Assembly (NCBI GenBank): GCA_002104945.1
Contig: MCFH01000065.1
Coordinates: 186,001 to 250,000, forward strand
Direction of reading: 5' to 3'
DNA from: Piromyces finnis finn
Lineage: Eukaryota; Fungi; Neocallimastigomycota
Length of the DNA: 64,000 bases
Shown: piece after piece, positions 1 through 64,000 of the stretch
How the letters are laid out: every line of letters begins with the position of its first letter
Numbering within the stretch: the first letter of the stretch is position 1
Made by a program: the position numbers and the translations under genes
Notes under the pieces: model-generated
Database searches by the model: none
What the model was told of the DNA's origin: nothing
What the model saw: only the letters and a program-made list of their open reading frames with translations

Positions 1-2998
1 GTTCTTGTTTTGATGTAAATTTAATATCATTATATTCTTTTGCTAATTTTACAATTTTAATTGATATTTTGTTTTCTTCAGAATCATTCATAACACGTTT
101 ATATTCATTAAGAATATTTTCATCTCCTTCTTGAAGTTCTTTATCGTATCTTTCATTCATTTCTTCTGTAGTTCTAAAAATATTTCTAGAAGAGTTATAT
201 CTTTTTATTTTGTGATTTTAATAAATAAATATAAATACCTATAACTATAACAGAACTTATAAAACAGGTTGAAACTTGTCGTTTAATAATTAAAATATTA
301 AGGAATGAAATCTCGCTGCCAACTGCATTATGTTCAATTCCAAAATTAATCAAAGACTTAAGAACACGAACAAGACCATAGTTAGGAATTAATGAAGCAA
401 TTAGCAAAACTAAAAAAGATGTGTAATATGTAACATCATCAGTATTTGCTGCTTCAATTTCAAGTCCACTGCTTAAAGCTTCTAATAATGGAATGAATTT
501 AAATATCACAAATGGCATTAAAATTAAAACACATGTAACTAAAAATACGAAATGATCTGTAATTAATACTGAAATCCAGTAGCTTTTGTTAGAAATACCA
601 TTCAATTGAAGTTGTTTTAAGAGATTTTGAGAACGTTCACGAATAACATTAGTACCGTAATAAAAAAGTGGGAATACTATACAAAAGACGATAATTAAAG
701 TAAATAAATAATGATGTAAGCGATGAAACTGAATAAACATCAAATGTTCTTTGTGCTTTAAATGTATGATAATTTACTTGAATTGTATCATTTACATTAG
801 AAAAAGATAAAATTGAATTAATAAGAGCATTTATAGTAGCTGGAAGAGAATGAACCATTGAATCATTATAATTAATATTAAAATGATATATATTATCATT
901 AATATCACCAGAAAAACTTGAAACATAATATGGCTCGGATTTAATTGATTGATAAAGTTTGTTCATCTCGTTTTCTGTGTATAAATCTAAACTGGAACTT
1001 GAATTAGAATGTTTAGAAAATTCTTGTTGAACCAAATGTTGAGAAAGTATATTATTAATTGACGGAGAATTTTGAATATCATAATTCCATTGATGATTTT
1101 TATATAGACTAGATGAAATCCTCATTTTCTCATCAAAATCATACTCATTATACTCATTATATTTATTAATTTCCTTTTTACTATATTATATTGATCTTTA
1201 AATATTGGTAAAAAGACGCAAAAAGTGGTTACAGGAATTAATATACTTAAAAAGATATATGTTATTTTACGAATATATATTCTTATTCTGTAGCTACTTA
1301 GTCGTAAAGCAGCTTTAAGAGTACCAGGTCTTTTAACATTTTTATTTTGAGGTAATTCTATTGCTTTATTTTGATCAGGAATTTTTCCATTATACTCTTC
1401 TTCAATCTCTTTTTCTAAATTAATAAATAATTCTTCTAATAGAGGAACATTTATTGAAAAGTTCACTAATAACTTATTCTTTTCATTTTCTAAATCTCTT
1501 AAGAGAGTTGATAACTTATTTGAATCATTCATAGATAATTTCCAAGAATAAATATTTTGTGAAAAATATGAGTGTTCAATTTCGGTTTTATCGACAAGGT
1601 TATAGGCATTAGTAATGTATTGCTTAATAAGTTTATCTACCTCTTCAAAATGTTGAGTTTCAACTTCTAAACTATACTTCATTTTGAAATGATTCTTTAA
1701 ATAAACACTACTACCTAAACAACGAATCGTACCTCTATTTATCCATGTAATTTGTTGTAATGAAAATAACTCTATCCTTTTTAGCCTTTAATAATAAATT
1801 CCAAATTTTGCGACGAGAAAGTGGATCTAAACCAGTAGTAGGTTCATCCAAAAAGACATATTTTGGATTACCAATAAGGGCCAAACTGATAGAAAGCTTT
1901 CTTTTTTTTGACTGCCACTTAATTTTTGGACTTCATAATCTTTCTTTTTTTCTAAATCAATATTTTCCAACTATTTATCAATATCTTCATCTTCACACTC
2001 TTTAATACCAGAGTAAAGTTTGAAATGTTCAGCAACAGTAAAATTATTAATAAGTATATCATTTTGAAGACAAATACCTAATTGGCTTCGAATTTCTTTC
2101 TTATTTTTATTTATTGGTAAACTATGATATAAGGTTTCACCACTATCAGGTTAAAGAATACCAACCATATTTTGTATTAATGTACTTTTACCAGCTGTTA
2201 AACCTTTTACTGTATTATTAGTTTTAAATTAAACAATAGTATTATCAATAGCCATTTGTGCAGAAACAAATAATAAATTATATTTATCTGATTCATCTTT
2301 TCCCATATAAATAATATCAGAGGAATCTTTTTTGAATACGGTTCTTTTAGCAATTATTTTAGATCTTTTTCCCTTTGCATATGGTAGATTCTTAGAATCA
2401 ACAATATTTGAGCCTTTAATTCTAATTGAATAATTAATATAATCATCATCATTAAAAACAACACCACATAAAATACTATTGTCTTTGTCATTTTGTACAA
2501 ATTTTTCTAGTTCTTTTTCATTTTCAAATACAGTAGAGTTCAAATTGGAATAATCCATAAAATAAAAACTTTCCATAACAAATGTGATAAATTTATTTCC
2601 GTTTATTTCTGTTTGATTACTTGGTAATACAAAAGCAATTGAACTTGGCTTATCATATGAGACAATTTCTCTACCGGGTGAAGTGAAATCTTCTTCTTCT
2701 TCTACCTAATCAAATTTTGTATAATAATAATGTTTACTCTCACGAATTGCTAATATAAAAATATAGATTACAAAAATTAGTCATTTATTTATTTACTATA
2801 ATTAATTAAATATAAATGTTATTATATTTTTTTTATTAGTATTTATAAAAATATAAAAATAGCTAATAACTTACATAAAGTACCAACGATAAGAAAAGTA
2901 AGGAAGATTTCGAAAGCACAAGGAAATATACCGGTCCTTTGTTTGAAAATCTTAAAGTTTTTCCATAATATGGTTTTAAATTGCTTTGAAAAAAACAT
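1..2998 (-). pseudogene. ABCA-subfamily ABC transporter, fragmented by stops, frameshifts and apparent deletions; runs off the window start
   Basis: Manual minus-strand translation gives an N-terminus MFFSKQFKTILWKN (ATG at 2998, spliced), a degenerate Walker A GLTAGKSTLIQNMVGIL*PDSGE (~2140-2205), and signature/Walker B [39 protein letters not shown] (~1805-1920). GTIRCLGSSVYLKNHF lies at ~1680-1730 and ORF 195-743 is ABC2-membrane-like. The first TMD seems to be missing. Some frameshifts could be homopolymer assembly errors. Confidence 0.8.
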
Positions 2999-3828
2999 TA
3001 TTATACTTTATATAACTTCTTTGATTTAATTACTTTATAATACTTTTTTAAAAAACATATTTATTATTATTTATTATTACTTATTTAATAAATTTTAAAT
3101 GACAATAAAATTATAACTGTAATTATTTAAATTACAACTAGTTTTTTATTGTATTTTTTTTTCTTTTTTTTTTTTTGAAAAAAAAGAAAAATAGCCATAT
3201 TCTCTGATATATATACTATTACAAAATTTTCTATTCAAAAGTTTTTAATAAAATATTATAAAATGGAACATACAATTAATTATGATTTGTGAAATAACAT
3301 TAGATAAATGTAACACAATATTAATGATCTATAACTTTATTCTTAAAATATAAATCTTAATTAATAATAAAAATATTCTTTACCACACATAATTTTCTTA
3401 TTAATAATTAAATAATAAAAAAATTATATTAAATAATAAATTTAATTTAAACCTTAATTCTTATTTTACAATACAAAAAAAAAGAATAAATATTATATTC
3501 AAAAATATAGTTATGTTGCCATTTATGACAATTATAATTGAATAATAAAAAAAAAAAAAAGTTTTATTGTATTTTTAACTAGTTTAATATTTATTATTTT
3601 CATTATAAAAAATTAATATTAAAGTATTTTGATAATATATATGTGATTTATATAATCTTAAAGAAGATGATATAGAATGGAGATAAAAACTTTTTTTAAT
3701 ATAATTGAATATTACTCAAAGTGTTATATAAACATAGATTAATGTAATATAAGAATAGATTATAACTTAATTATAATAAATTTATTTAGTACATTAATGT
3801 ATTTATCATATTTTTATAATTATGTTTT

Positions 3829-6370
3829 TGAAATGAAACTAATACGTCTAGCTATAGCTACGTTTTTAGTCCTATTTAAAATATTTTTTATAATTTCATA
3901 TTTAAAAAATATATCAAATATTTTATAATAATAATATAATAATTGATATATATTATAATACATTATTTATATATTAATTATAGAATTCATGTACATATCT
4001 CATTATATTCCTATATATTAATATTATATATTAGTATTTATTAGTATTTATTCATTACTATATTCATGATTCAATGTAGAGTTCATTTTATTGTAATTCT
4101 AATTTGTATTACATTACATTTTACTTTTATAGTAATATTTCATTTAAATATATTGTAAAATATTATATTATATCCTATTTAATTATTATTCATATATTAT
4201 GAATACATTACATTATATAATTGCTAATATTATAGGAATTTTATAATATAAAAATATCCATGTAAAAATAGTTAATAATTAGAGAGAAAAGTTTTAATAA
4301 TTAATAAGAAAATATTATAAGTGAAATTACTAATAAGAGAGAAGTTAATAATAATAATAAAATATTTTCACCTAATATAATAAATTATAAATAAACTAGT
4401 ATTAAATTACTACAACATAAAAGAAACTGATATGAAATTAATATGTCTAGCTACATATTAGCCATATTTAAAGTATTCAATTTCATATTTAAAAATTTTA
4501 TAATAATAATATAATAATTGATATATATTATAATGCATTATATATTAATTATAGAATTCATGTACATATCACATTATATTCCTATATATTAATATTATAT
4601 ATTAGTATTTGTTCATTCTATATACATTCATTATTAAATGTAGTGTTACATTTTATTTTAATCCTCATTTGTATTACATCATTTTTCCTTTTATAGTAAT
4701 ATTTCATTTAAATATATTGTTAAATATATTATATTATATCCTATTTAATTATTATTCATATATTATGAATACATTGCATTATATGATTGATATTCAATTA
4801 TATTACAGGGATTTTATGATATAAAAATATTCAGAAGGGGTTTTTATTATTATAATTAATTACACTTCTTCTAATTAATTATTAAACATCAATATTTTTA
4901 TATTATAAAATTCCTATAATATAATTGAATATCGTTTATATAATGTAATGTATTCATAATATATGAATAATAATTAAATAGGATATAATATAATATTAAA
5001 GTGAAATATTACTATAAAAGGAAAAAGTAATGTAATACAAATTAAAAGAAATGTAACTCTACATTTAATAATGTGATATGAAATATTATACGAAACTTTA
5101 ATTATTAATAAAAATATTTATTAATAATTACATAAAATAAATTAAAATAGATATGTAATAACGTGACTAAAAGCAATTGAGGCGTAAATAAATTCTTAAG
5201 ATAAAATAAATTTAAGTGGTAACATAAATTTATTTTATTAATTTAAATAATAAAAACATAAAATTATACCATAATTTTATGTTATGTTAATAATTCTTTT
5301 ATTTATTATTTTTTTTATAATATTTTATATTTTATATTTATATTTTATTATATTTTATTATATTTAATAAATATTTTTATTCTTTTTATACTAGTTATTA
5401 TATATTTATTAATTAAACAAACAAAATATAGTTTATAATTATTAAAAGATATATAAATGTATTATTTCATGTAATTAATTCCTTGCTTCTTGTTATATCA
5501 TAGCCATAAATTCAATAAAATTAATTTAAAAACATTATTACATAAAGTTTCCCCCTAAAAAGGAAATTGAGTTATATCAAATATATATGAATGAACAAAT
5601 ACTAATATATAATATAAATATATAGGAATATAATGAGGTATGTGCATGAATTCTATAATTAATATATAAATAATGTATTATAATATATATCAATTATTAT
5701 ATTATTATTATTATGAAATATTATATATAAATTTTTAAATATGAAATTGAATATTTTAAATAATAAAAATTATTTTAAATATGGCTAATATGTAGCTAGA
5801 CATATTAATTTCATATCAGTTTGTTGTAGTAATTTAATATTAGCTTATTTATAATTTATAATATTAGGTGAATATATTTTTATTATTATAATTAATCCTT
5901 CTTTCTAATAATTACACTTCTTTAATTAATTATAAATATTTTTATATTATAAAATTCCTGTAATATAATTGAATATCAATTATATAATGTAATGTATTCA
6001 TAATATATGAATAATAATTAATATATATATAATGTAATATATTTAACAATATATTTAAATGAAATATTATTATAAAAGGAAAATGTAATGTAATACAAAT
6101 TAGTATTACAATAAAATGTAACTCTACATTTAATAATGAACAAATACTAATATATAATATTAATATATAGGAATATAATGAGATATGTACATGAATTCTA
6201 TAATTAATATATATATATAATGTATTATAATATACATCAATTATTATTATTTGATATAAATTTCTAAATATGAAATTATAAAATTGAATATTTTAAATAA
6301 TAAAAATTATTTTAAATATGGTTAATGTGTAGCTAGACATATTAATTTCATATCAGTTTCTTTTATGTAG
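3829..6370. repeat. Cluster of five partial to near-full copies of LTR family A (two forward, three inverted)
   Basis: Copies at about 3829-4427(+), 4428-4845(+), 4858-5072(-), 5590-5818(-) and 5819-6355(-) align by eye with the TG..CA-bounded unit at 62736-63321 (shared ATATGTCTAGCTACATATTAGCC and TAGAATTCATGTACATAT). Confidence 0.8.
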
Positions 6371-7152
6371 AAAGAATTTAGCTTTAATAATATATTAATA
6401 ACTTTATTTATTACGTTCCAATCTATTATAACTAAATACTAAAACGTTAATTCTGTTGTTGTTAACTACTAAAAACAAGAAGCCTCTTTAATAATAATTA
6501 TTCCCTAATTCATTTAATAAAAACGATATAAATTTAATATTAGAGAAATATACTAATACTAATATAATAATAGGTTCAAAGCTATTATTTTTATATCAAA
6601 AATAAAATAAAATAGATAAAATATAACTCTTTCTAAAACACGTAGACATGTTTACATTTTTATATGATAATCGCGTGTGCTTATAAATATATGATATAAA
6701 AGTAGAAATATGTGTCAATAAATGTTCACAAAAATAATAAGAAAAAAAAGTTTTTATAACATGTCCCTAACCTTTTTAGAATGTTATTAACATTTGAGAT
6801 TATAATTTATTGAAGACAAGTATAGTTTAATAATGAATAACAATTTATAAAACTATGACCATTAAATAGCCATATACGAAAATACAAACATATATTAAAA
6901 TGAGCTAAATATTTCTGTTGCTTCACGAGATATCAATGCTTAAAGGTTATTTAATACAAATGATTTATTGATTATATAGAGAATGATTACCTAATGTATC
7001 AATCATAAATCATGATAAACTTATTTTTCCCAATTAATTATACTAAAACTTTTTAATTTATAATAATTATTTCCATAAGATATTTCATGATCTTTGAATT
7101 AAACGATTATAATATTTTGACTAGGAATAATTGATTATTTAATAATTATGAT

Positions 7153-7226
7153 ATAAATTCTTAAATATGAAATTGAATATTTTAAATAGGACGAATAAGG
7201 TAGCTAGACATATTAGTTTCATATCA
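7153..7226 (-). repeat. Short fragment of the LTR-A 5' end
   Basis: TAGCTAGACATATTAGTTTCATATCA is the reverse complement of the LTR-A start. Confidence 0.7.
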
Positions 7227-7254
7227 CCTCTCATGATATAACTGCAATATTTAC

Positions 7255-7369
7255 TTTGAAAAATAAATTTAATAAACAATTTTATTAATATGGGTAACAA
7301 AGAGAAAAAAGTTAACAAAGTAAATATTACCCATATTAATAAAATTGTTTATTAAATTTATTTTTCAAA
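7255..7369. repeat. Perfect 43-bp inverted repeat with a 29-nt loop
   Basis: Arm 7255-7297 (TTTGAAAAATAAATTTAATAAACAATTTTATTAATATGGGTAA) is the exact reverse complement of 7327-7369. Confidence 0.95.
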
Positions 7370-7573
7370 TTTTATTTAATTTTTTTATTACAATTTACAA
7401 AAAAAAAAAGAAAAAACATTAAGAATTTATTTTTAAATAATCAGTATAAATAATTAAAAGTTTTTTTTAAAGTAATTTTTAAATTTATTTTTATTTTTTT
7501 TAAATAATAATAAAATATAGAAAATCGGTTTTTTATATTATACAAATGAATTTTTATACAATATAAATCAAAA

Positions 7574-10147
7574 ATGAGTGATGAAATTGATATAATAAAT
7601 AACGAATATACTAATTTCAAAGTTAGTAATAATGAAGAAATTAAAGATAGTTTTGATATTTTTAAAATAATAAATCCTGAATATGATTATGAGCATGGAA
7701 TATTTGAAGTACGTTATATATTCAGAAGATCATTATCTGGTGCATATTTCAACGTTATAACAAAGTCATATTGGAATTCAATATATTATGAATTTGAAAA
7801 TGTTATTTATGATGAGTATGGTGACGGCATTGAATACAGCGAAGTAGTGCCTGTTTCAGTTGGAATTAAAGTAAGAGATCCGTGGAACGGGAAAGGCAAA
7901 AAATTTATGCTAACCAAAAGAATCAATAACGAAATTTATACTTTATATTTTACAAAATCAAATACGAAATGTTTAATTATTTCATCAATTAAATATATGA
8001 ATCCTGAACTAAGATCAAAAACTAGTTTAGAATTAAAACATCATTACTTGATGAATAAAAAATACAATGATTTCTACAGTCAAATTGAACGTGTAGAAAA
8101 TACATACAAAAGGAGTGTAAAAATTTTATCGACAGAAAAACAATTAGAAGAAATTAAAAATGATGATTTTGATAAAAACATCATGTTATATTCTATTGGT
8201 TGTCATATTGGTTACATTTGTAAAGGCATTCCTGATTACACCAGTGATAGTGATGCCAATATTAAAATAAAAAGTAGATATAAGGAAAATGAGAAGAATG
8301 TATATGCAATTGTTTGGTTTGATTGTGAATGGTCATATGATATTTTAAATGATGATGAAATAATTTCAAAGGATTCAAATTTAATATGTGCAATTACTGT
8401 AAGAAAAGGTGAAACTACAGAACAATCATTTAGAAATTTTAAGATGTTCTTTAATTATGTTAAAATTTTATCTAAAAGAGGGTTAGTGTATTGTTATTCT
8501 CATAATGGTGGTAAAGTTGAGCATATATTATTATTAAAGTCAATGATTCAGAATTTTGATATTGGTAAATCAAGTGAATATGATCTTATTGCTTGTAATG
8601 GTACTCAAATAAAAACATTAAAGTATGGAAAAAATTTGATATTTTATGACTCTTTATTATTACTTTCACTTCCTGTTGAGAAGTTACCTGAAGTTTATGG
8701 TTTGAAAGTTAATAAAGGGCATAAAGATTGGATTAATGGAAAAAGTCCCAAAAAGTGGTATGAAAATAAGATATGGGATTATAAAAACAAGGATGATATA
8801 GCATATTGCATGAATGATGTAAGGATCATCAAGCAAGCAATGGAAATAACAAACAAATCGTTAGAACCGCTTGTTAAATGCCAATATGCTATTCATCCAG
8901 ATGGTTATAAATGGGTTTTATCAAATACATCTATATCTTCAATTGGGAAACAAACTATATTCAATACATTTACTGATCTTCCTAATAATTTATTAGAAAA
9001 ATCTTTATTTCTTGAAACGTATCATGGTGGAAGATGTGAAATGTTTTATCATGGATTAATAGAATCTGATAATGAAAATTTTATTGCAGTTACCGATAAA
9101 GTTTCTATGTATCCATCCGTAGTCCAAGATATAACCCCTGGTAAATTATTAGGAATACAACATGAAATACCAAAAGAAAATGTAATGTGGGCAATGGATG
9201 TTATTATTAAATATAAAACTTTTTACTCAATTCCCCCAATATGTAGAAAAAGGAATGGTATATTAATTTCAGAAAATTATGATGTTCCAACATTATTATT
9301 TATGTGGAATTTTGAATATGAAGCTTTAAAAGATAATATTGATATTATAGAAGTTAAAAATGTTTATATATTTGACTCTCTTGATTTATCGCCAATTTTT
9401 TCAAGTTGGTATGAAAAGAAAAAACAAGCTAAAACTCCAACTGAAAAAATAGGGCCAAAAATTTTAATGAATGGAACAACAGGGGGTTTTGGTCAAAGAT
9501 TTGTTATGACACAAAGAACTTTATGTAAAAATGTGGAAGAACTGGTTAATAAAAGAAAACTTTATAAATACACATATTATGATGCTTTTGATGATTGGAA
9601 ATGGTTATTATATGATGATTATATAAATTCGAAAACATGCTATCAATTAATTAGCTTTATAACAGCGAAATCCAGATTTAAATTGTGGTCAAGAATGAAT
9701 GAATTATTAAAAGTTGATAGCCATGCTCAAATTTTATATTGTGATACTGATTCCGTATTTATTAAAGGAAATAAAAAGTTAATGGATTATATTGATAAAA
9801 ATCAATCAGATGAATTAAAAGATGGTTGGGATTTTAAACAAATTAAGAAGATGTATATTCGAGGATTAAAGAAGTATATGTATTATGATATAAATGGCAA
9901 GTTAGTAAAGAAAATTAGTGGATTAAATTATAAAAACATGGATGATATCAGTTTTGAAGAATTTCAAAAAGATAATATTGAAGCCCAAACCGAAAAATGG
10001 GTTAGAACCTATGATAATAAAATAAAAATAGAAAAAAAAAATATAAATTTTAGAAAAATATATGAAAAAGGTAGAATTTTAGAATCTGGTATTGTCAAAC
10101 CATTTTTTTCTAGTGAAAATATTGAAAATATTGCTATAAATCAATAG
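7574..10147 (+). CDS. Protein-primed family B DNA polymerase (DNA_pol_B_2 type; linear plasmid, Polinton or virus-like), 857 aa, intronless
   Basis: Motifs appear in the correct order: ExoI FDCE, ExoII YSHNGGKVEH, ExoIII YCMND, YHGGRCE, motif A DKVSMYPS, motif B KILMNGTTGGFG, ISFITAKSR, motif C YCDTDS and KKY. Insertions lie where TPR1 and TPR2 occur in protein-primed PolBs. Confidence 0.92.
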   Translation: MSDEIDIINNEYTNFKVSNNEEIKDSFDIFKIINPEYDYEHGIFEVRYIFRRSLSGAYFNVITKSYWNSIYYEFENVIYDEYGDGIEYSEVVPVSVGIKVRDPWNGKGKKFMLTKRINNEIYTLYFTKSNTKCLIISSIKYMNPELRSKTSLELKHHYLMNKKYNDFYSQIERVENTYKRSVKILSTEKQLEEIKNDDFDKNIMLYSIGCHIGYICKGIPDYTSDSDANIKIKSRYKENEKNVYAIVWFDCEWSYDILNDDEIISKDSNLICAITVRKGETTEQSFRNFKMFFNYVKILSKRGLVYCYSHNGGKVEHILLLKSMIQNFDIGKSSEYDLIACNGTQIKTLKYGKNLIFYDSLLLLSLPVEKLPEVYGLKVNKGHKDWINGKSPKKWYENKIWDYKNKDDIAYCMNDVRIIKQAMEITNKSLEPLVKCQYAIHPDGYKWVLSNTSISSIGKQTIFNTFTDLPNNLLEKSLFLETYHGGRCEMFYHGLIESDNENFIAVTDKVSMYPSVVQDITPGKLLGIQHEIPKENVMWAMDVIIKYKTFYSIPPICRKRNGILISENYDVPTLLFMWNFEYEALKDNIDIIEVKNVYIFDSLDLSPIFSSWYEKKKQAKTPTEKIGPKILMNGTTGGFGQRFVMTQRTLCKNVEELVNKRKLYKYTYYDAFDDWKWLLYDDYINSKTCYQLISFITAKSRFKLWSRMNELLKVDSHAQILYCDTDSVFIKGNKKLMDYIDKNQSDELKDGWDFKQIKKMYIRGLKKYMYYDINGKLVKKISGLNYKNMDDISFEEFQKDNIEAQTEKWVRTYDNKIKIEKKNINFRKIYEKGRILESGIVKPFFSSENIENIAINQ

Positions 10148-10939
10148 AAAATTTTTAGTATTTAATAAAAAATTTTTTAATATTTATAAAGTTAAAAACA
10201 ACACTAACAGCAGCAACAGCACCTTGATATTTTTATATAACTCCATAAATTACCGTATGATTTAATAAAATTTTTCATATATAGGATATAGTATATGGCA
10301 ATGAAGTAATATAAACGATTAACAACAATATATATTAATTCATCAATTTATATTGTATTGTATTACTTATTATATAAAGTGTATTATAAAATAATTTATT
10401 ATATTTATAATTATCATTATTATTATTAACATTATATTAATTATTTAACAATAAAAATAAATAAATAAATGATAAAATACGAGACATTATATAAAAATAA
10501 TGTATGTAATATGTAATAATGTAAATCATGTTGCATTATATAATATAAATATCTCTGTATTTCACTTAGACAATGATACTCTAAAACACTATATTATTTT
10601 ATTTTGTGTATTTTCTTTTTCCATTATTATAGTATTATATAAATATTATATTTTTTTTATTTTTATCTATAAAATTAAGATATTATCTTTTCGTGTATGG
10701 ATATAAAATTAGGATCATCAAAGGTAATACTGACCTGTCTTATTATGTTTTTAGCATTGATACACTTGGTTATGTTTTAAACCTGTTGAACATTCTAATA
10801 TCAATTATGAAAAGATTACTCATCATCATAGTCAGTCATTAGTGCTGTCTAGGGTAATTCTATTGCTGGAAGTAGCAATTTTAGTAGTGTTTTCATAACC
10901 GCATCGAATATGAATAATCCAGGTAATTCCTAAATTTAA

Positions 10940-12520
10940 GTGAGATTTGCTGAGACTGATATGCATTAGGCAATTTGAATTATGGAATTTGTTGTTGGTA
11001 TATCTGAGGGCTTTACTTTCATATTTAGGCTACTATTATTCCAATAATGTTCTTTAATATCTTTAGTACTTTTAATATTTCTTTTCATAAGTTTCTTATG
11101 TAGTGAAAAAGATTCTTTCGTCCAAAAGTAATGAGACATGGGAGGAATAGATCGGATGAGATCCTTAATAATATATTTTGATTTTCTCCATTTAACAAAG
11201 CATTTCACTTGTTGCGCAGCACAGATACCTGAATGTGTTGGAATCCTCAAATCCCTTGTAAGAGTATATGAATTAATAAATGAATTTCATTCAAAAACAA
11301 AATCATTGTTATACAAACTTTTATTGTGGAAGCTATTGACATTTCATAAAATAGTAGTGTTGATTGAACTCTGTAAGTTCTATTTTTGTTGGAACTAAGT
11401 AATTGAACATAATAAAATATTTCATTTAAAATATAGGAATGAATGACTATATTTTTTAAACTAATAGGAACACAATTGTGATAAGAAAGCTCTTAAAAGA
11501 GAATAAGGATATTTGAACTTTTTTTGTATATGTTAGATGGAAGAGGAGTCGGAGAAAGATCTTCGTTGAACGGGATTCCAAGATAAGTATAGCAAGAAAC
11601 TTTTAGAATCGAGTACATGCCAATGTAAAAGATTGGGTCTACATAACTAGGGGAAATATTAAAATTGATTGGTTTAACAATAATAGTTGCGACTCATTTA
11701 TTTCAAAAGACATTTCATTAGAATTTACACAATTAAAAAAAAACTAGATTGTACATTTTTTAAAGGTTTTTCCTACTAGGTGTAATAAAAATTATATCAT
11801 TAGCAAAGAGGCTGCCACAACAACATTTATTTCTTAAACTAACATTAAACTTTTCACACTTATTGAATAGTATAGAAGAAAAAAGGGCAACCCTATCTTA
11901 CACCACAATTGAAAGGGAATTCATTAGTAAGCATATCTAAGTAACGAGCATGAGCTTTTGAGGTAGAATAGCGTTTATTGAGAAAACCAAAGTATTTATC
12001 TGTAGGAACAATTACTTTTATTTTTTTACTAATAGTTTTGGAAGTATCTAAAAATTTGGAAATCATATCCAGCCAATGACAAGATATCGCAGTTAGCTTC
12101 GTTTCAAGCTCCAAAGCTAGAACAGAAAAACAATTACTAGTAAAAAATGTCAGAATACTTTGTGTTACAAATATGGTTTGACTACTTAGAACCTTTTTTG
12201 GTTTTTTAAAATCATCAAAGGTGTCTTTTTAACAAGACACAAGGGTTGGTTTGTGCTCAAATACATCATGGAAGACTTTGCAAACTGAAAACTTCTTGAT
12301 ATGTTCTGCCTTAGTTTTGCTATAGATAATATGATCAATAAAGGAAGATTTAGAGCTCTCTTATACCCGGAATTTTGGGATTACTATATTTATATATCGG
12401 TTTATAGTTCGGAAGTCATAAAGAGGAAAGTACATTATTATCACATAGGAATTGGCTGTTATCGACTTCTTGGAGGAAAATAAAGTTGAAAAATGAAGCG
12501 TTAGAATTAAATATCTAAAG
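10940..12520 (-). pseudogene. Decayed non-LTR (LINE-like) retrotransposon reverse transcriptase
   Basis: Minus-strand frames contain GVR*GCPF (RT motif GVRQGCPLS), CCGSLFANDII (FADD-like) and YLGIPFNEDL (thumb), with many stops and frameshifts. ORFs 11893-12114 and 10966-11250 are pieces of it. Boundaries are approximate. Confidence 0.7.
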
Positions 12521-13147
12521 TAGAAATTGTCAGAGTGTGAGCCAGTAATGGATTTGATAGATCGTTTGTTTTAGTATGTACCTAATTTTTTTTTTTTTTG
12601 AGTTTATCAATGAACTTCCAAAAGATTTTGATAAAAAATTTTTTAATGGCCATAAAAATTTTCATTAATATATTATAAAAATATAATTTTCAAACTTGAT
12701 ATTGATAATTCTATTAACTATACATAAATTTAAATTGTCTTTTTTAAAACTTAAAAAATCGTTCTTTTCCTTCTTTAATCATTATCCTTTATTAAATAAG
12801 TATTATTAATTTAATATTTTTATTTCATTATTATTTATTTATTTGTTTCAGAAATAATTAATAAAAAAAAAAAAAAGTCTTCATTTATATAAATATAGAT
12901 TTTATATAAAATCATTATTACATAACTAAAAAAATATTTATATGAAAATTAAAATTTTTTAAAAAATATTTAATACTTCTTAAATTGAATGTATGTTCAT
13001 ACGCAAATTAAAAACCCTATTTCATTAATCTTCCATTCTTGTAAAATAAAAAGTTATTTTAATTGATAGTAATTGTTAATATTGATATATATATATTTAT
13101 AATATTTAAAAAAATAATAATATAAGTTTTCTATATAAATAAAACTT

Positions 13148-15664
13148 TCATTTTTTACTTTTAATAAAATGAATATGACATATTTTAAATAATTTAATTA
13201 AATTATGATCTGATAATGGATATTTCATTTTGGATAATATAAGTAAGTTAATGATAGATGTTAAATAATCTGATCCTTTTAAGAAAGGTATTATTTTTAT
13301 ATTAGAAACTAATTTATTTTCTTTTATTAATGAAGAAAGTAAATTACCATCCATAATAATTTCTTCTAAATTTGGTATATTTATTAAATTATTTGGTAAT
13401 GTTTGTAATTTATTATTATGCATATCTAATCTTTTTAATCTTTTAAAGTGAGAGGTAAGGGGTGGAAATTCAGTTAATTGATTATCACTGACATCTATTT
13501 CTGTTATATTATTCATATTGATAATATCATATGGAAGCTTTGTCAACTTTCGTTTCTTCAAATTTATTTTACCACTGTAGAAATCATCGACGTATTGTTT
13601 TATAGATAATGGTTTATCTACATTTAAAACAATTAAATTTGTTAAGTTTTTTATTTCTTTTGGTAATTCCAATAATTGATTATTAAAAAGGTATAAATAA
13701 GTTAATTTCGAAAGATTTCCTATTTCTTTTGGTAATTCAATGATTTGATTATTAGAAAGATATAATTCGGTTAATTTTGAAAGATTTCCTATTTCTTTTG
13801 GTAGCTTTGTTATTTGATTTCCACAAATACTTAAATTTATCAAATTGGTTAAATTTATTATTTCTTTTGGTAATTCCACTAGTTTATTATTGTTTATATT
13901 TAAATTGCTTAATTTAGTTAGATTTCCTATTTCCTTTGGTAATTCCTCAATTTGATTATTGCCCATGAACATATCAGTTAATTTTATTAAATTACCTATT
14001 TCCTTAGGTAATCTTTTAATTTGATTATTTGTAAAGGAGATGTTGGTTAAATTGGTTAAATTTCCAATTTCATTTGGAAATTCCTTTATATCATTTGTAG
14101 AAATATTCAAATGCGTTAATTTATTTAACTTTACTATTTCCTTTGGTAAAGAAACTAAATGATTACAGCTAATATTTAAATAAATTAAATGAGTGAGATT
14201 TCCTATTTCCTTTGGTAAATGAGTTAATTTATTATGCTTAATAATTAAGTTGGTTAAATTGGTTAATTTTCCTATTTCTTCTGGTAAAACAGTGAACTTA
14301 TTTCCTTCAAGATTTAATGTTGTTAAATTGGTTAAATTAACTATATCTTTCGGTAAGGTTGTTAAATGATTTAGTTTAAGATCTAAAGTAGTTAAATTGT
14401 TTAATTCACCTATTTCTTTTGGTAAGGAAGTTAAATCATTTTCTTCAATATTTAAACAGGATAAATTAGTTAATTTAGTTAATTTTCCTATTTCCTCGGG
14501 TAAATCAAAAAATTGGTTTTCATCAAGATTCAAACTCGTTAAACTGGTTAAATTTACTATTTCAATTGGTAATTCGACTAGCTTATTACGTTTAATAATT
14601 AAAGTGGTTAAATGAGTTAAATATTTTATTTCTTCTGGTAAAGTCGTTAAATTATTAAAACTTAAATTTAAATTGTTTAAATGAATTAAATTTCCTATTT
14701 CCTTTGGAAGCTCATCTAACTGATTAGATTCAAAATTTAAATTTGTTAAATGGATTAAACTTCCAATTTCTTTAGGTAATTCACTTAATTGATTATCCTT
14801 TAGATTTAATTTTACCAACTTGGTTAATTTTCCAATTTCTTTCGGAAGTTCGCTTAATTGATTATCCCTAACATTTAAATAGGACAAATTGTTTAAATTT
14901 CCTATTTCCTTTGGTAAAGCAGTGAAATAATTACCTTCAATATTTAAACAAGTTAATTTGGTTAAGTTTTCGATTTCTTTCGGTAAACTCGTTAAGTTAT
15001 TGTATTTAAGACTTAAATAGGTTAATTCTTTTAAATAAACAACTTCCTTTGGAAAAGAAGAGAATTTATTTTCTCTAAGATTTAAACTAGTTAACTTAGT
15101 TAAATTTTCAATTTCCTTTGGTAGCATTGTTAATTGATTTCCTGCAAGATTTAAATTGGTTAATTTGGTTAAGTGACCTATTTCTTTTGGCAAAGTCGTC
15201 AAGTAATTTCCATTGAGATTTAAATTGGTTAAATTGGCCAAGTTACCTATTTCTGCTGGTAATTCACTTATTTTATTAAAATCAAGAATTAAATCGGTTA
15301 GTCCATTTATACTTGATATTCCTTTTGGTAATTTATCGATTTGGTTAAATTCAAAATATAATTTTTTTATTTTCTTCAAATTAAGGATCTCTTTTGGAAT
15401 TTTGTTTAATCTTAAATGCTTTAGTTCTATTGTTTCTAAGTTTTCTGCCTTTTTTAATAAAGCAAATAAGTTATCACCAATATTTGTAACATTATAATCT
15501 TTATTATTAATAATTAAGCTTTTTAAATTTTGAAAAGCAATTTCTTTTTCAGAAATTTCTTTTAATTCTTCTATTCTTATATCTATTATTTCTTTTTCAT
15601 ATTTTCGAAGGTCCTTTTCCAATATTATTAATTGTGGTAGAGTAAAATTATTATCTATTTCCAT
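13148..15664 (-). CDS. Leucine-rich repeat protein, 838 aa, intronless, roughly 25-30 tandem 23-aa LRRs
   Basis: Repeated LPKEIGNLTxLTxLNLxxNxL units. No kinase, ROC or NB-ARC motifs were seen. Confidence 0.93.
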   Translation of the reverse strand: MEIDNNFTLPQLIILEKDLRKYEKEIIDIRIEELKEISEKEIAFQNLKSLIINNKDYNVTNIGDNLFALLKKAENLETIELKHLRLNKIPKEILNLKKIKKLYFEFNQIDKLPKGISSINGLTDLILDFNKISELPAEIGNLANLTNLNLNGNYLTTLPKEIGHLTKLTNLNLAGNQLTMLPKEIENLTKLTSLNLRENKFSSFPKEVVYLKELTYLSLKYNNLTSLPKEIENLTKLTCLNIEGNYFTALPKEIGNLNNLSYLNVRDNQLSELPKEIGKLTKLVKLNLKDNQLSELPKEIGSLIHLTNLNFESNQLDELPKEIGNLIHLNNLNLSFNNLTTLPEEIKYLTHLTTLIIKRNKLVELPIEIVNLTSLTSLNLDENQFFDLPEEIGKLTKLTNLSCLNIEENDLTSLPKEIGELNNLTTLDLKLNHLTTLPKDIVNLTNLTTLNLEGNKFTVLPEEIGKLTNLTNLIIKHNKLTHLPKEIGNLTHLIYLNISCNHLVSLPKEIVKLNKLTHLNISTNDIKEFPNEIGNLTNLTNISFTNNQIKRLPKEIGNLIKLTDMFMGNNQIEELPKEIGNLTKLSNLNINNNKLVELPKEIINLTNLINLSICGNQITKLPKEIGNLSKLTELYLSNNQIIELPKEIGNLSKLTYLYLFNNQLLELPKEIKNLTNLIVLNVDKPLSIKQYVDDFYSGKINLKKRKLTKLPYDIINMNNITEIDVSDNQLTEFPPLTSHFKRLKRLDMHNNKLQTLPNNLINIPNLEEIIMDGNLLSSLIKENKLVSNIKIIPFLKGSDYLTSIINLLILSKMKYPLSDHNLIKLFKICHIHFIKSKK

Positions 15665-16989
15665 TTTATTATTATTATTTTTTTAAACTATCACTTTTTA
15701 TTATTTAATGAATTAGTATTCTGATTATTTCATTATTAAACTTTTTTTGTTTAAGCATGAAATCCTAAATTCTTATAAAATTTTTTTTTTCAAAAATGAT
15801 ATTTTAATTTTACCTTTATTTTATTTTATATATAAAAAAAAAAAAAAAAAAAAAGGAATTGTGTAACCATCTTGTTTTGTGGATAAATGGACAAATTTTA
15901 ATTAGCATAATATATTAAAAGAATATATTAAAATATATTCAAATAAATGACTTTTATGTAGTATTAATTAAATTTAATTGAAACTTTTTAAAAATTTTTT
16001 TTTCCAATAAAAACTTTAATTTCTATAAAATTAGTTAAAAAGGAATTTATTATAAATTTACATATATTTATGTTAATGTAATTATATTAAACACGGGATT
16101 ATTCATATGATTAATATCATTATTTATGTGGGATGATGAAACTTTAATAAATATAATTTTTTAATATTTCCATCATCAAAGTTTCATTTTTTTTTATCGA
16201 ATAACGAATCAAAATCAATCCTTTTATTGTTGTCTTAAAAAAAAAAAAAAAATAATAAGTTTTTACCATTATATATTTTCGTTTGCTCCTATTCCTGAGG
16301 CCTATATATTAATAATTAAAGAATATCCGATTTTTATAATATTAAAAAGGATGATATGGATCATACATATACATTATAAATTATACATTACATTTCAATA
16401 CATTAATATTCATTCCTATTTCTATAATATTTAATAGTAAAATATAATTTGTTAAATATTAAACATTTAAATAAGAAATGTAATAAAATTCATTATAAAT
16501 AACAATTGATGTATACATAATGTAGTTAAACATATAATGTATTGAAAATGTAGGAAATACTAGAAATAGCTACAAGAATTAAGTATAATAGTTTTAATTT
16601 TAAAATTAAATAAAAATTAGATAAAGATTAATAAAATTTCATTTCAATGAGGTTTGCTTAATAAAAATTTCATTAAGTTCTGAAATCATTAATAAAAATT
16701 AGAATTGATTCATTTAAATTAATTTGGAAGAAATAAAGACTACTTTGAAAAGTGGATAAAGTACAATTGTTATTGCTCATTTTTACTATTATTATTATTA
16801 TTAATTATCATTTTTGGAAAATAGTAAACTTAAAAAAAAAACAATTAGATGCACTAGCAAATAAAATGTAATCTCTAAGAATTCAAATGTCTTAATATTC
16901 ATTAGTTTTTTTTTTATAAACTATACTTTTAAAATTTTTTCATCCTTTTTTTTTCTAGAATTTTTTTATAGAGTATTCTTTTTTCATTT

Positions 16990-17176
16990 AACTTAATGTA
17001 ATTCAAATAAGTATAACAGTAAAATGTAACTCTACATTTAATAAATTTAATAATGAATGTATATAGAATGAACAAATACTAATATGTAATATTAATATTT
17101 AAGAATAAAATGAAATATGTACATGAATTCTATAATTATATATACATAATGTATTATAATATTATAATATATATCA

Positions 17177-17214
<38 letters not shown>

Positions 17215-17298
17215 GAAATATTATATATAAATTTTAAATATGAAATTACATGTTTTAAATATGGCTAATATGTAGCTAGACATATTAATTTCATATCA
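16990..17298 (-). repeat. Partial LTR-A copy
   Basis: Ends ATATGGCTAATATGTAGCTAGACATATTAATTTCATATCA, the reverse complement of the LTR-A 5' end. Confidence 0.8.
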
Positions 17299-19268
17299 AA
17301 AATTATTACTAATATATTATTTATCATTAATAGATTAAAGGAAGATGTTGATAAAGAATGTAAGGATCATCCAAACGATGTTAAGATTCCTTGGAAAAAT
17401 ATTTGTTAATAATTAAAGTTTAATAAGTTATAATATTAGCAGAAATGTTATATTGTTTATATTAATATATTACAAATTTCTCTTATTCTTTTGTATATTA
17501 ATCTAAAGTTATATACAGTTTATTTATAATATATAAAAATTTATCAAGATTAATGTATAAAATAATGGAATATTTTTATTTATGAAGGTCTAATTGTATG
17601 TTTAATTACACAAAATTCAATTTTATATTGCACATTTAATATTATGGAAATTACATACAGAATATACTTTTTAAGGTTTTTAACAAGAATATCATGTAAT
17701 CACAATAGAGTAAAACTAAAATTTCAATAAATAGCATTGATAATGAAAGGTTAAAATAAAAATAATGAATATATATACATATATTAGTATTATAATCTTA
17801 TATAAAATATATATTTAACAGAATTAAGAAATAAAGAAATTATAGCTTGCTACATATTAAAATCTATTATTAATTAATTATTGCTTAAAATAATATAAAT
17901 ATAGATATAATTGAGATTTAAATTGTATTAAATATTTTCTAACTTATTTATCATTTTATATACTAATTTTTTTTTTTTATCTTATTATCTAAATATTAAT
18001 ATACTAATGTGTATTATTAATTATTTTAATACAAAAAGGGAGAAAAGTATAAGAAAATCATTCTATCTATATAAAGAAACTATAATAGTAAGTAATATAC
18101 ATGTAAATTTAAAACTTTTGAAGTTATTTATATATAATTTCTATATTAATTTACAACATCATAAATTTTAAATTATAAGATTTAAATATTTTTATCAATA
18201 AAATTTAAAAAAGTAATAAACTTTAATGCAAAAACAAAAACTTATATAATACAAAAATGATATAATAGGATTATATAAATTACAATTATATAGGTATTAT
18301 AAATAAATATAGGTTATAATTATTTTTATTTAATATGAATATCTATTATGAAATAAAATTTAGAATATAATGTTAATAATATTTTTGTATTAATTATCAA
18401 AAAAAAAAAAATACTTTCGAATATTAAAATAATTTATAATATTCTAATTTTCTAATATCTTTTTTTTCTATTTTTTATATTTTCATATTTTATAATATTT
18501 TTAATATCTTTATTTAAATAAAAAAAGAACACTTTAAATACAACATCATACTTTAAAAAATGTATTTATAAAATATATATAATATTAATAAAAGTTCATA
18601 TGTTATATAATATTATGAAAAATAAATAAATTATGATAGGAAAAGCTGTATAGTTATAATTAACATAAAATCAACATATATATATATATTATTAAAATAT
18701 TACGATTTTTATCATATTAATTGCACATATATATTTATAAATAATGGAAAAGAGAAAGAAAAAAAATAAAATTGTATATATGACTATAATAGCAAAAGTA
18801 ATTATACGAATAGAATATATTATTAAGGAAACCAAAATTATTGATTATTTAAAAAGAAAATGAAAATTTAATAGATGAATATTACAAACAATTAATCTTT
18901 TAAATATTATTTTTATCATTTATAATGAAATTAATCAATTAATTACTATATATAATAATTATAAAAAGTTATGAAAAAATATTTCATATATATAAATGAT
19001 TTCAAGCAGAAAAAAATATTAATCGTTTCTCAGTTAATAATAAAACTTATTATTTTATTTCACTAAATAAGATAATATATTATTTCTTATATTAAATAAA
19101 TAATAATATAGATAAAAAAAACTATAATATTTTTTTATTTTTTCTCTTTAAAATTTAAAATACCTTGTATTAATAATATTATTTTTTTTTTCATTATTAT
19201 AATAGATACAATAAAAATTGGAATAGTCAAATTTATAATAATATAAAAAAATTATATAAAATATTAAA

Positions 19269-19924
19269 ATGACTTCAAAGTACACATTTGCTAATTTGTT
19301 AAATGGTGAAACCAATGGCAAAATGTCATTAGACACTTTTATGGATTATTTAAAAAAAGAACATGCTGAAGGTACATTTATATCACCATGATTTAATATT
19401 TAATACATTAGTATATATTATTTTTAATAAATATTTATAATTTTTTTATAATAAATAAAATATGTTAATATCATATATTTAACAATTCCAAAATATAATA
19501 AAAAAAAATGATTAACCCTAAAGAAAATCTTGAGTTTTGGTTAGAAGCTGTTAAATATCGTGAAGAAGCAAGTAAATATTTCCAATGTCAATCATTATGG
19601 ATAAAAAAATCAGACGAAAATAATCGTTGCTCATATCAAATGACTCCATTAAGTCAATTTTCACCATCACTTCCAGAAAAAGTAGAGATGTCTAGTGAAG
19701 TTAAAGAAAAATTTGAAGCAAGTTTAGAAAATATACTGAAGAATTATGTTGTTCCTGGAAGTGATAAAGAAATTGGTGTACCATCATCTATAGGAAAGAA
19801 ATTAATTGAGGAAGTGAGAGTAAAAAAGAATTTTAATCCAGATATATTAAAACAATCAATGGATGTTGCATATGAAAATATGAAAAATAATAGTTTTTTG
19901 AGTTATACTAAAGCAATGAAATAA
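19269..19924 (+). CDS. RGS (regulator of G-protein signalling) domain protein, 2 exons (19269-19371, 19524-19924), 167 aa
   Basis: The spliced product reads ...FMDYLKKEHAEENLEFWLEAVKYR...YVVPGSDKEIGV..., the RGS consensus. The intron GTACAT...ATTAAC..TAAAG restores the frame. Confidence 0.85.
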
Positions 19925-20750
19925 ATAAAATGAATAAAAAACAATGATATTTATACTAGTAAAATAATATAGAAAAAGATTAAAAAAAAAATTGATATAA
20001 AATATTATCAAACGTACAAACAAACATAAAAAAAATAAGTAAATTTTATCCTTAAAAAAAATAGTTAAATATAATTCAGTAATTCTTCAAATATATTAAA
20101 ATTAATTAAACAAATAATAGTAATAGTAATCTAAAATAGAAATTTGAAAAAGTTACTGATTGAATAAAAATTCTATACTTATTTTATATAAATATTTTTT
20201 ATTTTATTTTATTGTTAATGACAATATTAATAGTTTTTATATATTTATCATTAAATTATATATTATTAATGTAGTGATGATAATAGAGGAAATTTTTATT
20301 GATGTTTATTGAATAAAAATAATAATAAATGTAGTAAATAAAAAAATTGAAATGAATATATTTTTTAAATAAAAATTAAAAATATTATTTGAATCAAAGT
20401 TCGAAACTATAATATTTTAAAAGAAATTATAGGAATTGTCATAGTAATAGAATAAAAATAAAACTATTTTAATAAGTGATACTAATGATAATAATGAGGG
20501 TATAAGAATTATGTTAGCGTAAATTACTTTTTTATAAGATGAATATTTTAAAATATATTGAACAAAATTTAATTAAAATTATATATTAATTTTTAGAAAC
20601 AAAAACAAAAAACTTTATTTTCTTAAATTTTTTTAAAATTTTTTTTAAAACTTTATTTATTCATTTGACTAAATTCATACTTTATAATTTTTTTTTTTTT
20701 TTAAATTATATCAGTTATTAAATATTATTAAGATATTATATTAATCAATA

Positions 20751-22109
20751 ATGTCAAGGAATAACGCTAATTCTGAAAAATATATTGAAGCCAATACAGA
20801 TGGAACCCAAAGTAATAGTAAAGATAAAATAGCATCATACAGAACTTTATCTTTTACACCAAAACATAAACAAAACTATACATCTTTATCAAATACAAAT
20901 AGAAAAGAAAATGAATTAGTGGCAAAAGATACCATAAATAAAAATTTAGAGAGTATCAATCTTAAAAAAGATATTGATTCATCACCAAGATCTTTAAAAA
21001 TAAATCAGGGAGAGTATGACAAATCAAATAATATTTCAGCTCAACCATCCATGACAATATCATTGCCAGATTCAAAAACTTTAAATAATCAAAATGAAAT
21101 TTTTATGCCTCCTCAAATTATATTATCTTTTCAAGATGACGGTTTGGATAATGATGAAAATTTAGACGAAACTAATAATAAAATTTTATATACAAGCAAT
21201 GAAGGATATCGAATTGGTGAAGAAAAGATTATCAATAATTTTGAAGATTTAAATAAAATTATTAATTTTGGGGATGAAAAAGAACCAGAAACTGATGAAT
21301 TTCTTATTATACGTGCTAAAAATCATAGTGATATTATAAAAAATGATGAAGAATTAGAAGAAATGAAAAAAATATCAATTAAATATGCTGATTCTGAAGA
21401 TGCACTCAATAAATTTGATTTTGGCATCAAAAAGGAAACTATATCAAAAAATGAAGAATCTAAAACTGAGAAGGATATAGTTAATCAAAATCAAAAATCA
21501 GATTATAAATTAAATAATAAAAAAAAAAGCATTATTGACGAAAAAACTAAATCAGTAATATCAGTAACTGAAGTAGAAGAAGATGATGATTCACCTAAAC
21601 CCGAAAAGAAAGCATCCCTTCAAACACCTTCATTGATGCAGATGTCAAATAATAATAAAAGAGGTAGAAGATATTCAACAATGCCATTTGTTCCTGTAAA
21701 AAATAATAAAATCACAGGTGATCATATTGATACCAATAACGAAATAATTCCAACAGAATTTTTAAATAATAAATCAAATATTCATTCAGACGTAGCAAGT
21801 CAATACAATTCAAAGTTTTCAACATCGTTAAAAGAATTTATTCCTCAGAGAGGTTTGCTTTATTCTGAATTCCAGCAATTCAATTCAAGTTGGATATTGT
21901 GTAAACCAAAATTATTACCTTTGAAATCGATTGAAATACAAAAAATCGAAAAAATGGAAAAAGCTGTTTATAAAGCCCGTCAAAATACTGGTATCAGATT
22001 AACTCGAACAGCAAGTTATCATACAGTTCAACAACAAAATATTAGAACAAATGAAATACATACATCGCCTGAAATTATTTCTGGTAAAAAACCTGATATA
22101 GCTGTGTAG
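20751..22109 (+). CDS. BBIP1: 452-aa protein with a long low-complexity N-terminus and a C-terminal BBIP10/BBS18 (BBSome-interacting protein)-like domain
   Basis: Bases ~21831-21990 encode [10 protein letters not shown]...[24 protein letters not shown]. This closely matches the BBIP1 motif as I recall it (EVLPKQG.L...[21 protein letters not shown]). Confidence 0.72.
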   Translation: [452 protein letters not shown]

Positions 22110-22274
22110 AATTTATTTATTTTTATTTTATCAAAATAATCTATAAATTTTTTAATTATTAATAATATACTATTTGCAAATATATAATTTATATAGATCG
22201 CTACAATTTTAATAATAATTATAATAATAAAATATGTATTTTTTTCTCAATAATTAAACGGTGTATAATTTATT

Positions 22275-23076
22275 TTATTTTTTGTTCCATATGTCTTCAT
22301 ATTGAGTAAATAATGGTCTAAGTTGTGCAGCTTCTTCTGCCATTTCTTGTTCACTTCTTGGTTTTCTTTCATCATTGTCAACTTTATTTTTAAATTCTTT
22401 TGATTTCCATTCTGATTTATCAACATCATCGTAAATATCATCATTATTTTTCCAATCATTTTTATTTCTTGGAATTATATGAACATGAACGTGTTCTACT
22501 GTTTGTCCAGCTTCTGGTCCATCCTTTATATTTAATTGAAATTTTAATTTTTTTTTTTTTTTTTTTTTTTATAATTATTATTTTATTAATAGTATATTTA
22601 ATATTTACTTGTATTGTAATTGTTAAAGATTTTCCATTATATTTTTTTTCAATTTCTTTCCCAACAATTTGAACTGATTCAAATAAATCATTTAATTCTT
22701 CTTTGGTAATATCTTGAAAACGCTTAACCACTCTTTTCGGAATAATTAAAACATCTTTAATATATAAAAGTTAAGAATAATATGTATAAATTTTTTTTTT
22801 TTTTTTTTTTTTTGAATGATATAAAATTTATTTTATACCAAATTAAAAAGGATACGTCCACTTTTTTTAAAATAATAATAATAAAGGAATATATATATAT
22901 TTAATTGATTATTAATTTATTTTATACCTATTTATATTTATTAATTTCAAATATTAATAAAATAGTTACGGTGAAATAGGTTTTAAGTTGACTAAACCAA
23001 AGCTATATTTCGAATTAAAAAATATTTGAGATCTATAAATTTTAAATTGCCCAAAATAATATTGAACTTCACTCAT
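22275..23076 (-). CDS. FHIT: Bis(5'-adenosyl)-triphosphatase (FHIT/Hnt2, HIT family), 4 exons: 22970-23076, 22856-22860, 22609-22754, 22275-22523; 168 aa
   Basis: The spliced product reads ...VNLKPISPGHVLIIPKRVVKRF...[26 protein letters not shown]...RSEQEMAEEAAQLR. It has the HIT motif HVHVH. All introns are GT-AG and the exon lengths sum to 507 nt. Confidence 0.92.
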
Positions 23077-23275
23077 TCTTATTAGTTTTCTAAAAATAAA
23101 ATAATAATTTTAAATATATAAATATTTTATAATTTTTATAAAATAGATTTATTCGTATTCTTTTATATCATATTTGTATAAATCACGTAACTAAATTGTA
23201 AACATAAACATAAATATGTATTAATAGCATTATAAAGTAAATGTAATAGTTTATGTGTTCACGTGATTTGATATT

Positions 23276-23685
23276 TGATATATGTTTCTTTTATGTTGTA
23301 GTCATTTAATATTAGTTTATTTATAATTTATTATATTAGGTGAAAATATTTTATTACTATTATTAACTTCTCTCTTCTTAATAATTTCACTTATAATATT
23401 TTCTTATTAATTATTAAAACTCTTCTCTCTAATTATTAATTATTTTTACATGAATATTTTTATATTATAAAATTCCTTTACATATAATTGAATATCAATT
23501 ATATAATGTAATGTATTCATAATATATGAATAATAATTAAATAGGATATAATATAATATATTTTTCATTTTAAATGAAGTATTACTATATAAGGAAAAGT
23601 AATATAATACAAATAGGTATTACAATAAAATGTAACTCTACATTTAATAAATTTAATAATGAATGTATATAGAATAAACAAATAC
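23276..23685 (-). repeat. Partial inverted LTR-A copy (3' part)
   Basis: Starts TGATATATGTTTCTTTTATGTTGTAG, the reverse complement of the LTR-A 3' end at 63296-63321. Confidence 0.8.
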
Positions 23686-23826
23686 TGCTGATGCTTTATC
23701 CAGAATAACTTTGAAAGAGAACTTAATTGTTAACACTACTATTTCTGATGGTAAGACAATAATAATAAAGATGAAAATAATAGTAATGTTAATAAGTTTA
23801 ATGCTAATAATTTGGATAATTTGGAA

Positions 23827-23867
<41 letters not shown>

Positions 23868-24490
23868 CAATAGTTCCAATTTTACCGAGGAGGAGAACGA
23901 AAAATTTGTTTCCGACTTTATGAAAAAAATTTTAAATGATAAAATTGTCACTATTGACAATAAATTATATTTCAAAGATAATAATAATAATTTTAGGGAG
24001 ATTATTGATGATCCTTACACAAAAATTAAAATAATTGCAAAAGAACATAGAATTGGACATGAAGGAGTACAGAAAACTTAGAAAAGAATCAAAAACAAAT
24101 TTTATTGGAAAAACTTAATTATAGATGTAAAAAAAATATGTCTCTTTATGTAAGATCTGTCAGTTAAATAAATCTGAGTCATTACCAAAGCCGACAGAAA
24201 AGTTTAGAACTCCTGTAGAAGCACCTTTTGTTAGACTTGGTCTAGATATTATAGGTCCATTAAAAGAAACTACACTTGGAAACAAATATATAATGGTATG
24301 TGTGGATTACTTTACAAAATGGGTGGAAGCAAAACCAGTTAGAACTACTACTTCTCAAGACGTAACTAATTTCTTAGTTGAAGTGTTTAGTAGGCATGGA
24401 ACTTTTCAAATAGTAATAACAGATAATGGTGTACAATTTGTTTCAGATTACACAAAAAAATTTGTAGACCTTTATGGCGTATACATTCAT
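23684..24490 (+). pseudogene. Gypsy-A pol remnant: end of RNase H plus integrase N-terminus and core
   Basis: TADALSR (RNase H end) is followed by HRIGHEGVQKT*..CQLNK (HHCC), LDIIGPL, VDYFTKWVEA and VITDNGVQF. It has stops and frameshifts and is cut at 24491 by an LTR insertion. The RH-then-IN order indicates Ty3/gypsy. Confidence 0.85.
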
Positions 24491-24628
24491 TGTAAAAGTA
24501 TAAAATTTAAAACAGATTTTATACTTAAAACAAAACAATTTTTATTAACACAAAAAAATAAAAAAATAAAACATTAAATTTTTATTTTAAGAAAACATTT
24601 TATTTAAACTCTTAAAAATATTATTAAC
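24491..24628 (-). repeat. Fragment of an LTR-B end inserted in the gypsy-A integrase
   Basis: TGTAAAAGTATAAAATTTAAAACAG... is identical to the LARD LTR terminus at 29715 and 35233. Confidence 0.85.
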
Positions 24629-25527
24629 TGTAAAAGTGTAAAGTCGACACAAAAGAATAGATTAGGATATCTATTCTATTACAATAACACTAAAGATTTA
24701 TATAAAATTGTTTTGTTAAAAAAATATCTTTTATTATAATAGAAATTATATTAATAACAATTACATCGATAAAATGATGAAAAATATCTTCTATTTATAT
24801 TTTTCCTAAATACATTTATATTATATTATAACTATTTATTTCTTATATATTATTATTTAAAATCTACACTAAAATCTTAATTATTAATAAATATTTAAAC
24901 TATAACTATTTTTAGTAAAATACAATTGGCAATTCAAATTAAGTACTATTCAATTTGAATATGTGCCCATGTATTATTGATATATTAAACATTTAATAAT
25001 TATATACTAGATGTCTATTTCTATTACAAAACTGTAAAAGTATAAAATTTAAAACAGATTTTATACTTTAAACAAAACAATTTTTATTAACACAAAAATA
25101 AAAAAATAAAACATTAAATTTTTATTTTAAAAAAAAACATTTTTATTTAAACTTTTAAAAATATTATTAACTATATAATAGTTAATAATTAAAAAATTGA
25201 AAATAACAATTACCTCGATTTAACAAATAAAAATTACATGTATTTATATTTTTTCATAATTATATTCTAATATATTATTCTATTTAAATAAACATATTGT
25301 TAAACATTAATAATTTAACTTAAATCTAGAAATATGTAGAATAGAATAGAATTATGTATTACTAATATATTTAGTCATAGAATATTCTCATGATAAATAA
25401 TACGCCACAATCCTTAGTATAAATAGAGAATAAATTTATGAACTATTTATGTACTTTGTAATTACCTTTTTATTAATAATATTAATAAATAAAGTTTATA
25501 TTAAAAACAATATTATAAATTTTCTCA

Positions 25528-25540
25528 GATTAAGAGTCTC
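25528..25540 (+). promoter_or_regulatory. Copia primer-binding site complementary to the tRNA-Lys(CUU) anticodon arm
   Basis: GATTAAGAGTCTC directly abuts the LTR CA. Its reverse complement GAGA-CTCTTAA-TC is the anticodon stem-loop of eukaryotic tRNA-Lys(CUU). Confidence 0.75.
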
Positions 25541-25557
25541 AAAACTTTCTTAATACC

Positions 25558-28500
25558 ATGGATTACAATTTATTCAAAGGCCCTTCTCTCAATGGATCCA
25601 ACTTTAACGCCTGGTACAACCGTACCAAGAATACTTTGACTGCATTTCAACTTAGTCAATATATTGAATCTGACGTCATTAATAATTTAAAGAAAAATAA
25701 TACTACTCCGGATGTTTTAAACAATGCCAGAATCGAAAATGCCAAAGCCCTCGGTATCATTTATGGAAGTATAGATGACAACATTCATAACTACCTAAGA
25801 GGACTTAATACAGCTTATGAAGTCATGAACAAGTTAACTAAACTGTTTAAACAAGACGATGCTGTAAACCTTGAAGCCTGGTTAAACAAGATTAACAATA
25901 TGAAGGCTAGAAATGAAAAAGAAATTATAAAAACTCTGAGCAATATGATGGAACTTTTTAGATTAATGGAATCAAATAATTCAAAACTTACCGAAACAGA
26001 AAAAATGCGGTACATGTATAACTCATTACCCAGCAATATTAGAAATATTATAATCTTATCAAACACTTACAATACTTCATCAGAATTATTCAACTCTATC
26101 AAAGAAAGAATTAAAACTATGAACCATGCCGATGAAATAACACCTCCAAAAATATTTATAAATAGTGAAGATAAAATGGATATCGATTACCTTGATAAAT
26201 TTTTCCATAAAAATAAAAATAATAATTTTAGAAAGGATTTTAAACAAAATAAATACTGCGATATTTGCAAAAAGAATAATCACAATACTGAAAACTGCTA
26301 CTATAATTCAAAAAATAATAATAATAGAAAATCAAGCCACAATACAAGAAGGTCAAGCCACAAATCATACCACAATAGTCAATATAATAAATTTAATGGA
26401 AAAGTAAACAATATCTCATACGATATTAACAAGCAAAATATTAATAATTACAATGATAATTTTACACTAGATGAACTTAGACCGATACTAGAAAAACACA
26501 ATATAAATTCCATTCAAATAAACAATGGTTTAAATAAGAATATAAATAAATATCATACATGTTGGATATACGATACAGGTGCGTCAGAACATGTTACAAA
26601 TAATAAAAATATCCTCAAGAATTTTCGCTATAAGAAAATTAAAATGAACTGTGCTAACAATACAGTATGCTACTTTGATGGGTTCGGTACATACGAAGGA
26701 TATATAAATAATTATCCGATAAAATTAGCCAACGTATACTATTCTAAACAATTAAACAAAAATTTAATTAGCGGAATTAAACTTAGTAACTCTGGATTTA
26801 AAAGTACTATAAGTCAAGAAAATAATAAACCATATATCATAATTAAATCTCAAGATAACAAGAACATTTACAAAACTTTCTCAAACAATGATAATAGCTT
26901 TCTTATTCATACTAAAAACAAAGAATTCAATAATAAGCAAATATTCAATATCAATACTTCAAATTTTAATGAAACATTATGGCATAATCGACTTGCTCAT
27001 TACTATAATAAAGATCTCAAAAAATATTTAATTGATCACAATATTTCCAAAAATTTTTGTAATGAATGCAAAGCCAGCAAATTAAAAAGGAAGCCCCACA
27101 ATAAAATTACTCCTAAAGCTTCCGAAATCAATGAAGTTATCCACTCAGATATTATTGGCCCACTTACCGAATCTGTTAATAAAAAGAAATATATTCTTAC
27201 TTTCATTGACGATTTTTCAAGACACTCTTGGATATATCTACTTTCTTCTAAAGCTGAAGCTCCTAAAATAATTACTGAATTTTTAACCCTTATTAATAAC
27301 CAATCAAATGATCACAAAGTTAAATATTTCAAAAGTGATAATGGTAAAGAATACACTAACAAAAAGGTTATTAAATTCTGCAAAAAACATGGAATTATCA
27401 AATTATTTTCTCCTCCTTACAACCCAGAAAATAACGGAATTGCAGAAAGGTTCAACCAAACAATCATTTCTTCAACCAAAACTTTACTATATTGGAGCAA
27501 ACTTAGTCTTAATTTTTGGAATTTTGCTGTACAATATTCTAATTATATTTATAATTTAGTTCCTCACCAAAGCATTTCAAATCATATTCCATACGAAATT
27601 TATAATGGTAAAAAAGCTAATATTAACCATATCAAAGTCTTTGGATGCATTTGCGAATACAAAATTTTTAATCAAAACAAAAATAAGTTATCACCAAATA
27701 CTGCTAAAGGCATATTTTTAGGATTTAATACAAATGCGAATTCATATATAATAATGGACTATAATAAACAAACCATACATCTGGTTAGAGAAGCCTACTT
27801 CCACGAAGATACTCCTGCTAACTACTCTGCTGACTCCGAATCAACAATTAAAGATCCATACGATTTTAATTCTTATGTCCCAATGGTTAATGACAGTTCT
27901 ACTAAGTTCGACCCTCCAGAGTTCGATTCCGCCAACAGTACCAATTCAGAAATTTTTAATTATAACCCAATCACAAATATTTCACCTAACCCTTCAGATA
28001 ATTTAAATGAATTTTCAGGTACTACATCAAAATTTTCTGGTGAAACATCAAAAATTTTATCCAATTCAAATAATGAAAATTTTAATTTAAATAATCAAAA
28101 TTTTAATAACAAAATTTCAAATTCTGAAAATGATTATAATCTTGAAATTTCAAAAAACATTTCAAGAAATTTCTCGTCAAATAATGAGTTTAACACACCA
28201 AATGATAATTATAATGACACAGACACATCTAATGATTTCAACGTTAATTATAATAATCAAATTTCTCCAACTCCAACAAATAATGATCTCGAAACTCATG
28301 ATGAATTTCTTAATACAAATTATTTTCCTTCAAATAATTTTAATAATTCGACTCCTATCATAAAAAATAATAATTTTAATAATTTTTCAAATAATCCAAC
28401 TAATTTTTACGACCAATTTTCCACATTTAATACAGATACAAATCATAAAATTCCTAAAAGAACTACCAGTCCACCTATTAATCCAAATCTCAAAAGACTT

Positions 28501-31500
28501 AATTCTTATTCTTACCCTAAAATTGATTCTATTTCTTCAATACATACATCAATTCCTATAACCTATCAAGATGCATTATCAAATGCTAATAGTGACAAAT
28601 GGATTAATGCTATTAATGATGAACTTAACAATCTTTATAGAAATAAAACTATGACATTCGTTAAAAATCTTCCCAAAGGTAAAAATGTTGTTACCACCAA
28701 ATGGATTTTCACTATTAAAACAGATGAAAATAATAACATTACTAAATATAAAGCACGTATTGTAGCTAGAGGTTACACACAAAAATATGGCATTGATTTT
28801 GAATTTACATACTCTTGTAACGAAATATTATAATAATAAACACACACACTCTAATGTATCAAATATATGTATTTTTTTTAATAATGTTTATTTATTAAAT
28901 TTATTATTATAATACGACTAACTCGCTAGGTCAGTGTATTATCAAACTAAAGACGAAACAAAAAAAACTAATTTTTATTAATTATTAATAAAAACACTAA
29001 AGAACTATTTTATCTTTCTTATTCTCTCTTTTATACATGAAAATTATTTTTTTTTTTTTTTTTTAATACAATTTGATAAGTGAATTAATTACTTAATGAT
29101 TGGTTATAAAAATATAATTATGAAATTTTCATTAATCTAACCTTAATGATTTTCTAGTCTAACCCTTATCATTAGATATACCTCATTACAACTCTCCAAC
29201 TTTAAATTTTGATATTATTAAACTTCTTCTTGCTATTTCAGCCAAATTTAAATGGAACGTTTACCAATTGGACATCAAATCTGCCTACCTCCATGCAAAT
29301 CTAGATACTGAAATTTATACAACTATTCCCGAAGGTGATAAAAACTATGGTAAAGGATTTTGGAAACTGAATAAAGCTCTATACGGACTCAAACAAAGCG
29401 GAAGACAATGGAATGAATACATTTCTACTTTTCTTATTAATCATGGATTTTCTCAATGCACTTCAGACTATTGTATTTTCTTTAAAACTTTTGATAACCA
29501 AATTTCTTGCATTATTGGACTTTATGTCGATGATATGATTATTTGTGGGACAAATCTTGAACTTATAAGTATAATCTCACAAATTAAATCTAAATTTAAA
29601 ATTTCTAACTGTCAACCTATCCATTATTTATTAGGTATTAAAATTGAAAACAATAATTTTTCTTATTCTATTTCACAAAAACATGTTATTGAAAATATTT
29701 TAGACCAATATAATTGTAAAAGTATAAAATTTAAAACAGATTTTATACTTAAAACAAAACAATTTTTATTAACACAAAAATAAAAAAATAAAACATTAAA
29801 TTTTTATTAAAAAAACATTTTTATTTGAACTCTTAAAAATATTATTAACTATATAATAGTTAATAATTAAAAAATTGAAAATAACAATTACATCGATTTA
29901 ACAAATAAAAATTACATGTATTTATATTTTTTCATAATTATATTCTAATATATTATTCTATTTAAATAAACATATATTTAATATAAAATAAACAAAACTA
30001 ATTTAATTAAATAATAAAATAACAGAACTAAACTAAACTAATTCATTATACTTTTAATTCAATTTGAGTAAACTCAAAATTGAATAAAGCCCATGTATTT
30101 TCTATAAATTAATTTAATATTATCAATACTATTCTTAATATATTTCCTATTGAAATATAAATAAATCTATTTTTAAAACTAAGTTAAAATTATTAAACTA
30201 TTCTAAATTTAAATAAAAAAGTATAATCTATTCTAAAATTAAATAAAAAGTATTTGAAAAATATTTTAATTATTTAAAATATTTGAAATATTTAAATTTA
30301 ATTAAAATTCTTTTATTCCTTAAACTTAAATATTTATCTTAATTTAAATTTAACGGAATTATTATAAAATAATTTATTATTAAATTATTCCATAAAATTT
30401 ACTCAAAAATTTTATAATCAGTTTTACTAAATATTAATTTATTATTTAATAATTAATAATTAATTATTAAATAATCTAAAGATATATATTATATCTTTAC
30501 AATCTCGCCCTTTAAGTCGAGCTCCTGCGAGATTATTTTCTTGAAGAAATTTAAATAACAAATGGTTACTACTTTTTCTAAATCATAACATTGTTAAAAA
30601 AATATATAAGTATTTAATTTATTTATACTCTTATTATCATTCTTGTTACTTATACATAATTCTAATAATTTATCTAAAACTTAATCATCAAGAATCCATT
30701 TGTTTTTATATTCAGATTATGGTTATTTATAAATTGTTTTCTATTAACATTTTTATTTAAGTATTCAAAACAAAACATTTACTTAAGTTTCAAATTTTTT
30801 TTTTTTATTCAATTCTTCTTGATCATCATGACTTTTATAATCTTCTTATGCATGATTAAAATTCTATTTTACAATTTTAATACTTTTTATTAATACTTAT
30901 AATAATCTGTTCAACTTTCTTTGATTTATTAGCTGAAGAAATTTCAATATTAAATTTTAAATTAAATCCATAGTTTGTATAAAATTGAAATTGATTGATT
31001 GATTACAATAAAATATTATAAGTAGATTCCAATATAACAATCAATTCGATTTTATTAACCAACGGAGATATTGGAACAATATCTCGTTCACCCTCTCATT
31101 TAAATGAAAAGTCTGTGATAAAATTTATATTAAATATATCAAACAGACAATTCTAAAATTATAAAGAAAATAGCATTTAAAGAGTATTAAATGTTTTTTA
31201 TTATTGTACAAGCTTTAAACCAAGTGGAACTTATTTTTTTTAAAGGTTATTATTAAGCAAATAAATATAACAAAATTCTTAGTAATAAAATATTTGTAAA
31301 AAAATTAACATTCATTAATAATAATGGAAAAACATCATTCAATAATTATATTAACTATACCACTATTTTTTTTTAATCTTATTATTAAATAAACAAAAGT
31401 GGTATCAAGTCATCAAGTAAATACTATAATTTAATTAACAAATTTATCATTTTTAGACGTTTTTAAAATACTTTTAGCATATTTATAATTCTCTTTTATT

Positions 31501-34500
31501 TTATAATTTATCAATATATGGTATTATAAAATTATTTCTTTTTTAAAAATTTAACAATGAATTCATAAATTTAAATATCATCAATAAAACATCACAGAAT
31601 TGATATAAACATATACATAATGTTGTACTAAATATTATTAATTATAAAGTAATTAAAATACTTCATCAAAAGCATCACTTAAAATATTAAAATAGAGCTG
31701 ATACATTTTTGAATAAAAGGTATGATAATAAATTAAAAATGCCATATAAAGATTAAAGCAATTTTAAATTCATCACTTTATTTAATTCTTACTAAGCTAT
31801 TGATATATTTAAATTTAGTTTAAAAACATATTTTACTCCATTTATCTTATTTATTGATTAAAGGAATATATGAATTTCAATAATTATATCATTTAATTTC
31901 CTACAATCAATATATAGTAATTATAGTTATCAATCTCATTATACTTCCATTAAAAAGAATTGTATAAAGATTAAAATCTTTTTTTTTTTTTCCTTTATAA
32001 AGTTCGTTTTATTAAGTACATAAAAACTATTCATTTATTAAAAACTCTTATAATTATTATACATATTACATTAATTTATATTTGTTTTATTCATTATATT
32101 TATTACATTTATCATATTTATTAACTTATTATATTTATTAATTTATTCTATTTATTACATTTTATTATATTTTTTTTCATTTGTTGTATTTATTAATTCT
32201 ATTTTTTTTTTTTTTTTTTTTTTTTAATTATTATTAATATTAACTATTATACTATCAAGTTGTTACTATTACTAAAACTATTCCTCATTAATTTCTATTA
32301 TAGCTATTTCTAATTCTACAATACTAATACATTACAATCATATTTATTTTTTAAATTACATTTATTATAATTAAAATTATTTAGATAACATTATTTTCCA
32401 TAGGACGAATGTACTTAACATTTTGTTATAATCCTCCACAATTCAGTAATTCATTAAGTTTCTTTTTAAAACATTGGAATTTTCAAATTTATTATTTCAT
32501 TACTGAATTGTTCTTCTTTCTTGTTTCTTTTTATTTTCATTTTATTCTTTATAAAATCCAGATAAATGAAATTAAGAACAGATCCAGAATAGATTAATTT
32601 TCTAGCTCTGATTTCACTACCATCATATTATTAAGAATAAAAAATATTACACTCATTTCTTATTATATATTTATTTAACTTTATAATTATTCAATCAAAA
32701 CTACTATATTAATTTATTCAAGTTATTTGAATCTTTTAAATATAAAACTTACTTCTTAATAAAAATATAAACTTATTAACTAGATATACAATAACTTCTT
32801 TATAAAAAATTCTTTATTTAATTAATTTATTTTAATTTATTAAATATAAAAAACATAATTTATTTAACAACTAAATTTGTAAAACCTCCTCATATTGAAT
32901 TCAAATTATTTTAATTATTTATTCTTAATCATTTGTTTAATAAATTATTTAATAAACTATTACAATCAAATTATCTTAATTTACTAAATATAAAAATAAT
33001 TTTTTTTTTTTAATAAATGTATAACTTTTTAAATAACTAAATTTGTATTGACTTTTGTTGATAAATTCAAATCAAATTAAAAATGCTTTAAATTTATATT
33101 CTAATTATTAAGAATTTTCTATTTAGTCAAATATTCAGTTATATAAAATACACCTTTATATAAAAGAAGTCGACCTGACTCCATCATATCAACTGGTGTT
33201 AGCGAATTCTTTATAAAGTATAAAGTAAGTTATTACAATGAAATTAAATTTTTAAGTTCGTTTTCGTATTACTTCAAAATATTTTAATATATTATATAAT
33301 ATATTTCTTAATTGTATTTATCTAATTTAATTAATAATATATTATCCTTGAATATATTATATTTATTTAGTTAGTTAATCGAATTTATATTGTATCTTCA
33401 TATTAAAGAAGTCGACCTGACTCTATCCTTTAAAGAAAAGGTGTCATCGAATTTTTTATTTAGTATAAAATTAAATTATTTTAAAAGTAATTTTAAATAT
33501 CAAATCATTTTCTAACTTCATTAAATTAAATTATATATTTCAAATTTTCAAGTTAAATTAATTTATAGTATTTTCAATTTAATTTATTATATACTATTTC
33601 CCAAAAAGATGTCGATCTGACTCTGTCCTCTAAAAAGGTGTCATCGAAATCTTATTATAATAAAGAATAATTTATTTATTTAACTAACTTTACACATTTA
33701 TTACTTTTACTTTTATTGTAAAATTTTAATTCATTTCTTAATTTTAATTTATTATATACTATATCTAAAAGATGTCGCTCAGACTCTATCCTATCAAAAG
33801 GTGTCGAGCGAGGTCTTTTAAGTATATAATAAATTCATTTCAAATTTACTTATTATATAATCAAATTTTAATTTGTTTTAATTATATATTCAATTTAATT
33901 TATTATATACAATATCTAAAGATGTCGCTCAGACTCTATCCTATCAAAAGGTGTCGAGCGAGGTCTTTTATAGTATATAATAAATTTATTTCAATAAGAT
34001 AACTTATTCCTCAACTACTTTTAATTAATAAATATCAAAATTTTAATTTTCATATTTCTCAATGTATTTTAAATAAATCTAAAATTATTATATACTACGT
34101 CTAAAAGATGTCGCTCAGACTCTATCCTATCAAAAGGTGTCGAGCGAGGTCTTTTATAATATATAATAAATATATTTCAATAAAATAACTTTTTCCAATA
34201 AGTGATATTTACATTTTAATTCACTTATTTCTCAATTTCATTTTAATTAATAAATATCAAAATTTTAATTTTCATACAATATATTTTAAATAATTCTATA
34301 ATTATTATATACCATGTTTAAAAGATGTCGCTCAGACTCTATCCTATCAAACGGTGTCGAGCGAGGTCTTTTAAGTATATAATAAGTTCATTTCAAAATA
34401 ACAATTAATAATTCATTCAAATAAGTGAAATCAACATACTAATTCACTTATTTCTCAATATATTTAAATAATTTTAAAATTTTATTAACTTTTTCTTAAT

Positions 34501-36753
34501 TTTCTTTCTTTTTAAATAAGTTTTAATTTTCTTACTTTGCAATTAATTTTTTGATTTAATTTACTCTTTTAATTGTATATATCCAATTTAATTTATAATA
34601 TACTATGTATAAAAGATGTCGCTCAGACTCTATCCTATCAAACGGTGTCGAGCGAGTTCTTTTTATAGTATATTATAATTAAATTTAATTTTAAAAGAGT
34701 TTCATCAATTTAAAAACAAGAGTATTTCATAAATATATTTCTATTAGTATTACAGATAGATTTTATATATAAAGATTTTATTGTTTCACAAAGTAGAGTT
34801 ACACTCATTCCAATTCTAATATATAAAAGAAAGTTTCACAAAGTAAAGATGTTCCACAAGCAAAGTTCCACGAGATTCGTTCAAAAGAATTCCACGAAGG
34901 GAGGATTTCACAAGGTAGTGTTCCACAAGTAAAAATTCCACAATTATAGTTCCACAAAGTAGGGTTTCACAAGGTAGTATTCACAAAATTTATTTAGAAT
35001 TTCACAAAGTAGGGTAACACAAAATTGATGTTACACTGACAGAAGTTACACCATAAATAGTTCCACAAGGTAGGCTTCTCAAGTAGACAAAAAAATTTCC
35101 GAAGAGAAAAAATTTCCGAAAAGTTCCAAATTTTCTACGGTAGCAATTCCCAATGTTGTAACTTCAGAAAATAAAAATTGTTTTATTATTAAATATAAAA
35201 CGTGTTTTTTAATAAGAAAAGGTAATTGTTATTGTAAAAGTATAAAATTTAAAACAGATTTTATACTTAAAACAAAACAATTTTTATTAACACAAAAATA
35301 AAAAAATAAAACATTAAATTTTTATTAAAAAAACATTTTTATTTGAACTCTTAAAAATATTATTAACTATATAATAGTTAATAATTAAAAAATTGAAAAT
35401 AACAATTACATCGATTTAACAAATAAAAATTACATGTATTTATATTTTTTCATAATTATATTCTAATATATTATTCTATTTAAATAAACATATATTTAAT
35501 ATAAAATAAACAAAACTAATTTAATTAAATAATAAAATAACAGAACTAAACTAAACTAATTCATTATACTTTTAATTCAATTTGAGTAAACTCAAAATTG
35601 AATAAAGCCCATGTATTTTCTATAAATTAATTTAATATTATCAATACTATTCTTAATATATTTCCTATTGAAATATAAATAAATCTATTTTTAAAACTAA
35701 GTTAAAATTATTAAACTATTCTAAATTTAAATAAAAAAGTATAATCTATTCTAAAATTAAATAAAAAGTATTTGAAAAATATTTTAATTATTTAAAATAT
35801 TTGAAATATTTAAATTTAATTAAAATTCTTTTATTCCTTAAACTTAAATATTTATCTTAATTTAAATTTAACGGAATTATTATAAAATAATTTATTATTA
35901 AATTATTCCATAAAATTTACTCAAAAATTTTATAATCAGTTTTACTAAATATTAATTTATTATTTAATAATTAATAATTAATTATTAAATAATCTAAAGA
36001 TATATATTATATCTTTACAATAATCTTAATAACTGCAGATCTCGAAAAACACCATGTACTGGTGATAATGATTCTGAAAACACTAAACGATTTGATACGA
36101 CTATTTACAAAAGTTTAATTGGTTCTCTTATTTATATTGCTAGATGTACAAGACCAGATATTTCTTTTGCTGTTCACAAAGCTGCTCGAAAATCTGAACA
36201 ACCTACTATTTCCGACTACAACAAAGTTATAAATATTATCAAGTATCTTAAAACTACTATAGACTACAAAATTACTTATGATGGTAATGGAAAAATTATT
36301 GCATTCACTGATGCTGATTTTGGGGGAGATAAGACGGATGGAAAATCAACATCAGGATATATAATTCTTATGGAAAATAATCCAATATGTTGGTGCTCAA
36401 ATAAACAACAAACTGTTGCTACTTCTACTGCTGAAGCCGAATATATCAGTACTACAGAATGCACTAAGAAAATTTTATACTTTAGAAATATCTTAGAAGA
36501 ATTATTCAAATTCAACGAACCTATAACTATTTATACTGACAACTTAGCAAGTAAAAGAGCAATTGAAAATGGTGAATTAAATTCCAAACTTAAACACATA
36601 AATATAAAATTTCATTTCAATAGAGACAATATTAAAAATAACAAAATTAAATTAGAATATATCGACACAAACAATATGCTAGCAGACTTTTTAACAAAAA
36701 ATATTAATGGATCAAAAATGAAAAAGTTCACTGACACTATATTTAAAAAATAA
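25558..36753 (+). CDS. Copia gag-pol polyprotein in three pieces (25558-28815, 29196-29714, 36025-36753); 1501 aa once the insertions are removed
   Basis: Contains CCHC (CDICKKNNHNTENC), protease (YDTGAS), integrase (HSDIIGP, SDNGKEY, NGIAER), RT (KARIVARG, LYGLKQS, YVDD) and RNase H (FTDADF, AEAEY, LADFLTK). The pieces join in frame without stops. Confidence 0.95.
28816..29190. mobile_element. 375-bp solo LTR (family D) inserted in the copia RT
   Basis: TGTAAC...ATTACA termini flanked by TSD ACTCT (28811-28815 and 29191-29195). Confidence 0.9.
33163..34662 (-). repeat. Array of eight ~50-nt GC-rich hairpin units (80-90 nt with the lower stem) in LARD copy 1
   Basis: Units start near 33163, 33405, 33605, 33768, 33918, 34104, 34321 and 34612, separated by AT-rich linkers. 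Confidence 0.95.
34783..35130 (-). repeat. Cluster of about 13 TT(C/T)CAC(A/G)A motifs just downstream of the LARD PBS
   Basis: Repeated GTTCCACAAG / TTTCACAAAG words. The same cluster occurs at ~48250-48590 and ~52880-53170. Confidence 0.85.
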
Positions 36754-39700
36754 CAAAATTTGCAAAAACTTATAATCAACTTTATTTTATTAATATCTTA
36801 TATTTTATATTTTACATTCTACTACTTAAATTTTTCAATTTCTTAATCTCTTCAAATTTTATTTTTATTTTTCATAAAAACAAATTTGAGGGGGGAATGT
36901 TAAACATTAATAATTTAACTTAAATCTAGAAATATGTAGAATAGAATAGAATTATGTATTACTAATATATTTAGTCATAGAATATTCTCATGATAAATAA
37001 TACGCCACAATCCTTAGTATAAATAGAGAATAAATTTATGAACTATTTATGTACTTTGTAATTACCTTTTTATTAATAATATTAATAAATAAAGTTTATA
37101 TTAAAAACAATATTATAAATTTTCTCACATATATTTAATATAAAATAAACAAAACTAATTTAATTAAATAATAAAATAACAGAACTAAACTAAACTAATT
37201 CATTATACTTTTAATTCAATTTGAGTAAACTCAAAATTGAATAAAGCCCATGTATTTTCTATAAATTAATTTAATATTATCAATACTATTCTTAATATAT
37301 TTCCTATTGAAATATAAATAAATCTATTTTTAAAACTAAGTTAAAATTATTAAACTATTCTAAATTTAAATAAAAAAGTATAATCTATTCTAAAATCAAA
37401 TAAAAAGTATTTAAAAAATATTTTAATTATTTTAAATATTTGAAATATTTAAATTTAATTAAAATTCTTTTATTCCTTAAACTTAAATATTTATCTTAAT
37501 TTAAATTTAACGGAATTATTATAAAATAATTTATTATTAAATTATTCCATAAAATTTACTCAAAAATTTTATAATCAGTTTTACTAAATATTAATTTATT
37601 ATTTAATAATTAATAATTAATTATTAAATAATCTAAAGATATATATTATATCTTTACAATCTCGCCCTTTAAGTCGAGCTCCTGCGAGATTATTTTCTTG
37701 AAGAAATTTAAATAACAAATGGTTACTACTTTTTCTAAATCATAACATTGTTAAAAAAATATATAAGTATTTAATTTATTTATACTCTTATTATCATTCT
37801 TGTTACTTATACATAATTCTAATAATTTATCTAAAACTTAATCATCAAGAATCCATTTGTTTTTATATTCAGATTATGGTTATTTATAAATTGTTTTCTA
37901 TTAACATTTTTATTTAAGTATTCAAAACAAAACATTTACTTTAAGTTTCAAATTTTTATTTATTCAATTCTTCTTGATCATCATGACTTTTATAATCTTC
38001 TTATGCATGATCAAAATTCTATTTTACAATTTTAATACTTTTTATTAATACTTATAATAATCTGTTCAACTTTCTTTGGTTTATTAGCTGAAGAAATTTC
38101 AATATTAAATTTTAAATTAAATCCATAGTTTGTATAAAATTGAAATTGATTGATTGATTACAATAAAATATTATAAGTAGATTCCAATATAACAATCAAT
38201 TCGATTTTATTAACCAACGGAGATATTGGAACAATATCTCGTTCACCCTCTCATTTAAATGAAAAGTCTGTGATAAAATTTATATAAAATATATCAAACA
38301 GACAATTCTAAAATTATAAAGAAAATAGCATTTAAAGAGTATTAAATGTTTTTTATTATTGTACAAACTTTAAACCAAGTGGAACTTATTTTTTTTAAAG
38401 GTTATTATTAAGCAAATAAATATAACAAAATTCTTAGTAATAAAATATTTGTAAAAAAAATTAACATTCATTAATAATAATGGAAAAACATCATTCAATA
38501 ATTATATTAACTATACCACTATTTTTTTTTTAATCTTATTATTAAATAAACAAAAGTGGTATCAAGTCATCAAGTAAATACTATAATTTAATTAACAAAT
38601 TTATCATTTTTAGACATTTTTAAAATACTTTTAGCATATTTATAATTCTCTTTTATTTTATAATTTATCAATATATGGTATTATAAAATTATTTCTTTTT
38701 TTAAAAATTTAACAATGAATTCATAAATTTAAATATCATCAATAAAACATCACAGAATTGATATAAACATATACATAATGTTGTACTAAATATCATTAAT
38801 TATAAAGTAATTAAAATACTTCATCAAAAGCATCACTTAAAATATTAAAATAGAGCTGATACATTTTTGAATAAAAGGTATGATAATAAATTAAAAATGC
38901 CATATAAAGATTAAAGCAATTTTAAATTCATCACCTTATTTAATTATTACTACTCTATTGATATATTTAAATTTAGTTTAAAAACATATTTTACTCCATT
39001 TATCTTATTTATTGATTAAAGGAATATATGAATTTCAATAATTATATCTTTTAATTTCCTACAATCAATATATAGTAATTATAATTATCAATCTCATTAT
39101 ACTTCCATTAAAAAGAATTGTATAAAGATTAAAATCTTTTTTTTTCCTTTATAAAGTTCGTTTTATTAAGTACATAAAAACTATTCATTTATTAAAAACT
39201 CTTATAATTATTATACATATTACATTAATTTATATTTGTTTTATTCATTATATTTATTACATTTATCATATTTATTAACTTATTCTATTTATTAATTTAC
39301 TCTATTTATTAATTTATTCTATTTATTACATTTTATTATATTTTTTTTCATTTGTTGTATTTATTAATTCTATTTTTTTTTTTTTTAATTATTATTAATA
39401 CTAACTATTATATTATCAAATTGTTACTATTACTAAAACTATTCCTCATTAATTTCTATTATAGCTATTTCTAATTCTACAATACTAATACATTACAATC
39501 ATATTTATTTTTTAAATTACATTTATTATAATCAAAATTATTTAGATAACATTATTTTCCATAGGACGAATGTACTTAACATTTTGTTATAATCCTCCAC
39601 AATTCAGTAATTCATTAAGTTTCTTTTTAAAACATTGGAATTTTCAAATTTATTATTTTCATTACTGAATTGTTCTTCTTTCTTGATTCTTTTTATTTTC

Positions 39701-41818
39701 GTTTTATTCTTTATAAAATCAAGATAAATGAAATTAAGAACAGATCTAGAATAGATTAATTTTCTAGCTCTGATTTCACTACCATCATATTATTAAGAAT
39801 AAAAAATATTACACTCATTTCTTATTATATATTTATTTAACTTTATAATTATTCAATCAAAGCTACTATATTAATTTATTCAAGTTATTTGAATCTTTTA
39901 AATATAAAACTTACTTCTTAATAAAAATATAAACTTATTAACTAGATATACAATAACTTCTTTATAATAAATTCAAATCAAATTAAATTTGTGAATTTAT
40001 TCTACAATTATAAGAAATTCTTTATTTAATTAATTTATTTTAATTTATTAATTATAAAAAACATAATTTATTTAACAACTAAATTTGTAAAACCTCCTCA
40101 TATTGAATTCAAATTATTTTAATTATTAATCTTAATCATTTGTTTAATGAATTATTTAATAAACTATTACATTCAAATTATCTTAATTTACGAAATATAA
40201 AATTAATTTTTTTTTTTTTAATAAATGTATAACTTTTTAAATAACTAAATTTGTATTGACTTTTGTTGATAAATTCAAATCAAATTAAAAATGCTTTAAA
40301 TTTATATTCTAATTATTAAGAATTTTCTATTTAGTCAAATATTCAGTTATATAAAATACACCTTTATATAAAAGAAGTCAACTCCATCCTATCAACTGGT
40401 GTCAGCGAATTCTTTATAAAGTATAAAACATGTTATTACAATGAAATTAAATTATTTTTTTTTTAAGCTCGTTTTCGTATTACTTCATAATATTTTAATA
40501 TATTATTTAATAAACTTCTTAATTGTATTTATCTAATTTAATTAATAATATATAATCCTTGAATATATTTTATTTATTTAATTAGTTAATCGAATTTATA
40601 TTGTATCTTCATATTAAAGAAGTCGACCTGACTCTATCCTTTAAAGAAAAGGTGTCGTCGAGTTCTTTATTTAGTATGAAGTTAAATTATTTTAAAAGTG
40701 ATTTTAAATATCAAATCATTTTCTAACTTCATTAAATTAAATTATATATTTCAAATTTTCAAGTTAAATTAATTTATAGTATTTTCAATTTAATTTATTA
40801 TATACTATTTCCCAAAAAGATGTCGATCTGACTCTGTCCTCTAAAAAGGTGTCATCGAAATCTTATTATAATAAAGAATAATTTATTTATTTAACTAACT
40901 TTACACATTTATTACTTTTACTTTTATTGTAAAATTTTAATTCATTTCTTAATTTTAATTTATTATATACTATATCTAAAAGATGTCGCTCAGACTCTAT
41001 CCTATCAAAAGGTGTCGAGCGAGGTCTTTTAAGTATATAATAAATTCATTTCAAATTTACTTATTATATAATCAAATTTTAATTTGTTTTAATTATATAT
41101 TCAATTTAATTTATTATATACAATATCTAAAGATGTCGCTCAGACTCTATCCTATCAAAAGGTGTCGAGCGAGGTCTTTGTAATGCTGACACAGAAAGAA
41201 TAGATTAGGATATCTATTCTATTACAATAACACAAAATTTAAAATAAAATAAAAAATTGTTTTATTAAAAATATCTTTTATTATAATAGAAATTTTATTA
41301 ATAACAATTACATCGATAAAATGATGAAAAATATCTTCTATTTATATTTTTCCTAAATACATTTATATTATATTATAACTATTTATTTCTTATATATTAT
41401 TATTTAAAATCTACACTAAAATCTTAATTATTAATAAATATTTAAACTATAACTATTTTTAGTAAAATACAATTGGCAATTCAAATTAAGTACCATTTAA
41501 TTTGAATATGTGCCCATGTATTATTGATATATTAATCATTTATTATTTATCTATTTCTATAAAAAAACAATACTAAAACTAGGGATTTAAATTGAGAATA
41601 TTAATTTACTTGTTAAACATTAAAAATAAATTAATAATTTATTTTGTTTTAAACTTTAATTATTAATAAATAAATTATGTCTCATTTTCTTTTTCTGAAT
41701 ATAATTTGTGTAACTTAAACAATAATACTTGTGGCTTAAGTTACATTAAAGATATCAAACAGAGGCGTTTGATATCTTTACAATCTCTCTCTCTAAGTCG
41801 AGCTCCTGCGAGATTAAT

Positions 41819-44800
41819 TTATAAGGAATCTTTTCTCGAAGGAATTTCAATTACAAATGGTTGGTATCTGTGCTTGATTAGATTACCAACTTTATTCTTT
41901 CTAATTTTCATGGAGGAGTCGTTCGACTTATATTTTGACTTTTTAGAGTTTCTTTCAAACTCTTGTATTAATTGTTTATCTGGAATATGATCTTCAGAAA
42001 CCCAAGTGGATTTGTCAAATCCTTTCCATGATAACTTATAAAATGTTTCACCATTAACAGATTTCATCTTTTCAATTTTCTCTGGAATTTTTTCAATTAA
42101 ATCTGTGTTAAGGTGAATGTTCCTCTTCCTACGATTAGACCTGTCGTTAAACTTGTTTTCAAAGTATGGTTCTAACAATGAAACATGAAAGACTGGATGA
42201 CATCTCATTGTCTTTGGAAGTTTCAATTTGAAAGCGAGAGAACTAACTTTTTCAATTATCTCAAATGGGCCAAGCATTTGAGGTGCTAATTTTCTCTTTA
42301 GGTTAGTTCCAGGAGAATCTTTCAATAACCATACCTTCTTTCCCATTTCGAACTCCGGGGGAATCATTCTCTTCATATCGGCATATTTCTTATATGTTTC
42401 TTTTGCTTTTTCTAAGTTTTCTTTTAATAATTTAAAGTTTTCATTCATATCAATTACTCTTTGTTCAGCTCTACTAGGTCTATCATTAGCTGGAATTTCT
42501 AAGCTGAACTTTGGATGAAAACCATAATTAGCAAAGAATGGAGATTGATTTATAGATTGTTGTAAAGTATTATTATATGCAAATTCAGCAAATGGGATAA
42601 GATCAACCCAGTTATTCTGCTTTTTATTTATAAAACAACGGAAATATTGTTCTAATATGCCGTTCACCCTCTCCGTTTGACCATCTGTCTGCGGATGGTT
42701 GGCAGTTGATAATGAATGATTGATATTAAGAAGGTCACAAAGTCTTGACCAAAAGTCAGAAGTAAATTGCGAGCCTCTATCAGAAATGATGGAATCAGGA
42801 AGACCATGCAAACGGAAGACATTAGCAATAAAAGCATCAGCAGCAATCGAAGCAGTAGGAAGACAACGTAAAGGAATGGCGTGAGCAAATTTAGTAAATC
42901 TATCGACAACAACCATGAGAGTTGTCATATCTCTGGACTTAGGAAGATCAACAATAAAATCAATAGAAATATCAGACCAGGGCCTACTGGGAGTGTCCAA
43001 AGGGGATAACAATCCATAAGGCTTATGCCTGGGGACTTTGGATTTGCAACAAGTCACGCAAGATTTGATAAAAGATTTAACGTCTGAATGAAACCTTGGC
43101 CACCAAAAGTTTCTGGAAATCAGTTCAGTGGTTTTCTTAATACCGAAATGACCAGCAGCAACAGAATCATGATGAAGTTCCAAAACTCTTGTCCTAAGAG
43201 ATTTAGGAACATAAATAAGATTATTATATAACAAAAATCCTTCGTTATCAATAATAACTTTATCAATATTTTTAATAGGTGCATTACATGCAGAACCATT
43301 CATTTTAAATTGGACAATAGAATTATACAAATCGTCATTTTTAAGTTCTAATAAAATAGAATCGATTAACGGTTTGTTATCGCTATGATGAAACGAAATA
43401 GTAAGACAAGAAACATCAGAATTAATATTATTCTCTACATGGTCACTTCTACGAGACAGGATATCAGGCTTACCGGATTTCTTTCCAGCTCTATAAATGA
43501 GTTTAAAATCAAATCTGGATAAGAACAAATTCCATCTAATTTGTCTCTGAGATAACATTTCAGGTTTTCTAGGAAATGTTAAATTCTTGTGATCAGTATA
43601 AATTATGAACGGATGGCGTGCACCTTCTAAATAATGACGCCATTCTTCAAGAGCAACTACAATAGCTAAAAGTTCCTTGTCATATATAGGATAGTTTCTT
43701 TGACAACTCGTCAAACTTTTTGAAAGAAATGCAATAGGATGTAATTTGCCATCAAATTCTTGAGAGAGAATAGCACCGACAGCATAATTACTAGCATCAG
43801 TTTCTACAATAAATTGTTTATTACTATCCGCATGTTTTAGAATAGGAGCTGACGTGAACAGAGATTTTAATAAAATAAAAGCGTCCTGATCTTCTTTCAC
43901 CCAGTTAAAAGCAACGTTCTTTCTAGTGAGTTTGTGAAGAGGGTTTGCAATTTTAGCAAAGTCTTTAATAAAAATTCTGTAATAGTTGCATAAACCAATA
44001 AAAGACTGAACCTCTTTAACATTCTTGGGAACCGGCCAATCGAGAATTGCTTTAACTTTATTCTCATCCATTTGCAATCCATCCTTTGAAATGACATAAC
44101 CAAGAAAAGTGGTTTTCTCAACATCAAACTCACATTTTTCTAATTTAACATAAAGATTATTTTCAAGTAGTTTCTTAAGTACCTTTTTAACATGCTCATG
44201 ATGTTCTTCGATATTATTAGAATAAATAAGAATATCATCAATATATGAGATAACAAAATCGTCTAAATAGTCACTAAGGACATCGTTAATGAAGTGTTGA
44301 AAAGTTGCAGGTGCATTCTTTAATCCAAAAGGCATAACCAGATATTCAAAATGACCATACCTAGTACGAAAAGCCGTTTTGTATTCGTCACCTTCTTTAA
44401 TACGAACAAGATTATAAGCGGATTTAAGGTCTAATTTGGTAAAAATCTTAGCATTTTTCACCCTATCCAAAAGGTCACTTATTAAAGGTAAAGGATATGA
44501 ATTACGAATTGTAATATTATTCAACCTTCTATAATCAATACAAAGTCTTAAGGAACCGTCCTTCTTTTTAACAAACAAAATTGGGGCACCAGCAGGAGAC
44601 GATGATTTCCTAATAAAACCTTTATTTAAATTTTCATCTATATACTTTTTAAGTTCCTCTCTTTCAACTTCAGTTAATGGATACAAGGGTCCATAAAATA
44701 AAGTTGAATCATCCTTAAGTTTGATTTCACAATCATAAGGTCTATGAGGAGGTAACACTTCACAATTTTTTTCGTTAAACACTTCACTAAATTCTAAATA

Positions 44801-46408
44801 TTGGGTTGGTACGGCGACCAATTTATCTTTATTAATATTCTTTTCATTATTATTATTACTACATGATTCATTATCATTATTACATGTTTCATTAATTTTC
44901 GTTACAATACATTTAACTTTTTTATTAAAACTAATATATTCATCATCGCTGTCATCTTCATCATTAATGGTTCTAACAAGGCGGCCTTTAACATATTCTT
45001 TTTCTTCATGGTTTGGGACGGAGGGATCTACTTTCGGTTTTTTGGTTAAGCTTCGGTCGAGAACATCATGATCTAATTGATCATTCTTGGACTTCTTTCT
45101 TGGTTTTCTTTTTCTTTTACCTTTGTTACAGTGTCTGGCACAATAACCAGAACTAAAAGCGATTTTCTTAGAGTCATAGAAAGCATTTGGATTATGCTTC
45201 TTTATCCACGGCAAACCAAGAATAACATCAACACCGGGGACTTGTAATCCATAAAGTTGAATTACTTCGAAGTGATTTTTGCAACGGAGCATGCACTTCT
45301 CAGTCCTTTCCCAAACACTAACAACTCCATCACTAACACCTGAAACACGGAATGGTTCTACCTTTTCCAACTTAATACCAAGGTCTTCAGCAAGACTTGG
45401 ATTAATGAAATTTAATTCAGAACCGGAATCAATTAAAACCTTAATCTTAACTTCCGAAACTTCATTGGTACTCAAGTAAAAGTCCACAAGGTTTAAATCA
45501 CTTTTCACTCCCTTGACTCCAACTTTGTAAATTTTTGGATTAACAATTTTTGGAGTCCTTTCTTTCACAATTCTTAACACTTTTCTGGGCTTTACTCTAT
45601 TAGGACAATTAAATTTTAAATGTCCTGGTTGTTTACAAAGAAAACATAACCCCTTTTTCTTTTCTTCTTCAAAGTTGTCTATGTTTTCATTGTAATTTTT
45701 ACTTGATCCTTGGATATTCACATACCTTTTGCGTTTATTTTCTCTACTAATTCTAAATACATCCACATCCATAGGATCGTTAGCCCTTCTACCATTAAAA
45801 TAAAATTCACTTAGAGAATTCCTTTTCATCATATCTTCAACTAAAATAGTTGAAGAAATCAATTGTTCAATTGAAGTTGGGTTTGATTCAATGAAAGCCA
45901 ACTTCTCCCTAAGTGGTGGTAATAAACCTTTCAGAAACATGTAGATTTTTGCGCTGTCATTAAAGCTTGAATTTTGGCTAATACGTTGAAACTCGGTAAT
46001 GTAATCTAATACCTGACCAAGTTTCCTTTGGCGAAGATTATCTAATTTACCGTTAGCTACAACGGTATCGTATCTATAACTGCCAAAATTAGCCTTCAAC
46101 CTATCTACAAATTCATCATAATGGTTTAAAACCCCACTATTATTCTTCATCAACACTGAAGCCCATTCCAAAGGTTTACCAGAGAAGTATGATATAACGA
46201 AGTCGACCTTGACTCGATCTGTATTATACAGTGTCGGTCGAGTACGAAATACCAACTCAACTCTGGTTAAAAATCCATCCAATTCTCTTTGTTTACCAGA
46301 AAATATCGGTGGAGCATTAATAATGTTCCCCGAATTCCCAGAAACACCCACAGTCCTATCACCCATCTCTAAATTTAAATTTTCAAACTCACTAATTAAG
46401 TCCTCCAA
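41819..46408 (-). CDS. Single-ORF Gag-PR-RT-RH-IN-chromodomain polyprotein, 1529 aa
   Basis: Contains CFLCKQPGHLKFNC (CCHC), LIDSGS (protease), YIDD (RT), ETDAS (RNase H), HHDSVAAGH..CVTC and D,D(35)E (integrase), GPF, and a C-terminal YKLSWKGFDKSTWV chromodomain. Confidence 0.97.
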   Translation of the reverse strand: MEDLISEFENLNLEMGDRTVGVSGNSGNIINAPPIFSGKQRELDGFLTRVELVFRTRPTLYNTDRVKVDFVISYFSGKPLEWASVLMKNNSGVLNHYDEFVDRLKANFGSYRYDTVVANGKLDNLRQRKLGQVLDYITEFQRISQNSSFNDSAKIYMFLKGLLPPLREKLAFIESNPTSIEQLISSTILVEDMMKRNSLSEFYFNGRRANDPMDVDVFRISRENKRKRYVNIQGSSKNYNENIDNFEEEKKKGLCFLCKQPGHLKFNCPNRVKPRKVLRIVKERTPKIVNPKIYKVGVKGVKSDLNLVDFYLSTNEVSEVKIKVLIDSGSELNFINPSLAEDLGIKLEKVEPFRVSGVSDGVVSVWERTEKCMLRCKNHFEVIQLYGLQVPGVDVILGLPWIKKHNPNAFYDSKKIAFSSGYCARHCNKGKRKRKPRKKSKNDQLDHDVLDRSLTKKPKVDPSVPNHEEKEYVKGRLVRTINDEDDSDDEYISFNKKVKCIVTKINETCNNDNESCSNNNNEKNINKDKLVAVPTQYLEFSEVFNEKNCEVLPPHRPYDCEIKLKDDSTLFYGPLYPLTEVEREELKKYIDENLNKGFIRKSSSPAGAPILFVKKKDGSLRLCIDYRRLNNITIRNSYPLPLISDLLDRVKNAKIFTKLDLKSAYNLVRIKEGDEYKTAFRTRYGHFEYLVMPFGLKNAPATFQHFINDVLSDYLDDFVISYIDDILIYSNNIEEHHEHVKKVLKKLLENNLYVKLEKCEFDVEKTTFLGYVISKDGLQMDENKVKAILDWPVPKNVKEVQSFIGLCNYYRIFIKDFAKIANPLHKLTRKNVAFNWVKEDQDAFILLKSLFTSAPILKHADSNKQFIVETDASNYAVGAILSQEFDGKLHPIAFLSKSLTSCQRNYPIYDKELLAIVVALEEWRHYLEGARHPFIIYTDHKNLTFPRKPEMLSQRQIRWNLFLSRFDFKLIYRAGKKSGKPDILSRRSDHVENNINSDVSCLTISFHHSDNKPLIDSILLELKNDDLYNSIVQFKMNGSACNAPIKNIDKVIIDNEGFLLYNNLIYVPKSLRTRVLELHHDSVAAGHFGIKKTTELISRNFWWPRFHSDVKSFIKSCVTCCKSKVPRHKPYGLLSPLDTPSRPWSDISIDFIVDLPKSRDMTTLMVVVDRFTKFAHAIPLRCLPTASIAADAFIANVFRLHGLPDSIISDRGSQFTSDFWSRLCDLLNINHSLSTANHPQTDGQTERVNGILEQYFRCFINKKQNNWVDLIPFAEFAYNNTLQQSINQSPFFANYGFHPKFSLEIPANDRPSRAEQRVIDMNENFKLLKENLEKAKETYKKYADMKRMIPPEFEMGKKVWLLKDSPGTNLKRKLAPQMLGPFEIIEKVSSLAFKLKLPKTMRCHPVFHVSLLEPYFENKFNDRSNRRKRNIHLNTDLIEKIPEKIEKMKSVNGETFYKLSWKGFDKSTWVSEDHIPDKQLIQEFERNSKKSKYKSNDSSMKIRKNKVGNLIKHRYQPFVIEIPSRKDSL

Positions 46409-46464
46409 CGTTAAATATAAAACAAAATATAAAAAATGTTTTCTTACTACTGTTTCAAGTAAGT

Positions 46465-46519
<55 letters not shown>

Positions 46520-46635
46520 AAACTATTTCTACAAAAACGATGTTAGTTAATACAAAAGTTATTCAAACTCGATCTGTTATACAGTGTCGAACAAGTTTTG
46601 TATTATATAATAATAATATTAATCAGAGTAGTTTT

Positions 46636-46672
<37 letters not shown>

Positions 46673-46682
46673 CTTCTGCTAG

Positions 46683-46778
46683 GGTAGCAACAAAGTTTCT
46701 TCAATACTCTCTTGAACCAAGGTAGCAACAAAGTTTCTTCAATAATCTCTTGAACCAAGGTAGCAACAAAGTTTCTTC
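46683..46778. repeat. 2.5 tandem copies of a 38-bp unit in the chromovirus 1 5' UTR
   Basis: GGTAGCAACAAAGTTTCTTCAATACTCTCTTGAACCAA is repeated. Confidence 0.85.
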
Positions 46779-46815
46779 GGGCGGTAGATATCCTAACGTA
46801 CTCTTGAAGTAGTTA

Positions 46816-46827
46816 GGTAATTGTTAT
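46816..46827 (-). promoter_or_regulatory. Self-priming-type PBS ATAACAATTACC
   Basis: It directly follows the 5' LTR. It is complementary to GTAATTGTTAT inside the same LTR (46950-46960), which lies ~30 nt downstream of a TATAAA (46990-46995). Confidence 0.8.
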
Positions 46828-49739
46828 TGTAATGCTGACACAGAAAGAATAGATTAGGATATCTATTCTATTACAATAACACAAAATTTAAAATAAAATA
46901 AAAAATTGTTTTATTAAAAATATCTTTTATTATAATAGAAATTTTATTAATAACAATTACATCGATAAAATGATGAAAAATATCTTCTATTTATATTTTT
47001 CCTAAATACATTTATATTATATTATAACTATTTATTTCTTATATATTATTATTTAAAATCTACACTAAAATCTTAATTATTAATAAATATTTAAACTATA
47101 ACTATTTTTAGTAAAATACAATTGGCAATTCAAATTAAGTACCATTTAATTTGAATATGTGCCCATGTATTATTGATATATTAATCATTTATTATTTATC
47201 TATTTCTATAAAAAAACAATACTAAAACTAGGGATTTAAATTGAGAATATTAATTTACTTGTTAAACATTAAAAATAAATTAATAATTTATTTTGTTTTA
47301 AACTTTAATTATTAATAAATAAATTATGTCTCATTTTCTTTTTCTGAATATAATTTGTGTAACTTAAACAATAATACTTGTGGCTTAAGTTACATTAAAG
47401 ATATCAAACAGAGGCGTTTGATATCTTTACAGTCTTTTATAGTATATAATAAATTTATTTCAATAAGATAACTTATTCCTCAACTACTTTTAATTAATAA
47501 ATATCAAAATTTTAATTTTCATATTTCTCAATGTATTTTAAATAAATCTAAAATTATTATATACTACGTCTAAAAGATGTCGCTCAGACTCTATCCTATC
47601 AAAAGGTGTCGAGCGAGGTCTTTTATAATATATAATAAATATATTTCAATAAAATAACTTTTTCCAATAAGTGATATTTACATTTTAATTCACTTATTTC
47701 TCAATTTCATTTTAATTAATAAATATCAAAATTTTAATTTTCATACAATATATTTTAAATAATTCTATAATTATTATATACCATGTTTAAAAGATGTCGC
47801 TCAGACTCTATCCTATCAAACGGTGTCGAGCGAGGTCTTTTAAGTATATAATAAGTTCATTTCAAAATAACAATTAATAATTCATTCAAATAAGTGAAAT
47901 CAACATACTAATTCACTTATTTCTCAATATATTTAAATAATTTTAAAATTTTATTAACTTTTTCTTAATTTTCTTTCTTTTTAAATAAGTTTTAATTTTC
48001 TTACTTTGCAATTAATTTTTTGATTTAATTTACTCTTTTAATTGTATATATCCAATTTAATTTATAATATACTATGTATAAAAGATGTCGCTCAGACTCT
48101 ATCCTATCAAACGGTGTCGAGCGAGTTCTTTTTATAGTATATTATAATTAAATTTAATTTTAAAAGAGTTTCATCAATTTAAAAACAAGAGTATTTCATA
48201 AATATATTTCTATTAGTATTACAGATAGATTTTATATATAAAGATTTCATTGTTCCATACAGTAGAATTACACTTATTCCAATTCCAATATAAAAAGGAA
48301 AGTTTCACAGAGTAGAAGTTCCACAAGCAAAGTTCCACGAGATTCGTTCAAAAGAATTCCACGAAGGAAGGATTTCACAAGGTAGTGTTCCACAAGTAGG
48401 TAAAAATTCCACAATTATAGTTCCACAAAGTAGTGTTTCACAAAATTTATTTAGAATTTCACAAAGTAGGGTAACACAAAATTAATGTTACACTGACAGA
48501 AGTTACACCATAAATAGTTCCACAAGGTAGGCTACTCAAGTAGACAAAAAAAAAATTTCCGAAGAGAAAAAATTTCCGAAAAGTTCCAAATTTTCTACGG
48601 TAGCAATTCCCAATGTTGTAACTTCAGAAAATAAAAATTGTTTTATTATTAAATATAAAACGTGTTTTTTAATAAGAAAAGGTAATTGTTATTGTAAAAG
48701 TATAAAATTTAAAACAGATTTTATACTTAAAACAAAACAATTTTTATTAACACAAAAATAAAAAAATAAAACATTAAATTTTTATTTTAAAAAAAAACAT
48801 TTTTATTTAAACTCTTAAAAATATTATTAACTATATAATAGTTAATAATTAAAAAATTGAAAATAACAATTACCTCGATTTAACAAATAAAAATTACATG
48901 TATTTATATTTTTTCATAATTATATTCTAATATATTATTCTATTTAAATAAACATATATTTAATATAAAATAAACAAAACTAATTTAATTAAATAATAAA
49001 ATAACAGAACTAAACTAAACTAATTCATTATACTTTTAATTCAATTTGAGTAAACTCAAAATTGAATAAAGCCCATGTATTTTCTATAAATTAATTTAAT
49101 ATTATCAATACTATTCTTAATATATTTCCTATTGAAATATAAATAAATCTATTTTTAAAACTAAGTTAAAATTATTAAACTATTCTAAATTTAAATAAAA
49201 AAGTATAATCTATTCTAAAATCAAATAAAAAGTATTTAAAAAATATTTTAATTATTTTAAATATTTGAAATATTTAAATTTAATTAAAATTCTTTTATTC
49301 CTTAAACTTAAATATTTATCTTAATTTAAATTTAACGGAATTATTATAAAATAATTTATTATTAAATTATTCCATAAAATTTACTCAAAAATTTTATAAT
49401 CAGTTTTACTAAATATTAATTTATTATTTAATAATTAATAATTAATTATTAAATAATCTAAAGATATATCTTATATCTTTACACAAAACAATACTAAAAC
49501 TAGGGGTTTGAATTGAGAATTTTAATTTATTTGTTAAACATTAAGAATAAACTAATAATTTATTTTGTTTTAAACTTTAATTATTAATAAATAAATTATG
49601 TCCCATTTTCTTTTTCTGAATATAATTCGTGTAACTTAAACAATGATATTTATGGCTTAAGTTACATTAAAGATATCAATCTGTGGCGTTTGATATCTTT
49701 ACAATCTCTCTCTCTAAGTCGAGCTCCTGCGAGATTAAT

Positions 49740-52700
49740 TTATAAAGAATCCTTTCTCGAAGGAATTTCAATTACAAATGGTTGGTATCTATGCTTAATT
49801 AGATTACCAACTTTATTCTTTCTTATTCTCATGGAGGAGTCATTCAACTTATGTTTTGACTTTTTAGAGTTTCTTTCGAACTCTTGTATTAATTGTTTGT
49901 CCGGGATCTGATCTTCAGAAACCCAAGTGGATTTGTCAAATCCTTTCCACGATAACTTATAAAATGTCTCACCATTAACAAATTTCATCTTCTCAATTTT
50001 TTCTGGAATTTTTTCAATTAAATCTGTGTTAAGATGAATATTTCTTTTCCTACTATTAGACCTATCTATAAACTCGTTTTCAAAGTATGGTTCTAACAAT
50101 GAGACATGAAAGACTGGATGACATCTCATTGTCTTTGGGAGTTTCAATTTAAAAGCGAGAGAACTAACTTTTTCAATTATTTCAAATGGACCAAGCATTT
50201 GAGGTGCTAATTTCTTCTTCAAGTTAGTTCCCGGAGAATCTTTCAATAACCATACCTTCTTTCCCACTTCAAATTCCGGGGGACTCATTCTTTTCATATC
50301 GGCATATTTCTTATATGTTTCTTTTGCTTTTTCTAAGCTTTCTTTTAATAATTTAAAGTTTTTATTCATATCAATTACTCTTTGTTCAGCTCTACTAGGT
50401 CTATCATTAGCCGGGATTTCCAAGCTGAACTTTGGATGAAAACCATAATTAGCAAAGAATGGGGATTGATTTATAGATTGCTGTAAAGTGTTATTATATG
50501 CAAATTCAGCAAATGGAATAAGATCAACCCAGTTATTCTGCTTCTTATTGATAAAACAACGGAAATATTGTTCTAATATGCCGTTCACCCTCTCCGTTTG
50601 ACCATCTGTCTGCGGATGGTTAGCAGTTGACAATGAATGATTGATATTAAGAAGGTCACAAAGTCTTGACCAGAAATCAGAAGTAAATTGCGAGCCTCTA
50701 TCAGAAATGATGGAATTAGGAAGACCATGCAAACGGAAGACATTGGCAATAAAAGCATCAGCAGCAATTGAAGCAGTAGGAAGACAACGTAAAGGAATGG
50801 CGTGAGCAAATTTAGTAAATCTATCGACAACAACCATAAGTGTAGTCATATCTCTGGACTTAGGAAGATCAACAATAAAGTCGATAGAGATATCAGACCA
50901 AGGCCTACTAGGAGTGTCCAAAGGGGATAACAATCCATAAGGCTTATGTCTAGGGACTTTGGATTTGCAACAAGTCACGCAAGATTTAATAAAGGATTTA
51001 ACGTCTGAATGAAATCTTGGCCACCAAAAGTTTCTTGAAATAAGTTCAACGGTTTTCTTAATGCCGAAATGGCCAGCAGCAACAGAATCATGATGGAGTT
51101 CTAAAACTCTAGTCCTAAGAGATTTAGGAACATAAATAAGATTGTTAAATAACAAAAATCCTTCACCATCAATAATAACTTTATCAATATTTTTAATAGG
51201 TGCATTACTTGTAGAACCATTCATTTTAAATTGAACAATGGAATTGTACAAATCGTCATTTTTAAGTTCTGATAAAATAGAATCTATTAAAGGTTTGTTA
51301 TCGCTATGATGAAGTGAAATTGTAAGACAAGAAACATTAGAGTTAATATCATTCACTAAATGATCACTTCTACGAGACAGAATGTCAGGCTTTCCAGATT
51401 TCTTTCCAGCTCTATAGATGAGTTTAAAGTCAAATCTGGATAAGAACAAATTCCATCTAATTTGTCTCTGAGATAACATTTCAGGTTTTCTAGGAAATGT
51501 TAAGTTCTTGTGATCAGTATAAATTATGAACTGATGGCGTGCACCCTCTAAGTAATGACGCCATTCTTCAAGAGCAACTATAATAGCTAAGAGTTCCTTG
51601 TCATATATAGGATAGTTTCTTTGACAACTCGTCAAACTTTTTGAAAGAAATGCAATAGGATGTAATTTGCCATCAAATTCTTGAGAGAGAATAGCACCGA
51701 CAGCATAATTACTAGCATCAGTTTCTACAATAAATTGTTTATTACTATCCGCATGTTTCAGAATAGGAGCTGACGTGAACAGAGATTTTAATAAAATAAA
51801 AGCGTCCTGATCTTCTTTCACCCAGTTAAAAGCAACATTCTTTCTAGTGAGTTTGTGAAAAGGGTTTGCAATTTTAGCAAAGTCTTTAATAAAAATTCTG
51901 TAATAGTTGCATAAACCAATAAAAGACTGAACCTGTAAAGATATAATATATATCTTTAGATTATTTAATAATTAATTATTAATTATTAAATAATAAATTA
52001 ATATTTAGTAAAACTGACTATAAAATTTTTGAGTAAATTTTATGGAATAATTTAATAATAAATTATTTTATAATAATTCCGTTAAATTTAAATTAAGATA
52101 AATATTTAAGTTTAAGGAATAAAAGAATTTTAATTAAATTTAAATATTTCAAATATTTTAAATAATTAAAATATTTTTCAAATACTTTTTATTTAATTTT
52201 AGAATAGATTATACTTTTTTATTTAAATTTAGAATAGTTTAATAATTTTAACTTAGTTTTAAAAATAGATTTATTTATATTTCAATAGGAAATATATTAA
52301 GAATAGTATTGATAATATTAAATTAATTTATAGAAAATACATGGGCTTTATTCAATTTTGAGTTTACTCAAATTGAATTAAAAGTATAATGAATTAGTTT
52401 AGTTTAGTTCTGTTATTTTATTATTTAATTAAATTAGTTTTGTTTATTTTATATTAAATATATGTTTATTTAAATAGAATAATATATTAGAATATAATTA
52501 TGAAAAAATATAAATACATGTAATTTTTATTTGTTAAATCGAGGTAATTGTTATTTTCAATTTTTTAATTATTAACTATTATATAGTTAATAATATTTTT
52601 AAGAGTTTAAATAAAAATGTTTTTTTTTAAAATAAAAATTTAATGTTTTATTTTTTTATTTTTGTGTTAATAAAAATTGTTTTGTTTTAAGTATAAAATC

Positions 52701-55700
52701 TGTTTTAAATTTTATACTTTTACAATAACAATTACCTTTTCTTATTAAAAAACACGTTTTATATTTAATAATAAAACAATTTTTATTTTCTGAAGTTACA
52801 ACATTGGGAATTGCTACCGTAGAAAATTTGGAACTTTTCGGAAATTTTTTCTCTTCGGAAATTTTTTTTTTGTCTACTTGAGTAGCCTACCTTGTGGAAC
52901 TATTTATGGTGTAACTTCTGTCAGTGTAACATTAATTTTGTGTTACCCTACTTTGTGAAATTCTAAATAAATTTTGTGAAACACTACTTTGTGGAACTAT
53001 AATTGTGGAATTTTTACCTACTTGTGGAACACTACCTTGTGAAATCCTTCCTTCGTGGAATTCTTTTGAACGAATCTCGTGGAACTTTGCTTGTGGAACT
53101 TCTACTCTGTGAAACTTTCCTTTTTATATTGGAATTGGAATAAGTGTAATTCTACTGTATGGAACAATGAAATCTTTATATATAAAATCTATCTGTAATA
53201 CTAATAGAAATATATTTATGAAATACTCTTGTTTTTAAATTGATGAAACTCTTTTAAAATTAAATTTAATTATAATATACTATAAAAAGAACTCGCTCGA
53301 CACCGTTTGATAGGATAGAGTCTGAGCGACATCTTTTATACATAGTATATTATAAATTAAATTGGATATATACAATTAAAAGAGTAAATTAAATCAAAAA
53401 ATTAATTGCAAAGTAAGAAAATTAAAACTTATTTAAAAAGAAAGAAAATTAAGAAAAAGTTAATAAAATTTTAAAATTATTTAAATATATTGAGAAATAA
53501 GTGAATTAGTATGTTGATTTCACTTATTTGAATGAATTATTAATTGTTATTTTGAAATGAACTTATTATATACTTAAAAGACCTCGCTCGACACCGTTTG
53601 ATAGGATAGAGTCTGAGCGACATCTTTTAAACATGGTATATAATAATTATAGAATTATTTAAAATATATTGTATGAAAATTAAAATTTTGATATTTATTA
53701 ATTAAAATGAAATTGAGAAATAAGTGAATTAAAATGTAAATATCACTTATTGGAAAAAGTTATTTTATTGAAATATATTTATTATATATTATAAAAGACC
53801 TCGCTCGACACCTTTTGATAGGATAGAGTCTGAGCGACATCTTTTAGACGTAGTATATAATAATTTTAGATTTATTTAAAATACATTGAGAAATATGAAA
53901 ATTAAAATTTTGATATTTATTAATTAAAAGTAGTTGAGGAATAAGTTATCTTATTGAAATAAATTTATTATATACTATAAAAGACCTCGCTCGACACCTT
54001 TTGATAGGATAGAGTCTGAGCGACATCTTTAGATATTGTATATAATAAATTAAATTGAATATATAATTAAAACAAATTAAAATTTGATTATATAATAAGT
54101 AAATTTGAAATGAATTTATTATATACTTAAAAGACCTCGCTCGACACCTTTTGATAGGATAGAGTCTGAGTGACATCTTTTAGATATAGTATATAATAAA
54201 TTAAAATTAAGAAATGAATTAAAATTTTACAATAAAAGTAAAAGTAATAAATGTGTAAAGTTAGTTAAATAAATAAATTATTCTTTATTATAATAAGATT
54301 TCGATGACACCTTTTTAGAGGACAGAGTCAGATCGACATCTTTTTGGGAAATAGTATATAATAAATTAAATTGAAAATACTATAAATTAATTTAACTTGA
54401 AAATTTGAAATATATAATTTAATTTAATGAAGTTAGAAAATGATTTGATATTTAAAATTACTTTTAAAATAATTTAATTTTATACTAAATAAATAATTCG
54501 ATGACACCTTTTCTTTAAAGGATAGAGTCAGGTCGACTTCTTTAATATGAAGATACAATATAAATTCGATTAACTAATTAAATAAATAAAATATATTCAA
54601 GGATTATATATTATTAATTAAATTAGATAAATACAATTAAGAAGTTTATTAAATAATATATTAAAATATTATGAAGTAATACGAAAACGAGCTTAAAAAA
54701 AAAATAATTTAATTTCATTGTAATAACATGTTTTATACTTTATAAAGAATTCGCTGACACCAGTTGATAGGATGGAGTTGACTTCTTTTATATAAAGGTG
54801 TATTTTATATAACTGAATATTTGACTAAATAGAAAATTCTTAATAATTAGAATATAAATTTAAAGCATTTTTAATTTGATTTGAATTTATCAACAAAAGT
54901 CAATACAAATTTAGTTATTTAAAAAGTTATACATTTATTAAAAAAAAAAAAAAAAAAAAAAAAATTAATTTTATATTTCGTAAATTAAGATAATTTGATT
55001 GTAATAGTTTATTAAATAATTCATTAAACAAATGATTAAGATTAATAATTAAAATAATTTGAATTCAATATGAGGAGGTTTTACAAATTTAGTTGTTAAA
55101 TAAATTATGTTTTTTATATTTAATAAATTAAAATAAACTAATTAAATAAAGAATTTCTTATAATTGTAGAATAAATTCACAAATTTAATTTGATTTGAAT
55201 TTATTATAAAGAAGTTATTGTATATCTAGTTAATAAGTTTATATTTTTATTAAGAAGTAAGTTTTATATTTAAAAGATTCAAATAACTTGAATAAATTAA
55301 TATAGTAGCTTTGATTGAATAATTATAAAGTTAAATAAATATATAATAAGAAATGAGTGTAATATTTTTTTATTCTTAATAATATGATGGTAGTGAAATC
55401 AGAGCTAGAAAATTAATCTATTCTGGATCTGTTCTTAATTTCATTTAGTATTGTAGAATTAGAAATAGCTATAATAGAAATTAATGAGGAATAGTTTTAG
55501 TAATAGTAACAATTTGATAATATAATAGTTAGTATTAATAATAATTAAAAAAAAAAATAGAATTAATAAATACAACAAATGAAAAAAAAATATAATAAAA
55601 TGTAATAAATAGAATAAATTAATAAATAGAATAAGTTAATAAATAGAATAAGTTAATAAATATGATAAATGTAATAAATATAATGAATAAAACAAATATA

Positions 55701-58700
55701 AATTAATGTAATATGTATAATAATTATAAGAGTTTTTAATAAATGAATAGTTTTTATGTACTTAATAAAACGAACTTTATAAAGGAAAAAAAAAAAAAAA
55801 AAGATTTTAATCTTTATACAATTCTTTTTAATGGAAGTATAATGAGATTGATAACTAAAATTACTATATATTGATTGTAGGAAATTAAATGATATAATTA
55901 TTGAAATTCATATATTCCTTTAATCAATAAATAAGATAAATGGAGTAAAATATGTTTTTAAACTAAATTTAAATATATCAATAGCTTAGTAATAATTAAA
56001 TAAGGTGATGAATTTAAAATTGCTTTAATCTTTATATGGCATTTTTAATTTATTATCATACCTTTTATTCAAAAATGTATCAGCTCTATTTTAATATTTT
56101 AAGTGATGCTTTTGATGAAGTATTTTAATTACTTTATAATTAATGATATTTAGTACAACATTATGTATATGTTTATATCAATTCTGTGATGTTTTATTGA
56201 TGATATTTAAATTTATGAATTCATTGTTAAATTTTTAAAAAAAAAGAAATAATTTTATAATACCATATATTGATAAATTATAAAATAAAAGAGAATTATA
56301 AATATGCTAAAAGTATTTTAAAAATGTCTAAAAATGATAAATTTGTTAATTAAATTATAGTATTTACTTGATGACTTGATACCACTTTTGTTTATTTAAT
56401 AATAAGATTAAAAAAAAAAATAGTGGTATAGTTAATATAATTATTGAATGATGTTTTTCCATTATTATTAATGAATGTTAATTTTTTTTACAAATATTTT
56501 ATTACTAAGAATTTTGTTATATTTATTTGCTTAATAATAACCTTTAAAAAAAATAAGTTCCACTTGGTTTAAAGTTTGTACAATAATAAAAAACATTTAA
56601 TACTCTTTAAATGCTATTTTCTTTATAATTTTAGAATTGTCTGTTTGATATATTTTATATAAATTTTATCACAGACTTTTCATTTAAATGAGAGGGTGAA
56701 CGAGATATTGTTCCAATATCTCCGTTGGTTAATAAAATCGAATTGATTGTTATATTGGAATCTACTTATAATATTTTATTGTAATCAATCAATCAATTTC
56801 AATTTTATACAAACTATGGATTTAATTTAAAATTTAATATTGAAATTTCTTCAGCTAATAAATCAAAGAAAGTTGAACAGATTATTATAAGTATTAATAA
56901 AAAGTATTAAAATTGTAAAATAGAATTTTAATCATGCATAAGAAGATTATAAAAGTCATGATGATCAAGAAGAATTGAATAAATAAAAAATTTGAAACTT
57001 AAGTAAATGTTTTGTTTTGAATACTTAAATAAAAATGTTAATAGAAAACAATTTATAAATAACCATAATCTGAATATAAAAACAAATGGATTCTTGATGA
57101 TTAAGTTTTAGATAAATTATTAGAATTATGTATAAGTAACAAGAATGATAATAAGAGTATAAATAAATTAAATACTTATATATTTTTTTAACAATGTTAT
57201 GATTTAGAAAAAGTAGTAACCATTTGTTATTTAAATTTCTTCAAGAAAATAATCTCGCAGGAGCTCGACTTAAAGGGCGAGATTGTAAAGATATAATATA
57301 TATCTTTAGATTATTTAATAATTAATTATTAATTATTAAATAATAAATTAATATTTAGTAAAACTGACTATAAAATTTTTGAGTAAATTTTATGGAATAA
57401 TTTAATAATAAATTATTTTATAATAATTCCGTTAAATTTAAATTAAGATAAATATTTAAGTTTAAGGAATAAAAGAATTTTAATTAAATTTAAATATTTC
57501 AAATATTTTAAATAATTAAAATATTTTTCAAATACTTTTTATTTAATTTTAGAATAGATTATACTTTTTTATTTAAATTTAGAATAGTTTAATAATTTTA
57601 ACTTAGTTTTAAAAATAGATTTATTTATATTTCAATAGGAAATATATTAAGAATAGTATTGATAATATTAAATTAATTTATAGAAAATACATGGGCTTTA
57701 TTCAATTTTGAGTTTACTCAAATTGAATTAAAAGTATAATGAATTAGTTTAGTTTAGTTCTGTTATTTTATTATTTAATTAAATTAGTTTTGTTTATTTT
57801 ATATTAAATATATGTTTATTTAAATAGAATAATATATTAGAATATAATTATGAAAAAATATAAATACATGTAATTTTTATTTGTTAAATCGATGTAATTG
57901 TTATTTTCAATTTTTTAATTATTAACTATTATATAGTTAATAATATTTTTAAGAGTTTAAATAAAAAATGTTTTATTTTTAAAATAAAAATTTAATGTTT
58001 TATTTTTTTATTTTTGTGTTAATAAAAATTGTTTTGTTTTAAGTATAAAATCTGTTTTAAATTTTATACTTTTACAGAACCTCTTTAACATTCTTGGGAA
58101 CCGGCCAATCGATAATTGCTTTAACTTTATTCTCATCCATTTGCAACCCATCTTTTGAAATGACATAACCAAGAAAAGTGGTTTTCTCAACATCAAACTC
58201 ACATTTTTCTAATTTAACATAAAGATTATTTTCAAGTAGTTTCTTAAGTACCTTTTTAACATGCTCGTGATGTTCTTCGATATTATTAGAATAAATAAGG
58301 ATATCATCAATATATGAGATAACAAAATCATCTAAATAATCACTAAGAACATCGTTAATAAAGTGTTGAAAGGTTGCAGGTGCATTCTTTAATCCAAAAG
58401 GCATAACCAGATATTCAAAATGACCATACCTAGTACGAAAAGCCGTTTTGTATTCGTCACCTTCTTTAATACGAACAAGATTATAAGCAGATTTGAGATC
58501 TAATTTAGTGAAAATTTTAGCATTTTTCACTCTTTCCAGAAGGTCACTTATTAAAGGTAAAGGATATGAATTACGAATTGTAATATCATTCAACCTTCTA
58601 TAATCAATACAAAGTCTTAAGGAACCGTCCTTCTTTTTAACAAATAAAATTGGGGCACCAGCAGGAGACGATGATTTCCTAATAAAACCTTTATTTAAAT

Positions 58701-60480
58701 TTTCATCTATATACTTTTTAAGTTCCTCTCTTTCAACTTCAGTTAATGGATACAAGGGTCCATAAAATAAAGTTGAATCATCCTTAAGTTTGATTTCACA
58801 ATCATAAGGTCTATGAGGAGGTAACACTTCACAATTTTTTTCGTTAAACACTTCACTAAATTCTAAATATTGGGTTGGTACGGCGATCAATTTATCTTTA
58901 TTAATATCCTTTTCATTATTATTATTATTACTACATGATTCATTATCATTATTACATGTTTCAATAATTTTCGTTACAATACATTTAACTTTTTTATTAA
59001 AACTAATATATTCATCATCGCTGTCATCTTCATCATTAATGGTTCTAACAAGGCGGCCTTTAACATATTCTTTTTCTTCATGGTTTGGGACGGAGGGATC
59101 TACTTTCGGTTTTTTGGTTAAGCTTCGGTCGAGAACATCATGATCTAATTGATCATTCTTGGACTTCTTTCTTGGTTTTCTTTTTCTTTTACCTTTGTTA
59201 CAGTGTCTGGCACAATAACCAGAACTAAAAGCGATTTTCTTAGAGTCATAGAAAGCATTTGGATTATGCTTCTTTATCCACGGCAAACCAAGAATAACAT
59301 CAACACCGGGGACTTGTAATCCATAAAGTTGAATTACTTCGAAGTGATTTTTGCATCGGAGCATACACTTCTCAGTCCTTTCCCATACACTAACAACTCC
59401 ATCACTAACACCTGATACACGGAATGGTTCTACCTTTTCCAACTTAATACCAAGGTCTTCAGCAAGACTTGGATTAATGAAATTCAATTCAGAACCGGAA
59501 TCAATTAAAACCTTAATTTTAACTTCCGAAACTTCATTGGTACTCAAGTAAAAATCCACAAGATTTAAATCACTTTTCACTCCCTTGACTCCAACTTTGT
59601 AAATTTTTGGATTAACAATTTTTGGAGTCCTTTCTTTAACAATTCTTAACACTTTTCTGGGCTTTACTCTATTAGGACAATTAAATTTTAAATGTCCTGG
59701 CTGTTTACAAAGAAAACATAATCCTTTTTTCTTTTCTTCTTCAAAGTTGTCCATGTTTTCATTGTAATTTTTACTTGATCCTTGGATATTCACATACCTT
59801 CTACGCTTGTTTTCTCTACTAATTCTAAATACATCCACATCCATAGGATCATCAGCCCTTCTACTATTAAAATAAAATTCACTAAGCGAATTCCTTTTCA
59901 TCATATCTTCAACTAAAATAGTTGAAGAAATCAATTGTTCAATTGAAGTTGGGTTTGATTCAATGAAAGCCAACTTCTCCCTAAGTGGTGGTAATAAACC
60001 TTTCAGAAACATGTAGATTTTTGCGCTATCATTAAAGCTTGAATTTTGGCTAATACGTTGAAACTCGGTAATGTAATCTAATACCTGACCAAGTTTCCTT
60101 TGGCGAATATTATCTAATTTACCGTTAGCTACAACGGTATCGTATCTATAACTGCCAAAGTTAGCCTTCAACCTATCTACAAATTCATCATAATGGTTTA
60201 AAACCTCACTATTATTCTTCATCAACACTGAATCCCATTCCAACGGTTTACCAGAGAAGTATGATATAACAAAGTCGACCTTGACTCGATCTGTATTATA
60301 CAGTGTCGGTCGAGTACGAAATACCAACTCAACTCTGGTTAAAAATCCATCCAATTCTCTTAGTTTACCAGAAAATGTCGGTGGAGCATTAATAATGTTC
60401 CCCGAGTTCCCAGAAACACCTACAGTCCCATCACCCATCTCCAAATTCAAACTTTTAAACTCACTAATTAAGTCCTCCAA
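49740..60480 (-). CDS. Chromovirus copy 2 polyprotein in two pieces (58077-60480 and 49740-51928); 1530 aa once LARD 3 is removed
   Basis: Both pieces are nearly identical to the copy-1 protein and join in frame across TSD GAACC. Confidence 0.93.
51934..58076 (+). mobile_element. LARD copy 3 (6143 bp), opposite orientation to the other two
   Basis: LTRs at 51934-52724 and 57284-58076, TSD GAACC, PBS at 52725-52736, PPT AAAGGGCGAGA before 57284, and a deletion of roughly 0.2 kb near 55450 relative to the other copies. Confidence 0.95.
53284..54790 (+). repeat. Eight-unit hairpin array of LARD copy 3
   Basis: AAAGACCTCGCTCGACACCTTTTGATAGGATAGAGTCTGAGCGACATCTTT and variants at about 53286, 53577, 53794, 53980, 54130, 54295, 54495 and 54745. 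Confidence 0.93.
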
Positions 60481-60679
60481 TTCAAAATATAATATACAAT
60501 ATAAAATTAAAATGGTTTCTTACTACTGTTTCAAGTAAGTAATCTTAAAAAAAAATTTTTTTTTTTTTTTAATTACACTAGTACAATATATTCTAATACA
60601 AAAGTTATTCAAACGCGTTCTGCAAAGCAGTGTCGAACAAGTTTTGTATTACTAATTCCTTTAAGATTTTAATAGTTTT

Positions 60680-60815
60680 CTTTCTTCAATTTCTTGTCCT
60701 TCGGCGGTAGAATCCAACCAAGTAGCTTTTTCTTTCTTCAATATCTTGTCCTTCGGCGGTAGAATCCAACCAAGTAGCTTTTTCTTTCTTCAATTTCTTG
60801 TCCTTCGGCGGTAGA
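60680..60815. repeat. About 2.5 tandem copies of a ~50-bp unit in the chromovirus 2 5' UTR
   Basis: TTCTTCAATTTCTTGTCCTTCGGCGGTAGAATCCAACCAAGTAGCTTTTTC is repeated. Confidence 0.8.
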
Positions 60816-61471
60816 TACCCTAACGTATTCTTGGATTTCGTTAGGTAATTGTTATTGTAAAGTCGACACAAAAGAATAGATTAGGATATCTATTCTATTA
60901 CAATAACACTAAAGATTTATATAAAATTGTTTTGTTAAAAAAATATCTTTTATTATAATAGAAATTTTATTAATAACAATTACATTGATAAAATGATGAA
61001 AAATATCTTCTATTTATATTTTTCCTAAATACATTTATATTATATTATAACTATTTATTTCTTATATATTATTATTTAAAATCTACACTAAAATCTTAAT
61101 TATTAATAAATATTTAAACTATAACTATTTTTAGTAAAATACAATTGGCAATTCAAATTAAGTACTATTCAATTTGAATATGTGCCCATGTATTATTGAT
61201 ATATTAAACATTTAATAATTATATACTAGATGTCTATTTCTATTACAAAACAATACTAAAACTAGGGGTTTGAATTGAGAATTTTAATTTATTTGTTAAA
61301 CATTAAGAATAAACTAATAATTTATTTTGTTTTAAACTTTAATTATTAATAAATAAATTATGTCCCATTTTCTTTTTCTGTAATATAATTCGTGTAACTT
61401 AAACAATGATATTTATGGCTTAAGTTACATTAAAGATATCAATCTGTGGCGTTTGATATCTTTACAAAAAG

Positions 61472-61930
61472 TTTATAAAAAAACAGATTATAAAATTTTA
61501 CAATAAAACATAAAACACGAAATAAATAAAAAGAAACAAGAAAAACAAAATCTATTTAAAAATATCTCTTTTATTAATTTTATTTAGTTATTAACTAAAT
61601 AATAGTCAATAACAATTACGTCGTTTTAATCAAGAAATTTTACATGCATTTATATTTTTCGTAAATTATATTTTAATATACTATTCTATTTAATTATACA
61701 TATATTCAATATAAAATAAACAAAACTAATTTAATACTAATTTAATTAAATAATAAAATAATAAAACTAAACTAAAACTAATTAAATACACTTTTGATTC
61801 AATTTGAGTAAACTGCAAATTGAATACAGTCCATGTATTACCTATATATTAATTAAATATTAACAATACTATTTATTATATATTTATAATTAAAAATACT
61901 AATTTAAAACTACGCTAAAGTTATTAAACT
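61472..61930 (-). repeat. Diverged LTR-B-related fragment (B'); its first 8 bp lie at 24629-24636
   Basis: Joining TGTAAAAG (24629-24636) to TTTATAAAAAAACAGA.. gives a B-like LTR end. It retains AATAACAATTAC and the TTCAATTTGAGTAAAC hairpin. Confidence 0.75.
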
Positions 61931-61932
61931 TA

Positions 61933-62397
61933 TTGCTACCAATTGCATTATGGGCTATTCGAACTTGTAAATATGTTTCTACTGGTTATTCAAGTTTTGA
62001 ACTATTGTATGGAAGATCAGAAAATATCCCAATAGATATTAATATAAGAAATTCAATATTAAGTATAGAAGAAAGATCAATAGAGGAACTATTAACGGAA
62101 AGATTTATAGACCACGCCAAATGGGTAAAACAAGCTGCCAGTAAAATGCTAGGGACGATAAATTATTGGAAAAGTAGAAGATTAGCTCAACAAAGTATGA
62201 ACAATAAAAATAATTATAAAATAGGAGATAAGGTAAAGATTAGGAACCAACAAAGAAACAAGTTAGAACCCTATTTTATTGGTCCTTTAATTATTAGAGA
62301 AATATCTTGGAACACAGTTAAATTACAAGATGAACTGACAGGACAATATCTAGAAAGAAATGTCCATTTTAAAAATATATTACCATTCAGGGAGTAG
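61933..62397 (+). pseudogene. Gypsy-A integrase C-terminal part
   Basis: LPIALWAIRT..STGYSSFELLYGR and KIGDKV...KLEPYFIGP (GPY/F-like module), followed by a stop. Confidence 0.8.
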
Positions 62398-62735
62398 AAA
62401 TAAAATAAAATAAAATAAAATTATAAATGCATTAAAATATATATATACTAACTATATAAGTATATAATAATAAGTAAGAAGAAAATTGATAACTTAGTAG
62501 ATTAATAATTTTATTAATTATTAATAATAATAGAAAGATATATACATATATATAAACAAAACAAAACAAAACAAAAAAAATTTTAAATATAAAAATTTTT
62601 ATAAAAATTTTAAATTTTTTTATATATAATTATAAAAATATTTCAATATAAATTTTATTAAATTATTTGGCATATAATTATTTTAATTATATCAAATAAT
62701 TAATAATTATAGCTCAATTCTAGCAGGGAAGTTTC

Positions 62736-63321
62736 TGATATGAAACTCATATGTCTAGCTACATATTAGCCAATATTTAAAATAATTTTTATTATTTAAA
62801 ATATTCAATTTCATATTTAAAAATTTATATATAATATTTCATAATAATAATAATATAATAATTGATACATTATGTATATATTAATTATAGAATTCATGTA
62901 CATATTTCATTACATTCTTAAATATTAATATTATATATTAGTATTTGTTCATTATTAAATGTAGAGTTACATTTTATTGTAATACTTATTTGTATTACAT
63001 TACCTTTCCTTATATAGTAATATTTCATATAAAATGTAAAATATATTATACTATATCCGATTTAATTATTATTCATATATTATGAATACATTACATTATA
63101 TAATCAATTATATGTAAAGGAATTTTATAATATAAAAATATTCATGTAAAAATAATTAATAATTAGAAAGAGAAGAGTTTTAATAATTAATAAGAAAATA
63201 TTATAAGTGAAATTACTAATAAGAGAGAAGTTAATAATAGTAATAAAGTATTTTCACCTAATATAATAAATTATAAATAAACTAATATTAAATGCCTACA
63301 ACATAAAAGAAACATATATCA
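62736..63321 (+). repeat. Full-length LTR-A (586 bp), probable 3' LTR of gypsy-A
   Basis: TGATAT...ATATCA termini, ~340 bp downstream of the integrase stop and preceded by purine-rich AGCAGGGAAG (62722-62731). Confidence 0.75.
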
Positions 63322-64000
63322 AAACACATATCATAGTTCATATCACAGGTTAAGTTTGAATTATTTTATATTAATTAGAGTTTGATAAAAATTTAATACT
63401 AGTTTATTAAAATTTACTAAAAAATTTTTTATTAATCATTTAAATTTTGAAATTAGCCAAAAGTCTTTATACTTTATGAATATAAAAATCAAAAATTTTA
63501 ATTGGAATTTGGACCAGACATAAAATAGTGATTAATATGAATGTCATTAAAATATAGACATTATATTAGCCAACATTGAATATTTTGATTACAACAACTT
63601 TTATAATATGAACATTCTTTACATCAAATTTAAATCTATATTTAATACGGTCAATACAAAAAAATCCATGTAAAAGAGAAATAATATGTAATATAATAAA
63701 ATAAAAGCATATAAACGGACATACAATTTTTATAATTTTTATCTTTTATTAAATTGTGTATATAAAACATGGAAAACTTATGTATATTTAATACAATAAA
63801 AACTATATTATTAAATAACACTTTATTATAATATTATTATAATCTAATATGTAAGTTATTAATGTCTTATAAATGATTATTAAATAAGTAATTACAATGA
63901 ATTTATGAAAAATTTTAATAAATATATATTATAAATACGACTAATTACAATGAAAATCCATTGTATATGATATTATTAGAACATGTGATTTATTCATACA

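What the first reader, a model, noticed from the sequence alone, without database searches (positions are those of the whole stretch)
33163..34662. A non-coding LTR parasite carries eight copies of a structured RNA motif that its autonomous helper has only twice: a candidate amplified packaging signal
SEEN (element-sense strand): the main LARD unit is CGCUC-GAC-A-CC[UUUUGAUA]GG-AUAGA-GUC-U-GAGCG and a divergent unit is UCGA-U-GAC-A-CC[UUUUCUUUAAA]GG-AUAGA-GUC-A-GG-UCGA. The same architecture occurs in the chromovirus 5' UTRs: copy 1 (46562-46591) UUC-GAC-A-CUGU[AUA]ACAG-AUCGA-GUU-U-GAA, and copy 2 (60608-60637) UUC-GAC-A-CUGC[UUU]GCAG-AACGC-GUU-U-GAA, a compensatory U-A to C-G change. It occurs again inside early gag (46203-46241; 60273-60311): UCGA-CC-GAC-A-CUGUA[UAA]UACAG-AUCGA-GUC-AA-GG-UCGA. 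All share a GAC/GUY stem, a 1x5 internal loop (A opposite ANNGM), a variable apical stem-loop and a 3' bulge. LARD and UTR copies also have an AU-rich basal stem of 9-14 bp, which covaries in LARD unit 8. Linkers have diverged much more than the cores. KNOWN: packaging and dimerisation signals of LTR retrotransposons such as Ty1 and Ty3 map to the 5' UTR and start of gag, and non-autonomous elements depend on helper Gag. INFERENCE: the LARD multiplied a helper cis-signal about four-fold, which could let it out-compete helper RNA for Gag. I know of no description of this motif.
Basis: partly seen in the sequence, partly recalled or inferred. Interest (0 to 1): 0.92.

Follow-up and report, generated by a model that had tools for sequence, protein, structure and literature searches.

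The report
Amplified leader RNA hairpin in parasite retrotransposon
A non-coding retrotransposon in this AT-rich, flagellated fungus-like genome carries eight copies of a covariation-supported RNA hairpin that related protein-coding retrotransposons carry once or twice just upstream of gag, which makes it a natural test of whether a parasite gains by multiplying a helper's RNA recognition signal.

Summary
Each of three 6.3-kb non-coding LTR elements (LARDs) in the window has eight spaced copies of a ~37-nt hairpin core, seven good and one degenerate. Each core sits in a ~90-nt rod. Cores are 98% identical among units 1-5, while linkers are no more alike than shuffled sequence. The same architecture lies on the sense strand in the 5' leader of every chromovirus lineage tested. 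That covers four lineages in this genome (gag identity down to 46%) and 60-65% relatives on metagenome contigs. Covariation is strong: 92% of cells paired, 7 of 11 pairs changed on both sides, 0 of 500 shuffles as high. Rfam and the papers searched have nothing like it.

The interpretation needs one correction. The chromovirus in the window (family A) is a distant cousin, and a LARD-only model does not detect its copies. The LARD is a collinear, decayed derivative of family D. Family D has five copies, none in the window; one was checked and is intact, with identical LTRs. Its leader carries this hairpin once, so the amplification is eight-fold. A second leader motif is also multiplied, 15 copies against 4.

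A role in Gag binding or packaging fits the position, the retention and the exposed purine loop. It remains inference, at about 45%.

The parts
29715..36019 (-). LARD copy 1: complete non-autonomous LTR element, 6305 bp, TSD ATAAT
   Evidence: The LTRs 29713-30503 and 35231-36021 are 100% identical. Termini are TG..CA with a 5-bp TSD. The longest ORF is 77 aa. The element is collinear with family D.
35233..36019 (-). 5' LTR of LARD1; contains the 11-nt self-primer complement GTAATTGTTAT at 35399-35409
35222..35232 (-). PBS (ATAACAATTAC on the sense strand), exact complement of the 11-mer inside the LTR (Tf1-type self-priming signature)
34782..35066 (-). Leader block with 15 sense-strand copies of GTG[GAT]AA[CT] at ~15-nt spacing (family D leader has 4)
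33170..34655 (-). Hairpin array of LARD1: eight cores (34619-34655, 34328-34364, 34111-34147, 33925-33961, 33775-33811, 33612-33648, 33412-33451, 33170-33206), each inside a ~90-nt rod
32539..32616 (-). Relic of the protease coding region
   Evidence: tblastn gives 65% over 26 aa to the D polyprotein, E 1e-5. blastn to D is 76.5%.
31755..31917 (-). Stretch ~70% identical at DNA level to family D's ORF (L067:3913-4088, about aa 690-748, where I place RT by comparison with family A's Pfam positions; D itself was not scanned)
30807..31117 (-). Relic of the integrase region
   Evidence: 40% over 60 aa to A polyprotein aa 1266-1325, E 4.5e-9. blastn to D is 72%.
29715..30501 (-). 3' LTR of LARD1, preceded on the sense strand by a PPT flank shared with chromovirus A
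40380..41172 (-). LARD copy 2, units 8-4 (40380-40403, 40623-40662, 40823-40859, 40986-41022, 41136-41172). The array is split by the insertion of chromovirus A copy 1.
47580..48124 (-). LARD copy 2, units 3-1 (47580-47616, 47797-47833, 48088-48124)
53293..54779 (+). LARD copy 3 (51934-58076, TSD GAACC, inserted in chromovirus A copy 2): eight units
41179..47433 (-). Chromovirus family A copy 1 (gag-PR-RT-RH-IN; chromodomain seen in copy 2), LTRs 99.8% identical, TSD GTCTT
46559..46594 (-). Family A leader hairpin, ~195 nt upstream of the gag ATG
46203..46241 (-). Family A hairpin inside gag (codes RTRPTLYNTDRVKVDF), ~125 nt after the ATG
60605..60640 (-). Family A copy 2 leader hairpin (apical CUGC/GCAG)
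60275..60313 (-). Family A copy 2 hairpin inside gag

Best explanation
The ~37-nt core and its ~90-nt rod form a conserved cis-acting RNA element of the genomic (sense) transcript of one clade of Ty3/chromovirus retrotransposons.

Architecture: an AU-rich basal stem; a 5-6 bp outer stem of free sequence; a 1-2 nt 3' bulge; a 3-4 bp middle stem (usually GAC/GUC); an asymmetric internal loop with one A opposite A-N-N-G-M (usually AUAGA); and an apical stem-loop that begins C-G.

The LARD is a decayed, collinear derivative of the low-copy family D element. It lost all coding capacity and kept LTRs, self-priming PBS, PPT and leader. It multiplied the leader rod from one to eight copies, and a second leader motif from 4 to 15.

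Most likely mechanism (inferred, not shown): the rod presents unpaired purines of the internal loop as a binding site for the zinc-knuckle nucleocapsid part of Gag supplied in trans by family D, or by the related family C, which has the same apical half. In that reading the rod is a packaging or recruitment signal, and eight sites raise avidity for limiting Gag, so the parasite RNA is encapsidated preferentially.
For: Shown here:
1. The structure is real. With autonomous elements only (22 distinct sequences from 4 genomic lineages plus 7 metagenome relatives), 92.4% of cells pair and 7 of 11 pairs change on both sides. There are 41 double-changed cells against 15.6 +/- 3.9 in shuffles (0 of 500 reach it), and the slid controls score <= 0.088 against 0.494. 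The middle stem flips from GAC/GUC to GUC/GAC, AUC/GAU, AAC/GUU and GCAC/GUGC.
2. Position and strand are constant. The element is on the sense strand, about 40-250 nt upstream of the gag ATG and about 230-330 nt after the LTR, in all lineages.
3. In the core helices of the autonomous leader copies I count seven G.U pairs and no A.C juxtaposition, by reading the pair tables. This favours the sense RNA.
4. The motif is specific to these elements. A degenerate core pattern gives 292 genome hits against 4 for the reversed control, and about 97 of the 100 places listed lie in these elements.
5. The LARD descends from family D. LTR, PBS and leader are 85-92% identical, the units are 77-85% identical to D's single rod, and there are PR, RT and IN relics.
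6. Family D looks active: 100% identical 754-bp LTRs and a 1599-aa ORF.
7. Family D has 5 copies against about 25-28 LARD arrays.
8. Cores are held at 98% identity while linkers are randomised, in a genome of ~20% GC.
9. Both A and D Gag carry one CCHC knuckle.

From the literature: retroviral Gag/NC selects genomes through unpaired purines. For HIV-1 this is the asymmetric G//AGG internal loop of leader stem-loop SL1 (PMC13736810). Repeated short structured motifs are a common form of packaging signal in ssRNA viruses (PMC8206606).
Against: - No binding, packaging or expression data exist. The four public runs that hold the LARD are not known to be RNA.
- Differences between LARD copies are not depleted in cores: 21 in 786 core nt against 59 in 2262 linker nt. 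The sample is small and the differences are concentrated in units 7-8.
- Unit 8 is decaying in the youngest copy.
- Whole-rod folding energy barely separates the strands: -21.6 against -20.7 kcal/mol on average.
- Copy number across families does not track hairpin number. Family A has 2 hairpins and more than 70 copies; family C has 1 hairpin and about 38 copies.
- The GTGRAAY block in the leader is also amplified and could be the real Gag-binding site.
Confidence: 0.45

Rival explanations
1. The rod is a cis-acting RNA element with a different job, needed by every transposition-competent RNA. Candidates are nuclear export, stabilisation, or localisation of the unspliced transcript through a host protein, in the manner of a CTE-like element. 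More copies would then simply give more of that activity.
For: The facts are the same as for the best explanation: conserved structure, sense strand, leader position and retention in a non-coding derivative. Rod-shaped elements with conserved asymmetric internal loops that work better in multiple copies are known for retroviral constitutive transport elements (my own knowledge, not checked here).
Against: The position between PBS and gag, with a second copy early in gag in families A and B, is the classical place of packaging signals rather than export elements. No host genes carry the motif.
Confidence: 0.2
2. The rods are dimer-linkage elements. Each rod is an imperfect palindrome, so its arms can pair in trans with the arms of another rod. 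Eight rods would then promote LARD:LARD or LARD:helper heterodimers and co-packaging.
For: In the minimum-energy fold of the whole array, units 3 and 5, and units 6 and 7, pair with each other instead of folding locally. LARD rods are ~80% identical to the D rod.
Against: No apical loop is self-complementary, and loop sequences vary freely (UUUUGAUA, AUA, UAA, ACA, AUUA and others), so there is no kissing-loop initiation site. The conserved part is the internal loop, not the arms.
Confidence: 0.1
3. One rod is functional, but the amplification is neutral. Tandem duplication by template switching or unequal recombination is common in leaders, and copy number brings no advantage.
For: - Family A leaders also carry lineage-specific 38-bp and 52-bp tandem repeats.
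- Unit number varies from 5 to 8 among LARD copies.
- Unit 8 is degenerate.
- Cores show no depletion of differences between copies.
Against: Cores of units 1-5 stay 98% identical while their linkers are no more alike than shuffled sequence and differ in length, 57-198 nt. That pattern is hard to get without selection or conversion acting on each core. Most of the arrays whose spacing I could read keep all units.
Confidence: 0.15
4. The element acts as DNA: a palindromic binding site for a transcription factor or chromatin protein downstream of the LTR promoter.
For: The motif is an inverted repeat, it sits in the transcribed leader close to the promoter, and it is multiplied like enhancer repeats.
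Against: The stems change sequence while keeping complementarity, including G.U pairs that are mismatches in duplex or antisense form. A sequence-specific duplex site would conserve the half-site sequence instead.
Confidence: 0.05

Closest known systems
Retroviral packaging signals built on exposed purines in leader stem-loops (e.g. the G//AGG internal loop of HIV-1 SL1; purine loops of MMTV and MPMV)
   Same: Both are leader stem-loops between PBS and gag, extending into early gag in some lineages, with an asymmetric purine-containing internal loop. The partner Gag has a CCHC knuckle (PMC13736810).
   Different: No sequence relation exists. The loop here is 1x5 (A//AUAGA). Function is untested. 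The host is a fungal Ty3/chromovirus with Tf1-like self-priming, not a retrovirus.
LARDs and other non-autonomous LTR elements (barley LARDs, TRIMs, Cassandra)
   Same: These elements have LTRs, PBS and PPT but no coding capacity, are presumed to be mobilised in trans, and have an internal domain reported to specify conserved RNA secondary structure (PMC7215508, citing Kalendar 2004).
   Different: Here the conserved structure is a defined, covarying motif. It can be traced to a single copy in the autonomous parent's leader and is then multiplied eight-fold. I found no such case in the papers searched.
Repetitive structural motifs as packaging signals of ssRNA viruses (coronavirus AA-bulge repeats, alphavirus stem-loop series)
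   Same: Both show several short, similar stem-loops in a row, thought to recruit capsid protein cooperatively (PMC8206606).
   Different: In those viruses the repeats belong to the autonomous genome. Here the autonomous element has one or two copies and the parasite has the array.
Tf1/sushi-type self-priming Ty3 elements
   Same: An 11-nt stretch inside every LTR is the exact complement of the PBS, and the PBS has no tRNA-like TGG.
   Different: The self-primer lies ~130-180 nt upstream of the PBS. The hairpin studied here is 230-330 nt downstream of the LTR and is not part of that structure.

Membership tests
LARD (non-autonomous LTR retrotransposon) | Two LTRs with TG..CA termini and a target-site duplication | tested here: met
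   787-bp LTRs, 100% identical. TSDs are ATAAT (copy 1) and GAACC (copy 3).
LARD (non-autonomous LTR retrotransposon) | No gag/pol coding capacity, long internal domain | tested here: met
   The longest ORF is 77 aa. Only short PR and IN relics remain at protein level, plus one collinear stretch 70% identical at DNA level to D's ORF.
LARD (non-autonomous LTR retrotransposon) | PBS and PPT shared with an autonomous partner | tested here: met
   PBS ATAACAATTACC and the PPT flank are shared with family A. LTR, PBS and leader are 85-92% identical to family D.
LARD (non-autonomous LTR retrotransposon) | Mobilised in trans by the partner's proteins | not testable with these tools
   Indirect evidence only: identical LTRs, about 25-28 arrays, and insertion into and by chromoviruses.
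Ty3/chromovirus (the autonomous relatives) | gag-PR-RT-RNaseH-IN order with a C-terminal chromodomain | tested here: met
   Pfam hits in that order. Chromo PF00385 is on the 49740-51821 ORF.
Retroelement packaging signal (Psi) | Lies in the leader and/or 5' gag of the genomic RNA, on the sense strand | tested here: met
Retroelement packaging signal (Psi) | Conserved secondary structure supported by covariation | tested here: met
Retroelement packaging signal (Psi) | Bound specifically by Gag/NC and required for encapsidation | not testable with these tools
   No binding or VLP data. The complex predictor offered takes proteins only.
Kissing-loop dimerisation initiation site | Self-complementary (palindromic) apical loop | tested here: not met
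   The loops are UUUUGAUA, GUUUGAUA, AUA, UAA, UUU, ACA, AUUA and others. None is palindromic and none is conserved.
Any curated RNA family (Rfam 15) | Match to a covariance model | tested here: not met
   No match at E <= 1 over 29700-47500, both strands.
Tf1-type self-priming | A stretch near the transcript 5' end complementary to the PBS | tested here: met
   GTAATTGTTAT is in every LTR and its complement lies directly after each 5' LTR. There are 16 window hits against 0.26 expected. The transcription start was not mapped.

The most novel reading that the evidence does not exclude
A retrotransposon parasite has evolved a 'super-signal'. It copied its parent's single Gag-recognition hairpin eight times, and a second leader motif about four times, so that its non-coding RNA out-competes the parent's genome for capsid protein. 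This would explain why the parent persists at 5 copies and the parasite at about 25-28. It would be the LTR-retrotransposon counterpart of defective-interfering genomes, with a defined, covarying RNA motif that could be dosed experimentally.
Probability: 0.35. Interest if true: 0.8.

Novelty: new variant of a known kind. Interest (0 to 1): 0.64.

Why it matters
Packaging signals of LTR retrotransposons outside yeast are almost unknown. How non-autonomous elements win access to helper proteins is an open question.

This finding offers a compact RNA motif backed by covariation and conserved across species of what look like anaerobic gut fungi. It has a clear parent with one copy, cousins with two copies and a derivative with eight. 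That series turns 'does signal dosage drive parasitism?' into a direct binding and packaging experiment.

The motif also gives a search model for annotating this chromovirus clade and its non-coding derivatives in very AT-rich genomes, where protein-based annotation misses them.

Tried and rejected
- **RNAalifold on a plain MAFFT alignment of the eight units** returned a different small hairpin. The outer stems are out of register between units 1-5 and 6-8, so I specified the structure by hand and realigned with covariance models.
- **LARD-only model R2** did not report the window's family A copies at E <= 10 with default filters. The LARD-to-A link is therefore transitive, through families D, C and B and the metagenome relatives, not direct.
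- **Whole-genome search with R1** is capped at 150 scored hits, all of them LARD or D units, so it cannot show off-target hits. I used a degenerate pattern with a reversed control instead.
- **Two exact-pattern scans of metagenome contigs** gave nothing, then two chance matches without stems in 37-45% GC contigs.
- **Sequencing runs.** Four runs hold the LARD, but their type (RNA or DNA) is a guess and they are served as contigs. No transcript start, strand or level could be read. A(15) after 35333 in one contig lies on a genomic A-run and is not interpretable.
- **Differences between LARD copies** show no depletion in cores. The sample is too small and is dominated by units 7-8.
Unit-number variation was read from hit spacing instead.
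- **K-turn reading of the 1x5 loop,** considered by eye only. The 3' strand has NNN-GA, but the 5' strand lacks the G.A partner and family A has AACGC, so I do not claim it.
- **Two metagenome relatives** (P0013, P0016) had no DNA available.
Full report
**Context**

The window is G000:C195:186001-250000 of a 56.5-Mb, 232-contig genome of about 20% GC. It encodes a cilium BBSome subunit. My guess is an anaerobic gut fungus (Neocallimastigomycota); I did not verify this.

Positions 24.6-61.5 kb are a nest of LTR elements:

| Element | Window coordinates | Sense strand | Features |
|---|---|---|---|
| LARD1 | 29715-36019 | minus | 787-bp LTRs 100% identical, TSD ATAAT |
| LARD2 | 37127-41179 + 47432-49483 | minus | split by chromovirus A copy 1 |
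| Chromovirus A copy 1 | 41179-47433 | minus | TSD GTCTT, LTRs 99.8% identical |
| LARD3 | 51934-58076 | plus | TSD GAACC, inserted in chromovirus A copy 2 |
| Chromovirus A copy 2 | 49431-51934 + 58074-61467 | minus | split by LARD3 |

The LARDs and chromovirus A have inserted into each other, so both were recently active. The A polyprotein has gag, PR, RT, RNase H, IN and a chromodomain.

**The observation**

- Each LARD has eight units, and the window holds 24.
- An exact pattern for units 1-7 gives 21 hits against 0 in shuffles.
- Units 1-5 fold into ~90-nt rods.
- Cores are 98% identical among units 1-5 and the 28-nt flanks that make the basal stem are 83-86% identical.
- Linkers are 57-198 nt long and 13% GC. 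They are 48% identical, the same as shuffled sequence at 49%.
- In a genome this AT-rich, islands of 50% GC held constant between randomised spacers point to constraint on the cores.

**Is it the same motif in autonomous elements?**

Model R1 was built from 8 LARD units plus the 4 family A copies. I fetched 5' regions for all gag lineages found in the genome. R1 found a hit on the sense strand in the leader of every lineage: A (95-100% gag identity), B (78-85%), C (50-54%) and D (46%). Families A and B have a second hit about 125-170 nt into gag.

Model R2 was built from LARD units only:

| Target | Score / E-value |
|---|---|
| Family D leader | 54.7 bits, E 9e-14 |
| Family C leaders | 37-40 bits, E ~1e-8 |
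| B2 and B3 leaders | E 0.006 and 0.06 |
| An A-type leader (L050) | E 0.3 |
| The window's A copies | not reported at E <= 10 |

No hit fell anywhere except at these leader hairpins. It holds through a chain of intermediates and through conserved position.

**Covariation**

In-context minimum-energy folds give the same architecture for all ten leader variants and for the gag copies. Indexed from the bulged A:
- Outer stem, read 5' arm/3' arm: UCGCUC/GAGCGA (LARD 1-5), UCGAU/AUCGA (unit 6), UCGUC/GACGA (C), UUGUUC/GAAUAA (A), UUGCUC/GAAGCAA (B2), UCGACC/GGUCGA (gag A).
- Middle stem: GAC/GUC, GAC/GUU (A) or AAC/GUU (C).
- Fourth apical pair in A-type leaders: U-A, U.G or C-G.

Polyproteins 60-65% identical occur on metagenome contigs of about 30% GC. 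The records are ENA and JGI metagenomes and NCBI assemblies; one hit is labelled as a MAG in the table. Seven contigs had DNA. All seven carry the hairpin on the sense strand. Where a called gene follows (L057, both sites; L058, both sites; L064; L065; L066) it lies 55-175 nt upstream of that gene. In L059 and L063 the hit lies downstream of the element's own gene and no following gene is called. Their middle stems read GUC/GAC, AUC/GAU and GCAC/GUGC, and their outer stems UCGUUC/GAACGA and UCGAUC/GAUCGA. The internal loop stays AUAGA, ACAGA or AGAGA.

On an alignment of autonomous copies only (A6, 22 distinct rows):
- 92.4% of cells pair, against 79.1% in shuffles.
- 7 of 11 pairs change on both sides.
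- 41 cells are double-changed, against 15.6 +/- 3.9 in shuffles. No shuffle in 500 reaches this or the covariation score (0.494 against 0.256).
- Slid controls score 0.088 or less.

In the core helices of the leader copies I count seven G.U pairs and no A.C juxtaposition, by reading the pair tables. This favours the sense RNA over the antisense strand or duplex DNA, although whole-rod energies do not separate the strands.

A degenerate core pattern has 292 genome hits against 4 for its reversed control. About 97 of the 100 places listed lie in these elements. Rfam has no match.

**Who is the parent?**

- BLAST of LARD1 against the fetched loci shows the 5' LTR, PBS and first 57 nt of leader are 85% identical to family D. 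The first 624 nt are 92% identical. The figure is 73% for C and 69% over ~300 bp for A.
- A full D copy (L067) has 754-bp LTRs that are 100% identical, one 1599-aa ORF and one hairpin.
- The LARD is collinear with D: LTR and leader, seven array positions that all map onto D's single rod at 77-85%, then PR, RT and IN relics, then PPT and 3' LTR.
- D has 5 copies. Two (C230, C46) have open frames of 1590-1599 aa; only the C230 copy was examined in full.
- The LARD has 175 exact unit matches in about 25-28 arrays.
- Hit spacing shows 5, 6 or 7 exact units per array, with 7 the most common.

The amplification is therefore one to eight relative to the parent.

The LARD leader also holds 15 sense-only copies of GTG[GAT]AA[CT], against 4 in D's leader. 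Leader cis-motifs in general have been multiplied.

**Mechanism**

- *Shown:* a conserved, covarying, sense-strand leader structure; its retention and multiplication in an element that kept only cis-acting parts; and a CCHC knuckle in A and D Gag.
- *Established elsewhere:* Gag/NC picks genomes through unpaired purines, including the asymmetric internal loop of HIV-1 SL1 (PMC13736810). Repeated structured motifs often serve as packaging signals (PMC8206606). LARDs are thought to depend on trans-complementation and to specify conserved RNA structure (PMC7215508).
- *Inferred:* the A//AUAGA loop is the Gag-binding site, and eight sites give an avidity advantage. Family C has the same apical half and could also serve as helper.

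Rivals I cannot exclude:
- another RNA-level role, such as export, stability or localisation;
- dimer linkage by arm exchange, since units pair with one another in the whole-array fold;
- a functional single rod with neutral amplification;
- a DNA-level site, which I consider unlikely given the covariation.

Translation control is unlikely, because the LARD encodes nothing.

**Weak points**

- There are no expression or binding data. The public runs that hold the LARD are of unknown type and are served as contigs.
- Differences between copies do not spare the cores.
- Unit 8 is decaying.
- Copy number across families does not follow hairpin number.
- Counts from the whole-genome searches are lower bounds.

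**Verdict**

I found no description of the motif. I rate it a new variant of a known kind, with interest about 0.64.

Noticed in passing
window 34782-35066 (minus strand); L032:2448-3064: The LARD leader has 15 sense-strand copies of GTG[GAT]AA[CT] (often CTTTGTGRAAC) at ~15-nt spacing and none on the antisense strand. The family D leader has 4 and the family A leader none. This is a second leader motif multiplied in the parasite, and it could be the real or a co-operating protein-binding site.
   Followed up: partly
window 35399-35409 / 35222-35232, 46950-46960 / 46817-46827 and every other LTR: Each LTR holds an 11-nt stretch (GTAATTGTTAT) that is the exact complement of the PBS directly after the 5' LTR, in LARDs and chromoviruses alike. 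There are 16 hits against 0.26 expected. The PBS has no tRNA-type TGG. This is the signature of Tf1-like self-priming.
   Followed up: partly
window 46683-46778, 60676-60815, 46467-46511, 46632-46667: Family A leaders carry lineage-specific tandem repeats just after the PBS (38 bp x 2.5 in copy 1, an unrelated 52 bp x 2.7 in copy 2). Copy 1 also has A-runs of 45 and 36 nt inside the leader.
   Followed up: no
window 46203-46241 and 60275-60313; L034:2149-2187: In families A and B a second hairpin lies inside gag, in a segment (RTRPTLYNTDRVKVDF) not conserved at protein level in family D. Differences between A and B there keep pairing through G.U (ACA to GCA, GTC to GTT). The surrounding coding sequence forms a long rod (z -5.4 for A).
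   Followed up: partly
window 41172-41183: Chromovirus A copy 1 inserted 7 nt beyond a LARD2 hairpin core, inside that unit's basal stem (TSD GTCTT).
   Followed up: no
L057:654-691 and 6673-6710; L058:357-394 and 6142-6179: Two metagenome contigs carry two consecutive polyprotein genes, each preceded by the hairpin. This suggests tandem or nested copies of the related chromovirus in other organisms.
   Followed up: no
window 25558-28833 and 24637-25530: A copia-type gag-IN-RT ORF breaks off within RT. Upstream lie fragments of a family A LTR, a LARD LTR and a third repeat (also at 36898-37130). This is an older layer of the same nest.
   Followed up: no
window 7574-10147: An 857-aa ORF has no Pfam hit at E <= 0.001. 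Another first-stage note (s1-176757) calls it a protein-primed B-family DNA polymerase. I did not examine it.
   Followed up: no
window 33100-34720 (minus strand): In the minimum-energy fold of the whole array, units 3 and 5, and units 6 and 7, pair with each other rather than locally (MFE -332, z -8.5 against shuffles; antisense -315). The array can therefore adopt long-range or intermolecular duplexes.
   Followed up: partly
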